A stretch of DNA of 58,392 nucleotides, taken from Macrostomum lignano (Eukaryota). The notes beneath the pieces were generated by a model, which had not been told where the DNA came from, made no database searches, and saw only the letters and a program-made list of their open reading frames with translations. Position 1 is the stretch's first letter, and each line of letters begins with the position of its first letter. Made by a program: the position numbers and the translations under genes. Of the stretch, positions 1-58,392 are shown piece by piece. The stretch is from contig NIVC01001050.1 in assembly GCA_002269645.1 (NCBI GenBank), positions 1 through 58,392 on the forward strand, written 5' to 3'.

Positions 1-850
1 AAAAGGCCATCTCATTGTACGTAGTTTAGTGTGTCGAAAAAAGTCCCCACTCGCAACAAGACTGTATTTCTAAGAAACATAGCTTTGTTTTAATTACTTA
101 GTTTCATAAACTTATTAGTACGCTCGTGTATTGATATTGTTTATTATAATAAACTTATGGAATTAAAAAAATAACTTTAATGGCTACTAAACTAAGTAAG
201 CTACTTTGTAAATTTTAATATGGAAGATAAAATTTCAGCATTTAGATTTGATGAAGAATGGGGAAAATCGGAAAATGGTACAAGGATGAAGGTACTTGTA
301 AATTGTACAGCTAGTAAATGTGGAAATATTTCATGTGGGCAAATACTTCCTAATGGCAGCTAAAGTCCGTTATAAATTTATATTTGTGATAAAAGTAAGA
401 CATTAGCTTAGACAGGGTCGCGTCAGCTTTTGGAGAAAAAGCACGAATTTTCACGTCAAACCACTGCAAAAGATCAAATTGCAGTTACCAAAATGGTTAG
501 AAAATTTATTACTGATGGACTTTTGTGGGTCCGTTTTCAGTCTACTATCGTCCGTTGTTAAGATCCGAGCTAATTTTTTAAAATTAGTTTTGATCGCTGT
601 AATTCTGATAATATGTCGAGATTTCGCTTAGTTTAGGGTTTATTTCTGAATATTATACACATATTGAAATCACTTTGATAGTCCGTTTTAAACTGACATG
701 TACTTTCAAAAATGACCCCTTCATTTCTATAGCTAATTTTGCTACTTACAACAGTAGTATAGTGTAGTGGTACGCATTTGTACATAATGCGTAGTACCAG
801 AGGACTCTGATTTCAGGACGTCATTCGGACCATTTTTTGACCCCGGGCTT

Positions 851-1213
851 CTGGACTTTTGAAGCTATATTAAAAATGTGCGTTATCTCCAAATAAGGTT
901 GATCCAAAAGTACATTTTCTCTCGAAAGAACATTCCCCCATTATTGCAGACGTTGTTCCTAGGTCTTTGGTGCGTTATTTTCGACTTTCCCCTAATTTCT
1001 TCCATGTTACAACCCCTTAAAGGCTATTCAAAAGGAGAACATCTGCGAATAATTTATTTCGCGCAACTCTAAAAATTAGGAGAAAGTCGAAAATAAACGC
1101 ACTGAAGGCCTAGGAACAACGTCTGCAACAATGTGGGAATTTTCTTTGCAGAAAGTAACTTTTAGATCAACCTAAATTGGAGACAACGCAAATTTTTGCT
1201 ATAGCTAGTCCAG
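851..1213. mobile_element. Foldback/MITE-like element: ~140-bp imperfect inverted arms (~862-1000 and ~1071-1208) around a ~70-bp spacer
   Basis: Left arm ...ATTGCAGACGTTGTTCCTAGGTCTTTGGTGCGTTATTTTCGACTTTCCCCTAATT... is the reverse complement (with mismatches) of right arm AATTAGGAGAAAGTCGAAAATAAACGCACTGAAGGCCTAGGAACAACGTCTGCAAC. No coding capacity; TSD not identified. Confidence 0.6.
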
Positions 1214-1484
1214 GTGAGGTTTCGAAATTTCTTTTGACAATTTTTGCAGCATTGGCACTTCGACGTTTTAAAAAGTGAGCGAATTTTTGGCAATTTTATC
1301 TAACATGATGCTAAACAACGGAAAGCCTTTCTAGGAAAATCGAGATTCTACCTCTCTCAGCGAGATTTTACCAATTAGCGAGTGCATGCAGATAACGTCC
1401 TTCAACTTTAGCTGTCCATGGCACTTGCAGTTCTTGCGTAACAGTACGTGCGTAGACTGGCTCTCAATTCAACCAGCCTTTTCC

Positions 1485-4400
1485 TCAACGCAGGTCCAAT
1501 TCAACGCAGCCGTTGCTTAAAAATCCGCGCCGAAGAAGCTGCTGCTTCAAGGCTTCAGCCGCCTTCATCGCCCCGACGCCGGTCACTCGGCCGCCAATGC
1601 AAAGTCGCTTTCTTGAACATGGGATTCCTCGACGCCGATCACTGCTACTAAAAATAGCCGGCGTTATTGTCGCGGTGGACAACCAGCAAGCCAGCCAGCG
1701 TATCCGACCTTCGGGCACGTCGCCAAGCTCCAGATGCACTTGCTGCAGACAGTCAGGAGCGCAGAGGGCCGCCTGGATTAGCAACGCGACGTGTGACGCA
1801 TCATCGGCCACCGCATCCGCATCAGCGGCTGCCCCGAGAGTTCCGCAGGCGAAACCGAAGCTAGTTAGGCGTTCGCAGATGAGCAGCAGCAGGCAAGCCT
1901 GCATAGTTGAGGCGGTGGGGACAGATTTAGCTCAGCGGTTGACTCGTTCGACTCTGCACCAAATAATAATGATGATAATAATTGCTTACACCTGCCCCAA
2001 TTGGGCCAGATATGCAACCGACAGCTCAGCTGCAGCTATTGCGCGGCGCATCTGAAGGCCGCGTACGGCTGTTCAGTCCAAGGACTGGGGGGTCGCCACG
2101 CACACCCTCAATTACCCCAGCTAATGCTGGCACCCATTTTACAGCTGGGTGAACTGAAGCAATGCAGAGTTAAGTGTCTTTCTCAAGGACACAAAATTGT
2201 TTCGAGTGGATAAAGAATCGAACCCCCGACCTTCAAGTAATGAGTCCGACGCTCTAACCACCAAGGCTACAATCCGACTCTAACCACTAGACTGCGTCAA
2301 AGCATCCGGGTTCTTTTCCGTAAGCAACCAGACATTAGTTTGGGTTTCATGAAAGAAAATGGGCATGCGATTAGCATCCATCAGAGCCAACTAAATTAAT
2401 AGATTTAGTTAAAAACACAGAACAATGTTTAAGGGTATACATGTCGGTATGAATTTAATAAAGGAAGTGTTTTTTCGACTGGTTTTACTGCTTTTTGATG
2501 CAGTGACTTCTTTAAGAGATTTCTCAAATCTGTTTGATGTTGAAAAAACAAAGAACCACCAATATCTGTTAATGAGTTCAAGTCGTGTACGAAGGTACAA
2601 GGTGAGAAAAGATCAGGTTTTTCGATTTTTTTAGCCGCCTTTCTTTCATGCTTTTCCAGTTCTTAAAAGTGGAGGTCCTGTGTTTCTAATTACATTTAGC
2701 AACGAACTATTAAAGTTGGTTAATACAGGAATTGCTTATTAATAACATATACTGATTTCACTTTACCTGTTGAAGACAGTCACCCTGACGCGACTCGCCG
2801 GTCACAATAATGCCAAAGCTGGTCAACCTCTCAAGGAAGCCGGAGTCCAGGAGGTCGGCAATGCAAATGACGCCTGCAGACAATTCGGCGTCAACCGCTT
2901 CAGTGGTCAGGCTGCAGCAACGAAAGCGCAATCGACACAGCGCCGGCAACGTTGGAGTCAGGGCGGTCAAAAGTCGTGCAGCCACGGACGATGTCGGCTC
3001 ATGGATTGACCGGTGCTGACGGTATTGAACGAACGTGCTTCGCTATAAATCAGTTTGGTTTTCATACTCGTATGAACAGCCCTGTTACGCTTATTAATAC
3101 TCGTAGTTGCATGTTTGAATCTTTGTCACATTAGTCAAATTTAGCAAACAGTTCACTCAAACCAAGTACGAGCTATTCACTTAAATTAGTCGACCTATTT
3201 GACCTAGTTGGAGATTGATTAGCTTTTGATTTGAGGTTTCTCTTGTCTAGCTTTTGTTTCAATCGTGATCCATGATTCCTGTGACATCTGCGGCACCAGA
3301 TATCGGACTGTACTTTCCTGCCCTTTTTCTTGCTCATTCGTGTATGACCCAAAACCAAGAGGCGAAACCATCGATCGACACTACTCTTGACAGCAGCCCA
3401 CATAAGGTTGCTGAGTGTTTGTGTTTTGTCTGAGATATGCACTCAAAAGTTTATCAGGCCACATTTTAATTAAATACTACAGAAGACATCCAAATCAATC
3501 AAAGTTCTATTCTCGATTGACAGATTTTATCGATTTTGCGCTATGCAAAAGCAAATCTTAATGCTGATATAAGTTGGCATTGGGTGGTACAGCATAAGAA
3601 GACAGGTAAGTCACCCAAACTTACCTCTCGCCCATCGTAATCACAATAATTCTCGTCAGCTTGGTAAGAAAAGCCATCTAAGTGAATGTCCAGCTGAAGA
3701 AGTCGCTGATGCCACGCAGTGCTAGAGATAAATTTGATCAAGCTGGCCAAGTTGTCCGACGTTAGCATCAACGGCTGCTTAGAGTCTCCGTCCAAGCCGA
3801 AGCAGCAGACATTGGGCAGGCGAGCTAGCGCGCGGGCCAGACCGTTGGCTGAGCAGTCCGAGCCTAGCAACAGCAGCCACCGACCCGAGAGGCAAAGTCG
3901 ACGAAGCTGATTGGCGTTGCGCTCGGCCGCTCGCACTACTGCCGCTGCTACCGCCGACTTTGACGCCAGCTTAGTCGAACAGTGAACTCGCAACTCGCTT
4001 AATCTATCGATCTTATTCAGAACCTCTAGACCGCTGGTAGCGGTCCCGTTAATTGAAATCTCGCCAGAGCCCAGTCGAACCGCTAAACAGTCTAGTGGTG
4101 CTAGGTTGCCATGCCGTTTCCAAGGCTCCAAAGCGGCTGCCAGATTGTCAAACGAGCTGACCGTGGTATTCCTACAGGCTTCCCTAGCGTAGTCTTCGTC
4201 GGAACTTCTTTCATTGTCGATGCTCAATCGACCATTTTCTGTCGAAGGAAGTTCTTTAACCCCTATGTGGCACTGCAGAGTTTCAAAGTCCAGACAGATG
4301 CTGCTCAGTCGATGACTTTTTGGAGTGACATCCATAGATTGCTGGGTAAGTGACTTTGATGAATGCTCTACTGATGACGTCAGTTCAACATTAGTAATCT

Positions 4401-5979
4401 CAGTCCAGCCAGCGAGCCAGTGAGTCCTGCTCTGCTTCTGCAGTCTACAATGTCGCTGACCACTCAAAATGTGCCACAAACTCTGACATCGTTCGCGTTC
4501 CGTTTTACTGACGATCTCACTAAGTCGACTTGCCGACTCAAGCAGCCAGTCATCTGCCATGGAGCCCAACAGCTCGGCAATGTCTATTAGGACAGTGCGC
4601 GCAGTTCCTGTGGGTCCAACCGCGTCAGTTGCCGCAACATCGCTCTCGGAATCGTCACCGATCGCGCGACGCCACACATCGGCCAGGCTGTCCATGACGG
4701 CGACGCTCGCCGCATCGTTGCCAAGCTGAGCCTCTGAGGCGGCCTTTAGGCAGCGGAGGCAGAGCCGCTTGGCGGTCAGAAAGGCAGCTAGACGAGCGCC
4801 GCTGACTACGAGATTCAAGTCGGCAAAGTCTGCGGCAGCTTCCGCGGCTCCGACTACAACGTCGTCCCCGTCGTCGCAATTGACTGCCTCGGCTGCAGCC
4901 GCCGCAGCAGATGGCGCCTCAGCGAATAGGCAGTGGAACAGGCGGTCGTAAAGGTAAGTCGTCGACCGCGGAGCCGGCCCAGAGACGAATCGCGCCGGAT
5001 CGAGATGGTACAGCGTCACGAGAAGTGCTAGATTGCCCGGCCGGTTGAGAAATCCGTTAGCACCGTTGCAGTTTTTCACAACCTCGTCAACAGCAGAGAG
5101 GAAGTGACCTTGAAGCTCGGCTTCGCTGTCGGGCAGGGCGGACTTTGCTGCGATGCTGATGTAGCGACTCATCTGAGCGTCATTCCACAGCAGCAGGTGA
5201 TACAAGACGGGATTCGAAACACACGACGGCAACTGACTATTGCGTCTAGCGAAGGCTAAAACAGCGGGTCGCCAGGTGGCACTGAAGCAGGACTTCACCC
5301 AGGCTGCAGGGAGCTGGACAGCGTCAGCGCAATCCACGATTGCCAGCACTCGGTCAGGATTGTTGCGAGCCCAGCTGACGGCGGCAGCAATGTCGAGTGC
5401 TTCGGGATCGTCTTCCTCGCCATAGCCGGTTGACAGGCCCCTCAAAGATAGTCGTAGAAGCTGCTCAACTTCGCAGCAGTTGTCGTTGCCATTAAACAAA
5501 TGGCTACTAACTCTGACGGCGGAGGCGCAGTCAAAGTGTAGCACAAGATTGAAACCCTCAATCAGCTTGCCGAGCGTTTGCAAATCCCGATGTCCATTAT
5601 CAGGTCCGGACTGTGAGTGCCAGTAGAGCAGTCGGGCAGCCAGGTGCGACTTGCCACTGCCGGCCGGACCAAGAATGACGCAAGGCCTGCTAGGCGTCAG
5701 CCTGGCCGGGGGCGATGGCTGTAGCATCGGCGGAATGAAGGCATCGGTGAGACACGGTTTGCCACCGAAAGCGACGCCGGGCGACGCTTCTAAACGATCG
5801 ACGGCCATATTTGATAGGCGGCGTCGGTAGTTACCTAGAAAACGCTGTACTGCAGGTGGTAGCATAGAAGAATCATCAACGGCCATATCAGCATGCGATG
5901 ATAGGCTTCCATTTCTACTGCGGTCAGTAGTAGTTGCAGTGTGCGAATCTCTTCTAGGAATCGACTGTTTCGAACTCAT
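1485..5979 (-). CDS. NLR-like protein (NACHT P-loop NTPase + degenerate LRR-like C-terminus), 3 exons: 5979-3625, 3042-2767, 1898-1485 (~1014 aa)
   Basis: Walker A GPAGSGKS; Walker B-like VLAIVDCADA; NACHT helical/WHD-like FLNRPGNLALLVTLY and TTYLYDRLF; leucine-rich repeats such as LRRLCLSG, LERLTSFG/CERLTSFG and CLQQ. Donors GAG|GTAAGT (3625) and CAG|GTAAAG (2767) and acceptors at 3043 and 1899 are all phase 0 and give an open frame. Exons 2-3 are less certain than exon 1. Confidence 0.75.
1961..2275 (-). mobile_element. tRNA-derived SINE (in intron 2 of the NLR-like gene)
   Basis: Minus strand reads GGATTGTAGCCTTGGTGGTTAGAGCG (A box)...GGTTCGATTC (B box), then GTGTCCTTGAGAAAGACACTTAA...CCCAGCTGTAAAATGGGT and an (ATT)n tail. 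A second copy lies at 22783-23115. Confidence 0.85.
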
Positions 5980-6328
5980 CTCAAGCAACAGTCGCGCTGT
6001 TTAGAATATCATACTTAGTCAAGCCGAAATTTATAATCGTTTATATTTCTGGCTAGAATGGTTTTTATAGCCAAGCGGGGGTTGGGCACAACAATAAGCC
6101 TGCATGCTTATTTTATTGCCATTGGCTTCTAAAAGAGGGGGCTTCATTTCCACTGGTCTCAAATAGATTCGTACCTAATGGCACACGCATGCCTACGCAA
6201 GATTCATTAAACAACACTGGGCAAGATTCGCCTAACCCAATGATTACGTGGCTTGGCCAAATTTACAAGTACATGTAACTCAGGTCGGTTCATCCTGCGA
6301 ATCTGGGAAGGTGGCAGCTTTAGTGTGA

Positions 6329-6620
6329 GGATCTAGCTCAGAAACTGAGGATCTAGGAGGCTGTATGGAACAGCAACTGAGGATCTGAGAGGCTGGCCCA
6401 GAAACTGAGTATCTGGGAGGCTGGCCGAGCAACTGACACTCTGGGAGGATGGCCCAGCAACTGGGGATCTGGGAGATCGTGGCCCAGAATCGTGGCCCAG
6501 AGGCTGGCCCCCAAACTGAGGATCTGGGAGGTTGGCACAAAAACTGAGGATCAATAAGGCTGGCCCAGCAACTGGGGATCATCATTGAGATGTTGGCCCA
6601 ACAACTGCGGATCTAAGAAG
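6329..6620. repeat. 28-bp minisatellite (consensus GCAACTGAGGATCTGGGAGGCTGGCCCA), copy A
   Basis: About 10 degenerate tandem units; the unit is not a multiple of 3, so the overlapping ORFs are spurious. Confidence 0.9.
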
Positions 6621-7552
6621 ATAGGAGCTCAGTCTCATGATTTGTTAGGCCAATGGGCTTAATCTAACACTCTGAATAACAGTGCATTCCAAGAATCTGA
6701 AAAGGTATAGCAGATCATAAAATGATGGAAGGCCAAGCGACACTTCAAGGGAGAGCTCAAGTAAGAAAGCGCAAAGTGTATAAAATTCGCTCCCCTCGAA
6801 AATTCCGGCAGAAAAGTGCGAGAAGCATCTAAAAGTATCTGATAGCATTAATTCGCCACACAAAGCGCCCTCCTCCAACCAGCAGCCAAACTCTTCTATA
6901 TAATTCTACCCAAAGTACTTATCCACTTATCCACTTTGGCACGCAAGAAATAAATGAACAGCCTGGCCCAATAGAAGACTAATGGCAGTCCTAGAGCGGC
7001 AAAGTTCTGCAATATAAACATGCAAATGGCTACTTGCTTAATTGGTTCAAGCCCGTATAGTTATTTAAATAGTATGCAACGAATTGCCAAAACGTGCTCA
7101 ATTCTCGTAACAGAATTTGTTGCCAATGAAGAAGCAAACCTTTCTATAACAAACAGTGAATAAAGTTAATGAAAAAATTGAGGGCAATATCAAAAAAGCT
7201 GAAATTGGCAGAAAGGAAGAAATGACCAAGTAAGGTAATGATGGAATTATATAAAAGAAGTCTATCTATAATAAAGTTCTGCTCCACCCAATAAAAAAAT
7301 AGAAAACAAAATTAAGTTGTAAAGCTTTGGTTTTATTGTCCAAAACTGAGCACGTAAAGAAATTGTATGAAGTATAGAGTAGCAAATATACCCCGTGCGC
7401 CACAAGTGGACGCGAAGTTCGAACGATGTTATGAAGCTACTAAGCATACACTCGTACGTAAAGGTACTTGTAGATTGCAGGTAGTAATTTCCATGTATTA
7501 ATTTGATTAAAAATTCATTTTACGATCTGTCGTATCACACGCAATACTTAGC

Positions 7553-8520
7553 TGTTTAAAGTTCCAGCTCCTGTCTAGAGAGTAATGTTTAATTATCGGG
7601 TGTTTAAAGTTCCAGCTCCTGTCTAGAGAATAATGTGTAATTATCGGGTGTTTAAAGTTCCAGCTCCTGTCTAGAGAGTAATGTGTAATTATCGGGTGTT
7701 TAAAGTTCCAGCTCCTGTCTAGAGAGTAATGTGTAATTATCGGGAGTTTAAAGTTCCAGCTCCTGTCTAGAGAGTAATGTTTAATTATCGGGTGTTTAAA
7801 GTTCCAGCTCCTGTCTAGAGAGTAATGTTTAATTATCGGGTGTTTAAAGTTCCAGCTCCTGTCTAGAGAATAATGTGTAATTATCGGGTGTTTAAAGTTC
7901 CAGCTCCTGTCTAGAGAGTAATGTTTAATTATCGGGTGTTTAAAGTTCCAGCTCCTGTCTAGAGAGTAATGTTTAATTATCGGGTGTTTAAAGTTCCAGC
8001 TCCTGTCTAGAGAGTGATGTGTAATTATCGGGTGTTTAAAGTTCCAGCTCCTGTCTAGAGAATAATGTGTAATTATCGGGTGTTTAAAGTTCCAGCTCCT
8101 GTCTAGAGAGTAATGTTTAATTATCGGGTGTTTAAAGTTCCAGCTCCTGTCTAGAGAGTGATGTGTAATTATCGGGTGTTTAAAGTTCCAGCTCCTGTCT
8201 AGAGAGTGATGTGTAATTATCGGGTGTTTAAAGTTCCAGCTCCTGTCTAGAGAGTGATGTGTAATTATCGGGTGTTTAAAGTTCCAGCTCCTGTCTAGAG
8301 AGTGATGTGTAATTATCGGGTGTTTAAAGTTCCAGCTCCTGTCTAGAGAGTGATGTGTAATTATCGGGTGTTTAAAGTGCCAGCGGTTATCTAGGGAGTA
8401 ATTATCGTCCGTTTTTAAATTCCACCTCTTATCTAGGGAGTAATTATCGTCTAAAATTCCAGCACTTGTCTAGGGAGTTTAAAATACGTCTAGGTATCTA
8501 GATGTCTAGGTGTTAAAATA
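7553..8520. repeat. 48-bp tandem array (~17 near-perfect units plus degenerate 3' units)
   Basis: Unit TTTAAAGTTCCAGCTCCTGTCTAGAGAGTAATGTTTAATTATCGGGTG repeats head-to-tail from ~7553 to ~8380, then decays to ~8520. Stop codons occur in all three + frames. Confidence 0.95.
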
Positions 8521-10339
8521 CCAGCTTGATCAGGGCTGAGGGCAGCTTGAACATGTATTAAATGTACAACTTGATAGTATAATGTAGATAAAACTAACAC
8601 AAAAGTCTGCTGCTGCATAGTTTTTTTTTAAGTTAAACCAATCGATTAAACAGTACAATAAAGTTTGAGATCTTTATTACACTCGCTTTAGTATAAGTAT
8701 GACAAAAAAGCGAGTTGTGAGAAAAATGATAATAATATGTGTATTTTTTCGAAAAACAGCAACGAGCAGTGCGAGTGGAACTACCAATATAAAGAAAAAT
8801 TAAAAACACGCGGAACAAAGATTAACGAAAGTGATATTTTTTATATATATAACACTAAAGCACTAAGCACTGCGGGGTTAAAAGTGTAGCAAAGCGAAAA
8901 CACTGAGACGCGCAAAGTTATAATAATACGAATTGGAAATTATCGATGCTTTTTAAGAAGCTTCCCTACATGATTTGATCCTCCCCACTTCCAGTACAAG
9001 CCTTTATTTAACCAGCTAGAGAGGAGGGGAGAGGAGAGCTAAGAAGAGACAAACACTCAGCGGGTGAAAACGGTTACCCAGGCCAAGAAGCATCCCAGAG
9101 TCGTGATTAGAAACGCAGGTAGAATATGAAAGAAATTGACTCTAGACCACTCTTTAAGACGAGGTGTCACGGTGTACAAGTCGTCAAAAGTCGCTTAAAA
9201 GTCGCTTAAAAGCGTTTTATTGTCTGCGACTCTGGGGCCGTAGAGACGTACTTAAGGCCTGCTAGAGTGCATATGACGAATCAGAGTCGCGCTTGACGAA
9301 TCTGTTGCGCTTGTGACGCAACAGTCGCCTGTTCGTGGCATTAGACACGTTTGAGTCGTTAAAAAAGTTTACAAGAGTCGCCCTAGAATCGCCAGAGAGT
9401 TGTTTGAAAACGAATTTTTCAGCGATTCTTGTCACGGTAAGGTTTGAAACGGGAGAAGAGGCTTTGCGAGTTGGAGTCTGCCAGAACCCTGATCTAGATG
9501 ACCAATGCATTCACAACATAAACACTAATATAACAGGCTAAATTCAGCTTTCATCAACCGTGTAGTTTTGCAAGCTTACTTACAAAGTCTGTTACTCGTA
9601 TTTTGTTACTTTCTTAAACTATACAGTATTTAAAGCCTATCCCCAAGCGACTTAGATATTACACAAAATACAAATAGAACAATAAAAAGACAGTTAAATA
9701 GAACAGCTATGGACATAAATAAAGACGGAGAATTTGAAAGCGCTGAACTTTGCCAAACAATTTTAACACGATTCGACGTTGCCTTGGTTACTCGAGTTAA
9801 AAAAAGTGTTTACACACTTTTATACACGATTTTTTTCAGACAATCAAGTAAATAAGTAAAGTAAAAATATAAGCACACTTACTTACTGTGCCACTGTTAG
9901 ATCAGCCAGTAGTGCAGACAGCACTTTTCCTGCTCGATTTTTTACACGATTTTGTCTTTTACAGTTTTACATATTCTCAAAAGGCATCATACGTTATCGA
10001 AAGCGAGAAATGCTATTCCAGGGTTAATATTGTCCGCAACAACGGTCGCCAACCTTGCACTTTGTTAATTAATTACAAAAATTCAACTGCCAGTTGCTAG
10101 GAGTACATATAACACACAGACACTGACATTAGTTATTTTATCCAAGCTATAGATTAAGTGAAGAGAAAAACCTGCTTTAAATTAGAGTTAAAATTTACTA
10201 CTTTAGCATAGAAACTTATAAGAGCTTAACTTGGCATTTAAACTGATGCAGCCGTTTGGACAGCCAAAATGTACTTCGATATGTGGAACAAATCTATGTG
10301 TAAATAGTTAACTAAATACAAGAGAGTAGCGGTGGCCCA

Positions 10340-10650
10340 GTAAAAGAGGATCTGGGAGGCTGGCCCAGCAACTGAGGATCTGGGAGGCTGGCCCAGCAAC
10401 TGAGGATCTGGGAGGCTGGCCCAGCAACTGAGGATCTGGGAGGCTGGCTCAGCAACTGGGGATCTGGGAGATCGTGGCCCAGAATCTGAGAATCTAAGAG
10501 GCTGGCCCCCAAACTGAGGATCTGAGAGGTTGGCACAAAAACTGAGGATCAATAAGGCTGGCCCAGCAACTGGGGATCTGGGAGGCTGGCCCAGCAACTG
10601 GGGATCTGGGAGGCTGGCACAACAACTGGGGATCTGGGAGGCGGTGGCCC
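10340..10650. repeat. 28-bp minisatellite, copy B
   Basis: Same unit as 6329-6620, including the same ordered variant units (...GGCCCCCAAACTGAGG...TTGGCACAAAAACTGAGGATCAATAAGG...). Confidence 0.9.
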
Positions 10651-10819
10651 ATCTTAAAGATTCAAAGGTTATATAATAAACTAAGGATTGAGTTTTTCCC
10701 TGAATGGCACCAGCACGCAGTAGTGCAAAACAAAACTGCAATCCAGCTTTTAAACAGCCAAGTAAACATCACTTGCAGAATGCACAGTTCAGCTCTCAGA
10801 GCGTGACCAATGCCATCAA

Positions 10820-12690
<1,871 letters not shown>

Positions 12691-15600
12691 TATTTTTGAT
12701 TAATTAATAGATTTCACAAGACTTCTTTTGAATTAAAAACTCTAAAATTTTAGTACAGAATTTTAAATATTATAAAGGCCATCTATTAGTACTACGAAAA
12801 TTCTAATAGGTAGTTTAGACTTAATGATCTTATGATATGAATTTCATCATGTATATACTGGCACCAAAGTCTTTAAGATAGTATGGGCATTTACAAAGGC
12901 CCTATATTCTGCATATTTTATCAATGATCTATAAATTGACAATGGCTTTGTCATATAAAGGATTTTATATACTTGTAGTAATAGAGTATAACTTTAAAAG
13001 GTAGTATATATTATTAAATTTCTTAAAAAGAATCATTATTTCTTACAATAGTAAGCACTTTTATCAAGGAGCAGAATAGGTCAGTGATAACACATTTGAT
13101 TTATATGGCGAACCCTATTGGAGTGATTTTAAAATAAGTTGTGGATCCTTGTGCTAAGCATATAAATTTGCAGGTTTTTGGAAATTCACAGTTATTAAGG
13201 CCAACCTCCAAGTTTCAAAGTGTACATGCTTAATGATTGGGAAGTCAAGACTAGGCCTGCCCTTGCCCACAGCATTAGTAATAGCAGTTCCTACACTAGT
13301 GGTAGGCAGTATATCTTAGTACAGATGAGGTGGTTTGCTAGCTAGAGTCACCAATAGTACAAGTCACTTAGATGGACTAGGCTAGCAGTCATACATGTGC
13401 AACAACTGGTTGAGCCAGCTGGCTAATGAGGGGCCTGGCCAAGGTAAGTAGCAAAAATGCCAACCCAAAAAATAGACATTTACTAATTAGCTGGCAAGGC
13501 ATTTAGCCTTAATAATACAGTCATAATTACTCTTGCCATTTACCTAAAACTATGTTAATGTTTGATTTGGTTTCTTTCATAGATAAATTAAATCTTTGGT
13601 CAAAAAGTGGTGGCAGTGCAGCAAGTCTGATTAGGGGGAGTGGCAGCTAGGTAATTATCTCTTCCTAGCAAATTTTTAGAATTAGAGCAGTGCATTATGC
13701 AAAAAGTTCAAAATAATGCATATAATGAGCATATACTAAAAATTATAGTGGGGCACCTTATGGAGATATGGAAGGGTCATCACCCCCTAAGGGGATAGAG
13801 GATGGTCATTTTGGGGTAGCAGCCCTCTCTGCCCCCTGCCTATGGTGCTATTGGAAAAAATAAGTTATAAAGCCAGTCAATAGTAGGATCATGTATGTGT
13901 GCACTAGAAGTTACCCAAAAATATGCAAATATATTTTTTATTATTTTTAATTAATGTGCTGGGTATACCAGGCAAAAAATGCATTAGTACACTAGGTGTG
14001 CCAGTGGTAAGTCTGCAATCTCTTAGTCCTTAGCTTATTCTAGCTTTAACACTAACATTTATATAAATTAAAAGTGCAAACATTTTTTTGATAAAACTAT
14101 TATTTTTTATATATGTACAATCTATTTGCAAAAGAATTGTTAAATTATATAGGCCTACTTACAACCTAATGCTATATAATTTTTTAAACTTTTTTTAAAT
14201 ACTAAAATTTACATAAGGCCTAACTTAAATGTGATTTATTGTGCTTATATAATGTATACCCCCTGATTTACACTGGCCATGCAACTTACCTATAAAAGAA
14301 ACTAAGGCAAAATTAACACAATTTTAGGTAAATGGCAAGAGTAACTATGACTGTCTTATCAAGGCTGAATACCTTTTATAATCTAATTAGTACTACTTTA
14401 TATTCTTTTAAGTGGGCATTTTTGCAACTTACCCCTGGTCCACCACAATTTAAAGTGGCCAGATTGGCCAGGTCAGATAGAATTTGCACATAATATATAT
14501 TTTTATAAACAATAATGGCATGGTGCAATCTTTTTTAAGTCTAAAATAAGTGTATGTATACTATATAGTCCATGCTATATACCAAAATTTAAGCATATAT
14601 GCACCACAAGACTTTTTAAAAAAATTGTACTAGTATACACTAGGCCTAGCTGTTAAAATTGCTTGTCAGAAATTTCTAGCGCAAATGATATGATCTTATA
14701 TATGATGGCTTGTGTTGTATAGCCAAGGAGGTTGCACATGTATGTTAACAAAAATATAAAACCACATTGGTCACTTACTTGAAGCCATAGTAAGCCAGCC
14801 AATATGTAAATTAATAAGCCTTATATAAGAATATATAACTACTATGTAACTACTAACCTATCTAGAGGCCCCCTAAAATTAAATTATTATAGACCAAGGA
14901 TTCAAGGAAGAGCAAAAAGAAAAGAGCAAACATGGCAAGCAAAAGAAAATTTAGTCTAGAAAAACAAATATAGAAAAGACAAAACAAAACAACAAATTTA
15001 AAAAAATGAATAGGCCTAAAAAACTAAAGTATATTAGTTATAAAATATAACAGATATAATTTCAAAGGTTGCACTTATGTTATGATGATTTTTATTAAGG
15101 CAAAAGGTAGGCCTATTATAGCAATATAAAACATATATTTAATTATAGGCCTAAATTATATTGCCTAAGTTCAACAAACTTATTATAGATCATATTCAAT
15201 TCAATTAAAAAAGGTGATAGGCCTAATAGAATCATGTCCTACACTCCTACTATAATGGAATCCTTTAACCAGAGCCATAGGGCATAACCTAATAGTACTA
15301 GTAGCTGTCTACTAATAGGCCCTTTAGGCTTATTTAAATAGGCCATAGGACATAGGACATAGGCCTATGCATAGCCTGTAGCCCTATACGGCTAGGCCTA
15401 TAGCCATGGGATTAGGCCTAGCTAGGCCTAGTGGCTAGCCAAAAAAGCTTTTTCATTTGTTTTCCATTTATATATATCTATAACTGCTTTAAACAAATAG
15501 GTAACCATTTATTATAGAAGTTGTAGGCGTATTCCAAATAAAGTTTGAATATCTTCAAAACATTACCAAACAAAATTTCAACTCAAATCAAATCCATTGA

Positions 15601-16379
15601 TGTAGGGCCTAACTCATTGAAATTGAGTTAATGATGTAGCTTTCTTGACTTCATTGAATAATTAAATCGAAGCTTTGAAAAATAGCCTAGCGGTTGAATA
15701 ATGAAGATAAAGATCCAGCCTCCCACTCTTTTATCAAATTATTCAGTCAGATCGAAAGCGCAGAGCCTAGAGTATGTATGAGAGTTCTCAAATTCAAATC
15801 TTAAGCAAACACGTTTTGAAATAGTGCACAGTTTTTTATATCTTCGTGAAAACGCGATCGTGAACTTAAAATATTCGATCGATTACCATTATCATTTTGT
15901 CAACATGACTAGAGGAAACGTCAACTTAAATCCGAAGTTCGGCTCTAAACCGCTCGCAGTGGTAGGCAAGCATGCCTGTGAAATATGAAACAGACGTTAG
16001 GCCTATGGGCTGTTGTCTGCGTCGATGTTTCACACCTGCTTAGCCTCTTTCAAAGAATCCCGCGAGTGTTCAACGTGGACCCTAGGACCACTGGACAGAC
16101 TGGGAAACGGCGCCGGTCACCCTTCCGTGGCTTTGGCCTTGAGCCTTAGCCGCTAAGGGTACGGGTTATCCCGCGGTGCGCCTACCTGTCGTTTTCCTGT
16201 CGTACCCTAGCTTTGACCGTAACAGCTGGTACGCAGCTAGACTGCGGGACCTGGCACTGCTATACTGCCCTCAATGCCTAAGGTATTGACCGCGCCGAAG
16301 GGCTGAAGGTCGGGGAGCAAAACCGGCCGCTGTAGCTAGCGGTTTTCTTTTTTATTTTTTCCACCCTTCTTTCGTGACT

Positions 16380-17340
16380 CTGCTCACCCTTTCCCGCTTT
16401 CAGCCGTGGCTTCTACGGCCTCAAACAAATCCCGCTGAAGCCGGGAGGGACCCCGGCAACTCCGTCCAGAGCAACTCCGTTCTACCGGGGCAGTTGGGCT
16501 CGCCGCCGGCTCGTCAGGCGACAAGCCCGCATGTGCAACCGGGCCCTCCGTGGAGGCCCGAAGTGCCCACAATCAAACGTCGCAATTAGCGGCGACGGCG
16601 ACACCGAGACAGGGAAGCTGCGGGTCGGCCACCTGCGAAGGGGAAACCTCGGGAGGTCGAAAGCTGCTGTTGGGCCGAAAGGAGCCAGCGACCCCTGCCC
16701 CCCCCCCCCCCCAGCAAAAAACCCCCGTTTGATGTGCCACCCAGAAAACCTGCCATCAGCGTGACCGAGCCTTCGTGAGCTGCCGCTGCCACCAACTACG
16801 CCTCAAAACTCAAAGCTCCAACAAGCTCCTCCTCTTCGGGGAGGAGCAAGGAACTCACTGCTGATCAACTCGACAGTGCCCATCATGGCGCACCTTTGAT
16901 GCTGCGCTTATGACCAGCCAAGATCGAAGGCCGCATCTTTATCTGGTGCAACTCGGAGGCGATCCTGCCAAAGCTGCATGCACCCTGCACCTCGAGGTCA
17001 ACGGGATCCTATACACCACACGTCACTTCCCGTACGGAGAAGGGGACCATGCACGGTGATCCTAGGGCTCTCTAACGCTTGGGCTAAGCGCTTGCCGCCT
17101 AAGCCACAATTCAGCTTGGTCTGACTCAGCTGACCATCCTCCGTTGCGAGGAGCGGAAAGCTGATGAAGCCAAGCATGCTGAGGCTTCCGAAACCGGAAC
17201 TGGGGCCCAGGCTCCTCCGGTAAAGAAGCTGAGGCAAACGGCTGACTCAAGCCCGGTAAGGCAGTCCGCGCTGCTGAAACCAGCAATCGCAACCGCAAAC
17301 CTGCCAGGAGCACCCGGAGGTGCGGTCTGATTCAGCGCGC
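16380..17340 (+). other. GC-rich block with fragmented reading frames, possibly a decayed retroelement ORF1 or pseudogene
   Basis: Protein-like pieces in different frames (PAKIEGRIFIWCNSEA; LHLEVNGILYT; EERKADEAKHAEASETG...) are interrupted by stops and frameshifts. No recognisable domain. Confidence 0.25.
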
Positions 17341-18282
17341 GCTGAGCGCCTCCGGGCGCTCCGCGGGTCCGCGATAGGGTGTTCCAGCTGTTTGGTAGAT
17401 CAGTAGTTCAAGGCAGCTTTAACCCCCTAGGTGTAGCCCCTCCTAGATTCGTCTTTGATTGCAGGTACATGTATTTAATTAACAGCAGGTGTGTTTATTT
17501 GCATGTAAATGTGCATTTGCATGCTTCACAGCCTTTAAAGTACATGTACGATAGTCTACTACATGAATATGCAGTTAATAGATCGATCAGCCTTGCATAT
17601 GAATACTGTCGTGACTGCTGGAGCACAAACAGGAAGTTCTGGATTATCCTACATCAACAGGTTACACTTTCTGAGAGCGGGACGTTAACTCCTCTAACTG
17701 GATCAAGTTACCCGCGGTCAAATCCAATGTTGCCAGGGAAAGCTGCTGTTAATGAGAAGCGAGCCATCTGTGCGCACGCCAAAACTCGATCGATGGACAC
17801 AAGCAGAATCATAATTTACTCGTATCTACATTGTTCTGTTTGTTTGTGCCGAAGGCTAGTAAGAAATTTTACATTCGAGTAAGGCCTATACCTATGTAAG
17901 TGGCCCAAGTGGTGCAAGTTACACTAAAGAATACGTGTAACTACGAGCTACCTCGTCATGTATGTATTTCTGCTCAAGCTAAAGGATTCTACCGAAGTAA
18001 ATTTAGTTTGCTAGAGTGCAGTGGAAAATGTTTCAAAGAGAGGGAAAACCGCAGTTTAAAAATAGAATCGTCTTAAAAATAGTCTCGTATAGCTCCAAGT
18101 TCAATTACATGTAAATTGTTGTACATGTAACATGTCAATTACGGAATTACGGAGGAAATATAGAAGAAACAGTTCAAAGTGCAGCTGTGCAAAAATTGCT
18201 TAAAAATATGATAAAAATTTCAAAAGATACAAACTCATAAGGTAAAAATTGAAACTGTCAGAAGAAAATAAATAAGGAATCC

Positions 18283-21198
18283 TCAGTACATGATGCTGCT
18301 TAAGTCCCTGGGTCGACGGCCCCGATCAACTTCATCATCGTCATCGCTGTCTGCATAGACGCTTCTGTTCTTATCCGCTCTGTGGTTGGGTCTGCTGGCA
18401 GCGGAGGTGGTCCGGGACCCCCGCCCCGCAGATCGGGCCCGAGATTCGCCAGCCGTTCCAGTCCCAGACACCCGCACTGTTGGTTCCTCCAGATCATTGT
18501 CAGCTCGAGTTCGAGTTGATTTGCCGCTTCCATTTCGACTGGGACGCGATCGAGCGCTTTGAAGTCGTCGACTAGGCTGCTCCTGCTGCGACTCTGACGT
18601 CGGTTTTGGCTCCTTAGACTCGCTTGAAGGCGACGACGGTTTAGCAGCATCGGCAGGCTGAGCCGTTCGATTTTTGGTCGAAGATTTCGGGGATTTTTCT
18701 TTAGACCGATCAGTGCGAGATTCGCTCTTTCGGGCAGCAGCACTGGCCCTGTCGCTTGACGCAGGTTGAGCAGTGGAATCATCTCGGCTGCTTTTTAGTT
18801 TCCTGGTGATGAAGGAGTGGAGTTACATTTGTATACACTTGTGCTTTTCAGCATAATTTTCATTATAAGTGAAGGTATAATGTGTCAAATTACAGTTGGC
18901 ATTCTCAGCAAAATATTCACCTGGATCTCCAAATCTTCGGATTTGTCTCAAACAGTCGCTTGTGGTTGCCGTAAATCCAACCAGAATAGCGCTTGTGACT
19001 GTCTTCTCGGCCGCCGCCTGGATAGAGTCAAAGTTGGTCCATGAATCAGTTATTGCAAGATTTACGGGTAAAAGATAAAAAACTGACTAAATTCAGGTGG
19101 AAAAGAAGATAATATTCAATATTATTCGATCATTTAAGTGAAAAGTATAAGGACGCTATATATACTTGCAAAACCAAGCAAGTTTGCGCTTTGTCAGAGG
19201 CAGATTCATAAGTTCGTAGTTTTAAAATATGCCGGAGATCGGCAAGCAAATTGCGGCAAAATTACAATCGATCCTGTCTCCTAGTGCATGTTTAAAAATA
19301 GTTCTATCTGGTTAGATTGTTGTTGTTAAACGGGGTGGTAAGCCGGGGGCTACCAGCGGATCAGGCCTGAGAGGGGCTCTGCCGCTGAGGGGCACTACCA
19401 GGGGCATAAAGCCCGATATACCCGCCTGATTGGACCCCGACGTCTAGGCCAGGGGAATTTTGGAGGCTACTAACCCAAGCCTATGGTACAAGACACCGCC
19501 AACCCAATATTAGTGGAATCAGGGACGGAGCTAGGACCGAGTCCACCCAGGCCACCACCGAGCAGACAAATCCCGGGAGTGCGCGAAAAAACAGAATTGG
19601 AATTGAAAATGTTTGGTATACTACTGAAAGCAGTCCAAGAGCGGGGAAACCCAGAAGTCTTGGAAATTGCTTAACTATTGGAGCGAGTCTGGAATGCTTG
19701 TATCCGAGGGCGAGTCTCCTATCAAGCAAAATATTGCGACTACCTATAGGGCTGCAAGCCACAAGTGTATCACCTAACCAGCTCTATATTGGAGGCCAGG
19801 CCAAGGGGGCGGAGAGGGGCACAAGGGGCGGGTCGGCCATTGTGGTGCCATTTGACGCCAAGCGGAAAGATTTGCGCTGTGCCGATCTGCTTTTATGTTT
19901 TCTTATTTTTCTTAGAAAATATATTTCGAGACGTGAAAACTGAAGGCGACGCTGCGGCGGCAGCTCATGGATTCGGCGCCTTTGAGGCTGCTCCATGCGG
20001 CCCTTCAAGCTGACCAAGGCCCTGAAAAAGGGGACTCAGCTGCAATGCCTGTCCACCATCCTGCGCCAGCGACAACGCCACGTGATCCGAGCCAAGTGCT
20101 ACTGTTTCCAGCCTATACAGCTGTTTCAGCCGCTCGTAAAGGACGTCCAGCGCTGCTCACCCTACAGGACCCATTTAGGCGGGGCCAAATGCGAACCCGT
20201 CCATACGTGGGCTCCCTGTTGCGCGACGCGAGTGCATACTTAAATATTTAAAATAAAATATGCAAATTATGTTTGAAATCCCATACCTTTGAGCAACTCG
20301 CTCATGAGCAAGCCATAGTAACTGTTGCTAAGCGACCGCTTGGTGTCATCGAGACTGTAGATCTGAGCAATCGAATGCAAGTAGCTTCTCTGCCCTCGAC
20401 TGAGTTCGGGATGGTTCAGTTCCGGGACTTTATTCAGAGTGTTCTTAGGCACGCAGAAGCGAGACTGGATGCGATGAGGCGGCTCAAGACAGGGCGGTAT
20501 CAGGCCAGGCTGCCAGGTGTGCCGACCGCTTTGGGATCCTGCGGAGGGGGAGTATACATGCAGTTCGGCAGGTACATGCATGTACAGTAAAAAGATTTTT
20601 TTAATCAATGCGTAGCCATAAAATAGTTAGGTAGGGTACCAGCCCCAGTTCACTACAATAAGAGGAGCCACTGTTCCCCTAAATCAATCCGACGTCACTG
20701 ACGAATATGTACTTTTACATTACATCGACGGATAATGACGTCATACGTCGCCTGAACGTCGGTGCAATGCAAAAGTACATATTTGTCAGCGACGTCGTTA
20801 GACATCCGAAACGTCGGCCTGTATCTGCATCGAGCCTAGCCACATTGGTGATGCAGGAAATAGTAAACTCTCAGCACTATAAGGTCTTATTTGAGGAACT
20901 CATTAAAGAGTAACTATGCAACCTAAACATGCCTGGAGTCTGCGGTATTAAAGTAGTCGCATTTTCCCGTGTCGCAGACGCGGCAGGGATCCATTCGTCT
21001 TTGTCCGCACCGCCGCGTTCAGTGAAATCTGCAAGATCAGTTTGCAACAAAGAGTACATTCTATGAGCTTGAGAACTTACTAACTGAGCCTCTGCTAGTG
21101 CTCAGGGCCGCCAGTAGGTCAAGAAACTCCTCCTGGTCGGCTGTCTCCGACCTGCGCGAGCTGCTACCAGCCATCTGGTCTCGTCGACTGTTCGACAT
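18283..21198 (-). CDS. Hypothetical 4-exon gene, low-complexity S/R/K/D-rich protein (~276 aa); exons 21198-21081, 21028-20933, 19017-18921, 18802-18283
   Basis: Phases 1,1,2 match across all junctions and give an open frame: MSNSRRDQMAG...QEEFLDLLAALSTSRGSVNFTERGGADKDEWIP...QTPGGGREDSHKRYSGWIYGNHKRLFETNPKIWRSRKLKSSRDD...SDDDDEVDRGRRPRDLSSIMY*. Intron 2 needs a GC donor (CAG|GCATGT). Confidence 0.5.
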
Positions 21199-22009
21199 TA
21201 CTGACAAAAAACTACTCAAAAGTATTCTGATGGGGCATGTAAGTAGAAGCAAACGTTGAAGCTCACACAACGAAGTAATATTTGTTGAGCTCAAATGTTT
21301 GCCATCTTATCGCTATATTAGTATTGGCTTAATGATACTCCGAGGTCTCTCTGCCTTCCTTTACCTGCTCTCCGAGTACACAGGAGAGCTTTATTGTTCT
21401 TTTTCAGTCTGCCGTCTCTACTAAAACTCTTTCGTTTTGGCCCGCTCGCGGTTTAATTATACTCACTTCTGCTGATGAGGCGTCCCCTGTGACTATGGGC
21501 GAGTTCTTCAAGATCTACAGTACGTCTATAGTGGACTCAACTTGATGACGATCTGACAAGTATCGCGCTCTCAAATTCTCTTTCTCTCTCACAGAATTTG
21601 GTCGGCATTTGCGCTCTATCCCCAGTCTCTCTCCCTCTCTTCATCTCTTCTCTTTTTAGTAAACCGGCCGCTTTTTTAAAAACACGTTGCTATGAAAATT
21701 TATATGGCGCTCTCTGCGTGCAGTCTAAATTGAGCTGTGTGATGTAAGCACAGAGAGGTGAACAATAAATAAGCACTACTGACTTAAAAGTAGTGCGTTA
21801 CGGTTATGGAAACCAATTGAAATGTAATTTCCGCTTATCTATTGTACCATTGGCAAGCATATGTCCTGAACTGGCTACGCATGTATGTAAATGCACAAGG
21901 TTACTGGAGCTTCAGCGCGTACCTAGATTCTGACAGTGCAAGTACGAGCGTATATATGGTAATACAAACTTGCACGCTTCATTACATGTACATGTATGCT
22001 TTTAAATGA

Positions 22010-22090
22010 CGGGTAGAGCAGTTCAGCGGCAAAAGCGTCTTAATCTCGCACCACGACTCCCTGGTTCGATTCTCCACATTAGTTTTGGGC
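22010..22090 (+). mobile_element. Degenerate tRNA-like/SINE head
   Basis: GGGTAGAGCAGTTCAGCGGC...CCTGGTTCGATTCTCC has A-box/B-box-like spacing, but no clean cloverleaf is visible. Confidence 0.35.
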
Positions 22091-22782
22091 TTGAGCACGA
22101 AAGTTTACTAGGAGCTTGTGGTGCGATGCCTGACGATTAATAAGTCTGAATCGCTGTACACCCTGTGTGAGCGTGTGTCTAAGTGCGTGCCAGCGTACAG
22201 TATTGGCGTGCTTGTGTGCTCAGGAGCCAGCCGAATGGGCGGAATCACCTGGTTGTGGGACGATGTCACCAAAGGCGTTGCGCCAGGACGCCTACAACCA
22301 TCGAGCGAATCTTTATTTTTTTCAAGATTCTAATCAAGTAAGACAGACCCCCAATAGACCCCAGAGGGGCCATGGATTGATGCCAGAGATTCATGTGCCC
22401 ATAAAACTGCTGCCTTCGCTGCTGAATTGCATGAATACCGGCTGGAGTTTCTGGCATGGTTCATTGAACGTTGTTCTACGATGGCTGTGCCTTCTTAAAC
22501 GTGCTGAGTATAGAGGCTCAGGAATCAGATCATAGGAAAATTATTTGAAAAGTTTTTTGACTTTACTCTTGGATCTTTTTGAGTGAGAGAAGATTGTGCG
22601 AGAGAGCTTGGGTAGAACAGTTTCCGTTCTGGGCATGTTCGTCTTAAAAGAGCTGCAGTTGTGCAGGCGGAAATGTGACATGGACTCAAAGTGGGTGTCG
22701 CTCAATTTAAGCTTTCACTGAGAGGGAGAGCATGTTGTGATTGACTGGCATGATTAAGTTTACTAGATTATTGTATTAAAGG

Positions 22783-23115
22783 GGGTTGTAGTCTAGTGGT
22801 TAGAGCGTCGGAATCAGATCAGGACTGAAAGGTCGGGGGTTCGATTCTTGACCCACTCGGAACAATTTGTGTCCTTGAGCAAGACACTTAAACTGTGCAT
22901 TGTTTCAGTTCACCCAGCTGTAAAATGGGTGCCAGCATTAGTTGGGGTAATTGAGGGTGTGTGGCGACCCCCCCCCCCCCCAGTCCATCGACTGAACAGC
23001 CGTACGCAGCTTTCAAATGCGCCGCGCAATAGCTGCCACTGAGCTCTCGGATTCTACACTCGTACATCTGCCAATTGGGGCAGGTGTAATCAATTAAAAT
23101 TATTAATAAATTATT
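22783..23115 (+). mobile_element. tRNA-derived SINE, second copy of the family at 1961-2275
   Basis: A box TAGTCTAGTGG, B box GGTTCGATTC, GTGTCCTTGAGCAAGACACTTAA, CCCAGCTGTAAAATGGGTGCCAGC and an AT-rich tail; colinear with the first copy. Confidence 0.85.
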
Positions 23116-24244
23116 ACATATGCGAATTCTAACATGAACTAGGGCTTCTTTATTCTCACCTCTAGCAAATGTTGTCGACCGATGATGAGAATGAAACGCG
23201 GCACCTACGGGTCTTGATATGTTGTGAATATGTACTTTATACAGATATTTGAAATGTAAAGAGTTTACGAAGCTTAAAAGCTTTAGCTATACTGCACCTG
23301 TAACTGGGGGTTGTTCTGCTTCGAAATCGCTTTCTTTTGTCCAGCGACTGCGTGCTTCTGCTCTGAAATGAGTGGCGGTTGGCTGGTCGGCCATTCTTCT
23401 TCTACTTCTGCTTTCGCATTTCACTTTAACTCTGTAAAAATTACCTCACTTTGAAGAATTTGGCGATTGTTTGCATAAAGGACTACAACTATTTCTACTG
23501 GAATTTCTACCATTCACGAGTGTAATGTCCTTTCCTGAGTTGTTAAGCAGTCCTTGGCTTGCATTTCAGGACTAGAAAGCAAGTTTGAAATTAGAAAAAA
23601 ACTCTTTACTTAAAGGCTCGTTTGCACGGCCATCAACTAAGGCCAGCATATCTGAAATCACACGAAATTTGAAAAACACAATGTATAACACGAAATTTTT
23701 ACATTGGTGACCGGATTTGTTGGCTTATTCAGACTCAAATAGACTCAAACATGTGGACACCCTGCGCCTTGTAGGTTGATACTCCGCTCCCTTTATAATA
23801 TCTTACACGATGGGCTTACCGAAAAGCAACCCTCGGCCGTTGAGTCTTCACTGACAGCAGCTGATGGTACCGAAATGAGAAGCTGGTTATGCTTCTGAAG
23901 CTGGGCCATTTTAAGCGAAAATTGGACAATTCATCTAAACTGTGACACTGAAATTTGTAAATTATAAAGTATCAATACGAGCAATTGACGATTGGTTCTT
24001 AGAATATTGACGAATCACTCACTTTGAAACCAGAATGGTTTAGTAAATGTTAGTAACAGTAGTATAGTTGCAGTGTGAGCATCGTAAAATACTGTAAATT
24101 GGTGTTGAGTATGTTGTAATTTCTAATAACTCTACGATGCTCAATCACGCTGGTGCATGTACTTTTAAAATTGAGTACATATAAGGCTGTCAAAAAGACA
24201 CCATAATGTTCATTTAGTTCAATAAATTTCGACATACTATAAAC

Positions 24245-24640
24245 ATCCTGGAGTTTTAGTTATTGAGGCGCTTCCTGAGAGTGAGCTTGATAACTCGGCG
24301 AATAAGGATGTTCTGCAAAGAGCTGGCTGCAGAAGGAAGTTGACGGCAAACATTCGGAGACGCCAGGTGTAGTTCTTTGGGCATATTATGAGGCATATTA
24401 TGAGGAAGGGAAACATCGAGCAGCTGTCAGTGACTGGGAAGATTGAAGGAAAAAGTGACCGGGAGAGACATTGAAAAAAATTTGTCTTGTCTTGAAAAAC
24501 CTTGTCTCATTAATCACAATGAATAGACTTGAACACCCTGGAAATACTCCACGTCTCAATGGACCGTGCTTCGTGGAAGACCGTGGTAACCAACGTCCTC
24601 CGTCAAAATGGCACCTAGAAAGAGATAAACATCCTGGTCG
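24245..24640 (+). mobile_element. 3' remnant of an RTE-clade non-LTR retrotransposon
   Basis: Translation NKDVLQRAGCRRKLTANIRRRQV*FFGHIMR...KGNIEQLSVTGKIEGKSDRER matches the characteristic RTE ORF C-terminus (FGHIMR...GKIEGKR.RGR). It contains stops and a small duplication (GGCATATTATGA x2). Confidence 0.8.
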
Positions 24641-25066
24641 AGCGTTACACATTGCGGTGCATTTCTAAGATTTACGTGTGTACCAGCGTCTTTACTTGAT
24701 GTGCATCACAGACTACTTGAGAACTAAGAATATTCTATGCCTATGTGAGGGCGAAAATATACGAAGCGTGTGTGCGTGTCGCGTCTTCAATAAGCGAGTC
24801 CGTGATGTACATATGATTCGTGATGACATATGATGTAAGGTCAACGTTACAACCTCTAAGCTGAGCTGACAGAAGTTTAGAACTAAATTGGATTTGATAA
24901 GGACTTTGCGGGTGAATGGGTGTATATACATGTATTTGATTAGTTTATTATGTATATTCATGCAAGAACAACGTGAGAGAATGGCATGTGAGCATCAAAC
25001 CAAAACTTTAAAAAGGCAAACCGTGAAAAAATTCATAATTACTTTCATAATTCAGTTAATCAAAAT

Positions 25067-25837
25067 TTAGTTAAAGGGAGAAATACATTCGCACAGCACT
25101 CCAAATCCTTTAAAGGCAAAATCACTTGCAGCTTCATTGAAGTCCACTAGACCAGGAAAAGCGGTTCCAAATATTGCGACAGCATTTTCACCTCCATAGT
25201 TGTCTGGCTGGCGAGAGCTCCACAGACTTTTGTCCAAGGCAATGTTGCAGGCGACCCAGTACCAACCTTCTCCAGGCTCCAGACTGCCAGGTTTTTGGTA
25301 CCCACCAAGCCAGAACTGACCTCCAGGGCAATATGTCTTGTACATGATGTTCACTCTGCTCATCTCTGTGGTGTCAGTAACATCCGCCATAATCACCAGA
25401 CCGCTCTCCGACTCACATTTCTGTCTACTCATCGACCAGTTCCTTGAACCGAAGTGCAGCCTGTACTTTGCTCCGCACAGGTCGTCTCCGTAGCCAGACG
25501 GACACAGCGCGCCCGCCTCGAGTCCCGGCTGCTGCTTCACAAACACCCGGCCTCTCCTGGAGCAGCCGCAGTCCCTCACCGACTTGCTGCACTTGTCGAA
25601 CACGAACAGCTGGCACGGACCGTCAGCCAGGCTGAACGCCTGGCAGCGCCGGTTTCTGGTGCACAGAGCCGCACATTTAATTTTGTTTGTTATATTTGAG
25701 TGAATGTCCGTATAGATGCTTTTTACGCACAAACTGCCGTGAATCGAGTGAAACTCTTGCTCGTTGAAGCCAGTTGTCAAAAACTGATCACAGAGTATAA
25801 ACTGAATTAGCAATGTGATTTGTAAGCTCGAAAACAT
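25067..25837 (-). CDS. Secreted PAN/apple-domain + C-type lectin-domain protein, single exon, 256 aa
   Basis: Hydrophobic signal-like N-terminus; PAN-like CAALCTRNRRCQAFS...CQL; CTLD motifs WSMSRQKC, FWLGG, WYW, WSSRQPDN, VLCE. Confidence 0.85.
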   Translation of the reverse strand: MFSSLQITLLIQFILCDQFLTTGFNEQEFHSIHGSLCVKSIYTDIHSNITNKIKCAALCTRNRRCQAFSLADGPCQLFVFDKCSKSVRDCGCSRRGRVFVKQQPGLEAGALCPSGYGDDLCGAKYRLHFGSRNWSMSRQKCESESGLVIMADVTDTTEMSRVNIMYKTYCPGGQFWLGGYQKPGSLEPGEGWYWVACNIALDKSLWSSRQPDNYGGENAVAIFGTAFPGLVDFNEAASDFAFKGFGVLCECISPFN

Positions 25838-26196
25838 TGCAGGGGTAGCTTAATCTTCTACCGTCTTCTTTGTCTTTGAAATGAATTGAAAATTCTATCC
25901 TAGATTCTGCCTATCTAACCAGTATTTTAAAATTATTTTCGCCTTGCATTGCCATTCTGAACAGCTCTTGGCGTAACATTAGTTGTGTTTGAGCTGCCAA
26001 TACGACGCTTTCAATTGCGAGCCTGCATCCAGTCTAAAGTGGATTGCAATTGTACGTTTTTTCGTTGAATTGCGCATCAAATAAAAACACCTGGGGCAGT
26101 TAAAAAGTTTATGAATAAATACTTGACGAGCCAAACCGTTTTCTGACATTCAAATCTACTAATGAAAAGGCCTATTCAGGAGGTGCTGGTCGACAT

Positions 26197-26480
26197 CACG
26201 GCTCTAGGCAAACTTTTTACCTTAAGGCCCAGATAAAAAATCCAGCTCATGCCTGCGAGCCAGATACGAGACTTAAGGAGAAGGATTGGAGGAGAGATAA
26301 GAGGCGAGAGAAAAGATAAAAGGATAGGAGGGAAGAGCTAGAGAAGAGAGAAGATTGGAAAGAGAAGAGAGCTGAGTTGAGACATAAGCCAATTAAGCAA
26401 GCCTTAGTACTTCAGGGCCCGATAGAGAGGCTTGGTGGGTCACATGTGGCCCGCGGGCCGAAGTTTGCTGACCAACTCTG
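26197..26480. mobile_element. Degraded non-autonomous hAT-like element
   Basis: Left end GGCAAACTTTTT...GGCCCAGAT and right end GTGGCCCGCGGGCCGAAGTTTGCTGACC resemble the GGCAAAC/GTTTGCC termini and GGCCCGCGGGCC subterminal motif of small hAT elements. The interior is purine-rich filler. Confidence 0.5.
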
Positions 26481-26764
26481 ACTCGAGAGAAGTGCTGAAA
26501 TTTGAAAAGTCAAACGTTCCATTTTTTAGATCGTAACAGTTACGCATTGTATCTAGAAATAATACGTAAAGTATTAAAATGTGTTGAAGAAACATTCGTG
26601 AGACAGTGTGCTTGTGCTGCGTTGTGCATATGGTTTTGACATGGACGATGATTAATTTAAGTCACTCGTGGCTTCACCACTCGTGAAAAATGAATACCTC
26701 CATGTTAGTTCCTCATAGCATACAAAAAACCACGGAACGAGCAGAACCTAGACTAGGACACAAT

Positions 26765-27055
26765 TTCCAAGAAAAGGACGCTTATATCACATTAATATTG
26801 CAGAGATTTCTAGGAATCAGAATAAGAGTACTTCTGTTGGAATTTCTTGGAAATATTTGCCTACCATGTAAGTTAGATATCAAAGTGTACTTGCTAAGCT
26901 TTCAACTGCATCAGACGTTTGACTATCGTATAGTTGATACACTGTTCGCGAATTCACTTCTTATCAAAATTAAAAAAACTTGCATTCAAACATCACGCAA
27001 GCAACATGTCAGTAGAAACAGTTCGCGAAAGTCTGCAGAAATTTATTTCTAGGAA
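26765..27055. promoter_or_regulatory. Cluster of four STAT/GAS-type palindromes (TTCYNRGAA) upstream of Mx copy 1
   Basis: TTCCAAGAA 26765-73, TTCTAGGAA 26808-16, TTCTTGGAA 26844-52, TTCTAGGAA 27047-55. The motifs are seen directly; function is inferred. Confidence 0.55.
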
Positions 27056-27385
27056 ATTTGAGAGCTTTTCTTGGTATGCACATTTTAGATCTACGCTCTT
27101 TCGCGCATGTACACTTATGAGCGGAGTGTATAGTGTAGCTATACTGATAAAAAATACGCTGATCAAAAACGTACACTCTAAAAAAAACGTGCAATGATGT
27201 TTCAGTGCACAGATGCGAGTGTATATATGTACGCTTTCCTGCCCACTGTTCTTATTCTCACTGCATTTTTAGGGTTTATACATTTTACCCACTCATAATT
27301 TCGTCGAATTTAACTTTGAATTTCAAAAACTCTATTAAGTTTTGCGATTCTGTACAGTTGACATCATAGCTCGTATCAACCTCAA

Positions 27386-30300
27386 ATGTCATCGCAGAGT
27401 TCGTCACACCATTCGTCAAGTTCGTCAAAGTCAAGTTCGTCGTCAAAAAAGAGGGTATTACTACTACTTCTACTACTACTACTGCTGCTATTATTACTAT
27501 TATTAATACTACTACCATTACTATTACCGAAAGTACGAACATACTTCTACTCCCACAGCAGCACAAGTCCTCTGATGGCCCGACCCCGGCGAAACAGGTC
27601 AAGAGCCCCGATGCCACTGAGACTGTGTTGCTAAGCGCTGCTGCAGACGCCTCCAAGACGTTCACTCCAGCGCTCAGTCAGCAGTATCGCGAGCGAATCC
27701 GGCCAGTGCTGAACAGCATCGATCGTCTCCGGTCGCACGGCCTACAAAATGAGCTCCGCCTGCCCACAGTAGCCGTTGTGGGCGACCAATCGGTAGGCAA
27801 ATCCAGCGTGCTGGAGGCCATCTCGGGCGTGGACTTGCCGCGCGGTACCGGCATTGTGACTCGCTGCCCGCTGCAGCTGAGCATGCGCTCAAAGCCGACT
27901 GGAGACTGGACTGGTAGGATTAGGTGAGCATTTTTATTCTATTAATTCACGTCCTTCGAACTCCTTTCTGAATTTACATTAAATACACATAAAAATATCT
28001 TGCAAATATTAGCAAATTTTGACAGATTTGACAGCGCGGGTATTTGTCTTGCTAAAAAACATTTTCTCAATTACACTGCATGATATGAAATACCAGCAAT
28101 GAGGCTATTCTGCCCTTTCTACTGACCCCTGAGTACATACAAGAGCGCCAGTAATGTACACAGGCACGCGACTCCCACACACTCACACAAGGTGCACAGG
28201 GGCCCCGCACGGACAACCAACTGGCCAATATTTGTCCCAAATGAATGTGGCCGCACAGGCCCGAAATGAACTAGCTTCCTTTCTGCTGAAAACTAGCAGG
28301 CACTTTAGATTGAAATGAAAAATCAAAGTTGAAAAGTAAAGGGGATGTGAACTTAAGAGTCAAAATGGAGCCCGAAACATTCTGTCCCGGTTTCTCTACG
28401 CCAATCCCTTCATTTGGAGCCAAACAGCTGCCGTTATGCCGAAAACCCGGCCACTTTAGCATTTGAGGATCCCTATGAGGAGAAATGGGATTAATGGGGA
28501 AGAATTCATGTAAACTTCAGGTTCCAGAATGGAGCATGAAGCATTGGGTCCCGGTTTCTCTACGCCAATGCCTTCATTTGGAGCTTCAAACGCTTAAAAA
28601 ACGAGATGACCATGATATACGCTCCCCTTTTGGCACTTTTCATGTTTGTACGAAGAATAGGAGCGATAGTAATGTTATGTCATGCCCCCATTATGTTGTT
28701 TCTTAATAATGTTTATGTTATCTTCCCCACCCCAGCTCTCGTCAAGGGGGGTTTGTATCACACATATTAGACCGACGATTTCTACCTCGACGAAGTGGAG
28801 GTTAACCCGAAGTTTTGAGACGGAGGGTGGTAAACATCATTTTCGCACATTTATATCGTGTCAAAGGTGCAAAGCTTCCCCACAACCATTTCTCCCCATA
28901 GAGATCCCCAAATGCTAAAGTGTTCGGGTTTTCGCATGACGGCAGCTTTTTGGCTCCAAATGAAGGGATTGGCGTAGAAAAATCAGGACCGAATGTTTCG
29001 AACTCCATTTTGACTCTTAAGTTCACATCCCCTTTGTAAACTGCTGCTGGGCAGCACATCATTTGCCTTCGTCGAGAAAACGTTCTTCCAGTACTCCAGG
29101 CTGCAAAATTACAAAGATACGTGGGTTAAAGTATTTCAAAAGTCATTCCAATGTCTTCAAAGTTAACCAGCTGTAATTTCACAAGTGTCGTTTCCTGCTC
29201 TCCTAAGAGCCTTTTCTGACAAGACACCCTTCCAACCCCCGACAACAGCTACCAAAATCGCAAGGGCGAGCACGTCGAGCGTGAAATATCGAAAAAATGT
29301 GAAGTCGACGAAATGGTGCGCAAAGTACAAAACGAAATCACTGGCGACTCGAACGGCGTATCTACGGAGCAGATCGACCTGACCATTGAGAGCGCGGATG
29401 TGTCCGACCTCACCCTGGTTGACCTGCCCGGCATTGCCAGGTACTCTGAGAAGAATCCGAAGATCAACGAGGTCACCAAGCAGCTGATTCTGTCTTACAT
29501 CAGCCAGGACCAGGTGATCATCCTGGTTGTTGTACCCTGCAGCGTGGACATCGAGACAGTGGAGGCCATTGCTCTAGCCAAACAGGTGGACCCAGGGGGC
29601 ACCAGGACGATCGGAGTCCTGACTTGCCCGGACCTGACCAACCCTGGCAGCGAGGAGGACATCAAAGCCATCGTCAACAACCAAGGCAGAGTGCGACTGC
29701 ACAAAGGCTTTGTCATGGTGAAATGCCGCAGCCCCAAGGAGCTCAGGAACAACATTAGTCTGAGCGAGGTGGCCAAAATCGAGGAGGATTATTTCAGAAA
29801 CGATCCGCACTTCAGCCAGCTGCCAAAGGATATTGTTGGCACAAAGACGCTGGCAGAGAAGCTGACAAATGAGTTGTTCAAGGCAGTGGCTGCGGGCATT
29901 GAGACTCTGGAGGAGAGTCTGAAGGTAAGCCGACTGAGAAAGTCAGCTCCACGGGGGAGTTGGCGAACTTCGGTCCTCAAAGCCTTTCCATCCGGCCTTT
30001 AAATACTTTAAATACTTTATATGCGATCCCGCCCACTCAAAGTTTATGTATTTTCTCAGCTCTTTTCTCCTCTCTCCCCTCTTCTCTTCACTCTCCCCTC
30101 TTCTCTCCACTCTCCCCTCTTCTCTCCTCTCTCCCCTATTTTCTCTTTCCTCTCTCTTTCCTCTCTTTTCTTTTTTACTCTCTCCCTCCTGTCACCTCTA
30201 ATCGACTAATCCTGTCTTCTGATCGTATCTCTCTTATCAGGTCTTCTCTTTTTTCCTCTCTCCTCTTGTCCTCTGTGTAACAGGTAGGATTTTGTGTCCA

Positions 30301-32352
30301 TCCTGCCTGCACCTTCTGCTCACGTCGGATAACAAAGAATTGAACTCGAAGCACGGTTTTTCTGGGCCCAGGCTGCTGCGGCCTACAGCCCAGCCGAGGC
30401 AATGGCCATGCCTTTAGGCCCGCAGATGCGGGCGAGAGGAAAGTGAAGCGAGCGCCTCCACTGTCTCTCCTTTTTATTTAAAACATAAGCATACGCTTAT
30501 GTTACATAGAAAAAATGAAAATTGCGCAGTAGTTTAGGTGCAGCCGTCCTTTGCAAATATGACTGCATTTTATGCAGCTCATACTCTGGTTAAAGAAGTT
30601 TGCTGCCCTTAGTCAGCGGATATGCATTCAAACAGAATAGCAGTTTACTTTTTCATTACGTAATATATAAGACTTGATGTGGCTGAATGCTTTCAGGTCA
30701 GATTTCTATTTGGCGCTTGTTTTTATGTGCCCATGCGTGCTTAGGGTCAATCGAATGTATACGTCATCGTTTTGATTTGACAGCTCGCAAACTGAACTAA
30801 ATTAAAAAATTTATTTCTCACAGAGCAAGCTGAAGGACTACGAAGAGGAGCTGAAAGACCTGGAGGACAGTCTGTGCGAGACAGACAGCGACAAGAGAGC
30901 CTACCTGATGCGCAAGCTGCAGCAGTTTGCCTCAAAAGTACACGCCGCCACGGCCAGTCCAGAAGACGAGCGGGACGCATTCGCCACGGGCAGCTCCAGC
31001 AGTCTGTACAGCAGCTGTCTGACTAATTGTTCGAGCTTTGGCTACCTTGTGAGTAATAGCCAGCCTGGTGAGTTGTTTATTCATTACGAGTTTCCTGGCG
31101 CACGGGGCGCTTCTATGCGAAATATAGATTTTAGTTGTAAATACTTGTAACAACCATGTATCATAATCGGCGACTTTTTTAGCACAAAGTCCATACACAT
31201 TATAAAATTTCATTCTTTATGCTAAACTGGCCACGCGAACTCGACGTTGCTTGACGTCCATGACAAACTTTCTATTTCAGACTGGATCATTGACTACTCG
31301 AAAAGCCTACCCAATTATGTGTCCGACGAGGTGCAACTTAGAAGAGGACGCGAGCTTCCAACTTTCACATTTGTGTTCCCTGTTGTTCAGAAGATTGTAT
31401 TCGAAGAATATTTGCCAGAAGTAGAAAACCTGGCGAAGTGGCTACTCGGTGAGGTGCAGTTTCAAGTTACTAAATCGCTTGAAAACCTGACCGAAAATTG
31501 TTTCAAAGCGTTTCCAAGGCTGCTGCTACTTGTGAAAGAAACTGTTGTCAAGGCGATCGAAGCCCAAGAGGCTGAGTGTCGTGCAGACCTGGCTAAGCTG
31601 ATCGCACACGAGCGTCGCTTGTTCACTCAGGACAGTCAGTTTTTGGAAAAACTGCGTTACGTTACAGAGCAACAAAAGGAGTTTCTGGCTAAGCAACCTG
31701 TTCCTCCGTAAGTAACTGATTTAATTGGGCGTTTACCGAAGGATTTTAGGAGCTGACGCCCCTTGTTCCTGGCACCCAAAGAAGCGTCCCTAGCTACTAC
31801 GAAACTCCTGGCTATGCCTCTCACATTTGGATCTAAAAACACTACAAATGGAATAGTTATTATATATCCAATTTAAAAGAGGAGGTTCCGTTTTTCAGCC
31901 CAACCCTTTTTTCGGGTTTCGGAGTCGCGGCAGCATCACAGCCGATCCGAATCTCTCGCGAGCCTCAAGCAAGCCCAACCACAAGGGCGTCTCAAGGGGG
32001 CTTCAAGAGAGCCGAGCCTCAAGTGAGCCGAGCCTCAAGCGAGCCGTCACATGAGGAGCAAATTCGCCTGGGAACCAAAGCCTACCTGCTGCTGGCCTGT
32101 CAGCGCATCTCGGACACGGTGCCAATGTCCGTGCTGTGCCACATGCTCGACGGCGTGGCCACAAAGCTGGTTGCCGAGATAACCCGACTGTTTGCCGGCG
32201 GCAGCCACCAGGTGGAGATCCTGGATCTGCTGCGAGAGAAGGAGGGCAGGCAGCGGAGGAGGCGCTACCTGATTCAGGCTGCTTGTCAGATGCGCGAGTC
32301 CCGGAAGGAGCTGCAGAGCGCCAAGCAGAACCGCATGCTGCTGGAGGACTGA
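27386..32352 (+). CDS. Mx: Mx-like dynamin-family GTPase, copy 1 (744 aa); exons 27386-27454, 27559-27923, 29249-29924, 30824-31067, 31281-31707, 31899-32352
   Basis: [16 protein letters not shown] (BSE), G1 GDQSVGKS, Mx signature [14 protein letters not shown]3 DLPG, G4 variant TCPD, stalk RGRELP...FTQD, and [19 protein letters not shown]...LLREKE. No PH or PRD domain. All splice phases are consistent with an open frame. Confidence 0.9.
28338..29035. mobile_element. MITE with ~150-bp terminal inverted repeats in Mx1 intron 2
   Basis: AAAGGGGATGTGAACTTAAGAGTCAAAATGGAG...GAGAAATGG (28338-28487) is the reverse complement of CCATTTCTC...CTCCATTTTGACTCTTAAGTTCACATCCCCTTT (~28876-29035). Non-coding. 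Confidence 0.8.
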
Positions 32353-33933
32353 GACATATTTGAGATGAAAAATGGAAGACTGTTCATGCGAACACGAATT
32401 TACCTAAATTTACTTTAACTATCTTCGAAGTGACCACACAACTGATATACCGTTGAACGGAGACTAACCAAAGTACTTTTGAATGGTAGCTACATGCCAC
32501 CTCGACCCCGACTGAACAATTTGATACTTTAGAAATAACCCTGACGACCCCAACTCAAGCGTATCTCGGAACTCTTCAACTCTGGTGGAACGGAAAACTT
32601 TATTAGAAATGTCTCAAAAAATACCCGAAAATGTTTATCAACTACTTACAGTACTCATCTGCCTGTATCCATTTATAACCATTTTTTTAACCAAGTCTTG
32701 TAAGCTTGGGCGGAGTTTTTAAGCAGCTTCAATTGTTTAATTGTATTGCAGCACGATCAGTTTTTATTAGTATTTAATGCAGGAATTCCATTTCACAATA
32801 AATCTTAATAATCGAAAAGTTTTTATGTTTGTATGATCTTTATGATAGTTTTATGATAGTTTTAATGATCTAAAAGCATGGTTAAACACGTCTCTAATCG
32901 TAATCTATTTATTAAAATTCGCACTTGAGCATGTTTTGTTCTCTTTTCTTCTTAAACTATTGCAATACTTGCCTCAAGAAGTCATGAAAAGGAATAATCT
33001 CTAAAGCAAACAAATTTAACTTGTTATTAAATACACTTTGTTAAAATTTCGAGAGTTGAGCAAATTTTCCTATTGCAACTGCAGTGTCCTAAAATTCTAT
33101 TAAATTAGGGAAAGCTATTTGTGTTTGGATATCATTGTTATTTCTTCCGACACATGTGTTTAGCTTTCATTTCAAGCTTCAAATGCCAACCTAAAGCAAA
33201 TACGCAGAACAAAAATAGCGACCAGATATGAATTGCTGTTATATTCACAGAAATGTCCAATGCAAAGTTCGTCTTTCTGCCAATAACAAAATACACAGCA
33301 ACAATGCATGCAAAACGCGATGTTTTCGATGTTTTAAACACCGGTTATCTTCTGCCATCAGACAGCGGTGGAACAAAAGACAACTACCGGAGATGCTTCT
33401 CTTTGTCTACACATTTTAAACTTCAAAACCGAAAGGATTAGCGTGCCTCTTAGGGCTTCTTTAGGATTTATGAGTTTTCTACAATTTCATCCCTTGCCGT
33501 CGATGAGATGGGGAGCCGCTTTCCTAACGACGGCAGGGTTTACACAAACAGCGCATGCAATTAAAACAGCACTAGACATGGCCCGTTACTACGGGGGCGG
33601 GGGCTGGACGGTTAGACTGCGGAGTTGCTCTGGTTGCGTTAGAGCGTCAGGGGAGAGCTCAGTTCTGCGTTCGTTTACTGTCCTTCTGTGCGGGCCGGCC
33701 AACGCATCCACCCTCAGTTGCCACGCCAGGTCGGGGCTGGGCGTCGGTCCCGGGCCTGCACTGCGGCTCCTCCTCAGGAGCGGCCTCCGCGCTGGGCTCA
33801 TTAAGAATTCGCCGGCCGGCCGTCTCCGCTTGTCAACCGTCCAGGTCAAATTGCAGCCTCGCCTTTGATCTCTGGCTGAAATGGATGGGAGCTGCTGAAG
33901 CTTTGCCATGCGCTGCATGTGCTATTTACGTGT

Positions 33934-34073
<140 letters not shown>

Positions 34074-34178
34074 TACACTTAGGCATACTGATGCCACCCT
34101 TCGTAACATGTCAGTAGTACGAAGGGTGCACATGAAACTAGCTCTTACTGCGAGAAAAAAAGCACAGAAAAAACAGGT

Positions 34179-34187
34179 TTCCAGGAA
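34179..34187. promoter_or_regulatory. GAS-type site TTCCAGGAA ~300 bp upstream of the Mx2 ATG
   Basis: Exact palindrome; the same site occurs at 41323-41331 before Mx3. Confidence 0.35.
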
Positions 34188-34483
34188 ATAGTTCACACGC
34201 ACATCTGCAGGAATCTTTTGGAAATTTTTGGCGCAGTTCATTATACGAGCGTATGTACATGGATGAAAAGGGTGTACAGTTTATCATTATCGTTCCCTGT
34301 AGAAATTCCAACGGACAGTGGTGTATCAGTGCTTAAATGGGAGTGTGAATATGCACTGTACTGCCCGTTGTTCTTATTCAAAATATTTTGCCCTGCCGGC
34401 AATTTGTTTTCTCTGACTTTGAGTTCCGAAAACGCAACTCATTTTTTGGATTCTGTATAGCAGACGTACTATACAAACCTGAA

Positions 34484-39491
<5,008 letters not shown>

Positions 39492-41084
39492 GACAAGCGC
39501 CTCTATTTGAGATGAAAAATGAAAGACTGTTCATGCGAACACGAATTTACCTAAATTTACTTTAACTATCTTCGAAGTGACCACAAATAATATACCTTTG
39601 AACGGAGACTAACAAAAGTACTTTTGAATGGTAGCTCCATGTATGCCACCGCACAGACCCCGACTGAACAATTTGATACTTTAGAAATAACCCTGACGAC
39701 CCCAACTACAAGCGTATCTCGGAACTCTTCAACTCTGGTGGAACGGAAAACTTTATTAGAAATGTCTCAAAAATACCCGAAAATGTTTATCAACTACTTA
39801 CAGTACTCATCTGCCTGTATCCATTTATAACCATTTTTTTAACCAAGTCTTGTAAGCTTGGGCGGAGTTTTTAAGCAGCTTCAATTGTTTAATTGTATTG
39901 CAGCACGATCAGTTTTTATTAGTATTTAATGCAGGAATTCCATTTCACAATAAATCTTAATAATCTAAAAGTTTTTATGTTTGTATGATCTTTATGATAG
40001 TTTTATGATAGTTTTAATGATCTAAAAGCATGGTTAAACACGTCTCTAATCGTAATCTATTTATTAAAATTCGCACTTGAGCATGTTTTGTTCTCTTTTC
40101 TTCTTAAACTATTGCAATACTTGCCTCAAGAAGTCATGAAAAGGAATAATCTCTAAAGCAAACAAATTTAACTTGTTATTAAATACACTTTGTTAAAATT
40201 TCGAGAGTTGAGCAAATTTTCCTATTGCAACTGCAGTGTCCTAAAATTCTATTAAATTAGGGAAAGCTATTTGTGTTTGGATATCATTGTTATTTCTTCC
40301 GACACATGTGTTTAGCTTTCATTTCAAGCTTCAAATGCCAACCTAAAGCAAATACGCAGAACAAAAATAGCGACCAGATATGAATTGCTGTTATATTCAC
40401 AGAAATGTCCAATGCAAAGTTCGTCTTTCTGCCAATAACAAAATACACAGCAACAATGCATGCAAAACGCGATGTTTTCGATGTTTTAAACACCGGTTAT
40501 CTTCTGCCATCAGACAGCGGTGGAACAAAAGACAACTACCGGAGATGCTTCTCTTTGTCTACACATTTTAAACTTCAAAACCGAAAGGATTAGCGTGCCT
40601 CTTAGGGCTTCTTTAGGATTTATGAGTTTTCTACAATTTCATCCCTTGCCGTCGATGAGATGGGGAGCCGCTTTCCTAACGACGGCAGGGTTTACACAAA
40701 CAGCGCATGCAATTAAAACAGCACTAGACATGGCCCGTTACTACGGGGGCGGGGGCTGGACGGTTAGACTGCGGAGTTGCTCTGGTTGCGTTAGAGCGTC
40801 AGGGGAGAGCTCAGTTCTGCGTTCGTTTACTGTCCTTCTGTGCGGGCCGGCCAACGCATCCACCCTCAGTTGCCACGCCAGGTCGGGGCTGGGCGTCGGT
40901 CCCGGGCCTGCACTGCGGCTCCTCCTCAGGAGCGGCCTCCGCGCTGGGCTCATTAAGAATTCGCCGGCCGGCCGTCTCCGCTTGTCAACCGTCCAGGTCA
41001 AATTGCAGCCTCGCCTTTGATCTCTGGCTGAAATGGATGGGAGCTGCTGAAGCTTTGCCATGCGCTGCATGTGCTATTTACGTG

Positions 41085-41217
<133 letters not shown>

Positions 41218-41734
41218 TACACTTAGGCATACTGATGCCACCCTTCGTAACATGTCAGTAGTACGAAGGGTGCACATGAAACTAGCTCTTACTGCGAGAA
41301 AAAAAGCACAGAAAAAACAGGTTTCCAGGAAATAGTTCACACGCACATCTGCAGGAATTTTTTGGAAATTTTTGGCGCAGTTCATTATACGAGCGTATGT
41401 ACATGGATGAAAAGGGTGTGCAGTTTATCATTATCGTTCCCTGTAGAAATTCCAACGGACAGTGGTGTATCAGTGCTTAAATGGGAGTGTGAATATGCAC
41501 TGTACTGCCCGTTGTTCTTATTCAAAATATTTTGCCCTGCCGGCAATTTGTTTTCTCTGACTTTGAGTTTCGAAAACGCAACTCATTTTTTGGATTCTGT
41601 ATAGCAGACGTACTATACAAGCCTGAAATGTCATCGCGGAGTTCGCCAAATTTGTCGTCAAACAAGCGGGTAAATCATTTTTGTAGTGCTTAGCCATAAA
41701 ATTTCCCGCGCTACATTTCAGTAAAAGACTACTA

Positions 41735-43260
<1,526 letters not shown>

Positions 43261-44076
43261 GCAGTACAAACAATACTACCTTTTCTCCCACAGCAGCACA
43301 AGTCCTCTGATGGCCCGACCCCGGCGAAACAGGTCAAGAGCCCTGATGCCACTGAGACTGTGTCGCTAAGCGCTGCTGCAGACGCCTCCAAGACGTTCAC
43401 TCCAGCGCTCAGTCAGCAGTATCGCGAGCGAATCCGGCCAGTGCTGAACAGCATCGATCGTCTCCGGTCGCACGGCCTACAAAATGAGCTCCGCCTGCCC
43501 ACAGTAGCCGTTGTGGGCGACCAATCGGTGGGCAAATCCAGCGTGCTGGAGGCCATCTCGGGCGTGGACTTGCCGCGCGGTAGCGGCATTGTGACTCGCT
43601 GCCCGCTGCAGCTGAGCATGCGCTCAAAGCCAACTGGAGACTGGACTGGTAGGATTAGGTGAGCATTTTTATAGTTCTATCAATTCACCTTCTTAGAACT
43701 CCTTTCTGAATTGACATTAAATGCACATAAAAAATATCTTGCAAATATTAGCAAATTTTGACAGATTTGACAGCGCGGGTATTTGTCTTGCTAAAAAACA
43801 TTTTCTCAATTACACTGCATGATATGAAATACCAGCAATGAGGCTATTCTGCCCTTTCTACTGACCCCTGAGTACATACAAGAGCGCCAGTAATGTACAC
43901 AGGCACGCAACTCCCACACACTCACACAAGGTGCACAGGGGCCCCGCACGGACAACCAACTGGCCAATATTTGTCCCAAATGAATGTGGCCGCACAGGCC
44001 CGAAATGAACTAGCTTCCTTTCTGCTGAAAACTAGCAGGCACTTTAGATTGAAATGAAAAATCAAAGTTGAAAAGT

Positions 44077-44811
44077 AAAGGGGATGTGAACTTGGGATTC
44101 AAAAATGGAGCCCGAAACATTCTGTCCCGGTTTCTCTACGCCAATCCCTTCATTTGGAGCCAAAAAGCTGCCGTTATGCCGAAAACCCGGCCAGTTTAGC
44201 ATTTGAGGATCCCTATGAGGAGAAATGGGATTAATGGGGAAGAATTCATGTGAAGTTCAGGTTCCAGAATGGAGCATGAAGCATTGGGTCCCGGTTTCTC
44301 TACGCCAATGCCTTCATTTGGAGCTTCAAACGCTTAAAAAACGAGATGACCATGATATACGCTCCCTTTTTGGCACTTTTCATGTTTGTACGAAGAATAG
44401 GAGCGATAGTAATGTTATGTCATGCCCCCAACATGTTGTTTCTTAATAATGCCTGTGTTATCTTCCCCACCTCAGCTCTCATTGTGTTCCCCCGTTTTGC
44501 TGGAGACTTAAATAGCGTCAAGGGGGGTTTGTATCACACATATTAGACCGACGATTTCTACCTCGACGAAGTGGAGGTTAACCCGAAGTTTTGAGACGGA
44601 GGGTGGTAAACATCATTTTCGCACATTTATATCGTGTCAAAGGTGCAAAGCTTCCCCACAACCATTTCTCCCCATAGAGATCCCCAAATGCTAAAGTGTT
44701 CGGGTTTTCGCATGACGGCAGCTTTTTGGCTCCAAATGAAGGGATTGGCGTAGAAAAATCAGGACCGAATGTTTCGAACTCCATTTTGACTCTTAAGTTC
44801 ACATCCCCTTT
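44077..44811. mobile_element. Same MITE in Mx3 intron 2
   Basis: Same TIRs at the orthologous position. Confidence 0.8.
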
Positions 44812-46585
44812 GTAAACTGCTGCTGGGCAGCACATCATTTGCCTTCGTCGAGAAAACGTTCTTCCAGTACTCCAGGCTGCAAAATTACAAAGATACGTGG
44901 GTTAAGGTATTTCAAAAGTCATTCCAATGTCTTCAAAGTTAACCAGCTGTAATTTCACAAGTGTCGTTTCCTTCTCTCCTAAGAGCCTTTTCTGACAAGA
45001 CACCCTTCCAACCCCCGACAACAGCTACCAAAATCGCAAGGGCGAGCACGTCGAGCGTGAAATATCGAAAAAATGTGAAGTAGACGAAATGGTGCGCAAA
45101 GTACAAAACGAAATCACTGGCGACTCGAACGGCGTATCTACGGAGCAGATCGACCTGACCATTGAGAGCGCGGATGTGTCTGACCTCACTCTGGTTGACC
45201 TGCCCGGCATTGCCAGGTACTCTGAGAAGAATCCGAAGATCAACGAGGTTACCAAGCAGCTGATTCTGTCTTACATCAGCCAGGACCAGGTGATCATCCT
45301 GGTTGTTGTACCCTGCAGCGTGGACATCGAGACAGTGGAGGCCATTGCTCTAGCCAAACAGGTGGACCCAGGGGGCACCAGGACGATCGGAGTCCTGACT
45401 TGCCCGGACCTGACCAACCCTGGCAGCGAGGAGGACATCAAAGCCATCGTCAACAACCAAGGCAGAGTGCGACTGCACAAAGGCTTTGTCATGGTGAAAT
45501 GCCGCAGCCCCAAGGAGCTCAGGAACAACATTAGTCTGAGCGAGGTGGCCAAAATCGAGGAGGATTATTTCAAAAACGATCCGCACTTCAGCCAGCTGCC
45601 AAAGGATATTGTTGGCACAAAGACGCTGGCAGAGAAGCTGACAAATGAGTTGTTCAAGGCAGTGGCTGCGGGCATTGCGACTTTGGAGGAGAGTCTGAAG
45701 GTAAGCCAACTGAGAAAGTCAGCTCCACGGGGGAGTTGGCGAACTTCGGTCCTCAAAGCCTTTCCATTCGGCCTTTAAATACTTTAAATACTTTATATGC
45801 AATCCGGCCCACTCAAGGTTTATGTATTTTCTCAGCTCTTCTCCACTCTCCCTTCTTCTCTTCACTCTCCCATATTTTCTCTTTCCTCTCTCTTCCCTCT
45901 CTTTTCTTTTTTACTCTCTCCCTCCTATCACCTATAATCAACTAATCCTGTCTCTTCTGATATAAGACTTGATGTGGCTGAATGCTTTCAGGTCAGATTT
46001 CTATTTGGCGCTTGTTTTCTTTTGCGCATGCGTGCTTAGGGTCAACCGAATGTACACGTAATCGTTTTGATTTGACAGCTCGCAAACTGAACTAAATTAA
46101 AAAATTTATTTCTCACAGAGCAAGCTGAAGGACTACGAAGAGGAGCTGAAAGACCTGGAGGACAGTCTGTGCGAGACAGACAGCGACAAGAGAGCCTACC
46201 TGATGCGCAAGCTGCAGCAGTTTGCCTCAAAAGTACACGCCGCCACGGCCAGTCCAGAAGATGAGCGGGACGCATTCGCCACGGGCAGCTCCAGCAGTCT
46301 GTACAGCAGCTGTCTGACTAATTGTTCGAGCTTTGGCTACTCTGTGAGCAGGAGCCAGCCTGGTGAGCTGTTTATTGATTACGAGTTTACTGGCGCACGG
46401 GGCGCTTCTATGCGAAATATAGATTTTAGTTGTAAATACTTGTAACACATACTTGTAACATTAAATACTTGTAACAAGCTTGTATCGTAATCGTCGATTT
46501 TAATCTTGCTTTTGTTTTAGCACAAAATCCATGCACAGTTTAAAAAATGTTTCACTTTATGCTAAACTCGTCGTTGCTTGACGTC

Positions 46586-49500
46586 TGATGTGGATGGACT
46601 CTTATTAGTATATCCATGTCTATGGCCCTGACCTCCACCGCCTACGTGCTAAGAGGCAGGGCGATTAAATATTGTTTTAAGCTCCTTGGCTCGCCACCAG
46701 AGCAGCCCAAATTACATTATACCAAAGCATATAACATGGCATCGCAAGCAGGCACTGAAACCGTGGGCTAAAGCTTCTGGCAAAGAAACCACAAGATACC
46801 CCCAAAGCAGCAGCGCTCTACGTCGGCATCGCCTTCAAGGCAGAAGCCAGAAAAGTCGGAACGATCATCAGCAGCATCAGCAGCATCATCAGCAGCATAC
46901 TCTTGAGGCATACTTCGATTCAGTTAGCATCCAGCACGAGGAATCAGACAGCATCCACGTAACTCGGAAGAAAATGGCAGCTCGACGAGCTTGCATGTTG
47001 AACGCAGTTACATCTGCTACCTTCTCGAAGTATAAGAATCTACCTCTGACGGATCAACAATTCAAGGACCCAGAGATTGTCATGAATTTCATCAGAGATC
47101 ACGTACTCGGACAGGTTAATATCATCGTAGAGAGGAACAGGTTCTGGAAACGGCAACAAAATGACGGAGAAAATTTTAACGACTGTCATGCAATTGAGGG
47201 ACCTGATGCGAACATGTAAGTTCTGTAAGCATTCCAACGACCTACTGAGGGATAAAATTGTGCTATGAGTACGAAATCCGGAGACAATCAAGCATCTATT
47301 AGCACAACCAGATCTCTCTCTCTCGCTGACGCGCTGACAATATGTAGATCAGAGGAAGCCTGTGAGATCCAAAAAATGAAATCTGCACAGCTTCACAGGT
47401 GTCCATAGTGCGCAAACACCGAGGAAAAACTCCAGGTGGGGCTCGATCAAAGACTCCAGAAGCAAAGAAATGCACTGCCTGTGGTAAAGGGCGACATCAG
47501 CGCTCAGAATGTCCCGCCAAGGACAAGAAGTGCTTTAACTGCGGTCGCATTGGACATTTTGGTTCCATGTGCCGGTCCAGTCGCAGCACTGGTCATCCGG
47601 ATAAAAGGCGACCACCGAGAATCTCAACTTTGGTTTCTACACTGGAACCCGCAACCCCAACAGTAGTAGTCTCGATAAATGGGGAGCAGCTGGAAATGAT
47701 GCCCGATACGGGATCCAATATCGATCCAATCCGAGAATGCGATTGCAAAAAGCTCCGCATCCGTGTTGCACAACTAAGGCATGACGCCATATTTCCTAAA
47801 TCAGCCAGTGGACAGTTCATTAAGAGTGACGGCAATTTCTCCGCCACAATAACGCTGAACGGGAAGCACGCAGCGACAAGGATGTGCTGAAGAACTTGGT
47901 CGCGCCAGTGCTGTCCTGGCAGAGCTGTAGAAAACTGGGAATCATCCCTAAAGAGTTTCCAAGTCAGATAAACCAGATAACTCAGGTTCTGACGAATGAC
48001 GGAAGAAAACATACAGAACTGGATTTGATCCAAGAATTCCCGAGGGTCTTCGACGGAGTAATTCGGCCGATGAAGGGCGAAAAATTTTCGATTGTGCTCA
48101 AAATAGGACGCGATCCCATTTTCCGTGAAGACGCCACGCCGGCTATCACTGCCACTGCATGAAAAACTTAAAAACGAACTCGATGCCTTGGAAAGACAGC
48201 AAATTATCTGCAAAATAACAGAGCCGACACCCTGGTGCGCTCCAATAGTCGTAGCCCCGAAGAAGGGCACTGACCGAATTCGTCTTTGCGTAGATTTTAG
48301 AGAGATAAACAAATACGTTCTGAGACCTCGATACTAATCACCAACACCACTGGAAGTTGTGGCCAGCACCAATGTATCCAACGCAGAATGGTTTACAGTT
48401 GTTGATGCATTGAAAGGATCCCATCAAGTACCACTCCACGAAGACAGTATGCCACTGACAACATTTATTACTCCTTATGGAACATACATGTTCAGAATGG
48501 CACCTTTCGGGATCAGCTCTATCTCAGAATATTACAACAGGAGACTGGATAGTGTTCTACAGGGCTTGAAAGATACTCGCCACATTGTGGATGACTGCAT
48601 AATCGCAAGCGCCGACTACGAAAGCCAAATCCAAGCTGTTCGCGAATTTATTTATCGGTGTGACGAGAGTGGAATATCATTGAATAAGAAAAAATTTGTC
48701 TTCGCCAAGAAAAATGTAAAGTTTGCTGGATTTATCCTTACACTAAAGTGCTATCAGGTGGACCCTGACATGACAGCAGCCATTGCTCAATTCCCTGAGC
48801 CATCAAATGTTACAGAATTACGCGCATTTATGGGCCTAGTGAATCAAATAGGACCATTCACAGATTCGATCGCAGAATGTACCTCGATATTAAGACCTCT
48901 ACTGAGCGCGAAGAATTAATTCATCTGGAACGAGGAGCACCAAAAAGCCTTCGATAAGGCACGAATCCATCTGTCTAAAGTCCCATCATTCGCATACTAC
49001 GATCACACGAAGCCAACCGCACTGCACACCGACGCATCAAGGTTGAAGGGACTCGGATTTGTTCTCAAGCAGCAACAACCTGACGGCGCCTGGCGAATGA
49101 TTCAGGCAGGATCACGGTTTCTGGCTGACGCGGAGACGCCGAAGATCGAGCTCGGGGAAGATCGAGCTCGAGTTTCTAGCAATTGTGTGGGCTTCGCAAA
49201 AATGGACTCTCTTGTTTTTTAAGGACTCGATTCATTTCAAATCGTGACTGACCACAAGCCACTTATTCCGATATTAAACGGCTACCAACTAGACCAAATC
49301 GAAAACCCGAGGTTGCAGCGCCTTCGTGCCAAGCTTAATCGCTACAACTATGAAGCAAAATGGGTACGAGGTAAAGACAATGTATATGCCGATGCACTAT
49401 CAAGAGCTCCGATTGCAAATGCAACTGAAGAAGATCAGATTGATGAGAATCAAGCTCTAAGTAGTGTGAATTTGTTGACTATGGTAATGGAAGATAGGGA

Positions 49501-51017
49501 AATTGACTTTAACATGAAGAGAATACAAGAACACGTAAAGAAGGACACAGAAATGCAAGAGCTTATCCAAGTAATAGAGAATGGATTCCCGAACGATAAA
49601 GCTAATCTTCCAGTTAATCTAAGACCGTACTGGCACATTAGACATAAGCTTGTCGTCTAAAACGGAGTCGTTCTCAATGGATGCCGTTGTATCATCCCTA
49701 AAGAAATGCGAAAAGAAGTTTTGAGAACACTACATTCAAGTCACCAAGGTGCTACTAAGACCAAAGCAAGAGCAAGAATGGTCGTCTATTGGCCCAGCAT
49801 GGAACGTCAGATCGATGACACAATAAAGCAATGCAAAGCATGCCAAGAAACCCGTCCAAGTCAGGTCAGAGAACCGATGTTGCCGAGAACTACACCAGCA
49901 AGGTGCTTCCAGGAAGTTCATGCTGACTTTTGTGAACACCGCGGCAGGCAATTCCTAATGATAGTGGACGGATACTCTGGATGGATCAACATATGGAACT
50001 TCGGACAAAATGCTCCGGTTTACAAGCTGATTAACGCGTGCCGTGAGCTATTTTGTCAGACAGCTGTACCGGAATTGTTCTGGTCAGACTCAGGTCCTCA
50101 GTTCGAGGCCAGCGCATTTGGTAACTTTTTGAAGAGATGGGAGTCGAGTCCAGATTCTCATCCCCATACCACCACCAAAGCAACGGGAGAGCCGAAGCGG
50201 CAGTCAAGTCAGCCAAAAAGATCATCAGAGGATCGTGGGATTATCGCAACAATGACATAAACAAGGACAAAATGGCGGAAGGAATACTTATCTATAGAAA
50301 CACACCTATGTATGACGGACGCATTCCTTCTATTATGCTGTATGGACACCCAGCAAGAGAGATTCACTCCTGCTCATCGAAGAAGCTTTAATCCCGAATG
50401 GTACAACACGATTAAACAAATGGAGGACACAGCATCAGAAGTTCACGAGGCTGTGGAGCAAACAAGTCCAAGAGAAGCCTCGATGGAATCCGAATAGGGT
50501 CGACTGTAGTTCTTCAAGAGCCAACAACGAAACTGTGGCAACGGAGAGGAGTAGTGGTAGAGGTCGGAAAAACACCGCGACTACCTGGTAAAGTTGGCGA
50601 GCGGCAGAATACTACGGAGAAACCGCATTTACATACGGCCAACATTGCCACTGACCGCCGACAACTGGAAAATGACAAAGACGACAAACGGCGAAAGTAC
50701 AAGACGTACGGAGACGACTTGTACTACGACGGCCAATCAACCAAGCAAGGAGAAACCTCGAAGTAGCTCGAGAGCAACGAAGGGCATCCCGCCCGCCCGA
50801 CTCCAGTACAGTAGGCTAGGACATCCAAAAGTTAATTTTGTCGAGTGATAAGGACACTGAATTGAAAGGGGAGATGATGTGGATCGACTCTTATTAGTAT
50901 ATCCATGTCTATGGCCCTGACCTCCACCGCCTACGTGCTAAGAGGCAGGGCGATTAAATATATTGTTTTAAGCTCCTTGGCTCGCCACCAGAGCAGCCCA
51001 AATTACATTATATAACA
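46586..51017 (+). mobile_element. Ty3/Gypsy LTR retrotransposon, full-length but frameshifted; LTRs 46586-46736 and 50875-51017, TSD ACGTC
   Basis: TG...CA LTRs; ACGTC at 46581-85 and 51018-22; PBS-like TGGCATCGC after the 5' LTR; PPT GAAAGGGGAGA before the 3' LTR. Gag has two CCHC knuckles (CTACGKGRHQRSEC, CFNCGRIGHFGSMC). Protease DTG, RT (VDALKG...PFGI...IVDD), RNase H (HTDAS, TDHKPL) and integrase (HSSHQG..CKAC, HADF, SDSGPQF, SNGRAE) follow in PR-RT-RH-IN order, with multiple stops and frameshifts. Confidence 0.95.
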
Positions 51018-53325
51018 ACGTCCATGGAAAACTCTCTATTTCAGCCTGGATCATTGACTACTCGAAAAGCGTACCCAATTATGTGTCGGACGAGGTGCAG
51101 CTTAGAAGAGGACGCGAGCTTCCGACTTTCACATTTGTGTTCCCTGTTGTTCAAAAGATTGTATTCGAAGAATATTTGCCAAAAATAGAGAACCTGGCGA
51201 AGTGGCTACTCGATAACGTGCAGTCTAAAGTTACTAAAACGCTTGAAAACCTGGCCGAAAATTGTTTCAAAGCGTTTCCAAGGCTGCTGCTACTTGTGAA
51301 AGAAACTGTTGTCAAGGCGATCGAAGCCCAAGAGGCTGAGTGTCGGACAGATATGGCTAAGCTTATTGCACACGAGCGTCGCTTGTTCACTCAGGACAGC
51401 CAGTTTTCGGAAAAACTGAGTTACGTTACTACACAATGGCAGGAGTTCCTAGCGACACATCGTACTCCTCAGTAAATAATTGCTTTGAATAGGCATGGTG
51501 CCTTCGGACCTGGAGCCCGTTGGTGCAGCAATGTAAAATTCAGTCCATCCTAATACAAGATCCTTAACCATTTCTTGCAGGCGGCTGCCAGCACAAGCCG
51601 CCTCAAGCGACCCATCAAACGAGGAGCGAATTCGCCTGGGAACCAAAGCCTACCTGCTGCTGGCCTGTCAGCGCATCTCGGACACGGTGCCAATGTCGGT
51701 GCTGTGCCACATGCTCGACGGCGTGGCCACAAAGCTGGTTGCCGAGATAACCCGACTGTTTGCCGGCGGCAGCCACCAGGTGGACATCCTGGATCTGCTG
51801 CGAGAGAAGGAGGGCAGGCAGCGGAGGAGGCGCTACCTGACTCAGGCTGCTTGTCAGATGCGCGAGTCCGGAAGGAGCTGCAGAGCGCCAAGCAGAACCG
51901 CATGCTGCTGGAGGACTGAGACAAGCGCCTCTATTTGAGATGAAAAATGGAAGACTGTTCATGCGAACACGAATTTACCTAAATTTATTTTAACTATCTT
52001 TGAAGTGACCACAACTAATACGAGTATACCTTTGAACGGAGACTAACAAAAGTACTTTTGAATGGTAGCTACATGCCACCTCGACCCCGACTGAACAATT
52101 TGATACTTTAGAAATAACCCTGACGACCCCAACTACAAGCGTATCTCGGAACTCTTAAACTCTGGTGGAACGGAAAACTTTATTAGAAATGTCTCAAAAA
52201 ATACCCGAAAATGTTTATCAACTACTTACAGTACTCCTATTCATCTGCTTGTATCCATTTATAACCAGTTTTTAACCAAGTCTTGTAAGCTTTGACGAAG
52301 TTTACAACAGCATCAATTTTTTCTTGTTTTGTCACAGCCTCAGTTTTAATTAGTATTGCATAAATTCCATTTCGCAAAAAATTTGGTAAGTAGTCGTAAT
52401 AAATGACCCTACAAGCATGATCGGAATCTTTTTAGTCATAAATGTTTAATTAAAATTCGCACTTGAGCACATTCTCTTCTCTTTCCTACTTAAAGTAGCC
52501 GCTTATAGAAGATAATGAAATTAATTATCGCTAAAACAAAATCTGATCAATTTTAAATTATTAATAAATACACTTACTTCAGTTTTGCGATAGTTGCGCA
52601 TATGTCCGAGGATCCCGAAATTATGGTATGAAAAGCTATTGTTATCATTAGTTATTTCCCTCAAAATTTAGGGCTAGTTTTTTATTCAAGCTACGAACGC
52701 CAACTGGAAGCAAGCAAGTACAAAGTACAAAAATAGACGCTAGGCTAGACATGAATTGCTTTATTGTCACGGCAATTCTACGGTTTTTCCATGGATTTTC
52801 CGACACAAAGTTCCCTTTTCTGCCGACAACTGAGTGCATTGCAACAATATTGGCATGTTGTACTAAGGTATATCAAAATTCAGGTATGCGCTCGTAATTT
52901 TTGCTTGCGACAATTTTGGACAGTCTTCGATAAGTAACGCATAAAAAAGACAGGCTTAGATACACAAGAATTCAACTGCAATTGATAGTTGGTGTATTTA
53001 CAAATTTTACAGATCCTATGATGAAGCATAAAAAGCAGCTGCGCTTGTATGGGGCCAATTGTTAAATGTCTTTAAAAAAACTTTTTTTCTGAATAAATAT
53101 CGCATTATAAAAAATGAAATTTACAATAAATTACGGAATTAAAAACATCCGAATCGAAATGCATCTGTACACATGATCGTTTTGCTCGGTGGAGCAGCAT
53201 GACGAACCATAAATACATTCATGGCTACTATTAGACATGGATTCGCATTGATATCTAGAAAAAATATCTACAAAGAATATTCGTGCTTTCTGTCTTTGTT
53301 TCGTAGCTGATAGTTCAGCGCCTAG

Positions 53326-54094
53326 TCAATAGCAGCATTCCCTCGGCTCGGACACTTGCCGCAGCGTCCGCTTCATCCGGTCCATATCGGCCATGGTCTT
53401 CTCGCCGAACCGGTAGATTCGCTTTTTGCTGCGCTTCCCAGTGTCCAGGTAGTCGAAATAGCCTTTGGACTTCTCCCTGCGAACTCTGTGGGGAAGAATG
53501 GTTGTTGTTCATCTATTCATGCTTCATTCTTCTCATTAGCAGCAAAGCCAGAAGTTCGGTTCATTACCTCATCGCTCTGGCAAACGTGTCGTAGGTAGCT
53601 TTCTTGTTGCCCTTGATTTTTTTCCACAACAGTCCCATGGTCTCCGTGTCGAGCGTTTTAAAATGGCGACATTCGCCAGACGTCTCGCGTCCGTTCTCGT
53701 CGCAGAAGGCGAGAATCCGTCGAAGATCCTTAGTCTTGTCGCCGTATGTCGAATTAAGCAGAATGGTGAGGATGACCTCGTGCACTTTAAGCTTCGAAGA
53801 CATTTCTTCCGGCTTGCAGTTGCTGCTTCTTTCTGCAATAAGTTGAAAAAAAGGAATTAATGAGTCTACTCGTAAATTCCCTTGCATGTCTTTTGAAATA
53901 CCATGAAGCTCAAAATAGCTTGCGCACCTATGACTTCCTTGATGTAGTCCACCATTTCGTCAATCTCTGCCTCGCGAGCTGAAGAAAACTGCTGGAGCGA
54001 TTCGCAGCTCTCGAAGCCGCTGCTCACAGTCGTTGGACTTGGCGGTTCATCTAGCAGTTGTTTCCTTTGGGAAATCTCCTTGAGTAGAACTTGC

Positions 54095-54127
<33 letters not shown>

Positions 54128-54579
54128 GGCTCAAACATGGGAACGTTCGGCAGGTTGGTAGCACTCCCACGACCAGTTCCATCAGCGTCCTCCATCAGCT
54201 CGTCAAGAAGCTCCTTAGTCTCCTTGTCACAAGAAACTCCTAGTCCGCTAGTATATTGTCGCTCTCCAAACGTCTCACACTTTTCATGCAAAACCGAGCT
54301 GCTCAGCTGAAAGTTTTCATCACCTTGCAGTTGGTTTTCGTCCACAATTTCCTGCAGAAGATCTAGCAGACAGCTGTCATCAATCTCAGGTACACAGACT
54401 TGCTGCTCCGGCCCGGGCGCAGGAATTTCCGGACCTGTAGAATTTTGGCACACGGAGCTTTGCCAACTGAAACTGAAACTGTTCTCGTAGTCCAGTAGAA
54501 GGCCAGCAGTCAGTTCGTTCGAATCGACTTCCATAATATCGAAGTCAGACATGTTGATCTCTGTAGTTTTTTGGCTCAT
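53326..54579 (-). CDS. Divergent ETS-domain protein 1 (358 aa); exons 54579-53928, 53832-53568, 53485-53326
   Basis: Spliced: ...KVHEVILTILLNSTYGDKTKDLRRILAFCDENG...FKTLDTETMGLLWKKIKGNKKATYDTFARAMRVRREKSKGYFDYLDTGKRSKKRIYRFG... This has the ETS pattern (LL, FK.LD.E...LW...K.N...Y....RAMR...R.Y.FG), plus an acidic/polyQ N-terminus like an activation domain. Phases 1 and 2 are consistent. Confidence 0.75.
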
Positions 54580-54660
54580 TTTAGAAGCTTTTATTCAGAG
54601 ATGCTTATTATTGAAGCACGTAGCGAGCCTGCCCCTCGGTTCGGCTGCTCACTGCCCGCT

Positions 54661-54780
54661 TTTATAAATGTTCCTTATGGCTAGTTTGTACCTTGTTGGT
54701 AAGTGTACACTTACTTGTACAGTGTAGCGTCTGGGTATGCATGGCCCAGATTCTGGCTAGTCCACGGGAATTCCGGGGAA
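54661..54780 (-). promoter_or_regulatory. Putative promoter of ETS-like gene 1: TATAAA (54661-66) plus overlapping GGGAATTCC / TTC-N4-GAA (54766-80)
   Basis: Motifs are seen ~80-200 bp upstream of the ATG; function is inferred. Confidence 0.35.
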
Positions 54781-56059
54781 GATACTTGATCTTGCCATTT
54801 TGTCTATAGCTAGCTCTCTTAGTAGACTGTTTACATATTATTAAACTTAATCTATGAGTGAAGCAAAATACTTCCACAAAATTTAATCTGTAAACTCTAG
54901 TCACGGGACCTAAAAACGGTCACAAACAGTATTTGATCAATTTTATGCTTATGGACTATTTCTTTGGACCACAGCTATATTTACATGTATTTTAAATACT
55001 TTACCACATGTAGGGCATTGACTAAAAACATCCAGTAGCATGTTTGTGCAGAAGACACTGCTTTTGAATAACGTCTTCCTGTTTTCAAAGTCTAGTGTCT
55101 AGTGTCAAGTGTCTCGGATATGGCTGCCACTAGTGAAGCAATATTGTTTTGAACTAGTTGGTCATATCTATTAATACAATGTGTTTGAGGCTATTGTGAC
55201 AGAATAGTTACTGTTAGATAGCTTTTTGTGCCTTAAAATCTTTAGAGACGCACATTTTGTGTTTTTTTGTGTCGACTGGAGTACAAGCTATTTTTTTCAC
55301 TCCAGTGGATGCAGGGAGGGCGCTTTTTAGCGGGTGAAAATGTTGTGGGAATTTATTTCGAAGAGCGTACTCTCAGGCCAACCCCATGCGCTCCTTTAAA
55401 GTGTAAGCATTTAGTCTCCCTCAGAATCCGCCCGTTGCTAAAAATATCTACTTACGACACTGCCTGTGCAACATCTCTCCAGCCAATTACAGTATTCACC
55501 AATTCATTATTCAAAGCGAGCTGATGGAGCATGTACGATAATACTCTAAGTAGCTGCGAGGTGTAGCCAAAAAGCTTTAAAAATTCCTACATAATTTGAA
55601 GGTGAACCATCAAATTGGAATGATTGTGGATGAGACAAGGAGTTGCTGAGAAACATTCTCGTTCAATATCTTAGCATGAAGAAGGCGTTCCCAAGATGAT
55701 GCTCACTACGAGCGTATGAGGTTGATTTTGAGGTTCTCAAGGGATTCAGATTTTAAGACCAATTGAAGCCATCAAGGATAGGGTGACATGGGTGCTACTA
55801 AGATGTATCCCAAAGGTGCAGTTGGAATTGATTGATTTCTGCATATACTCTGTTTCGTAATTCAAGCATCAAACGGTTTTCTATAAACGTTTTAAAGATT
55901 TCATTAAAAGCGAAAGTAAACAGTGCATGATTATGTGTACAAATACATGTAGAAACAATATAATTAGCTCAAATTATCACTTGAACAATCAGATTTAACC
56001 GAAATTGCGACTGGATAAAGTTTAGAAGTGTAGCATACTATATTGCATAAAATCATAAT

Positions 56060-58384
56060 TCAGTCATCAGTCCTCGACAGAAGCATCCTTAGTTCATTAA
56101 CCAGCCGCAGTCCATTGCGACCAAAGCGAATCACTCTGCTGCTGGCATACTTAGTCGCTGAAGGGCTTTCCACGACGCCAAAGTCACCGCTAGAAGATAA
56201 CTTTGCTTTGGCCAATCTACAGAAATATGTGTCGATGCATTACATTTATATGCAGAACTTACAATTGATTGTATCAAAGGTTTCTTTTCAGTGTCTTTTT
56301 TCCTTGAGCTTTCTAAGGACTTAAGATATCTGCGTTTTGAGTCCATAAAAACTGTAGGGCTTAAATATATTTTTTAATGTCAACATATTGACACTTAAGT
56401 ACTCCGACACCGATACAACCGACACCGACACACCCGACACCGACACATCCGACACCGACACACCCGACACAAACACACCCAACACAAACAACCCGACACA
56501 AACAACCCGACACAAACACAACCGACACAAACACAACCGACGCAAACACAACCGACGCAAACAAACCCGGCATCTGAAACCAACACACCCGACACCAACA
56601 CACCCGATACAGACACAACCGACACTGCACATCCGACACTGACACAACCGACACCGACACCGACACACCCGACACCGACACACCCGAAACCGACATACTC
56701 GGACACCGAAACACTCCAACAACACACTCCAACAACGACAAAAATCCGACACCAACACACTCCGACACATCGACAATTAGCTCACCTAATTGCCCTCGTG
56801 AATGCGGAACAGGCATTCTTGCTCACTGGTCTTCTATTGACCTTCTGCCAGAGCATCCCAGCGGTTTCCCTATCGAGAATTTTGAAGTAATCAATAGAAC
56901 CGCTCCGTTCTTGACCGTTGACGTCGCAGAACACTAGGATACGACAAAGGCATTTACGACTACTCAGCAGCACAATTAGTATGAAGTGCAAAACGTTCGG
57001 ACGAGTTAGCGCCGCAAAGCCGAATAGCTCTCCTGGAACAAGTTCGATTACGAGTAGAATAAGTACTTTTATCAACGAATCAAGGACGTCATGCTGAATT
57101 TAATAAATAAAACTTTACCCACCCATTTTCTCTCTAATGTGCGTCGCCAAACGATCCAGAGTTTCTTCTCGAGTTGTCACCGTGTAACCCGGTGGCTGGT
57201 CATCGGTGGCAATGCTCACAGATTCCCAGGTCGAGGTAGCCGGTTGGCTCACTGCCGATCGGCCGCAACTTTGGATGATTGGTAGATTTGGAAGGCTTGG
57301 CAGCTGGTCAACGGCAGTTTGACAGGTGACTGGTTGTTGCACTGTAGTAACACTGATAGGGAATGCTTGAAAATCGCAGGTAAATGGTACTATTGTCCGT
57401 TCCTGTTTAAAAAAAATCATGTTGGCTTGTATCTAAATTTTGATTCTTACTGCTATATAACTAATTGAGATTTTTCGATACTTAAGACAATTTATAAAGA
57501 AATGAGAAGCCAAAAGCCAGAAATTGAGCTTCTCTTGTAAAAATAAGTTAAAAATTTAACCAACCTCGAAGAATGACAGGAGCTCAACTTTCAACCTCTT
57601 GAGACGTGGCGTCTACTGAGCCAAACAAGGGGCGCCAAATAAGAGACAGGAACGCTAACTGAGGCAGGGGCGCCAAACAAGAGGCAGGGACGCCCAATTA
57701 CAAGGTGCATCTTAGGATTGCAGCCCGTCCATAATTCAAATTCCTGTGTACACCACCGCTAGAAAATTCCAGCCTCTTCGAGAAACTTAAGGGTGATCAT
57801 AGCGACGAACGAAACTAAAAGAATTTCATGCTACTTCATGAAAGATAGCTAATGCCGCATAAAGTGGTCGAAAATTTCCCATGTTTCATCATCCTTTGTG
57901 AATTTTGTAAACAGAAACTGATTTAGATTCCGTTGACCTGCCCCTCTGAAAAAATGTGCCACCCTCCTCCCCCGAAATGCAGGTGTCAATGCAAGGAAAT
58001 TCAGCTGTTTCTACAAGCGTATTGGTACCAATATCCAGATAAATTGATGCAGCTAAGCATGAATTTATTCACCTGCATAGCTGAACATGTAGCATCAAAA
58101 GACTTCAGAAAATCTTTCGTCGCAACTGACGGTAGGGAAGGTGCGCAGGCATTTCGAAGCACCTCCAATGTCTTCGGCTGCTCCCGTACGTCCGCAGTGT
58201 TGCACAGACTCTGCCGTTGACAATTTGCGGCCTTATGACAGAACGACGTTTGAGCCAACTCGAACTGTGGAAGCTCGAATGTGATGCTTTTGTCGGTCGG
58301 ACTGATCGGCTCAGTTACGGGTGCTCCGCCAGTGTCATCTGCCAGCAGCATTTTCAGAAGATTCTCTTCGTCGGGGTCCAATTT
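56060..58384 (-). CDS. Divergent ETS-domain protein 2, 5' end beyond the window; exons 58384-58073, 57402-57123, 57032-56786, 56216-56060
   Basis: Spliced: ...HIREKMGELFGFAALTRPNVLHFILIVLLSSRKCLCRILVFCDVNGQERSGSIDYFKILDRETAGMLWQKVNRRPVSKNACSAFTRAIRLAKAKLSSSGDFG...SSRVIRFGRNG... It aligns with gene 1 (RILAFCDENG/RILVFCDVNG) and has the same intron positions and phases around the domain. Confidence 0.65.
56400..56775. repeat. Degenerate (CCGACA)/(ACAAAC)-type simple repeat in an ETS2 intron
   Basis: Tandem CCGACA/CACC/CAAACA units; explains the CVGV-type spurious ORFs. Confidence 0.85.
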
Positions 58385-58392
58385 CTGTCAAT

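What the first reader, a model, noticed from the sequence alone, without database searches (positions are those of the whole stretch)
26765..27055. Four STAT5-type GAS palindromes clustered in 290 bp upstream of an invertebrate Mx gene
Seen: TTCCAAGAA, TTCTAGGAA, TTCTTGGAA and TTCTAGGAA all fit TTCYNRGAA, and Mx2/Mx3 each keep one TTCCAGGAA ~300 bp before the ATG. A rough estimate for TTCNNNGAA in AT-rich DNA is about 0.1 per 300 bp, so four is striking. Isolated copies do occur elsewhere (1329, 5952, 6687, 49907), so only the clustering is informative. Established: TTC-N3-GAA is the STAT dimer site; vertebrate Mx is a JAK-STAT/interferon target, mainly via ISRE. Inference: an interferon-independent, STAT-homodimer-driven antiviral Mx circuit, with copies differing in site number and so in inducibility.
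Basis: partly seen in the sequence, partly recalled or inferred. Interest (0 to 1): 0.8.

Follow-up and report, generated by a model that had tools for sequence, protein, structure and literature searches.

The report
STAT-type palindromes upstream of flatworm Mx genes
Four STAT-type palindromic DNA motifs do sit just upstream of an Mx-like antiviral GTPase gene of the flatworm Macrostomum lignano, and the same 12-base motif recurs only in front of related Mx genes, so it is probably a real regulatory element, although which protein binds it is untested.

Summary
TTCCAAGAA, TTCTAGGAA, TTCTTGGAA and TTCTAGGAA lie at 26765, 26808, 26844 and 27047, 339-621 bp upstream of the ATG (27386) of the first of three tandem Mx-like genes. 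The window is Macrostomum lignano, a free-living flatworm. On its own the cluster is only moderately unusual (scan P about 0.014). Three sites share a longer palindrome, TTTCYWGGAAAT. In 128 kb of M. lignano DNA this 12-mer occurs seven times. All seven lie within 700 bp upstream of Mx-like start codons. Two lie before an unalignable paralog with 58% protein identity, and one of those is a 16-base match placed 27 bp before a TATA box. The palindrome, not the GGAA half-site, is the recurring unit. No ISRE or kappa-B site is present. The best reading is a real dimer-binding cis-element of STAT (GAS) type that controls some flatworm Mx genes. This fits planarian data in which stat5 and mx1 rise together in the dsRNA response. 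A STAT gene in M. lignano, its binding, and inducibility could not be tested. The Mx2/3 site is not a retained ortholog of an Mx1 site. This is a new member of a known kind and of moderate interest.

The parts
26763..26774 (-). Site 1: TTCCAAGAA (26765-26773). On the minus strand it reads as the 12-mer TTTCTTGGAAAT.
26806..26816 (.). Site 2: ATTTCTAGGAA, core TTCTAGGAA at 26808-26816. The 3' flank is TC, so it is not a full 12-mer.
26839..26854 (+). Site 3 within the composite 16-mer GGAATTTCTTGGAAAT (core TTCTTGGAA at 26844-26852). The 16-mer is identical to L002 9850-9865 upstream of a 58% paralog. It overlaps AGAAATTCCA on the minus strand.
27046..27057 (+). Site 4: TTTCTAGGAAAT (core at 27047-27055), 339 bp before the ATG and about 165 bp before the TATA-like box.
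27300..27308 (.). Fifth TTCN3GAA (TTCGTCGAA). It does not fit YNR and lies between the TATA-like box and the ATG. It is changed to TTCGTCTAA in L001, so it is probably not part of the element family.
27222..27228 (+). TATA-like TATATAT, 158 bp before the ATG. It lies in the stretch that is 71-75% alignable with the Mx2/3 proximal promoter.
   Evidence: read from sequence; the transcription start site is not known
27386..32352 (+). Mx1: an Mx-like dynamin-family GTPase gene. Exon 1 runs from 27386 to about 27452. Intron 1 holds an (ACT)n repeat. The GED exon ends at 32352.
   Evidence: the ATG is the same as in NCBI gene BOX15_Mlig021727g2
34178..34189 (+). Mx2 perfect 12-mer TTTCCAGGAAAT, 305 bp before the ATG at 34484.
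34210..34225 (+). Mx2 degenerate copy of the 16-mer, GGAATCTTTTGGAAAT (14 of 16). In Mx3 it is GGAATTTTTTGGAAAT. It aligns opposite Mx1 site 4.
34301..34310 (+). AGAAATTCCA in the Mx2 promoter. This is the only 10-mer shared by the Mx1, Mx2 and L002 promoters. The Mx3 copy is at 41445-41454.
34484..39491 (+). Mx2: second tandem copy, 97-98% identical to Mx1 from intron 1 onward.
41322..41333 (+). Mx3 12-mer TTTCCAGGAAAT. It is a duplicate of the Mx2 site, because the promoters are 97% identical.
41628..51919 (+). Mx3: third copy. A Gypsy-type LTR retroelement (about 46450-51017) interrupts it after the exon at 46116-46409.

Best explanation
The four palindromes belong to a real, recurrent cis-regulatory element with consensus TTTCYWGGAAAT, a GAS-type inverted repeat TTC-N3-GAA with conserved flanks. 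It marks the promoters of a subset of Mx-like GTPase genes in Macrostomum lignano. The most likely mechanism is as follows. A dimeric transcription factor that reads the two half-sites together binds these sites and couples Mx transcription to an infection or dsRNA signal. That factor is most probably the flatworm STAT5-like protein, which would dimerise through SH2-phosphotyrosine contacts. Vertebrate Mx genes instead use the ISRE/ISGF3 route. Mx1 carries a distal triplet (26765-26852) plus one proximal site (27047). Mx2/3 carry one perfect and one decayed site. The L002 paralog carries one distal site and one site 27 bp before its TATA box. Shown here: the motif, its restriction to Mx promoters in the DNA available, its palindromic unit, and the lack of ISRE and kappa-B sites. 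Inferred: the identity of the binding factor, the upstream signal (RLR to an unknown kinase, JAK uncertain), the direction of regulation (activation or baseline repression), and any effect of site number on expression.
For: (1) The 12-mer occurs 5 times in the window against 0.12 expected, with 0 of 100 shuffles reaching 5. All five lie 305-623 bp before Mx ATGs. (2) Independent test. I derived the 12-mer from the window sites and then scanned L002-L004 (70.3 kb). It gave 2 hits. Both are upstream of the Mx paralog P0005 (58% identity to my stitched Mx1 query), at -657 and -147 from its ATG. Expected in the three 700-bp upstream stretches is 0.0023, giving P(2 or more) about 2.5e-6. That promoter does not align with the window. 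(3) The proximal L002 site shares an exact 16-mer, GGAATTTCTTGGAAAT, with Mx1 site 3. Its last base is 27 bp before TATAAAAG. (4) The palindrome is the unit. Six of 8 GGAAAT in the three independent promoters have TTC at N3 spacing, against 3 of 73 elsewhere (Fisher P 7e-6). This argues for a dimer rather than a monomeric GGAA reader. (5) Mx1 and Mx2 hold perfect sites at neighbouring but non-orthologous positions, each opposite a decayed partner. This pattern fits binding-site turnover under selection. (6) No GAAANNGAAA and no GGGRNWYYCC occur within 1 kb upstream of any of the five Mx-like genes. (7) TTCYNRGAA is the STAT5-type optimum (own knowledge). (8) In the planarian S. mediterranea, a STAT5A/Stat92E-like transcript and mx1 are co-upregulated in a PRLR1 (RLR)-dependent dsRNA response (PMC8797187). 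M. lignano has RLR homologs (PMC8476169). STAT-like motifs are enriched upstream of virus- or poly(I:C)-induced genes in C. elegans and Nematostella.
Against: No STAT or JAK gene was verified for M. lignano. A 2026 survey did not detect STAT in Platyhelminthes. The planarian homolog is weak (E 6e-12 to human STAT5A). Two other paralogs, L003 and L004, have no TTCN3GAA within 2.9 kb and 9.6 kb upstream. Mx loci of an annelid, a chiton and an abalone show no 12-mer and no cluster. Only about 128 kb of M. lignano DNA could be scanned, so the genome-wide frequency is unknown. The 97% copy L001 keeps all four sites, but at that identity this says nothing. Transcription start sites are unknown. The 27-34 bp gaps between sites 1, 2 and 3 are wider than the tandem-GAS spacing used by STAT tetramers (own knowledge). 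Part of the conserved 16-mer lies outside the GAS core (GGAAT at its 5' end), so another factor or a second factor may be involved.
Confidence: 0.5

Rival explanations
1. The element is real, but a factor other than STAT reads it. Candidates are a Rel-homology (NF-kappaB/NFAT-like) protein, an ETS-family protein, a BCL6-like repressor that competes for TTCNNNGAA, or a flatworm-specific dimer. The resemblance to GAS would then be coincidental or convergent.
For: The only 10-mer shared by the Mx1, Mx2 and L002 promoters is AGAAATTCCA. From memory it resembles the Rel/NFAT CD28RE core. It occurs apart from the palindrome in Mx2 (34301). The conserved 16-mer extends 5 bases beyond the GAS core. 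The degenerate Mx2/3 copies keep both GGAA motifs but lose TTC. Two ETS-like ORFs lie in the same window. The presence of STAT in flatworms is disputed.
Against: The TTC partner at exact N3 spacing accompanies GGAAAT in 6 of 8 promoter cases against 3 of 73 elsewhere. That is the signature of a palindrome-reading dimer of STAT type. No canonical kappa-B site (GGGRNWYYCC) is present. GGAAAT is a poor ETS core, which prefers GGAAGT (own knowledge). The ETS hit is below Pfam's cutoff.
Confidence: 0.25
2. The cluster is a chance aggregation in AT-rich intergenic DNA and has no regulatory role.
For: The within-window scan P for TTCN3GAA is only 0.014. Per-window Poisson probabilities of 4e-6 to 2.4e-5 imply several such clusters in a genome of hundreds of Mb. 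The motif class was picked after reading the sequence. The L003 and L004 paralogs and non-flatworm Mx loci lack it.
Against: The extended 12-mer recurs in an unalignable paralog promoter at P about 2.5e-6. A 16-mer identity sits next to a TATA box. The palindrome is specific relative to the half-site. Perfect sites are kept at different positions in Mx1 and Mx2.
Confidence: 0.15
3. The sites are fragments of a dispersed repeat or transposon, for example terminal inverted repeats. Their presence near Mx genes would then reflect insertions and not selection.
For: Sites 1 and 3 form a 21-nt, 81% inverted repeat with arms 68 bp apart. The genome is rich in repeats and microsatellites. The locus carries an LTR element.
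Against: There is no second copy of the 110-bp unit or of any flank in 150 kb. Similarity between copies stops at 12-16 bp. No target-site duplication is evident (read from sequence). Sites 2 and 4, the Mx2 site and the L002 sites have unrelated flanks.
Confidence: 0.1

Closest known systems
Mammalian STAT5 GAS elements, such as the beta-casein site and the CISH promoter with four TTCNNNGAA boxes (own knowledge, not re-checked here)
   Same: They share the TTCYNRGAA palindrome. TTCTAGGAA and TTCTTGGAA are classic STAT5 sites. Several sites lie within a few hundred bp upstream of the regulated gene.
   Different: The factor and its activating kinase are unknown here. Gaps between sites are 27-34 bp, not the short tandem spacing used by STAT5 tetramers. 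The conserved flanks (TTTC...GAAAT and a 5' GGAAT) go beyond the mammalian core.
Vertebrate Mx promoters (ISRE bound by ISGF3 after type I/III interferon)
   Same: The target gene family is the same: an Mx-like dynamin GTPase closest to human MxA/MxB. The presumed antiviral context is also the same.
   Different: No ISRE core occurs within 1 kb upstream of any of the five flatworm Mx-like genes. The salient motif is GAS-like. No interferon is known in flatworms.
Planarian dsRNA response (S. mediterranea adar1/2 RNAi; PMC8797187)
   Same: It is in the same phylum. mx1 and a STAT5-like gene rise together downstream of an RLR homolog. The authors propose STAT signalling as the mediator.
   Different: That work gives no promoter or binding-site data. 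This window gives candidate sites but no expression data. The species is different (Macrostomorpha, not Tricladida).
JAK-less STAT control of antiviral genes in C. elegans (STA-1; PMC5587905)
   Same: STAT-like motifs lie upstream of virus-response genes in an animal without interferon and without JAK. A non-JAK kinase (SID-3) acts upstream.
   Different: STA-1 is a constitutive repressor, and the enriched motif there is ISRE-like (TTCNNTTT), not a TTC-N3-GAA palindrome. Nematodes have no Mx target.
Insect STAT92E targets, such as the vir-1 and Socs36E site clusters (own knowledge), and the cnidarian poly(I:C) regulon with STAT/IRF/NF-kB/ETS motif enrichment (PMC8476169)
   Same: They show interferon-independent use of TTCNNNGAA-type sites at infection-responsive genes, and clustered sites.
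   Different: The target genes differ. A JAK (Hopscotch) and cytokine receptors are established in insects, and neither is established for flatworms.

Membership tests
GAS-type STAT-binding element | Inverted repeat TTC-N3-GAA | tested here: met
   Four exact matches at 26765, 26808, 26844 and 27047. The paralog sites are L002 9345 and 9855.
GAS-type STAT-binding element | STAT5-type preference TTCYNRGAA | tested here: met
   All four Mx1 sites, the Mx2/3 site and both L002 sites fit it.
GAS-type STAT-binding element | Both half-sites are required, so the unit is a dimer site and not a lone GGAA/GAA | tested here: met
   Six of 8 promoter GGAAAT have TTC at N3 spacing, against 3 of 73 elsewhere, P 7e-6. 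This is a sequence statistic, not a binding assay.
GAS-type STAT-binding element | Position in the promoter or enhancer of a responsive gene | tested here: inconclusive
   The sites lie 339-621 bp before the Mx1 ATG. The core of the L002 proximal site ends 28 bp before a TATA box and starts 146 bp before the ATG. Transcription start sites and responsiveness are unknown.
GAS-type STAT-binding element | A STAT protein is encoded by the organism | not testable with these tools
   The M. lignano genome cannot be searched here. The search with the published planarian stat5 N-terminus found nothing. The literature conflicts (against 45).
GAS-type STAT-binding element | Binding by an activated STAT dimer and signal-dependent transcription | not testable with these tools
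   This needs EMSA, ChIP or DAP-seq, plus induction experiments.
Mx subfamily of dynamin-like GTPases | Dynamin-type G domain, middle domain and GED | tested here: met
   Pfam Dynamin_N, Dynamin_M and GED on the exon ORFs. The annotated 743-aa protein P0002 has the same domains.
Mx subfamily of dynamin-like GTPases | Closer to Mx than to classical dynamins, Drp1 or OPA1 | tested here: met
   Human MxA and MxB give E 6e-78 to 4e-75. The best dynamin gives 1e-39. Outside Macrostomum, most of the best-scoring database relatives carry Mx names. No phylogeny was built.
Mx subfamily of dynamin-like GTPases | No PH domain and no proline-rich domain | tested here: met
   Only Dynamin_N, Dynamin_M, GED and a faint MMR_HSR1 are recorded for P0002. 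The stretch between the middle domain and the GED is a short low-complexity loop (sequence).
Mx subfamily of dynamin-like GTPases | Antiviral activity and induction by infection | not tested
   There is only indirect support: planarian mx1 is induced in the dsRNA response.
ISRE-driven Mx promoter (vertebrate type) | ISRE core GAAANNGAAA(S) in the proximal promoter | tested here: not met
   There are no matches within 1 kb upstream of Mx1, Mx2, L002 gene 1, L003 or L004.

The most novel reading that the evidence does not exclude
Flatworms, a phylum in which JAK/STAT is reported as undetected or only weakly recognisable, run an interferon-free, ISG-like antiviral programme. In it, an expanded Mx gene family is switched through a conserved GAS-like palindrome, TTTCYWGGAAAT. 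Site turnover among paralogs would tune each copy's response.
Probability: 0.3. Interest if true: 0.65.

Novelty: new member of a known kind. Interest (0 to 1): 0.45.

Why it matters
Mx is a hallmark interferon-stimulated gene, yet Mx-like genes exist in animals without interferon, and how they are controlled there is largely unknown. This locus gives a concrete candidate element: a 12-bp palindrome, in one case placed next to a TATA box. It lies in M. lignano, described in 2021 as the only flatworm with stable transgenesis (PMC8717057 and PMC5730564). The question of what drove ISG-like genes before interferon could therefore be tested directly with promoter reporters and RNAi. The same experiments would settle whether flatworms have a working STAT axis. 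The idea itself, STAT-type sites at invertebrate antiviral genes, already has precedents in insects, nematodes, cnidarians and molluscs.

Tried and rejected
- A homolog search with one Mx exon found only one distant hit. The stitched protein was needed to identify the species.
- Attempt to verify a flatworm STAT: the paper's supplement holds only the first roughly 390 nt of planarian stat5. Searching its 115-aa N-terminus found nothing.
- Look-ups of the upstream 256-aa ORF and of Macrostomum proteins P0004, P0008 and P0013 returned 'not on record'. P0007 turned out to be a transcript contig without a promoter.
- The Rfam scan of the window found nothing.
- The sigma-70 and terminator scan is irrelevant to a eukaryote and was ignored.
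- The 120-aa ORF 26690-27052 that covers the cluster was rejected as coding. The 97% copy L001 differs by 1-bp, 6-bp and 56-bp indels that break the frame.
- Conservation of the four sites in L001 was rejected as evidence, because the copies are 97-98% identical overall.
- My first impression was that Mx1 site 4 is the positional ortholog of the Mx2 site. I revised this after the four-way alignment.
- Mx loci of Owenia, Liolophura and Haliotis show no 12-mer and no comparable cluster. There is therefore no support for a pan-lophotrochozoan element.
- Schistosome kinome papers gave no usable statement on JAK.

Full report
**1. What is there**

The window contains 32 TTCN3GAA against 19.3 ± 4.2 expected from dinucleotide shuffles. 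Four of them lie at 26765 (TTCCAAGAA), 26808 (TTCTAGGAA), 26844 (TTCTTGGAA) and 27047 (TTCTAGGAA). All four fit TTCYNRGAA.

I placed the observed 32 sites at random in the window. The chance that any span of 282 bp or less holds four or more is 0.014. For the 15 TTCYNRGAA sites it is 0.0005, but that pattern was chosen after the fact. By itself the cluster is suggestive only, because a whole genome would hold several like it by chance.

**2. Context**

The gene downstream starts at ATG 27386. Its exon ORFs carry Dynamin_N, Dynamin_M and GED domains. The stitched protein matches human MxA and MxB at E 6e-78 to 4e-75, against 1e-39 for the best dynamin.

[quoted passage not shown] Most of the next relatives outside the genus carry Mx names, from annelid, chiton, amphioxus and fish records.

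The window holds three tandem copies:
- Mx1 spans 27386-32352.
- Mx2 spans 34484-39491.
- Mx3 starts at 41628 and is interrupted after 46409 by a Gypsy-type retroelement.

From an (ACT)n microsatellite in intron 1 onward (27456), Mx1 is 96-97% identical to Mx2/3. The proximal promoter and exon 1 (27186-27419) are only 71-75% identical, and nothing further upstream aligns. Sites 1-3 therefore lie in Mx1-specific sequence.

Upstream, on the other strand, is an unannotated 256-aa ORF (25067-25837) with no Pfam hit. If it is a gene, the 1.5-kb intergenic region would be shared.

**3. Not coding and not a repeat**

The 120-aa ORF that covers the cluster is broken by indels in the 97-98% copy L001, which is contig NIVC01001310.1 of assembly GCA_002269645.1.

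Within 26400-27400 only 11-13 nt units recur. The one exception is a 21-nt, 81% inverted repeat that joins sites 1 and 3. No other copy of the region occurs in the window or in the paralog loci.

**4. The longer motif and an independent test**

Three of the four sites (site 1 on the minus strand, and sites 3 and 4), together with the Mx2/3 site, share the 12-mer TTTCYWGGAAAT. In the window it occurs five times against 0.12 expected, and 0 of 100 shuffles reach five.

I then fetched three loci that carry more distant M. lignano Mx paralogs: L002 (58% identity), L003 and L004 (52-54%). In these 70.3 kb the 12-mer occurs twice. Both hits lie upstream of the first L002 gene, at -657 and -147 from its ATG.

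The expected number in the three 700-bp upstream stretches is 0.0023, so P(2 or more) is about 2.5e-6. The L002 promoter does not align with the window.

The L002 proximal site is part of an exact 16-mer, GGAATTTCTTGGAAAT, that it shares with Mx1 site 3. The 16-mer ends 27 bp before TATAAAAG.

L003 and L004 have no TTCN3GAA within 2.9 kb and 9.6 kb upstream. The promoter of the second L002 gene lies outside the fetched DNA. So three of the five promoters that could be assessed carry the element.

**5. The unit is the palindrome**

In the three independent promoters, 6 of 8 GGAAAT are preceded by TTC at N3 spacing. A seventh has N4 spacing and the eighth is a decayed copy. Elsewhere in the 128 kb only 3 of 73 GGAAAT have that partner (Fisher P 7e-6). 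This fits a factor that reads two half-sites as a dimer, as STATs do. It does not fit a monomeric GGAA reader.

**6. Turnover, not retention**

L001 keeps a 56-bp segment that the window has lost between sites 3 and 4. That segment is homologous to the Mx2 promoter.

The four-way alignment places Mx1 site 4 opposite a degenerate Mx2 element, GGAATCTTTTGGAAAT (34210-34225). In Mx3 the same element reads GGAATTTTTTGGAAAT. The alignment places the perfect Mx2 site (34178-34189) opposite non-palindromic Mx1 sequence.

Each promoter thus keeps one perfect palindrome at a different but neighbouring position. This pattern is expected from binding-site turnover under selection. The alignment is in diverged DNA and is not certain.

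**7. Other motifs**

No ISRE core (GAAANNGAAA) and no kappa-B consensus (GGGRNWYYCC) occurs within 1 kb upstream of any of the five Mx-like genes.

The only 10-mer shared by the Mx1, Mx2 and L002 promoters is AGAAATTCCA. In Mx1 and L002 it overlaps the palindrome. In Mx2 it stands alone at 34301. From memory it resembles a Rel/NFAT-type site, which keeps open a second or alternative factor.

**8. The trans side**

I could not search the M. lignano genome for STAT or JAK.

- Literature for: in the planarian S. mediterranea, a transcript with E 6e-12 to human STAT5A (1e-9 to Stat92E) and an mx1 homolog are co-upregulated after adar1/2 RNAi. The response depends on the RLR homolog PRLR1, and the authors suggest STAT signalling (PMC8797187).
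- Also for: M. lignano has RLR homologs (PMC8476169).
- Literature against: a 2026 survey did not detect STAT in Platyhelminthes and is inconsistent about JAK (PMC13203501).
- My own attempt: a search with the published 115-aa planarian stat5 N-terminus found nothing.

There are precedents for STAT-like motifs at antiviral genes in animals without interferon. In C. elegans, STA-1 has no JAK, acts as a repressor, and has SID-3 kinase upstream (PMC5587905). In Nematostella, promoters of poly(I:C)-induced genes are enriched for such motifs. Insect vir-1 and Socs36E are further examples (own knowledge).

**9. Wider conservation**

Mx loci of Owenia fusiformis, Liolophura sinensis and Haliotis rufescens contain no 12-mer and no comparable cluster. 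Only the CDS start is known in those loci, so this is weak negative evidence.

**10. Verdict**

The sites are very probably a genuine cis-element family tied to some flatworm Mx genes, and its grammar is that of a STAT5-type GAS.

Several points are inferred and untested:
- that a STAT binds the sites;
- that the circuit is antiviral and inducible rather than, for example, constitutively repressed;
- that site number sets the response.

I give about 0.5 to the STAT reading, 0.25 to another factor, 0.15 to chance and 0.1 to a repeat origin. It is a new member of a known kind and of moderate interest. It is readily testable because M. lignano can be made transgenic.

Noticed in passing
window 27456-27530, 34598-35106, 41742-43260: Intron 1 of the three Mx copies holds an (ACT)n microsatellite of very different length: about 75 bp, 509 bp and 1519 bp. 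Identity between Mx1 and Mx2/3 jumps from about 72% to 96-97% exactly at this repeat, which suggests a gene-conversion or recombination boundary.
   Followed up: partly
window 33934-34073 and 41086-41217; L003 about 9355-9430: A (CAGA)n/(GACA)n microsatellite sits 410-600 bp upstream of the ATG of Mx2, of Mx3 and of the distant paralog in L003. This could be coincidence in a microsatellite-rich genome or a shared promoter feature.
   Followed up: no
window 46450-51017: A Gypsy-type LTR retroelement (RT at 48359-48919, integrase at 49706-50260) interrupts Mx3. The 3' exons that follow (51018-52382) are only 92-93% identical to Mx1/2. The same insertion is present in L001, which has one fewer full Mx copy than the window.
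   Followed up: partly
window 26838-26847(-), 34301-34310, 41445-41454, 23499-23508(-); L002 9849-9858(-): AGAAATTCCA is the only 10-mer common to the three independent Mx promoters. There are 4 in the window against 0.2 expected. It may be a second, Rel/NFAT-like element.
   Followed up: partly
L003 8563-8909: Four TTCN4GAA lie within 340 bp, 1.1-1.4 kb upstream of an Mx paralog that lacks N3 sites. They include TTTCTTCAGAAAT and TTCCCCGGAA. They could be 4n-spaced STAT-type sites or chance.
   Followed up: no
window 3541-5988 (-): An 815-aa single ORF has a P-loop and weak AAA_22, NACHT and nSTAND3 hits, all below cutoff. It may be a STAND/NLR-like immune gene. TTCTAGGAA (5952) and TTCCAAGAA (6687) lie at or just upstream of its 5' end.
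   Followed up: partly
window 53564-53887 (-) and 56782-57075 (-): Two tandem ORFs resemble the C-terminal part of an ETS domain. One scores 22.7 bits against Pfam Ets, below the cutoff. The other has no Pfam hit.
   Followed up: partly
window 25067-25837 (-): A 256-aa ORF, read by eye as having a signal-peptide-like start and cysteine-rich, C-type-lectin-like motifs, is transcribed divergently from Mx1. It has no Pfam hit and is not annotated in the NCBI record. If it is a real gene, it shares the intergenic region that holds the palindromes.
   Followed up: partly
window 27015 / L001 9574-9625: The window lacks a 56-bp promoter segment that is present in L001 and homologous to the Mx2 promoter. 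This indel changes the spacing between sites 3 and 4 from 264 to 203 bp.
   Followed up: yes
window 7553-8478 and 11381-12353: There are long tandem arrays: one with about 48-bp periodicity, and one of short units that reads as a (TCTA/TCTG)-type array, seen as IYLS repeats in translation.
   Followed up: no

Follow-up and report, generated by a model that had tools for sequence, protein, structure and literature searches.

The window, as we call the whole stretch of 58,392 nt analysed here (contig NIVC01001050.1), carries three tandem six-exon genes for Mx-like dynamin GTPases of the flatworm Macrostomum lignano. The models of copies 1 to 3 were built on GT-AG junctions and open frames, all on the + strand, and copy 1 is 97% identical to the M. 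lignano protein PAA69582.1.

27386..32352, + strand: copy 1, A-type, 744 aa (GT-AG junctions, open frame, Pfam domains); exons on the + strand at 27386-27454, 27559-27923, 29249-29924, 30824-31067, 31281-31707 and 31899-32352
34484..39491, + strand: copy 2, recombinant, 735 aa (gene model, region-wise divergence, site patterns); exons on the + strand at 34484-34525, 35138-35502, 36864-37539, 37958-38201, 38420-38846 and 39038-39491
41628..51938, + strand: copy 3, B-type with a short L4, 703 aa as read (gene model); exons on the + strand at 41628-41669, 43294-43658, 45025-45700, 46119-46362, 51045-51471 and 51581-51938
41742..43260, + strand: (ACT)n microsatellite in intron 1 of copy 3 (TRF, sequence)
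34598-35106: the copy 2 equivalent of this microsatellite (TRF)

The (ACT)n arrays separate successive repeat units of the Mx array. Copy number differs between assemblies, with three copies here and two, one A-type and one B-type, in each of two public contigs (L001 and L002). The same gene family has been studied in the same species by Langley et al. 2025 (PMC11789081); the searched text of that paper gives M. lignano at least six Mx genes and reports the phylogenetic placement of its Mx proteins in the Mx clade, mentions neither a tandem arrangement nor loop L4 nor positive selection for the flatworm Mx, and does not tie the terms 'paralog' or 'gene conversion' to flatworm genes.

The Pfam search of copy 1 returned Dynamin_N (4e-41), Dynamin_M (2e-35) and GED (4e-6), with no match to a PH domain or a proline-rich domain. 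The motifs GDQSVGKSS and DLPGI are invariant across an alignment of 63 sequences. The G4 motif reads TCPD instead of TKPD. The best phmmer matches among PDB sequences were MxB and MxA (~6e-83), compared with 5e-42 for dynamin-1, and the database matches outside M. lignano were mostly vertebrate Mx. In the AlphaFold model (mean pLDDT 76.6) the stalk helices are long, and the place of the PH domain of dynamin is taken by a disordered loop. The four best Foldseek hits were MxB and MxA chains (4whj, 5uot, 5gtm A/B), while MxA 3szr came seventh behind two dynamin-3 tetramer chains; the target-normalised TM was ~0.8 for 4whj, 5uot, 5gtm and 3szr. Judged by sequence and predicted fold, the genes of the array are members of the Mx family, nearer to Mx than to dynamin, Drp1 or OPA1. 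Each gene codes for an N-terminal tail that is disordered and rich in Ser and Lys, for a G domain, for a bundle signalling element (BSE), for a four-helix stalk and for a GED.

Position and make-up of loop L4

The initial annotation had taken a segment near the end of copy 1 (31660-32050) for the equivalent of loop L4 of MxA, and both the alignment to MxA and the predicted structure bear this out. Query residues 571-585 aligned to MxA 537-551 and residues 640-650 to MxA 568-578. In the predicted model of copy 1 a helix spans residues 569-589, pLDDT falls below 50 at 596-639 and a further helix begins at 645, so that the disordered stretch lies between stalk helices. The interval given in the annotation nearly coincides with an unbroken run of differences private to copy 3.

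31655..32052, + strand: L4 divergence island of copy 1 (unbroken copy-3-private run, MxA L4 alignment, pLDDT), made up of the tail of exon 5, intron 5 (31708-31898) and the head of exon 6 and coding for about residues 577-648
38794..39191, + strand: L4 block of copy 2, which shares 98.7% identity with that of copy 1
51419..51620, + strand: L4 block of copy 3, B-type (alignment to copy 1), made up of the tail of exon 5, a 109-nt intron 5 (51472-51580) and a short head of exon 6
32003..32046, + strand: tandem repeat with 2.8 copies of a 16-bp unit (consensus TCAAGAGAGCCGAGCC) in the L4 coding sequence of copy 1 (TRF)

The peptides that the annotation had quoted were read correctly: 73 aa in copy 1 (residues 578-650) and 35 aa, 38 aa fewer, in copy 3. 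Its replacement of GVAA by GAPA in copy 2 is equally correct and reflects a change of the codons GTC GCG to GCC CCG. Copies 1 and 2 show three coding differences in the 398-nt block, all three nonsynonymous, and two more in intron 5.

As in human MxA, where L4 covers residues ~533-572, the loop is found at the tip of the stalk and separates the third stalk helix from the fourth; in both proteins it is unstructured and the most variable part, and in both the entry into the next helix is marked by a conserved S-x-EE-(I/Q). It measures ~77 residues in A-type and 39 in B-type proteins, compared with ~40 in MxA. An aromatic motif, LFSGFG, occurs in the A-type loops, where it resembles the aromatic-Gly surroundings of F561 in MxA (PMC12047444), and is missing from the B-type loop of copy 3. 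The gap of copy 3 in its pairwise alignment to copy 1 falls across the 16-bp repeat, and slippage of this repeat accounts for some of the additional residues of the A-type loop. Among the M. lignano proteins, P0003 has a third type of L4, and P0002 is of the B type, having the short L4 of copy 3 together with an intact C-terminus.

Divergence island and recombination mosaic

The L4 blocks of copies 1 and 3 were compared by anchored pairwise alignments with shuffle controls. In a self-BLAST, homology between the two copies breaks at 31665..32032 and 51429..51600, respectively. Mismatches affect 18 of the 48 positions in the exon-5 tail but only 25 of 600 in the flanking coding sequence (Fisher p=3e-11). 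Between these two copies, exons 2 to 4 are 1-2.5% diverged, the stalk 6% and the exon-5 tail 37% (without any indel); the GED shows 1.25% divergence and the 3′ flank 7.9%. The edges of the island are sharp, with one difference private to copy 3 in the 164 nt upstream and none in the 248 nt downstream. Intron 5 differs in length by 82 nt and is barely alignable; to call it 'unrelated' nevertheless goes too far, since the first ~110 nt are weakly homologous (z=3.6 against shuffles, ~65-70% identity). The G domains indeed differ little: over the 423 codons of exons 2-4, which encode N-terminus, G domain and BSE, there are only 3-6 residue differences between copies. The earlier statement that divergence is concentrated in L4 is correct in so far as the paralogs differ most there; however, exon 1, which encodes the N-terminal tail, also differs (23 vs 14 aa), and outside the GED the 3′ part of copy 3 is 6-8% diverged while its 5′ half is 1-2.5% diverged.

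Copy 3 has two further features.

51868..51869, + strand: 1-bp deletion, copy 3 reading CC against CCC in copies 1 and 2 (32300-32302 in copy 1)
46448..51017, + strand: degenerate remnant of an LTR retroelement, ~4.6 kb long, within intron 4 of copy 3 (fragmented ORFs, domain matches)

Owing to the deletion, the final 17 aa of the C-terminal BSE helix are exchanged for others. The ORF fragments of the retroelement match zf-CCHC, RVT_1 and Integrase_H2C2/rve; the remnant is found in both public contigs at 98.5-99.3% identity, and in copy 3 it separates a homogenised 5′ half from a 3′ half that has diverged further. Copy 3 might be considered a decaying pseudogene whose odd L4 reflects constraint lost after inactivation: its deletion removes the end of the BSE helix, intron 4 holds the 4.6-kb remnant, and no gene is annotated over the B copy in the examined parts of the two public contigs. 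We regard this as very improbable. The frame of copy 3 is otherwise open and its splice sites are canonical, the retroelement is intronic, the GED carries no private change and dN/dS in the stalk is 0.33-0.39. Moreover, because the intact B-type protein P0002, with the same short L4, exists, the deletion is taken to be an allele or a consensus error.

Alternatively, one L4 block of an otherwise young duplicate pair could have been overwritten in a single ectopic conversion whose donor was a divergent Mx paralog outside the present sample. The very sharp boundaries between the island and its nearly identical flanks would fit such an event, as would the many Mx paralogs of M. lignano, P0003 providing a third L4 type. 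Nevertheless, a search with word size 7 found no donor of the copy 3 block in the DNA compared here, nor was one seen among the M. lignano proteins listed. The N-terminal sides of the blocks of copies 1 and 3 share YVT.Q..EFLA and their introns begin with weakly homologous sequence, so that they look like diverged versions of one sequence; in addition, with 6-8% divergence in both stalk and 3′ flank, the pair is not young throughout. A replacement of this kind is therefore improbable.

The copies of the array are arranged as a mosaic. Copy 2 resembles copy 3 from exon 1 to intron 3 (0.3% divergence in intron 2, 1.2% in intron 3) and copy 1 from exon 4 to its end (0.5% in intron 4, 1.6% in intron 5). 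Site patterns accordingly change from 'copy 1 odd' in introns 2 and 3 to 'copy 3 odd' from exon 4 on, and none of 20,000 permutations was as clustered in a runs test (p<5e-5). The homogenised tracts take in non-coding sequence of the introns, and the public A copies carry copy-3-like stalk residues.

One might suspect that these copies are mis-joined haplotypes or homeologs of a partly duplicated genome, in which case the comparison would be allelic. The two public contigs have two copies, not three, and long microsatellites lie between the units. This explanation is nonetheless extremely improbable. In both public contigs an A-type copy neighbours a B-type one, the latter recognised by its 5′ half and the intron-4 retroelement, as both loci end just before or inside exon 5 and so short of its L4; fused gene models of another assembly place a B-type L4 after an A-type one. 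The A-then-B order is therefore independent of the present assembly. Copy 2 also has private variants of its own.

The explanation that we consider probable, and the best for the data as a whole, is that of an array subject to crossing-over and conversion, with the L4 block as an unconverted island of deep divergence. The array would have evolved by unequal crossing-over and gene conversion, to which the near identity of the G domains can be attributed, and the hybrid copy 2 fits a passage from a two-copy A-B array to A, B/A hybrid, B. Conversion tracts would have homogenised the G domain and BSE and, on either side of L4, a stalk patch immediately before it and the GED immediately after it, while the L4 block (exon-5 tail, intron 5 and exon-6 head) would have stayed outside them. 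Being disordered, the loop should tolerate indels; we infer that a heterologous block then barred conversion tracts, so that coding, synonymous and intronic positions diverged together. The proteins that result have the enzymatic core in common and differ strongly in L4. Some observations sit less easily with this explanation. Sharp edges at a known specificity loop are also expected if selection acts against homogenisation of L4, and the seven real L4 substitution SNPs among A-type copies are all nonsynonymous (7/7). As the exon-5 tail is 37% diverged without an indel, indel heterology alone cannot explain the missing conversion there, and in these data 'old and unconverted' is not separable from 'locally hypermutable'.

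Proposed selection and loop swapping

In human MxA, L4 is the fast-evolving specificity determinant, with an aromatic residue at position 561 being critical (PMC12047444). The initial annotation had proposed that the same adaptive hotspot operates in the flatworm. This finds no support, as silent sites and intron 5 have diverged as much as replacement sites. Between A and B, the N-side coding part of L4 gives pS 0.47-0.59 and pN 0.24-0.28 (S being ~12-15 sites, from one B-type DNA block), and its synonymous differences exceed those of the flanks (p=3e-4). Among the four A-type copies, variable columns make up 3-6% of the L4 coding sequence and 4.2% of intron 5. In both comparisons, A against B and among the four A-type copies, the divergence of L4 thus matches neutral intron rates. 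The ratio of nonsynonymous to synonymous changes among A-type copies is 7:1 in L4 and 32:28 elsewhere, a difference that in this small sample is not significant (p=0.13). The sole synonymous L4 call among these copies adjoins a 3-bp indel. A dN/dS above 1 was not found at L4 codons either between A and B or among A-type copies, although with such small samples neutrality is unproven.

It could still be argued that diversifying arms-race selection on a viral-target L4 drove the A and B loops apart and keeps them apart against conversion. The segment is the L4 equivalent and predicted to be disordered, the edges of the island coincide with those of the loop, and the aromatic LFSGFG is confined to the A-type loops; the 7:1 ratio among A-type copies and the three differences between copies 1 and 2, all of them replacements, point the same way. 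On the other hand, where A and B can be aligned pN/pS is ~0.5, and intron 5 has diverged to the same extent as the coding part, L4 polymorphism among A copies is no higher than that of its intron, with the N:S contrast at p=0.13, repeat slippage made part of the length difference, and weak constraint alone gives fast divergence in disordered loops. Such an arms race is, to our mind, unlikely, even if selection may possibly keep the two L4 types apart. Nothing that can be read from the DNA shows selection creating or maintaining the L4 difference, and what is seen resembles the outcome of recombination mosaicism about a loop prone to indels; it is no evidence of adaptive evolution.

The annotation had further suggested that an exon junction at L4 allows loop swapping. 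The loop is split, not flanked, by one phase-2 intron (intron 5); 427 nt separate it from the preceding intron, and none follows downstream. No chimeric loop combining an A half with a B half was seen in the five DNA copies or the protein models, and the suggestion is not upheld. The intron is in phase 2 and shared with a 42%-identical paralog, P0006, which indicates that it was inherited. Conservation of this intron with vertebrates was considered and rejected, since in the cichlid fish Mx examined L4 lies within one exon, in contrast to the split L4 of the flatworm. In Owenia Mx, introns flank L4. Of the adaptive interpretation as a whole, the Mx identity of the genes, the position of L4 and the peak of paralog difference stand, while selection and loop swapping are not supported.

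Relation to Mx genes of other animals

The flatworm mosaic closely parallels that of mammalian Mx paralogs, where neighbours exchange BSE and GTPase sequence in tracts that reach introns, and where the N-terminus and L4 cannot be aligned between paralogs (Mitchell et al. 2015, PMC4687636). The same study warns that ignored recombination produces false selection signals. Compared with the mammalian genes (PMC4687636), the flatworm array is independent and much younger. Unlike them, it has an evident hybrid copy from unequal crossing-over and a copy-number difference between assemblies, and its conversion tracts also cover the GED and some of the stalk, stopping only at the loop. Positive selection at L4 has been demonstrated for primates but not for the flatworm copies.

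Recent work has shown that Mx predates interferon and is expanded in M. lignano. We know of no interferon in flatworms. That diversifying selection holds two L4 types distinct in an animal without interferon, which would make the stalk-tip recognition loop ancestral in animal Mx and not a vertebrate invention, is a proposal we consider doubtful; if true, an evolvable recognition loop would be combined with conversion preserving the enzymatic core. A peak of loop divergence that suggests an 'arms race' can come from recombination history and tolerance of indels, and silent sites have to be looked at before such a peak is put down to selection. What the mammalian Mx genes show, a core homogenised by recombination with a divergent L4 and N-terminal tail, is also found in a flatworm. 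Should L4 serve as a target-recognition surface here as it does in MxA, two specificities would be available from the array, and M. lignano, a laboratory animal tractable by RNAi and transgenesis, provides two naturally occurring L4 variants that share a nearly identical scaffold for tests of recognition outside the vertebrates.

An array of three Mx-like genes

The window DNA is eukaryotic, and self-comparison resolves three tandem units (~27.4–35.1, 35.0–42.2 and 43.2–52.4 kb) with (ACT)n microsatellites between successive units. (CAGA)n arrays are also found between units, at 33934–34073 and 41086–41217. Each unit was modelled as a gene of six exons with canonical GT-AG junctions throughout.

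27386–32352, + strand: copy 1, six-exon model, 744 aa
34484–39491, + strand: copy 2, six-exon model, 735 aa
41628–51938, + strand: copy 3, six-exon model
46448–51017, + strand: degenerate LTR-retroelement remnant of 4.6 kb in intron 4 of copy 3; its gag, RT and integrase ORFs are fragmented

The copy 1 protein contains the Pfam domains Dynamin_N, Dynamin_M and GED, and by sequence its nearest solved structures are human MxB and MxA (~6e-83, versus 5e-42 for dynamin-1). A database search found it 97% identical to M. lignano PAA69582.1; besides M. lignano paralogs, the matches listed are mostly vertebrate Mx, plus a small number of annelid and mollusc Mx-like proteins. For M. lignano a minimum of six Mx proteins was already published in 2025 (PMC11789081), in the only article that a literature text search found to mention Macrostomum together with myxovirus resistance. 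The G4 motif of copy 1 (residues 270–273, window ~29620–29635) is TCPD rather than the usual Mx/dynamin TKPD. TCPD occurs in every M. lignano Mx-like protein read (this subfamily and the paralogs P0006, P0008 and P0010) and also in P0007; Owenia has TRPD and Haliotis TKPD.

Copies 1 and 2 have a long stalk loop L4 (A-type) and copy 3 a short one (B-type). At 51868–51869 copy 3 reads CC where the other copies have CCC (32300–32302 in copy 1), and this 1-bp deletion shifts the reading frame for the final 17 aa of the C-terminal BSE helix and moves the stop to 51938. UniRef holds a B-type protein (P0002) that shares this short L4 and has an intact C-terminus, so the deletion is either an allele or a consensus/assembly error.

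Upstream of the array lie a 48-bp satellite (7553–8402, 17.7 copies, 96% matches), 28-bp repeats at 10333–10651 and again at 6339–6580, and a (TATC)243 microsatellite (11381–12353). An uninterrupted 815-aa ORF ~21 kb upstream of the array (3541–5988, − strand), with the P-loop GPAGSGKS and weak, sub-threshold Pfam matches to AAA_22, NACHT and nSTAND3, may be a STAND/NLR-like NTPase gene. Downstream, two related ORFs on the − strand (53564–54579 and 56782–57075) end in an Ets-like motif and may be duplicated Ets-domain genes; the Pfam Ets match of the former is weak (E=1e-4).

Mosaic divergence and the position of L4

The initial annotation had located the divergence of the paralogs at 31660–32050, in L4. 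The position is borne out: the run of copy 3-specific differences spans 31655–32052 in copy 1 (51419–51620 in copy 3), comprising the exon-5 tail, intron 5 and the exon-6 head. Its sequence readings were likewise correct, namely 73 aa in copy 1 (residues 578–650), 35 aa in copy 3, shorter by 38, and GVAA replaced by GAPA in copy 2 (codons GTC GCG to GCC CCG). The G domains are indeed near-identical, with 3–6 of 423 residues differing between copies across exons 2–4 (G domain, BSE and most of the N-terminal tail).

Divergence between copies 1 and 3 along the gene
Exons 2–4 and introns 2–3: 1–2.5% (intron 3 ~5%, plus a 481-bp indel)
Exon 5, stalk part: 6% (dN/dS 0.33)
Exon-5 tail (L4 N-side): 37%, ungapped
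Intron 5: weak homology, first ~110 nt only (z=3.6); 191 versus 109 nt long
Exon-6 head (L4 C-side): length differs by 114 nt
GED: 1.25%
3′ flank: 7.9%

In the exon-5 tail 18 of 48 nt differ, whereas flanking coding sequence has 25 differences in 600 nt (p=3e-11). When the odd-one-out copy was recorded at each variable site, it was copy 1 in introns 2 and 3 and copy 3 from exon 4 onward; in a patch directly upstream of L4, copies 2 and 3 agree. The L4 block is an uninterrupted run of changes private to copy 3. A single such difference falls in the preceding 164 nt, the following 248 nt are free of them, and copy 3 is odd at no variable site of the GED. In a runs test, none of 20,000 permutations was as clustered as the observed pattern.

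Alignment to MxA and structure prediction agree that the segment is L4. With phmmer, residues 571–585 pair with MxA 537–551 and residues 640–650 with MxA 568–578, blocks that bracket the unaligned middle of L4, which in MxA spans ~533–572. An AlphaFold model (63 homologs as input, mean pLDDT 76.6) has a helix at 569–589 and pLDDT below 50 at 596–639, after which the following stalk helix starts at 645; its best structural matches are MxB (4whj, 5uot) and MxA (5gtm, 3szr), with a target-normalised TM of ~0.8. The assignment of the segment to L4 is thereby confirmed. Pro, Ser, Ala, Gln and Arg are abundant in the loop. Some of the additional length of the A-type loop comes from a 16-bp tandem repeat (32003–32046, 2.8 copies), a sign of slippage.

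The short, Ser-rich exon 1 is a second variable spot, encoding 23 aa in copy 1 (27386–27454) versus 14 aa in copies 2 (34484–34525) and 3 (41628–41669). Its product is a disordered Ser/Lys-rich N-terminal tail, reminiscent of the variable N-terminus of mammalian MxB. A microsatellite sits in intron 1, which is almost entirely (ACT)n and varies 16-fold in length, from 104 nt in copy 1 (27455–27558) through 612 in copy 2 (34526–35137) to 1624 in copy 3 (41670–43293).

Recombination in the array and the intron within L4

From exon 1 to the end of intron 3 copy 2 resembles copy 3, and from exon 4 on it resembles copy 1, as expected of a product of unequal crossing-over in an array of one A and one B copy. 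Such an arrangement exists: two public M. lignano contigs (loci L001 and L002) each carry one A-type copy followed by one B-type copy. The intron-4 insertion is present in the B copy of both, at 98.5–99.3% identity; its ORFs match zf-CCHC, RVT_1 and Integrase_H2C2/rve, and in copy 3 it marks the point where the homogenised 5′ half gives way to the older 3′ half. In the initial portion of the stalk the public A copies have copy 3-like residues, a result of further exchange between paralogs. The hybrid copy 2, the two-copy contigs and the stalk exchange together argue that the near-identity of the G domains was produced by recombination. The G domains are thus no slow-evolving backdrop that L4 has outpaced.

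Intron 3 of copy 1 contains about 480 bp of extra sequence (30108–30664) that neither copies 2 and 3 nor the two public A copies have; a 19-bp tandem repeat (30060–30145) lies just upstream. Public annotation at the locus is unreliable: the automated UniRef models P0122 and P0123, from another M. lignano assembly, fuse A and B copies into proteins of 1276 and 1926 aa, one of them including retroelement ORFs as well, and in one model the B copy's exon 6 is translated out of frame.

It had also been suggested that an exon junction in L4 allows loop swapping. An intron does split the loop, but it lies inside L4 rather than flanking it, and no L4 combining an A-type with a B-type half was found among the copies and gene models compared. 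The intron is in phase 2, as in the paralog P0006 (42% identical), and in both the array genes and P0006 it adjoins a shared Q-P-(P)-V-P motif; being common to P0006, it is older than the array. In a cichlid fish Mx the whole of L4 lies within a single exon; in the annelid Owenia, L4 has introns on either side.

Selection on L4 and the comparison with vertebrate Mx

Human MxA L4 is unstructured, evolves rapidly and sets orthomyxovirus specificity, for which it is crucial that residue 561 is aromatic (PMC12047444). The initial annotation proposed the same adaptive hotspot here. This was not demonstrated, silent sites and intron 5 being as diverged as replacement sites. In the alignable N-side of L4, pS between copies 1 and 3 (0.47–0.59) is at least as high as pN (0.24–0.28), synonymous divergence exceeds that of the flanks (p=3e-4), and intron 5, inside the block, has diverged as much as the L4 coding sequence. 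Among four A-type copies (copies 1 and 2 and the two public ones), 3–6% of columns vary in L4 coding sequence, 4.2% in intron 5 and 6.7% in the stalk. Neither pN/pS nor the intron-5 comparison nor this four-copy variability gave a signature of selection on L4; the silent, intronic and A-type data thus place its divergence at neutral intron rates, the outcome that the initial annotation itself had named as speaking against its proposal.

Diversifying selection might nevertheless have driven the A and B loops apart and kept them from being homogenised. Selection against homogenisation would likewise give a sharp island, and the 37% ungapped divergence of the exon-5 tail is unexplained by indel heterology alone. 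We consider this unlikely given the silent and intronic divergence, and the ratio of replacement to synonymous changes among the A-type copies, 7:1 in L4 versus 32:28 elsewhere, is not significant (p=0.13); the sole synonymous call in L4 adjoins a 3-bp indel, and a replacement excess is also as expected of a weakly constrained disordered loop. Recombination history and a disordered loop tolerant of indels largely explain the pattern.

Mammalian Mx paralogs undergo recurrent gene conversion, which homogenises their BSE and GTPase regions and reaches introns, leaving the N-terminus and L4 unalignable, and the authors of that work warn that selection tests are misled if recombination is ignored (PMC4687636). 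The flatworm array shows this pattern independently, and resembles mammalian Mx also in having the N-terminal tail encoded by exon 1 as a variable region besides L4. Its chief value is a natural pair of A and B loops on a common scaffold in a tractable invertebrate.
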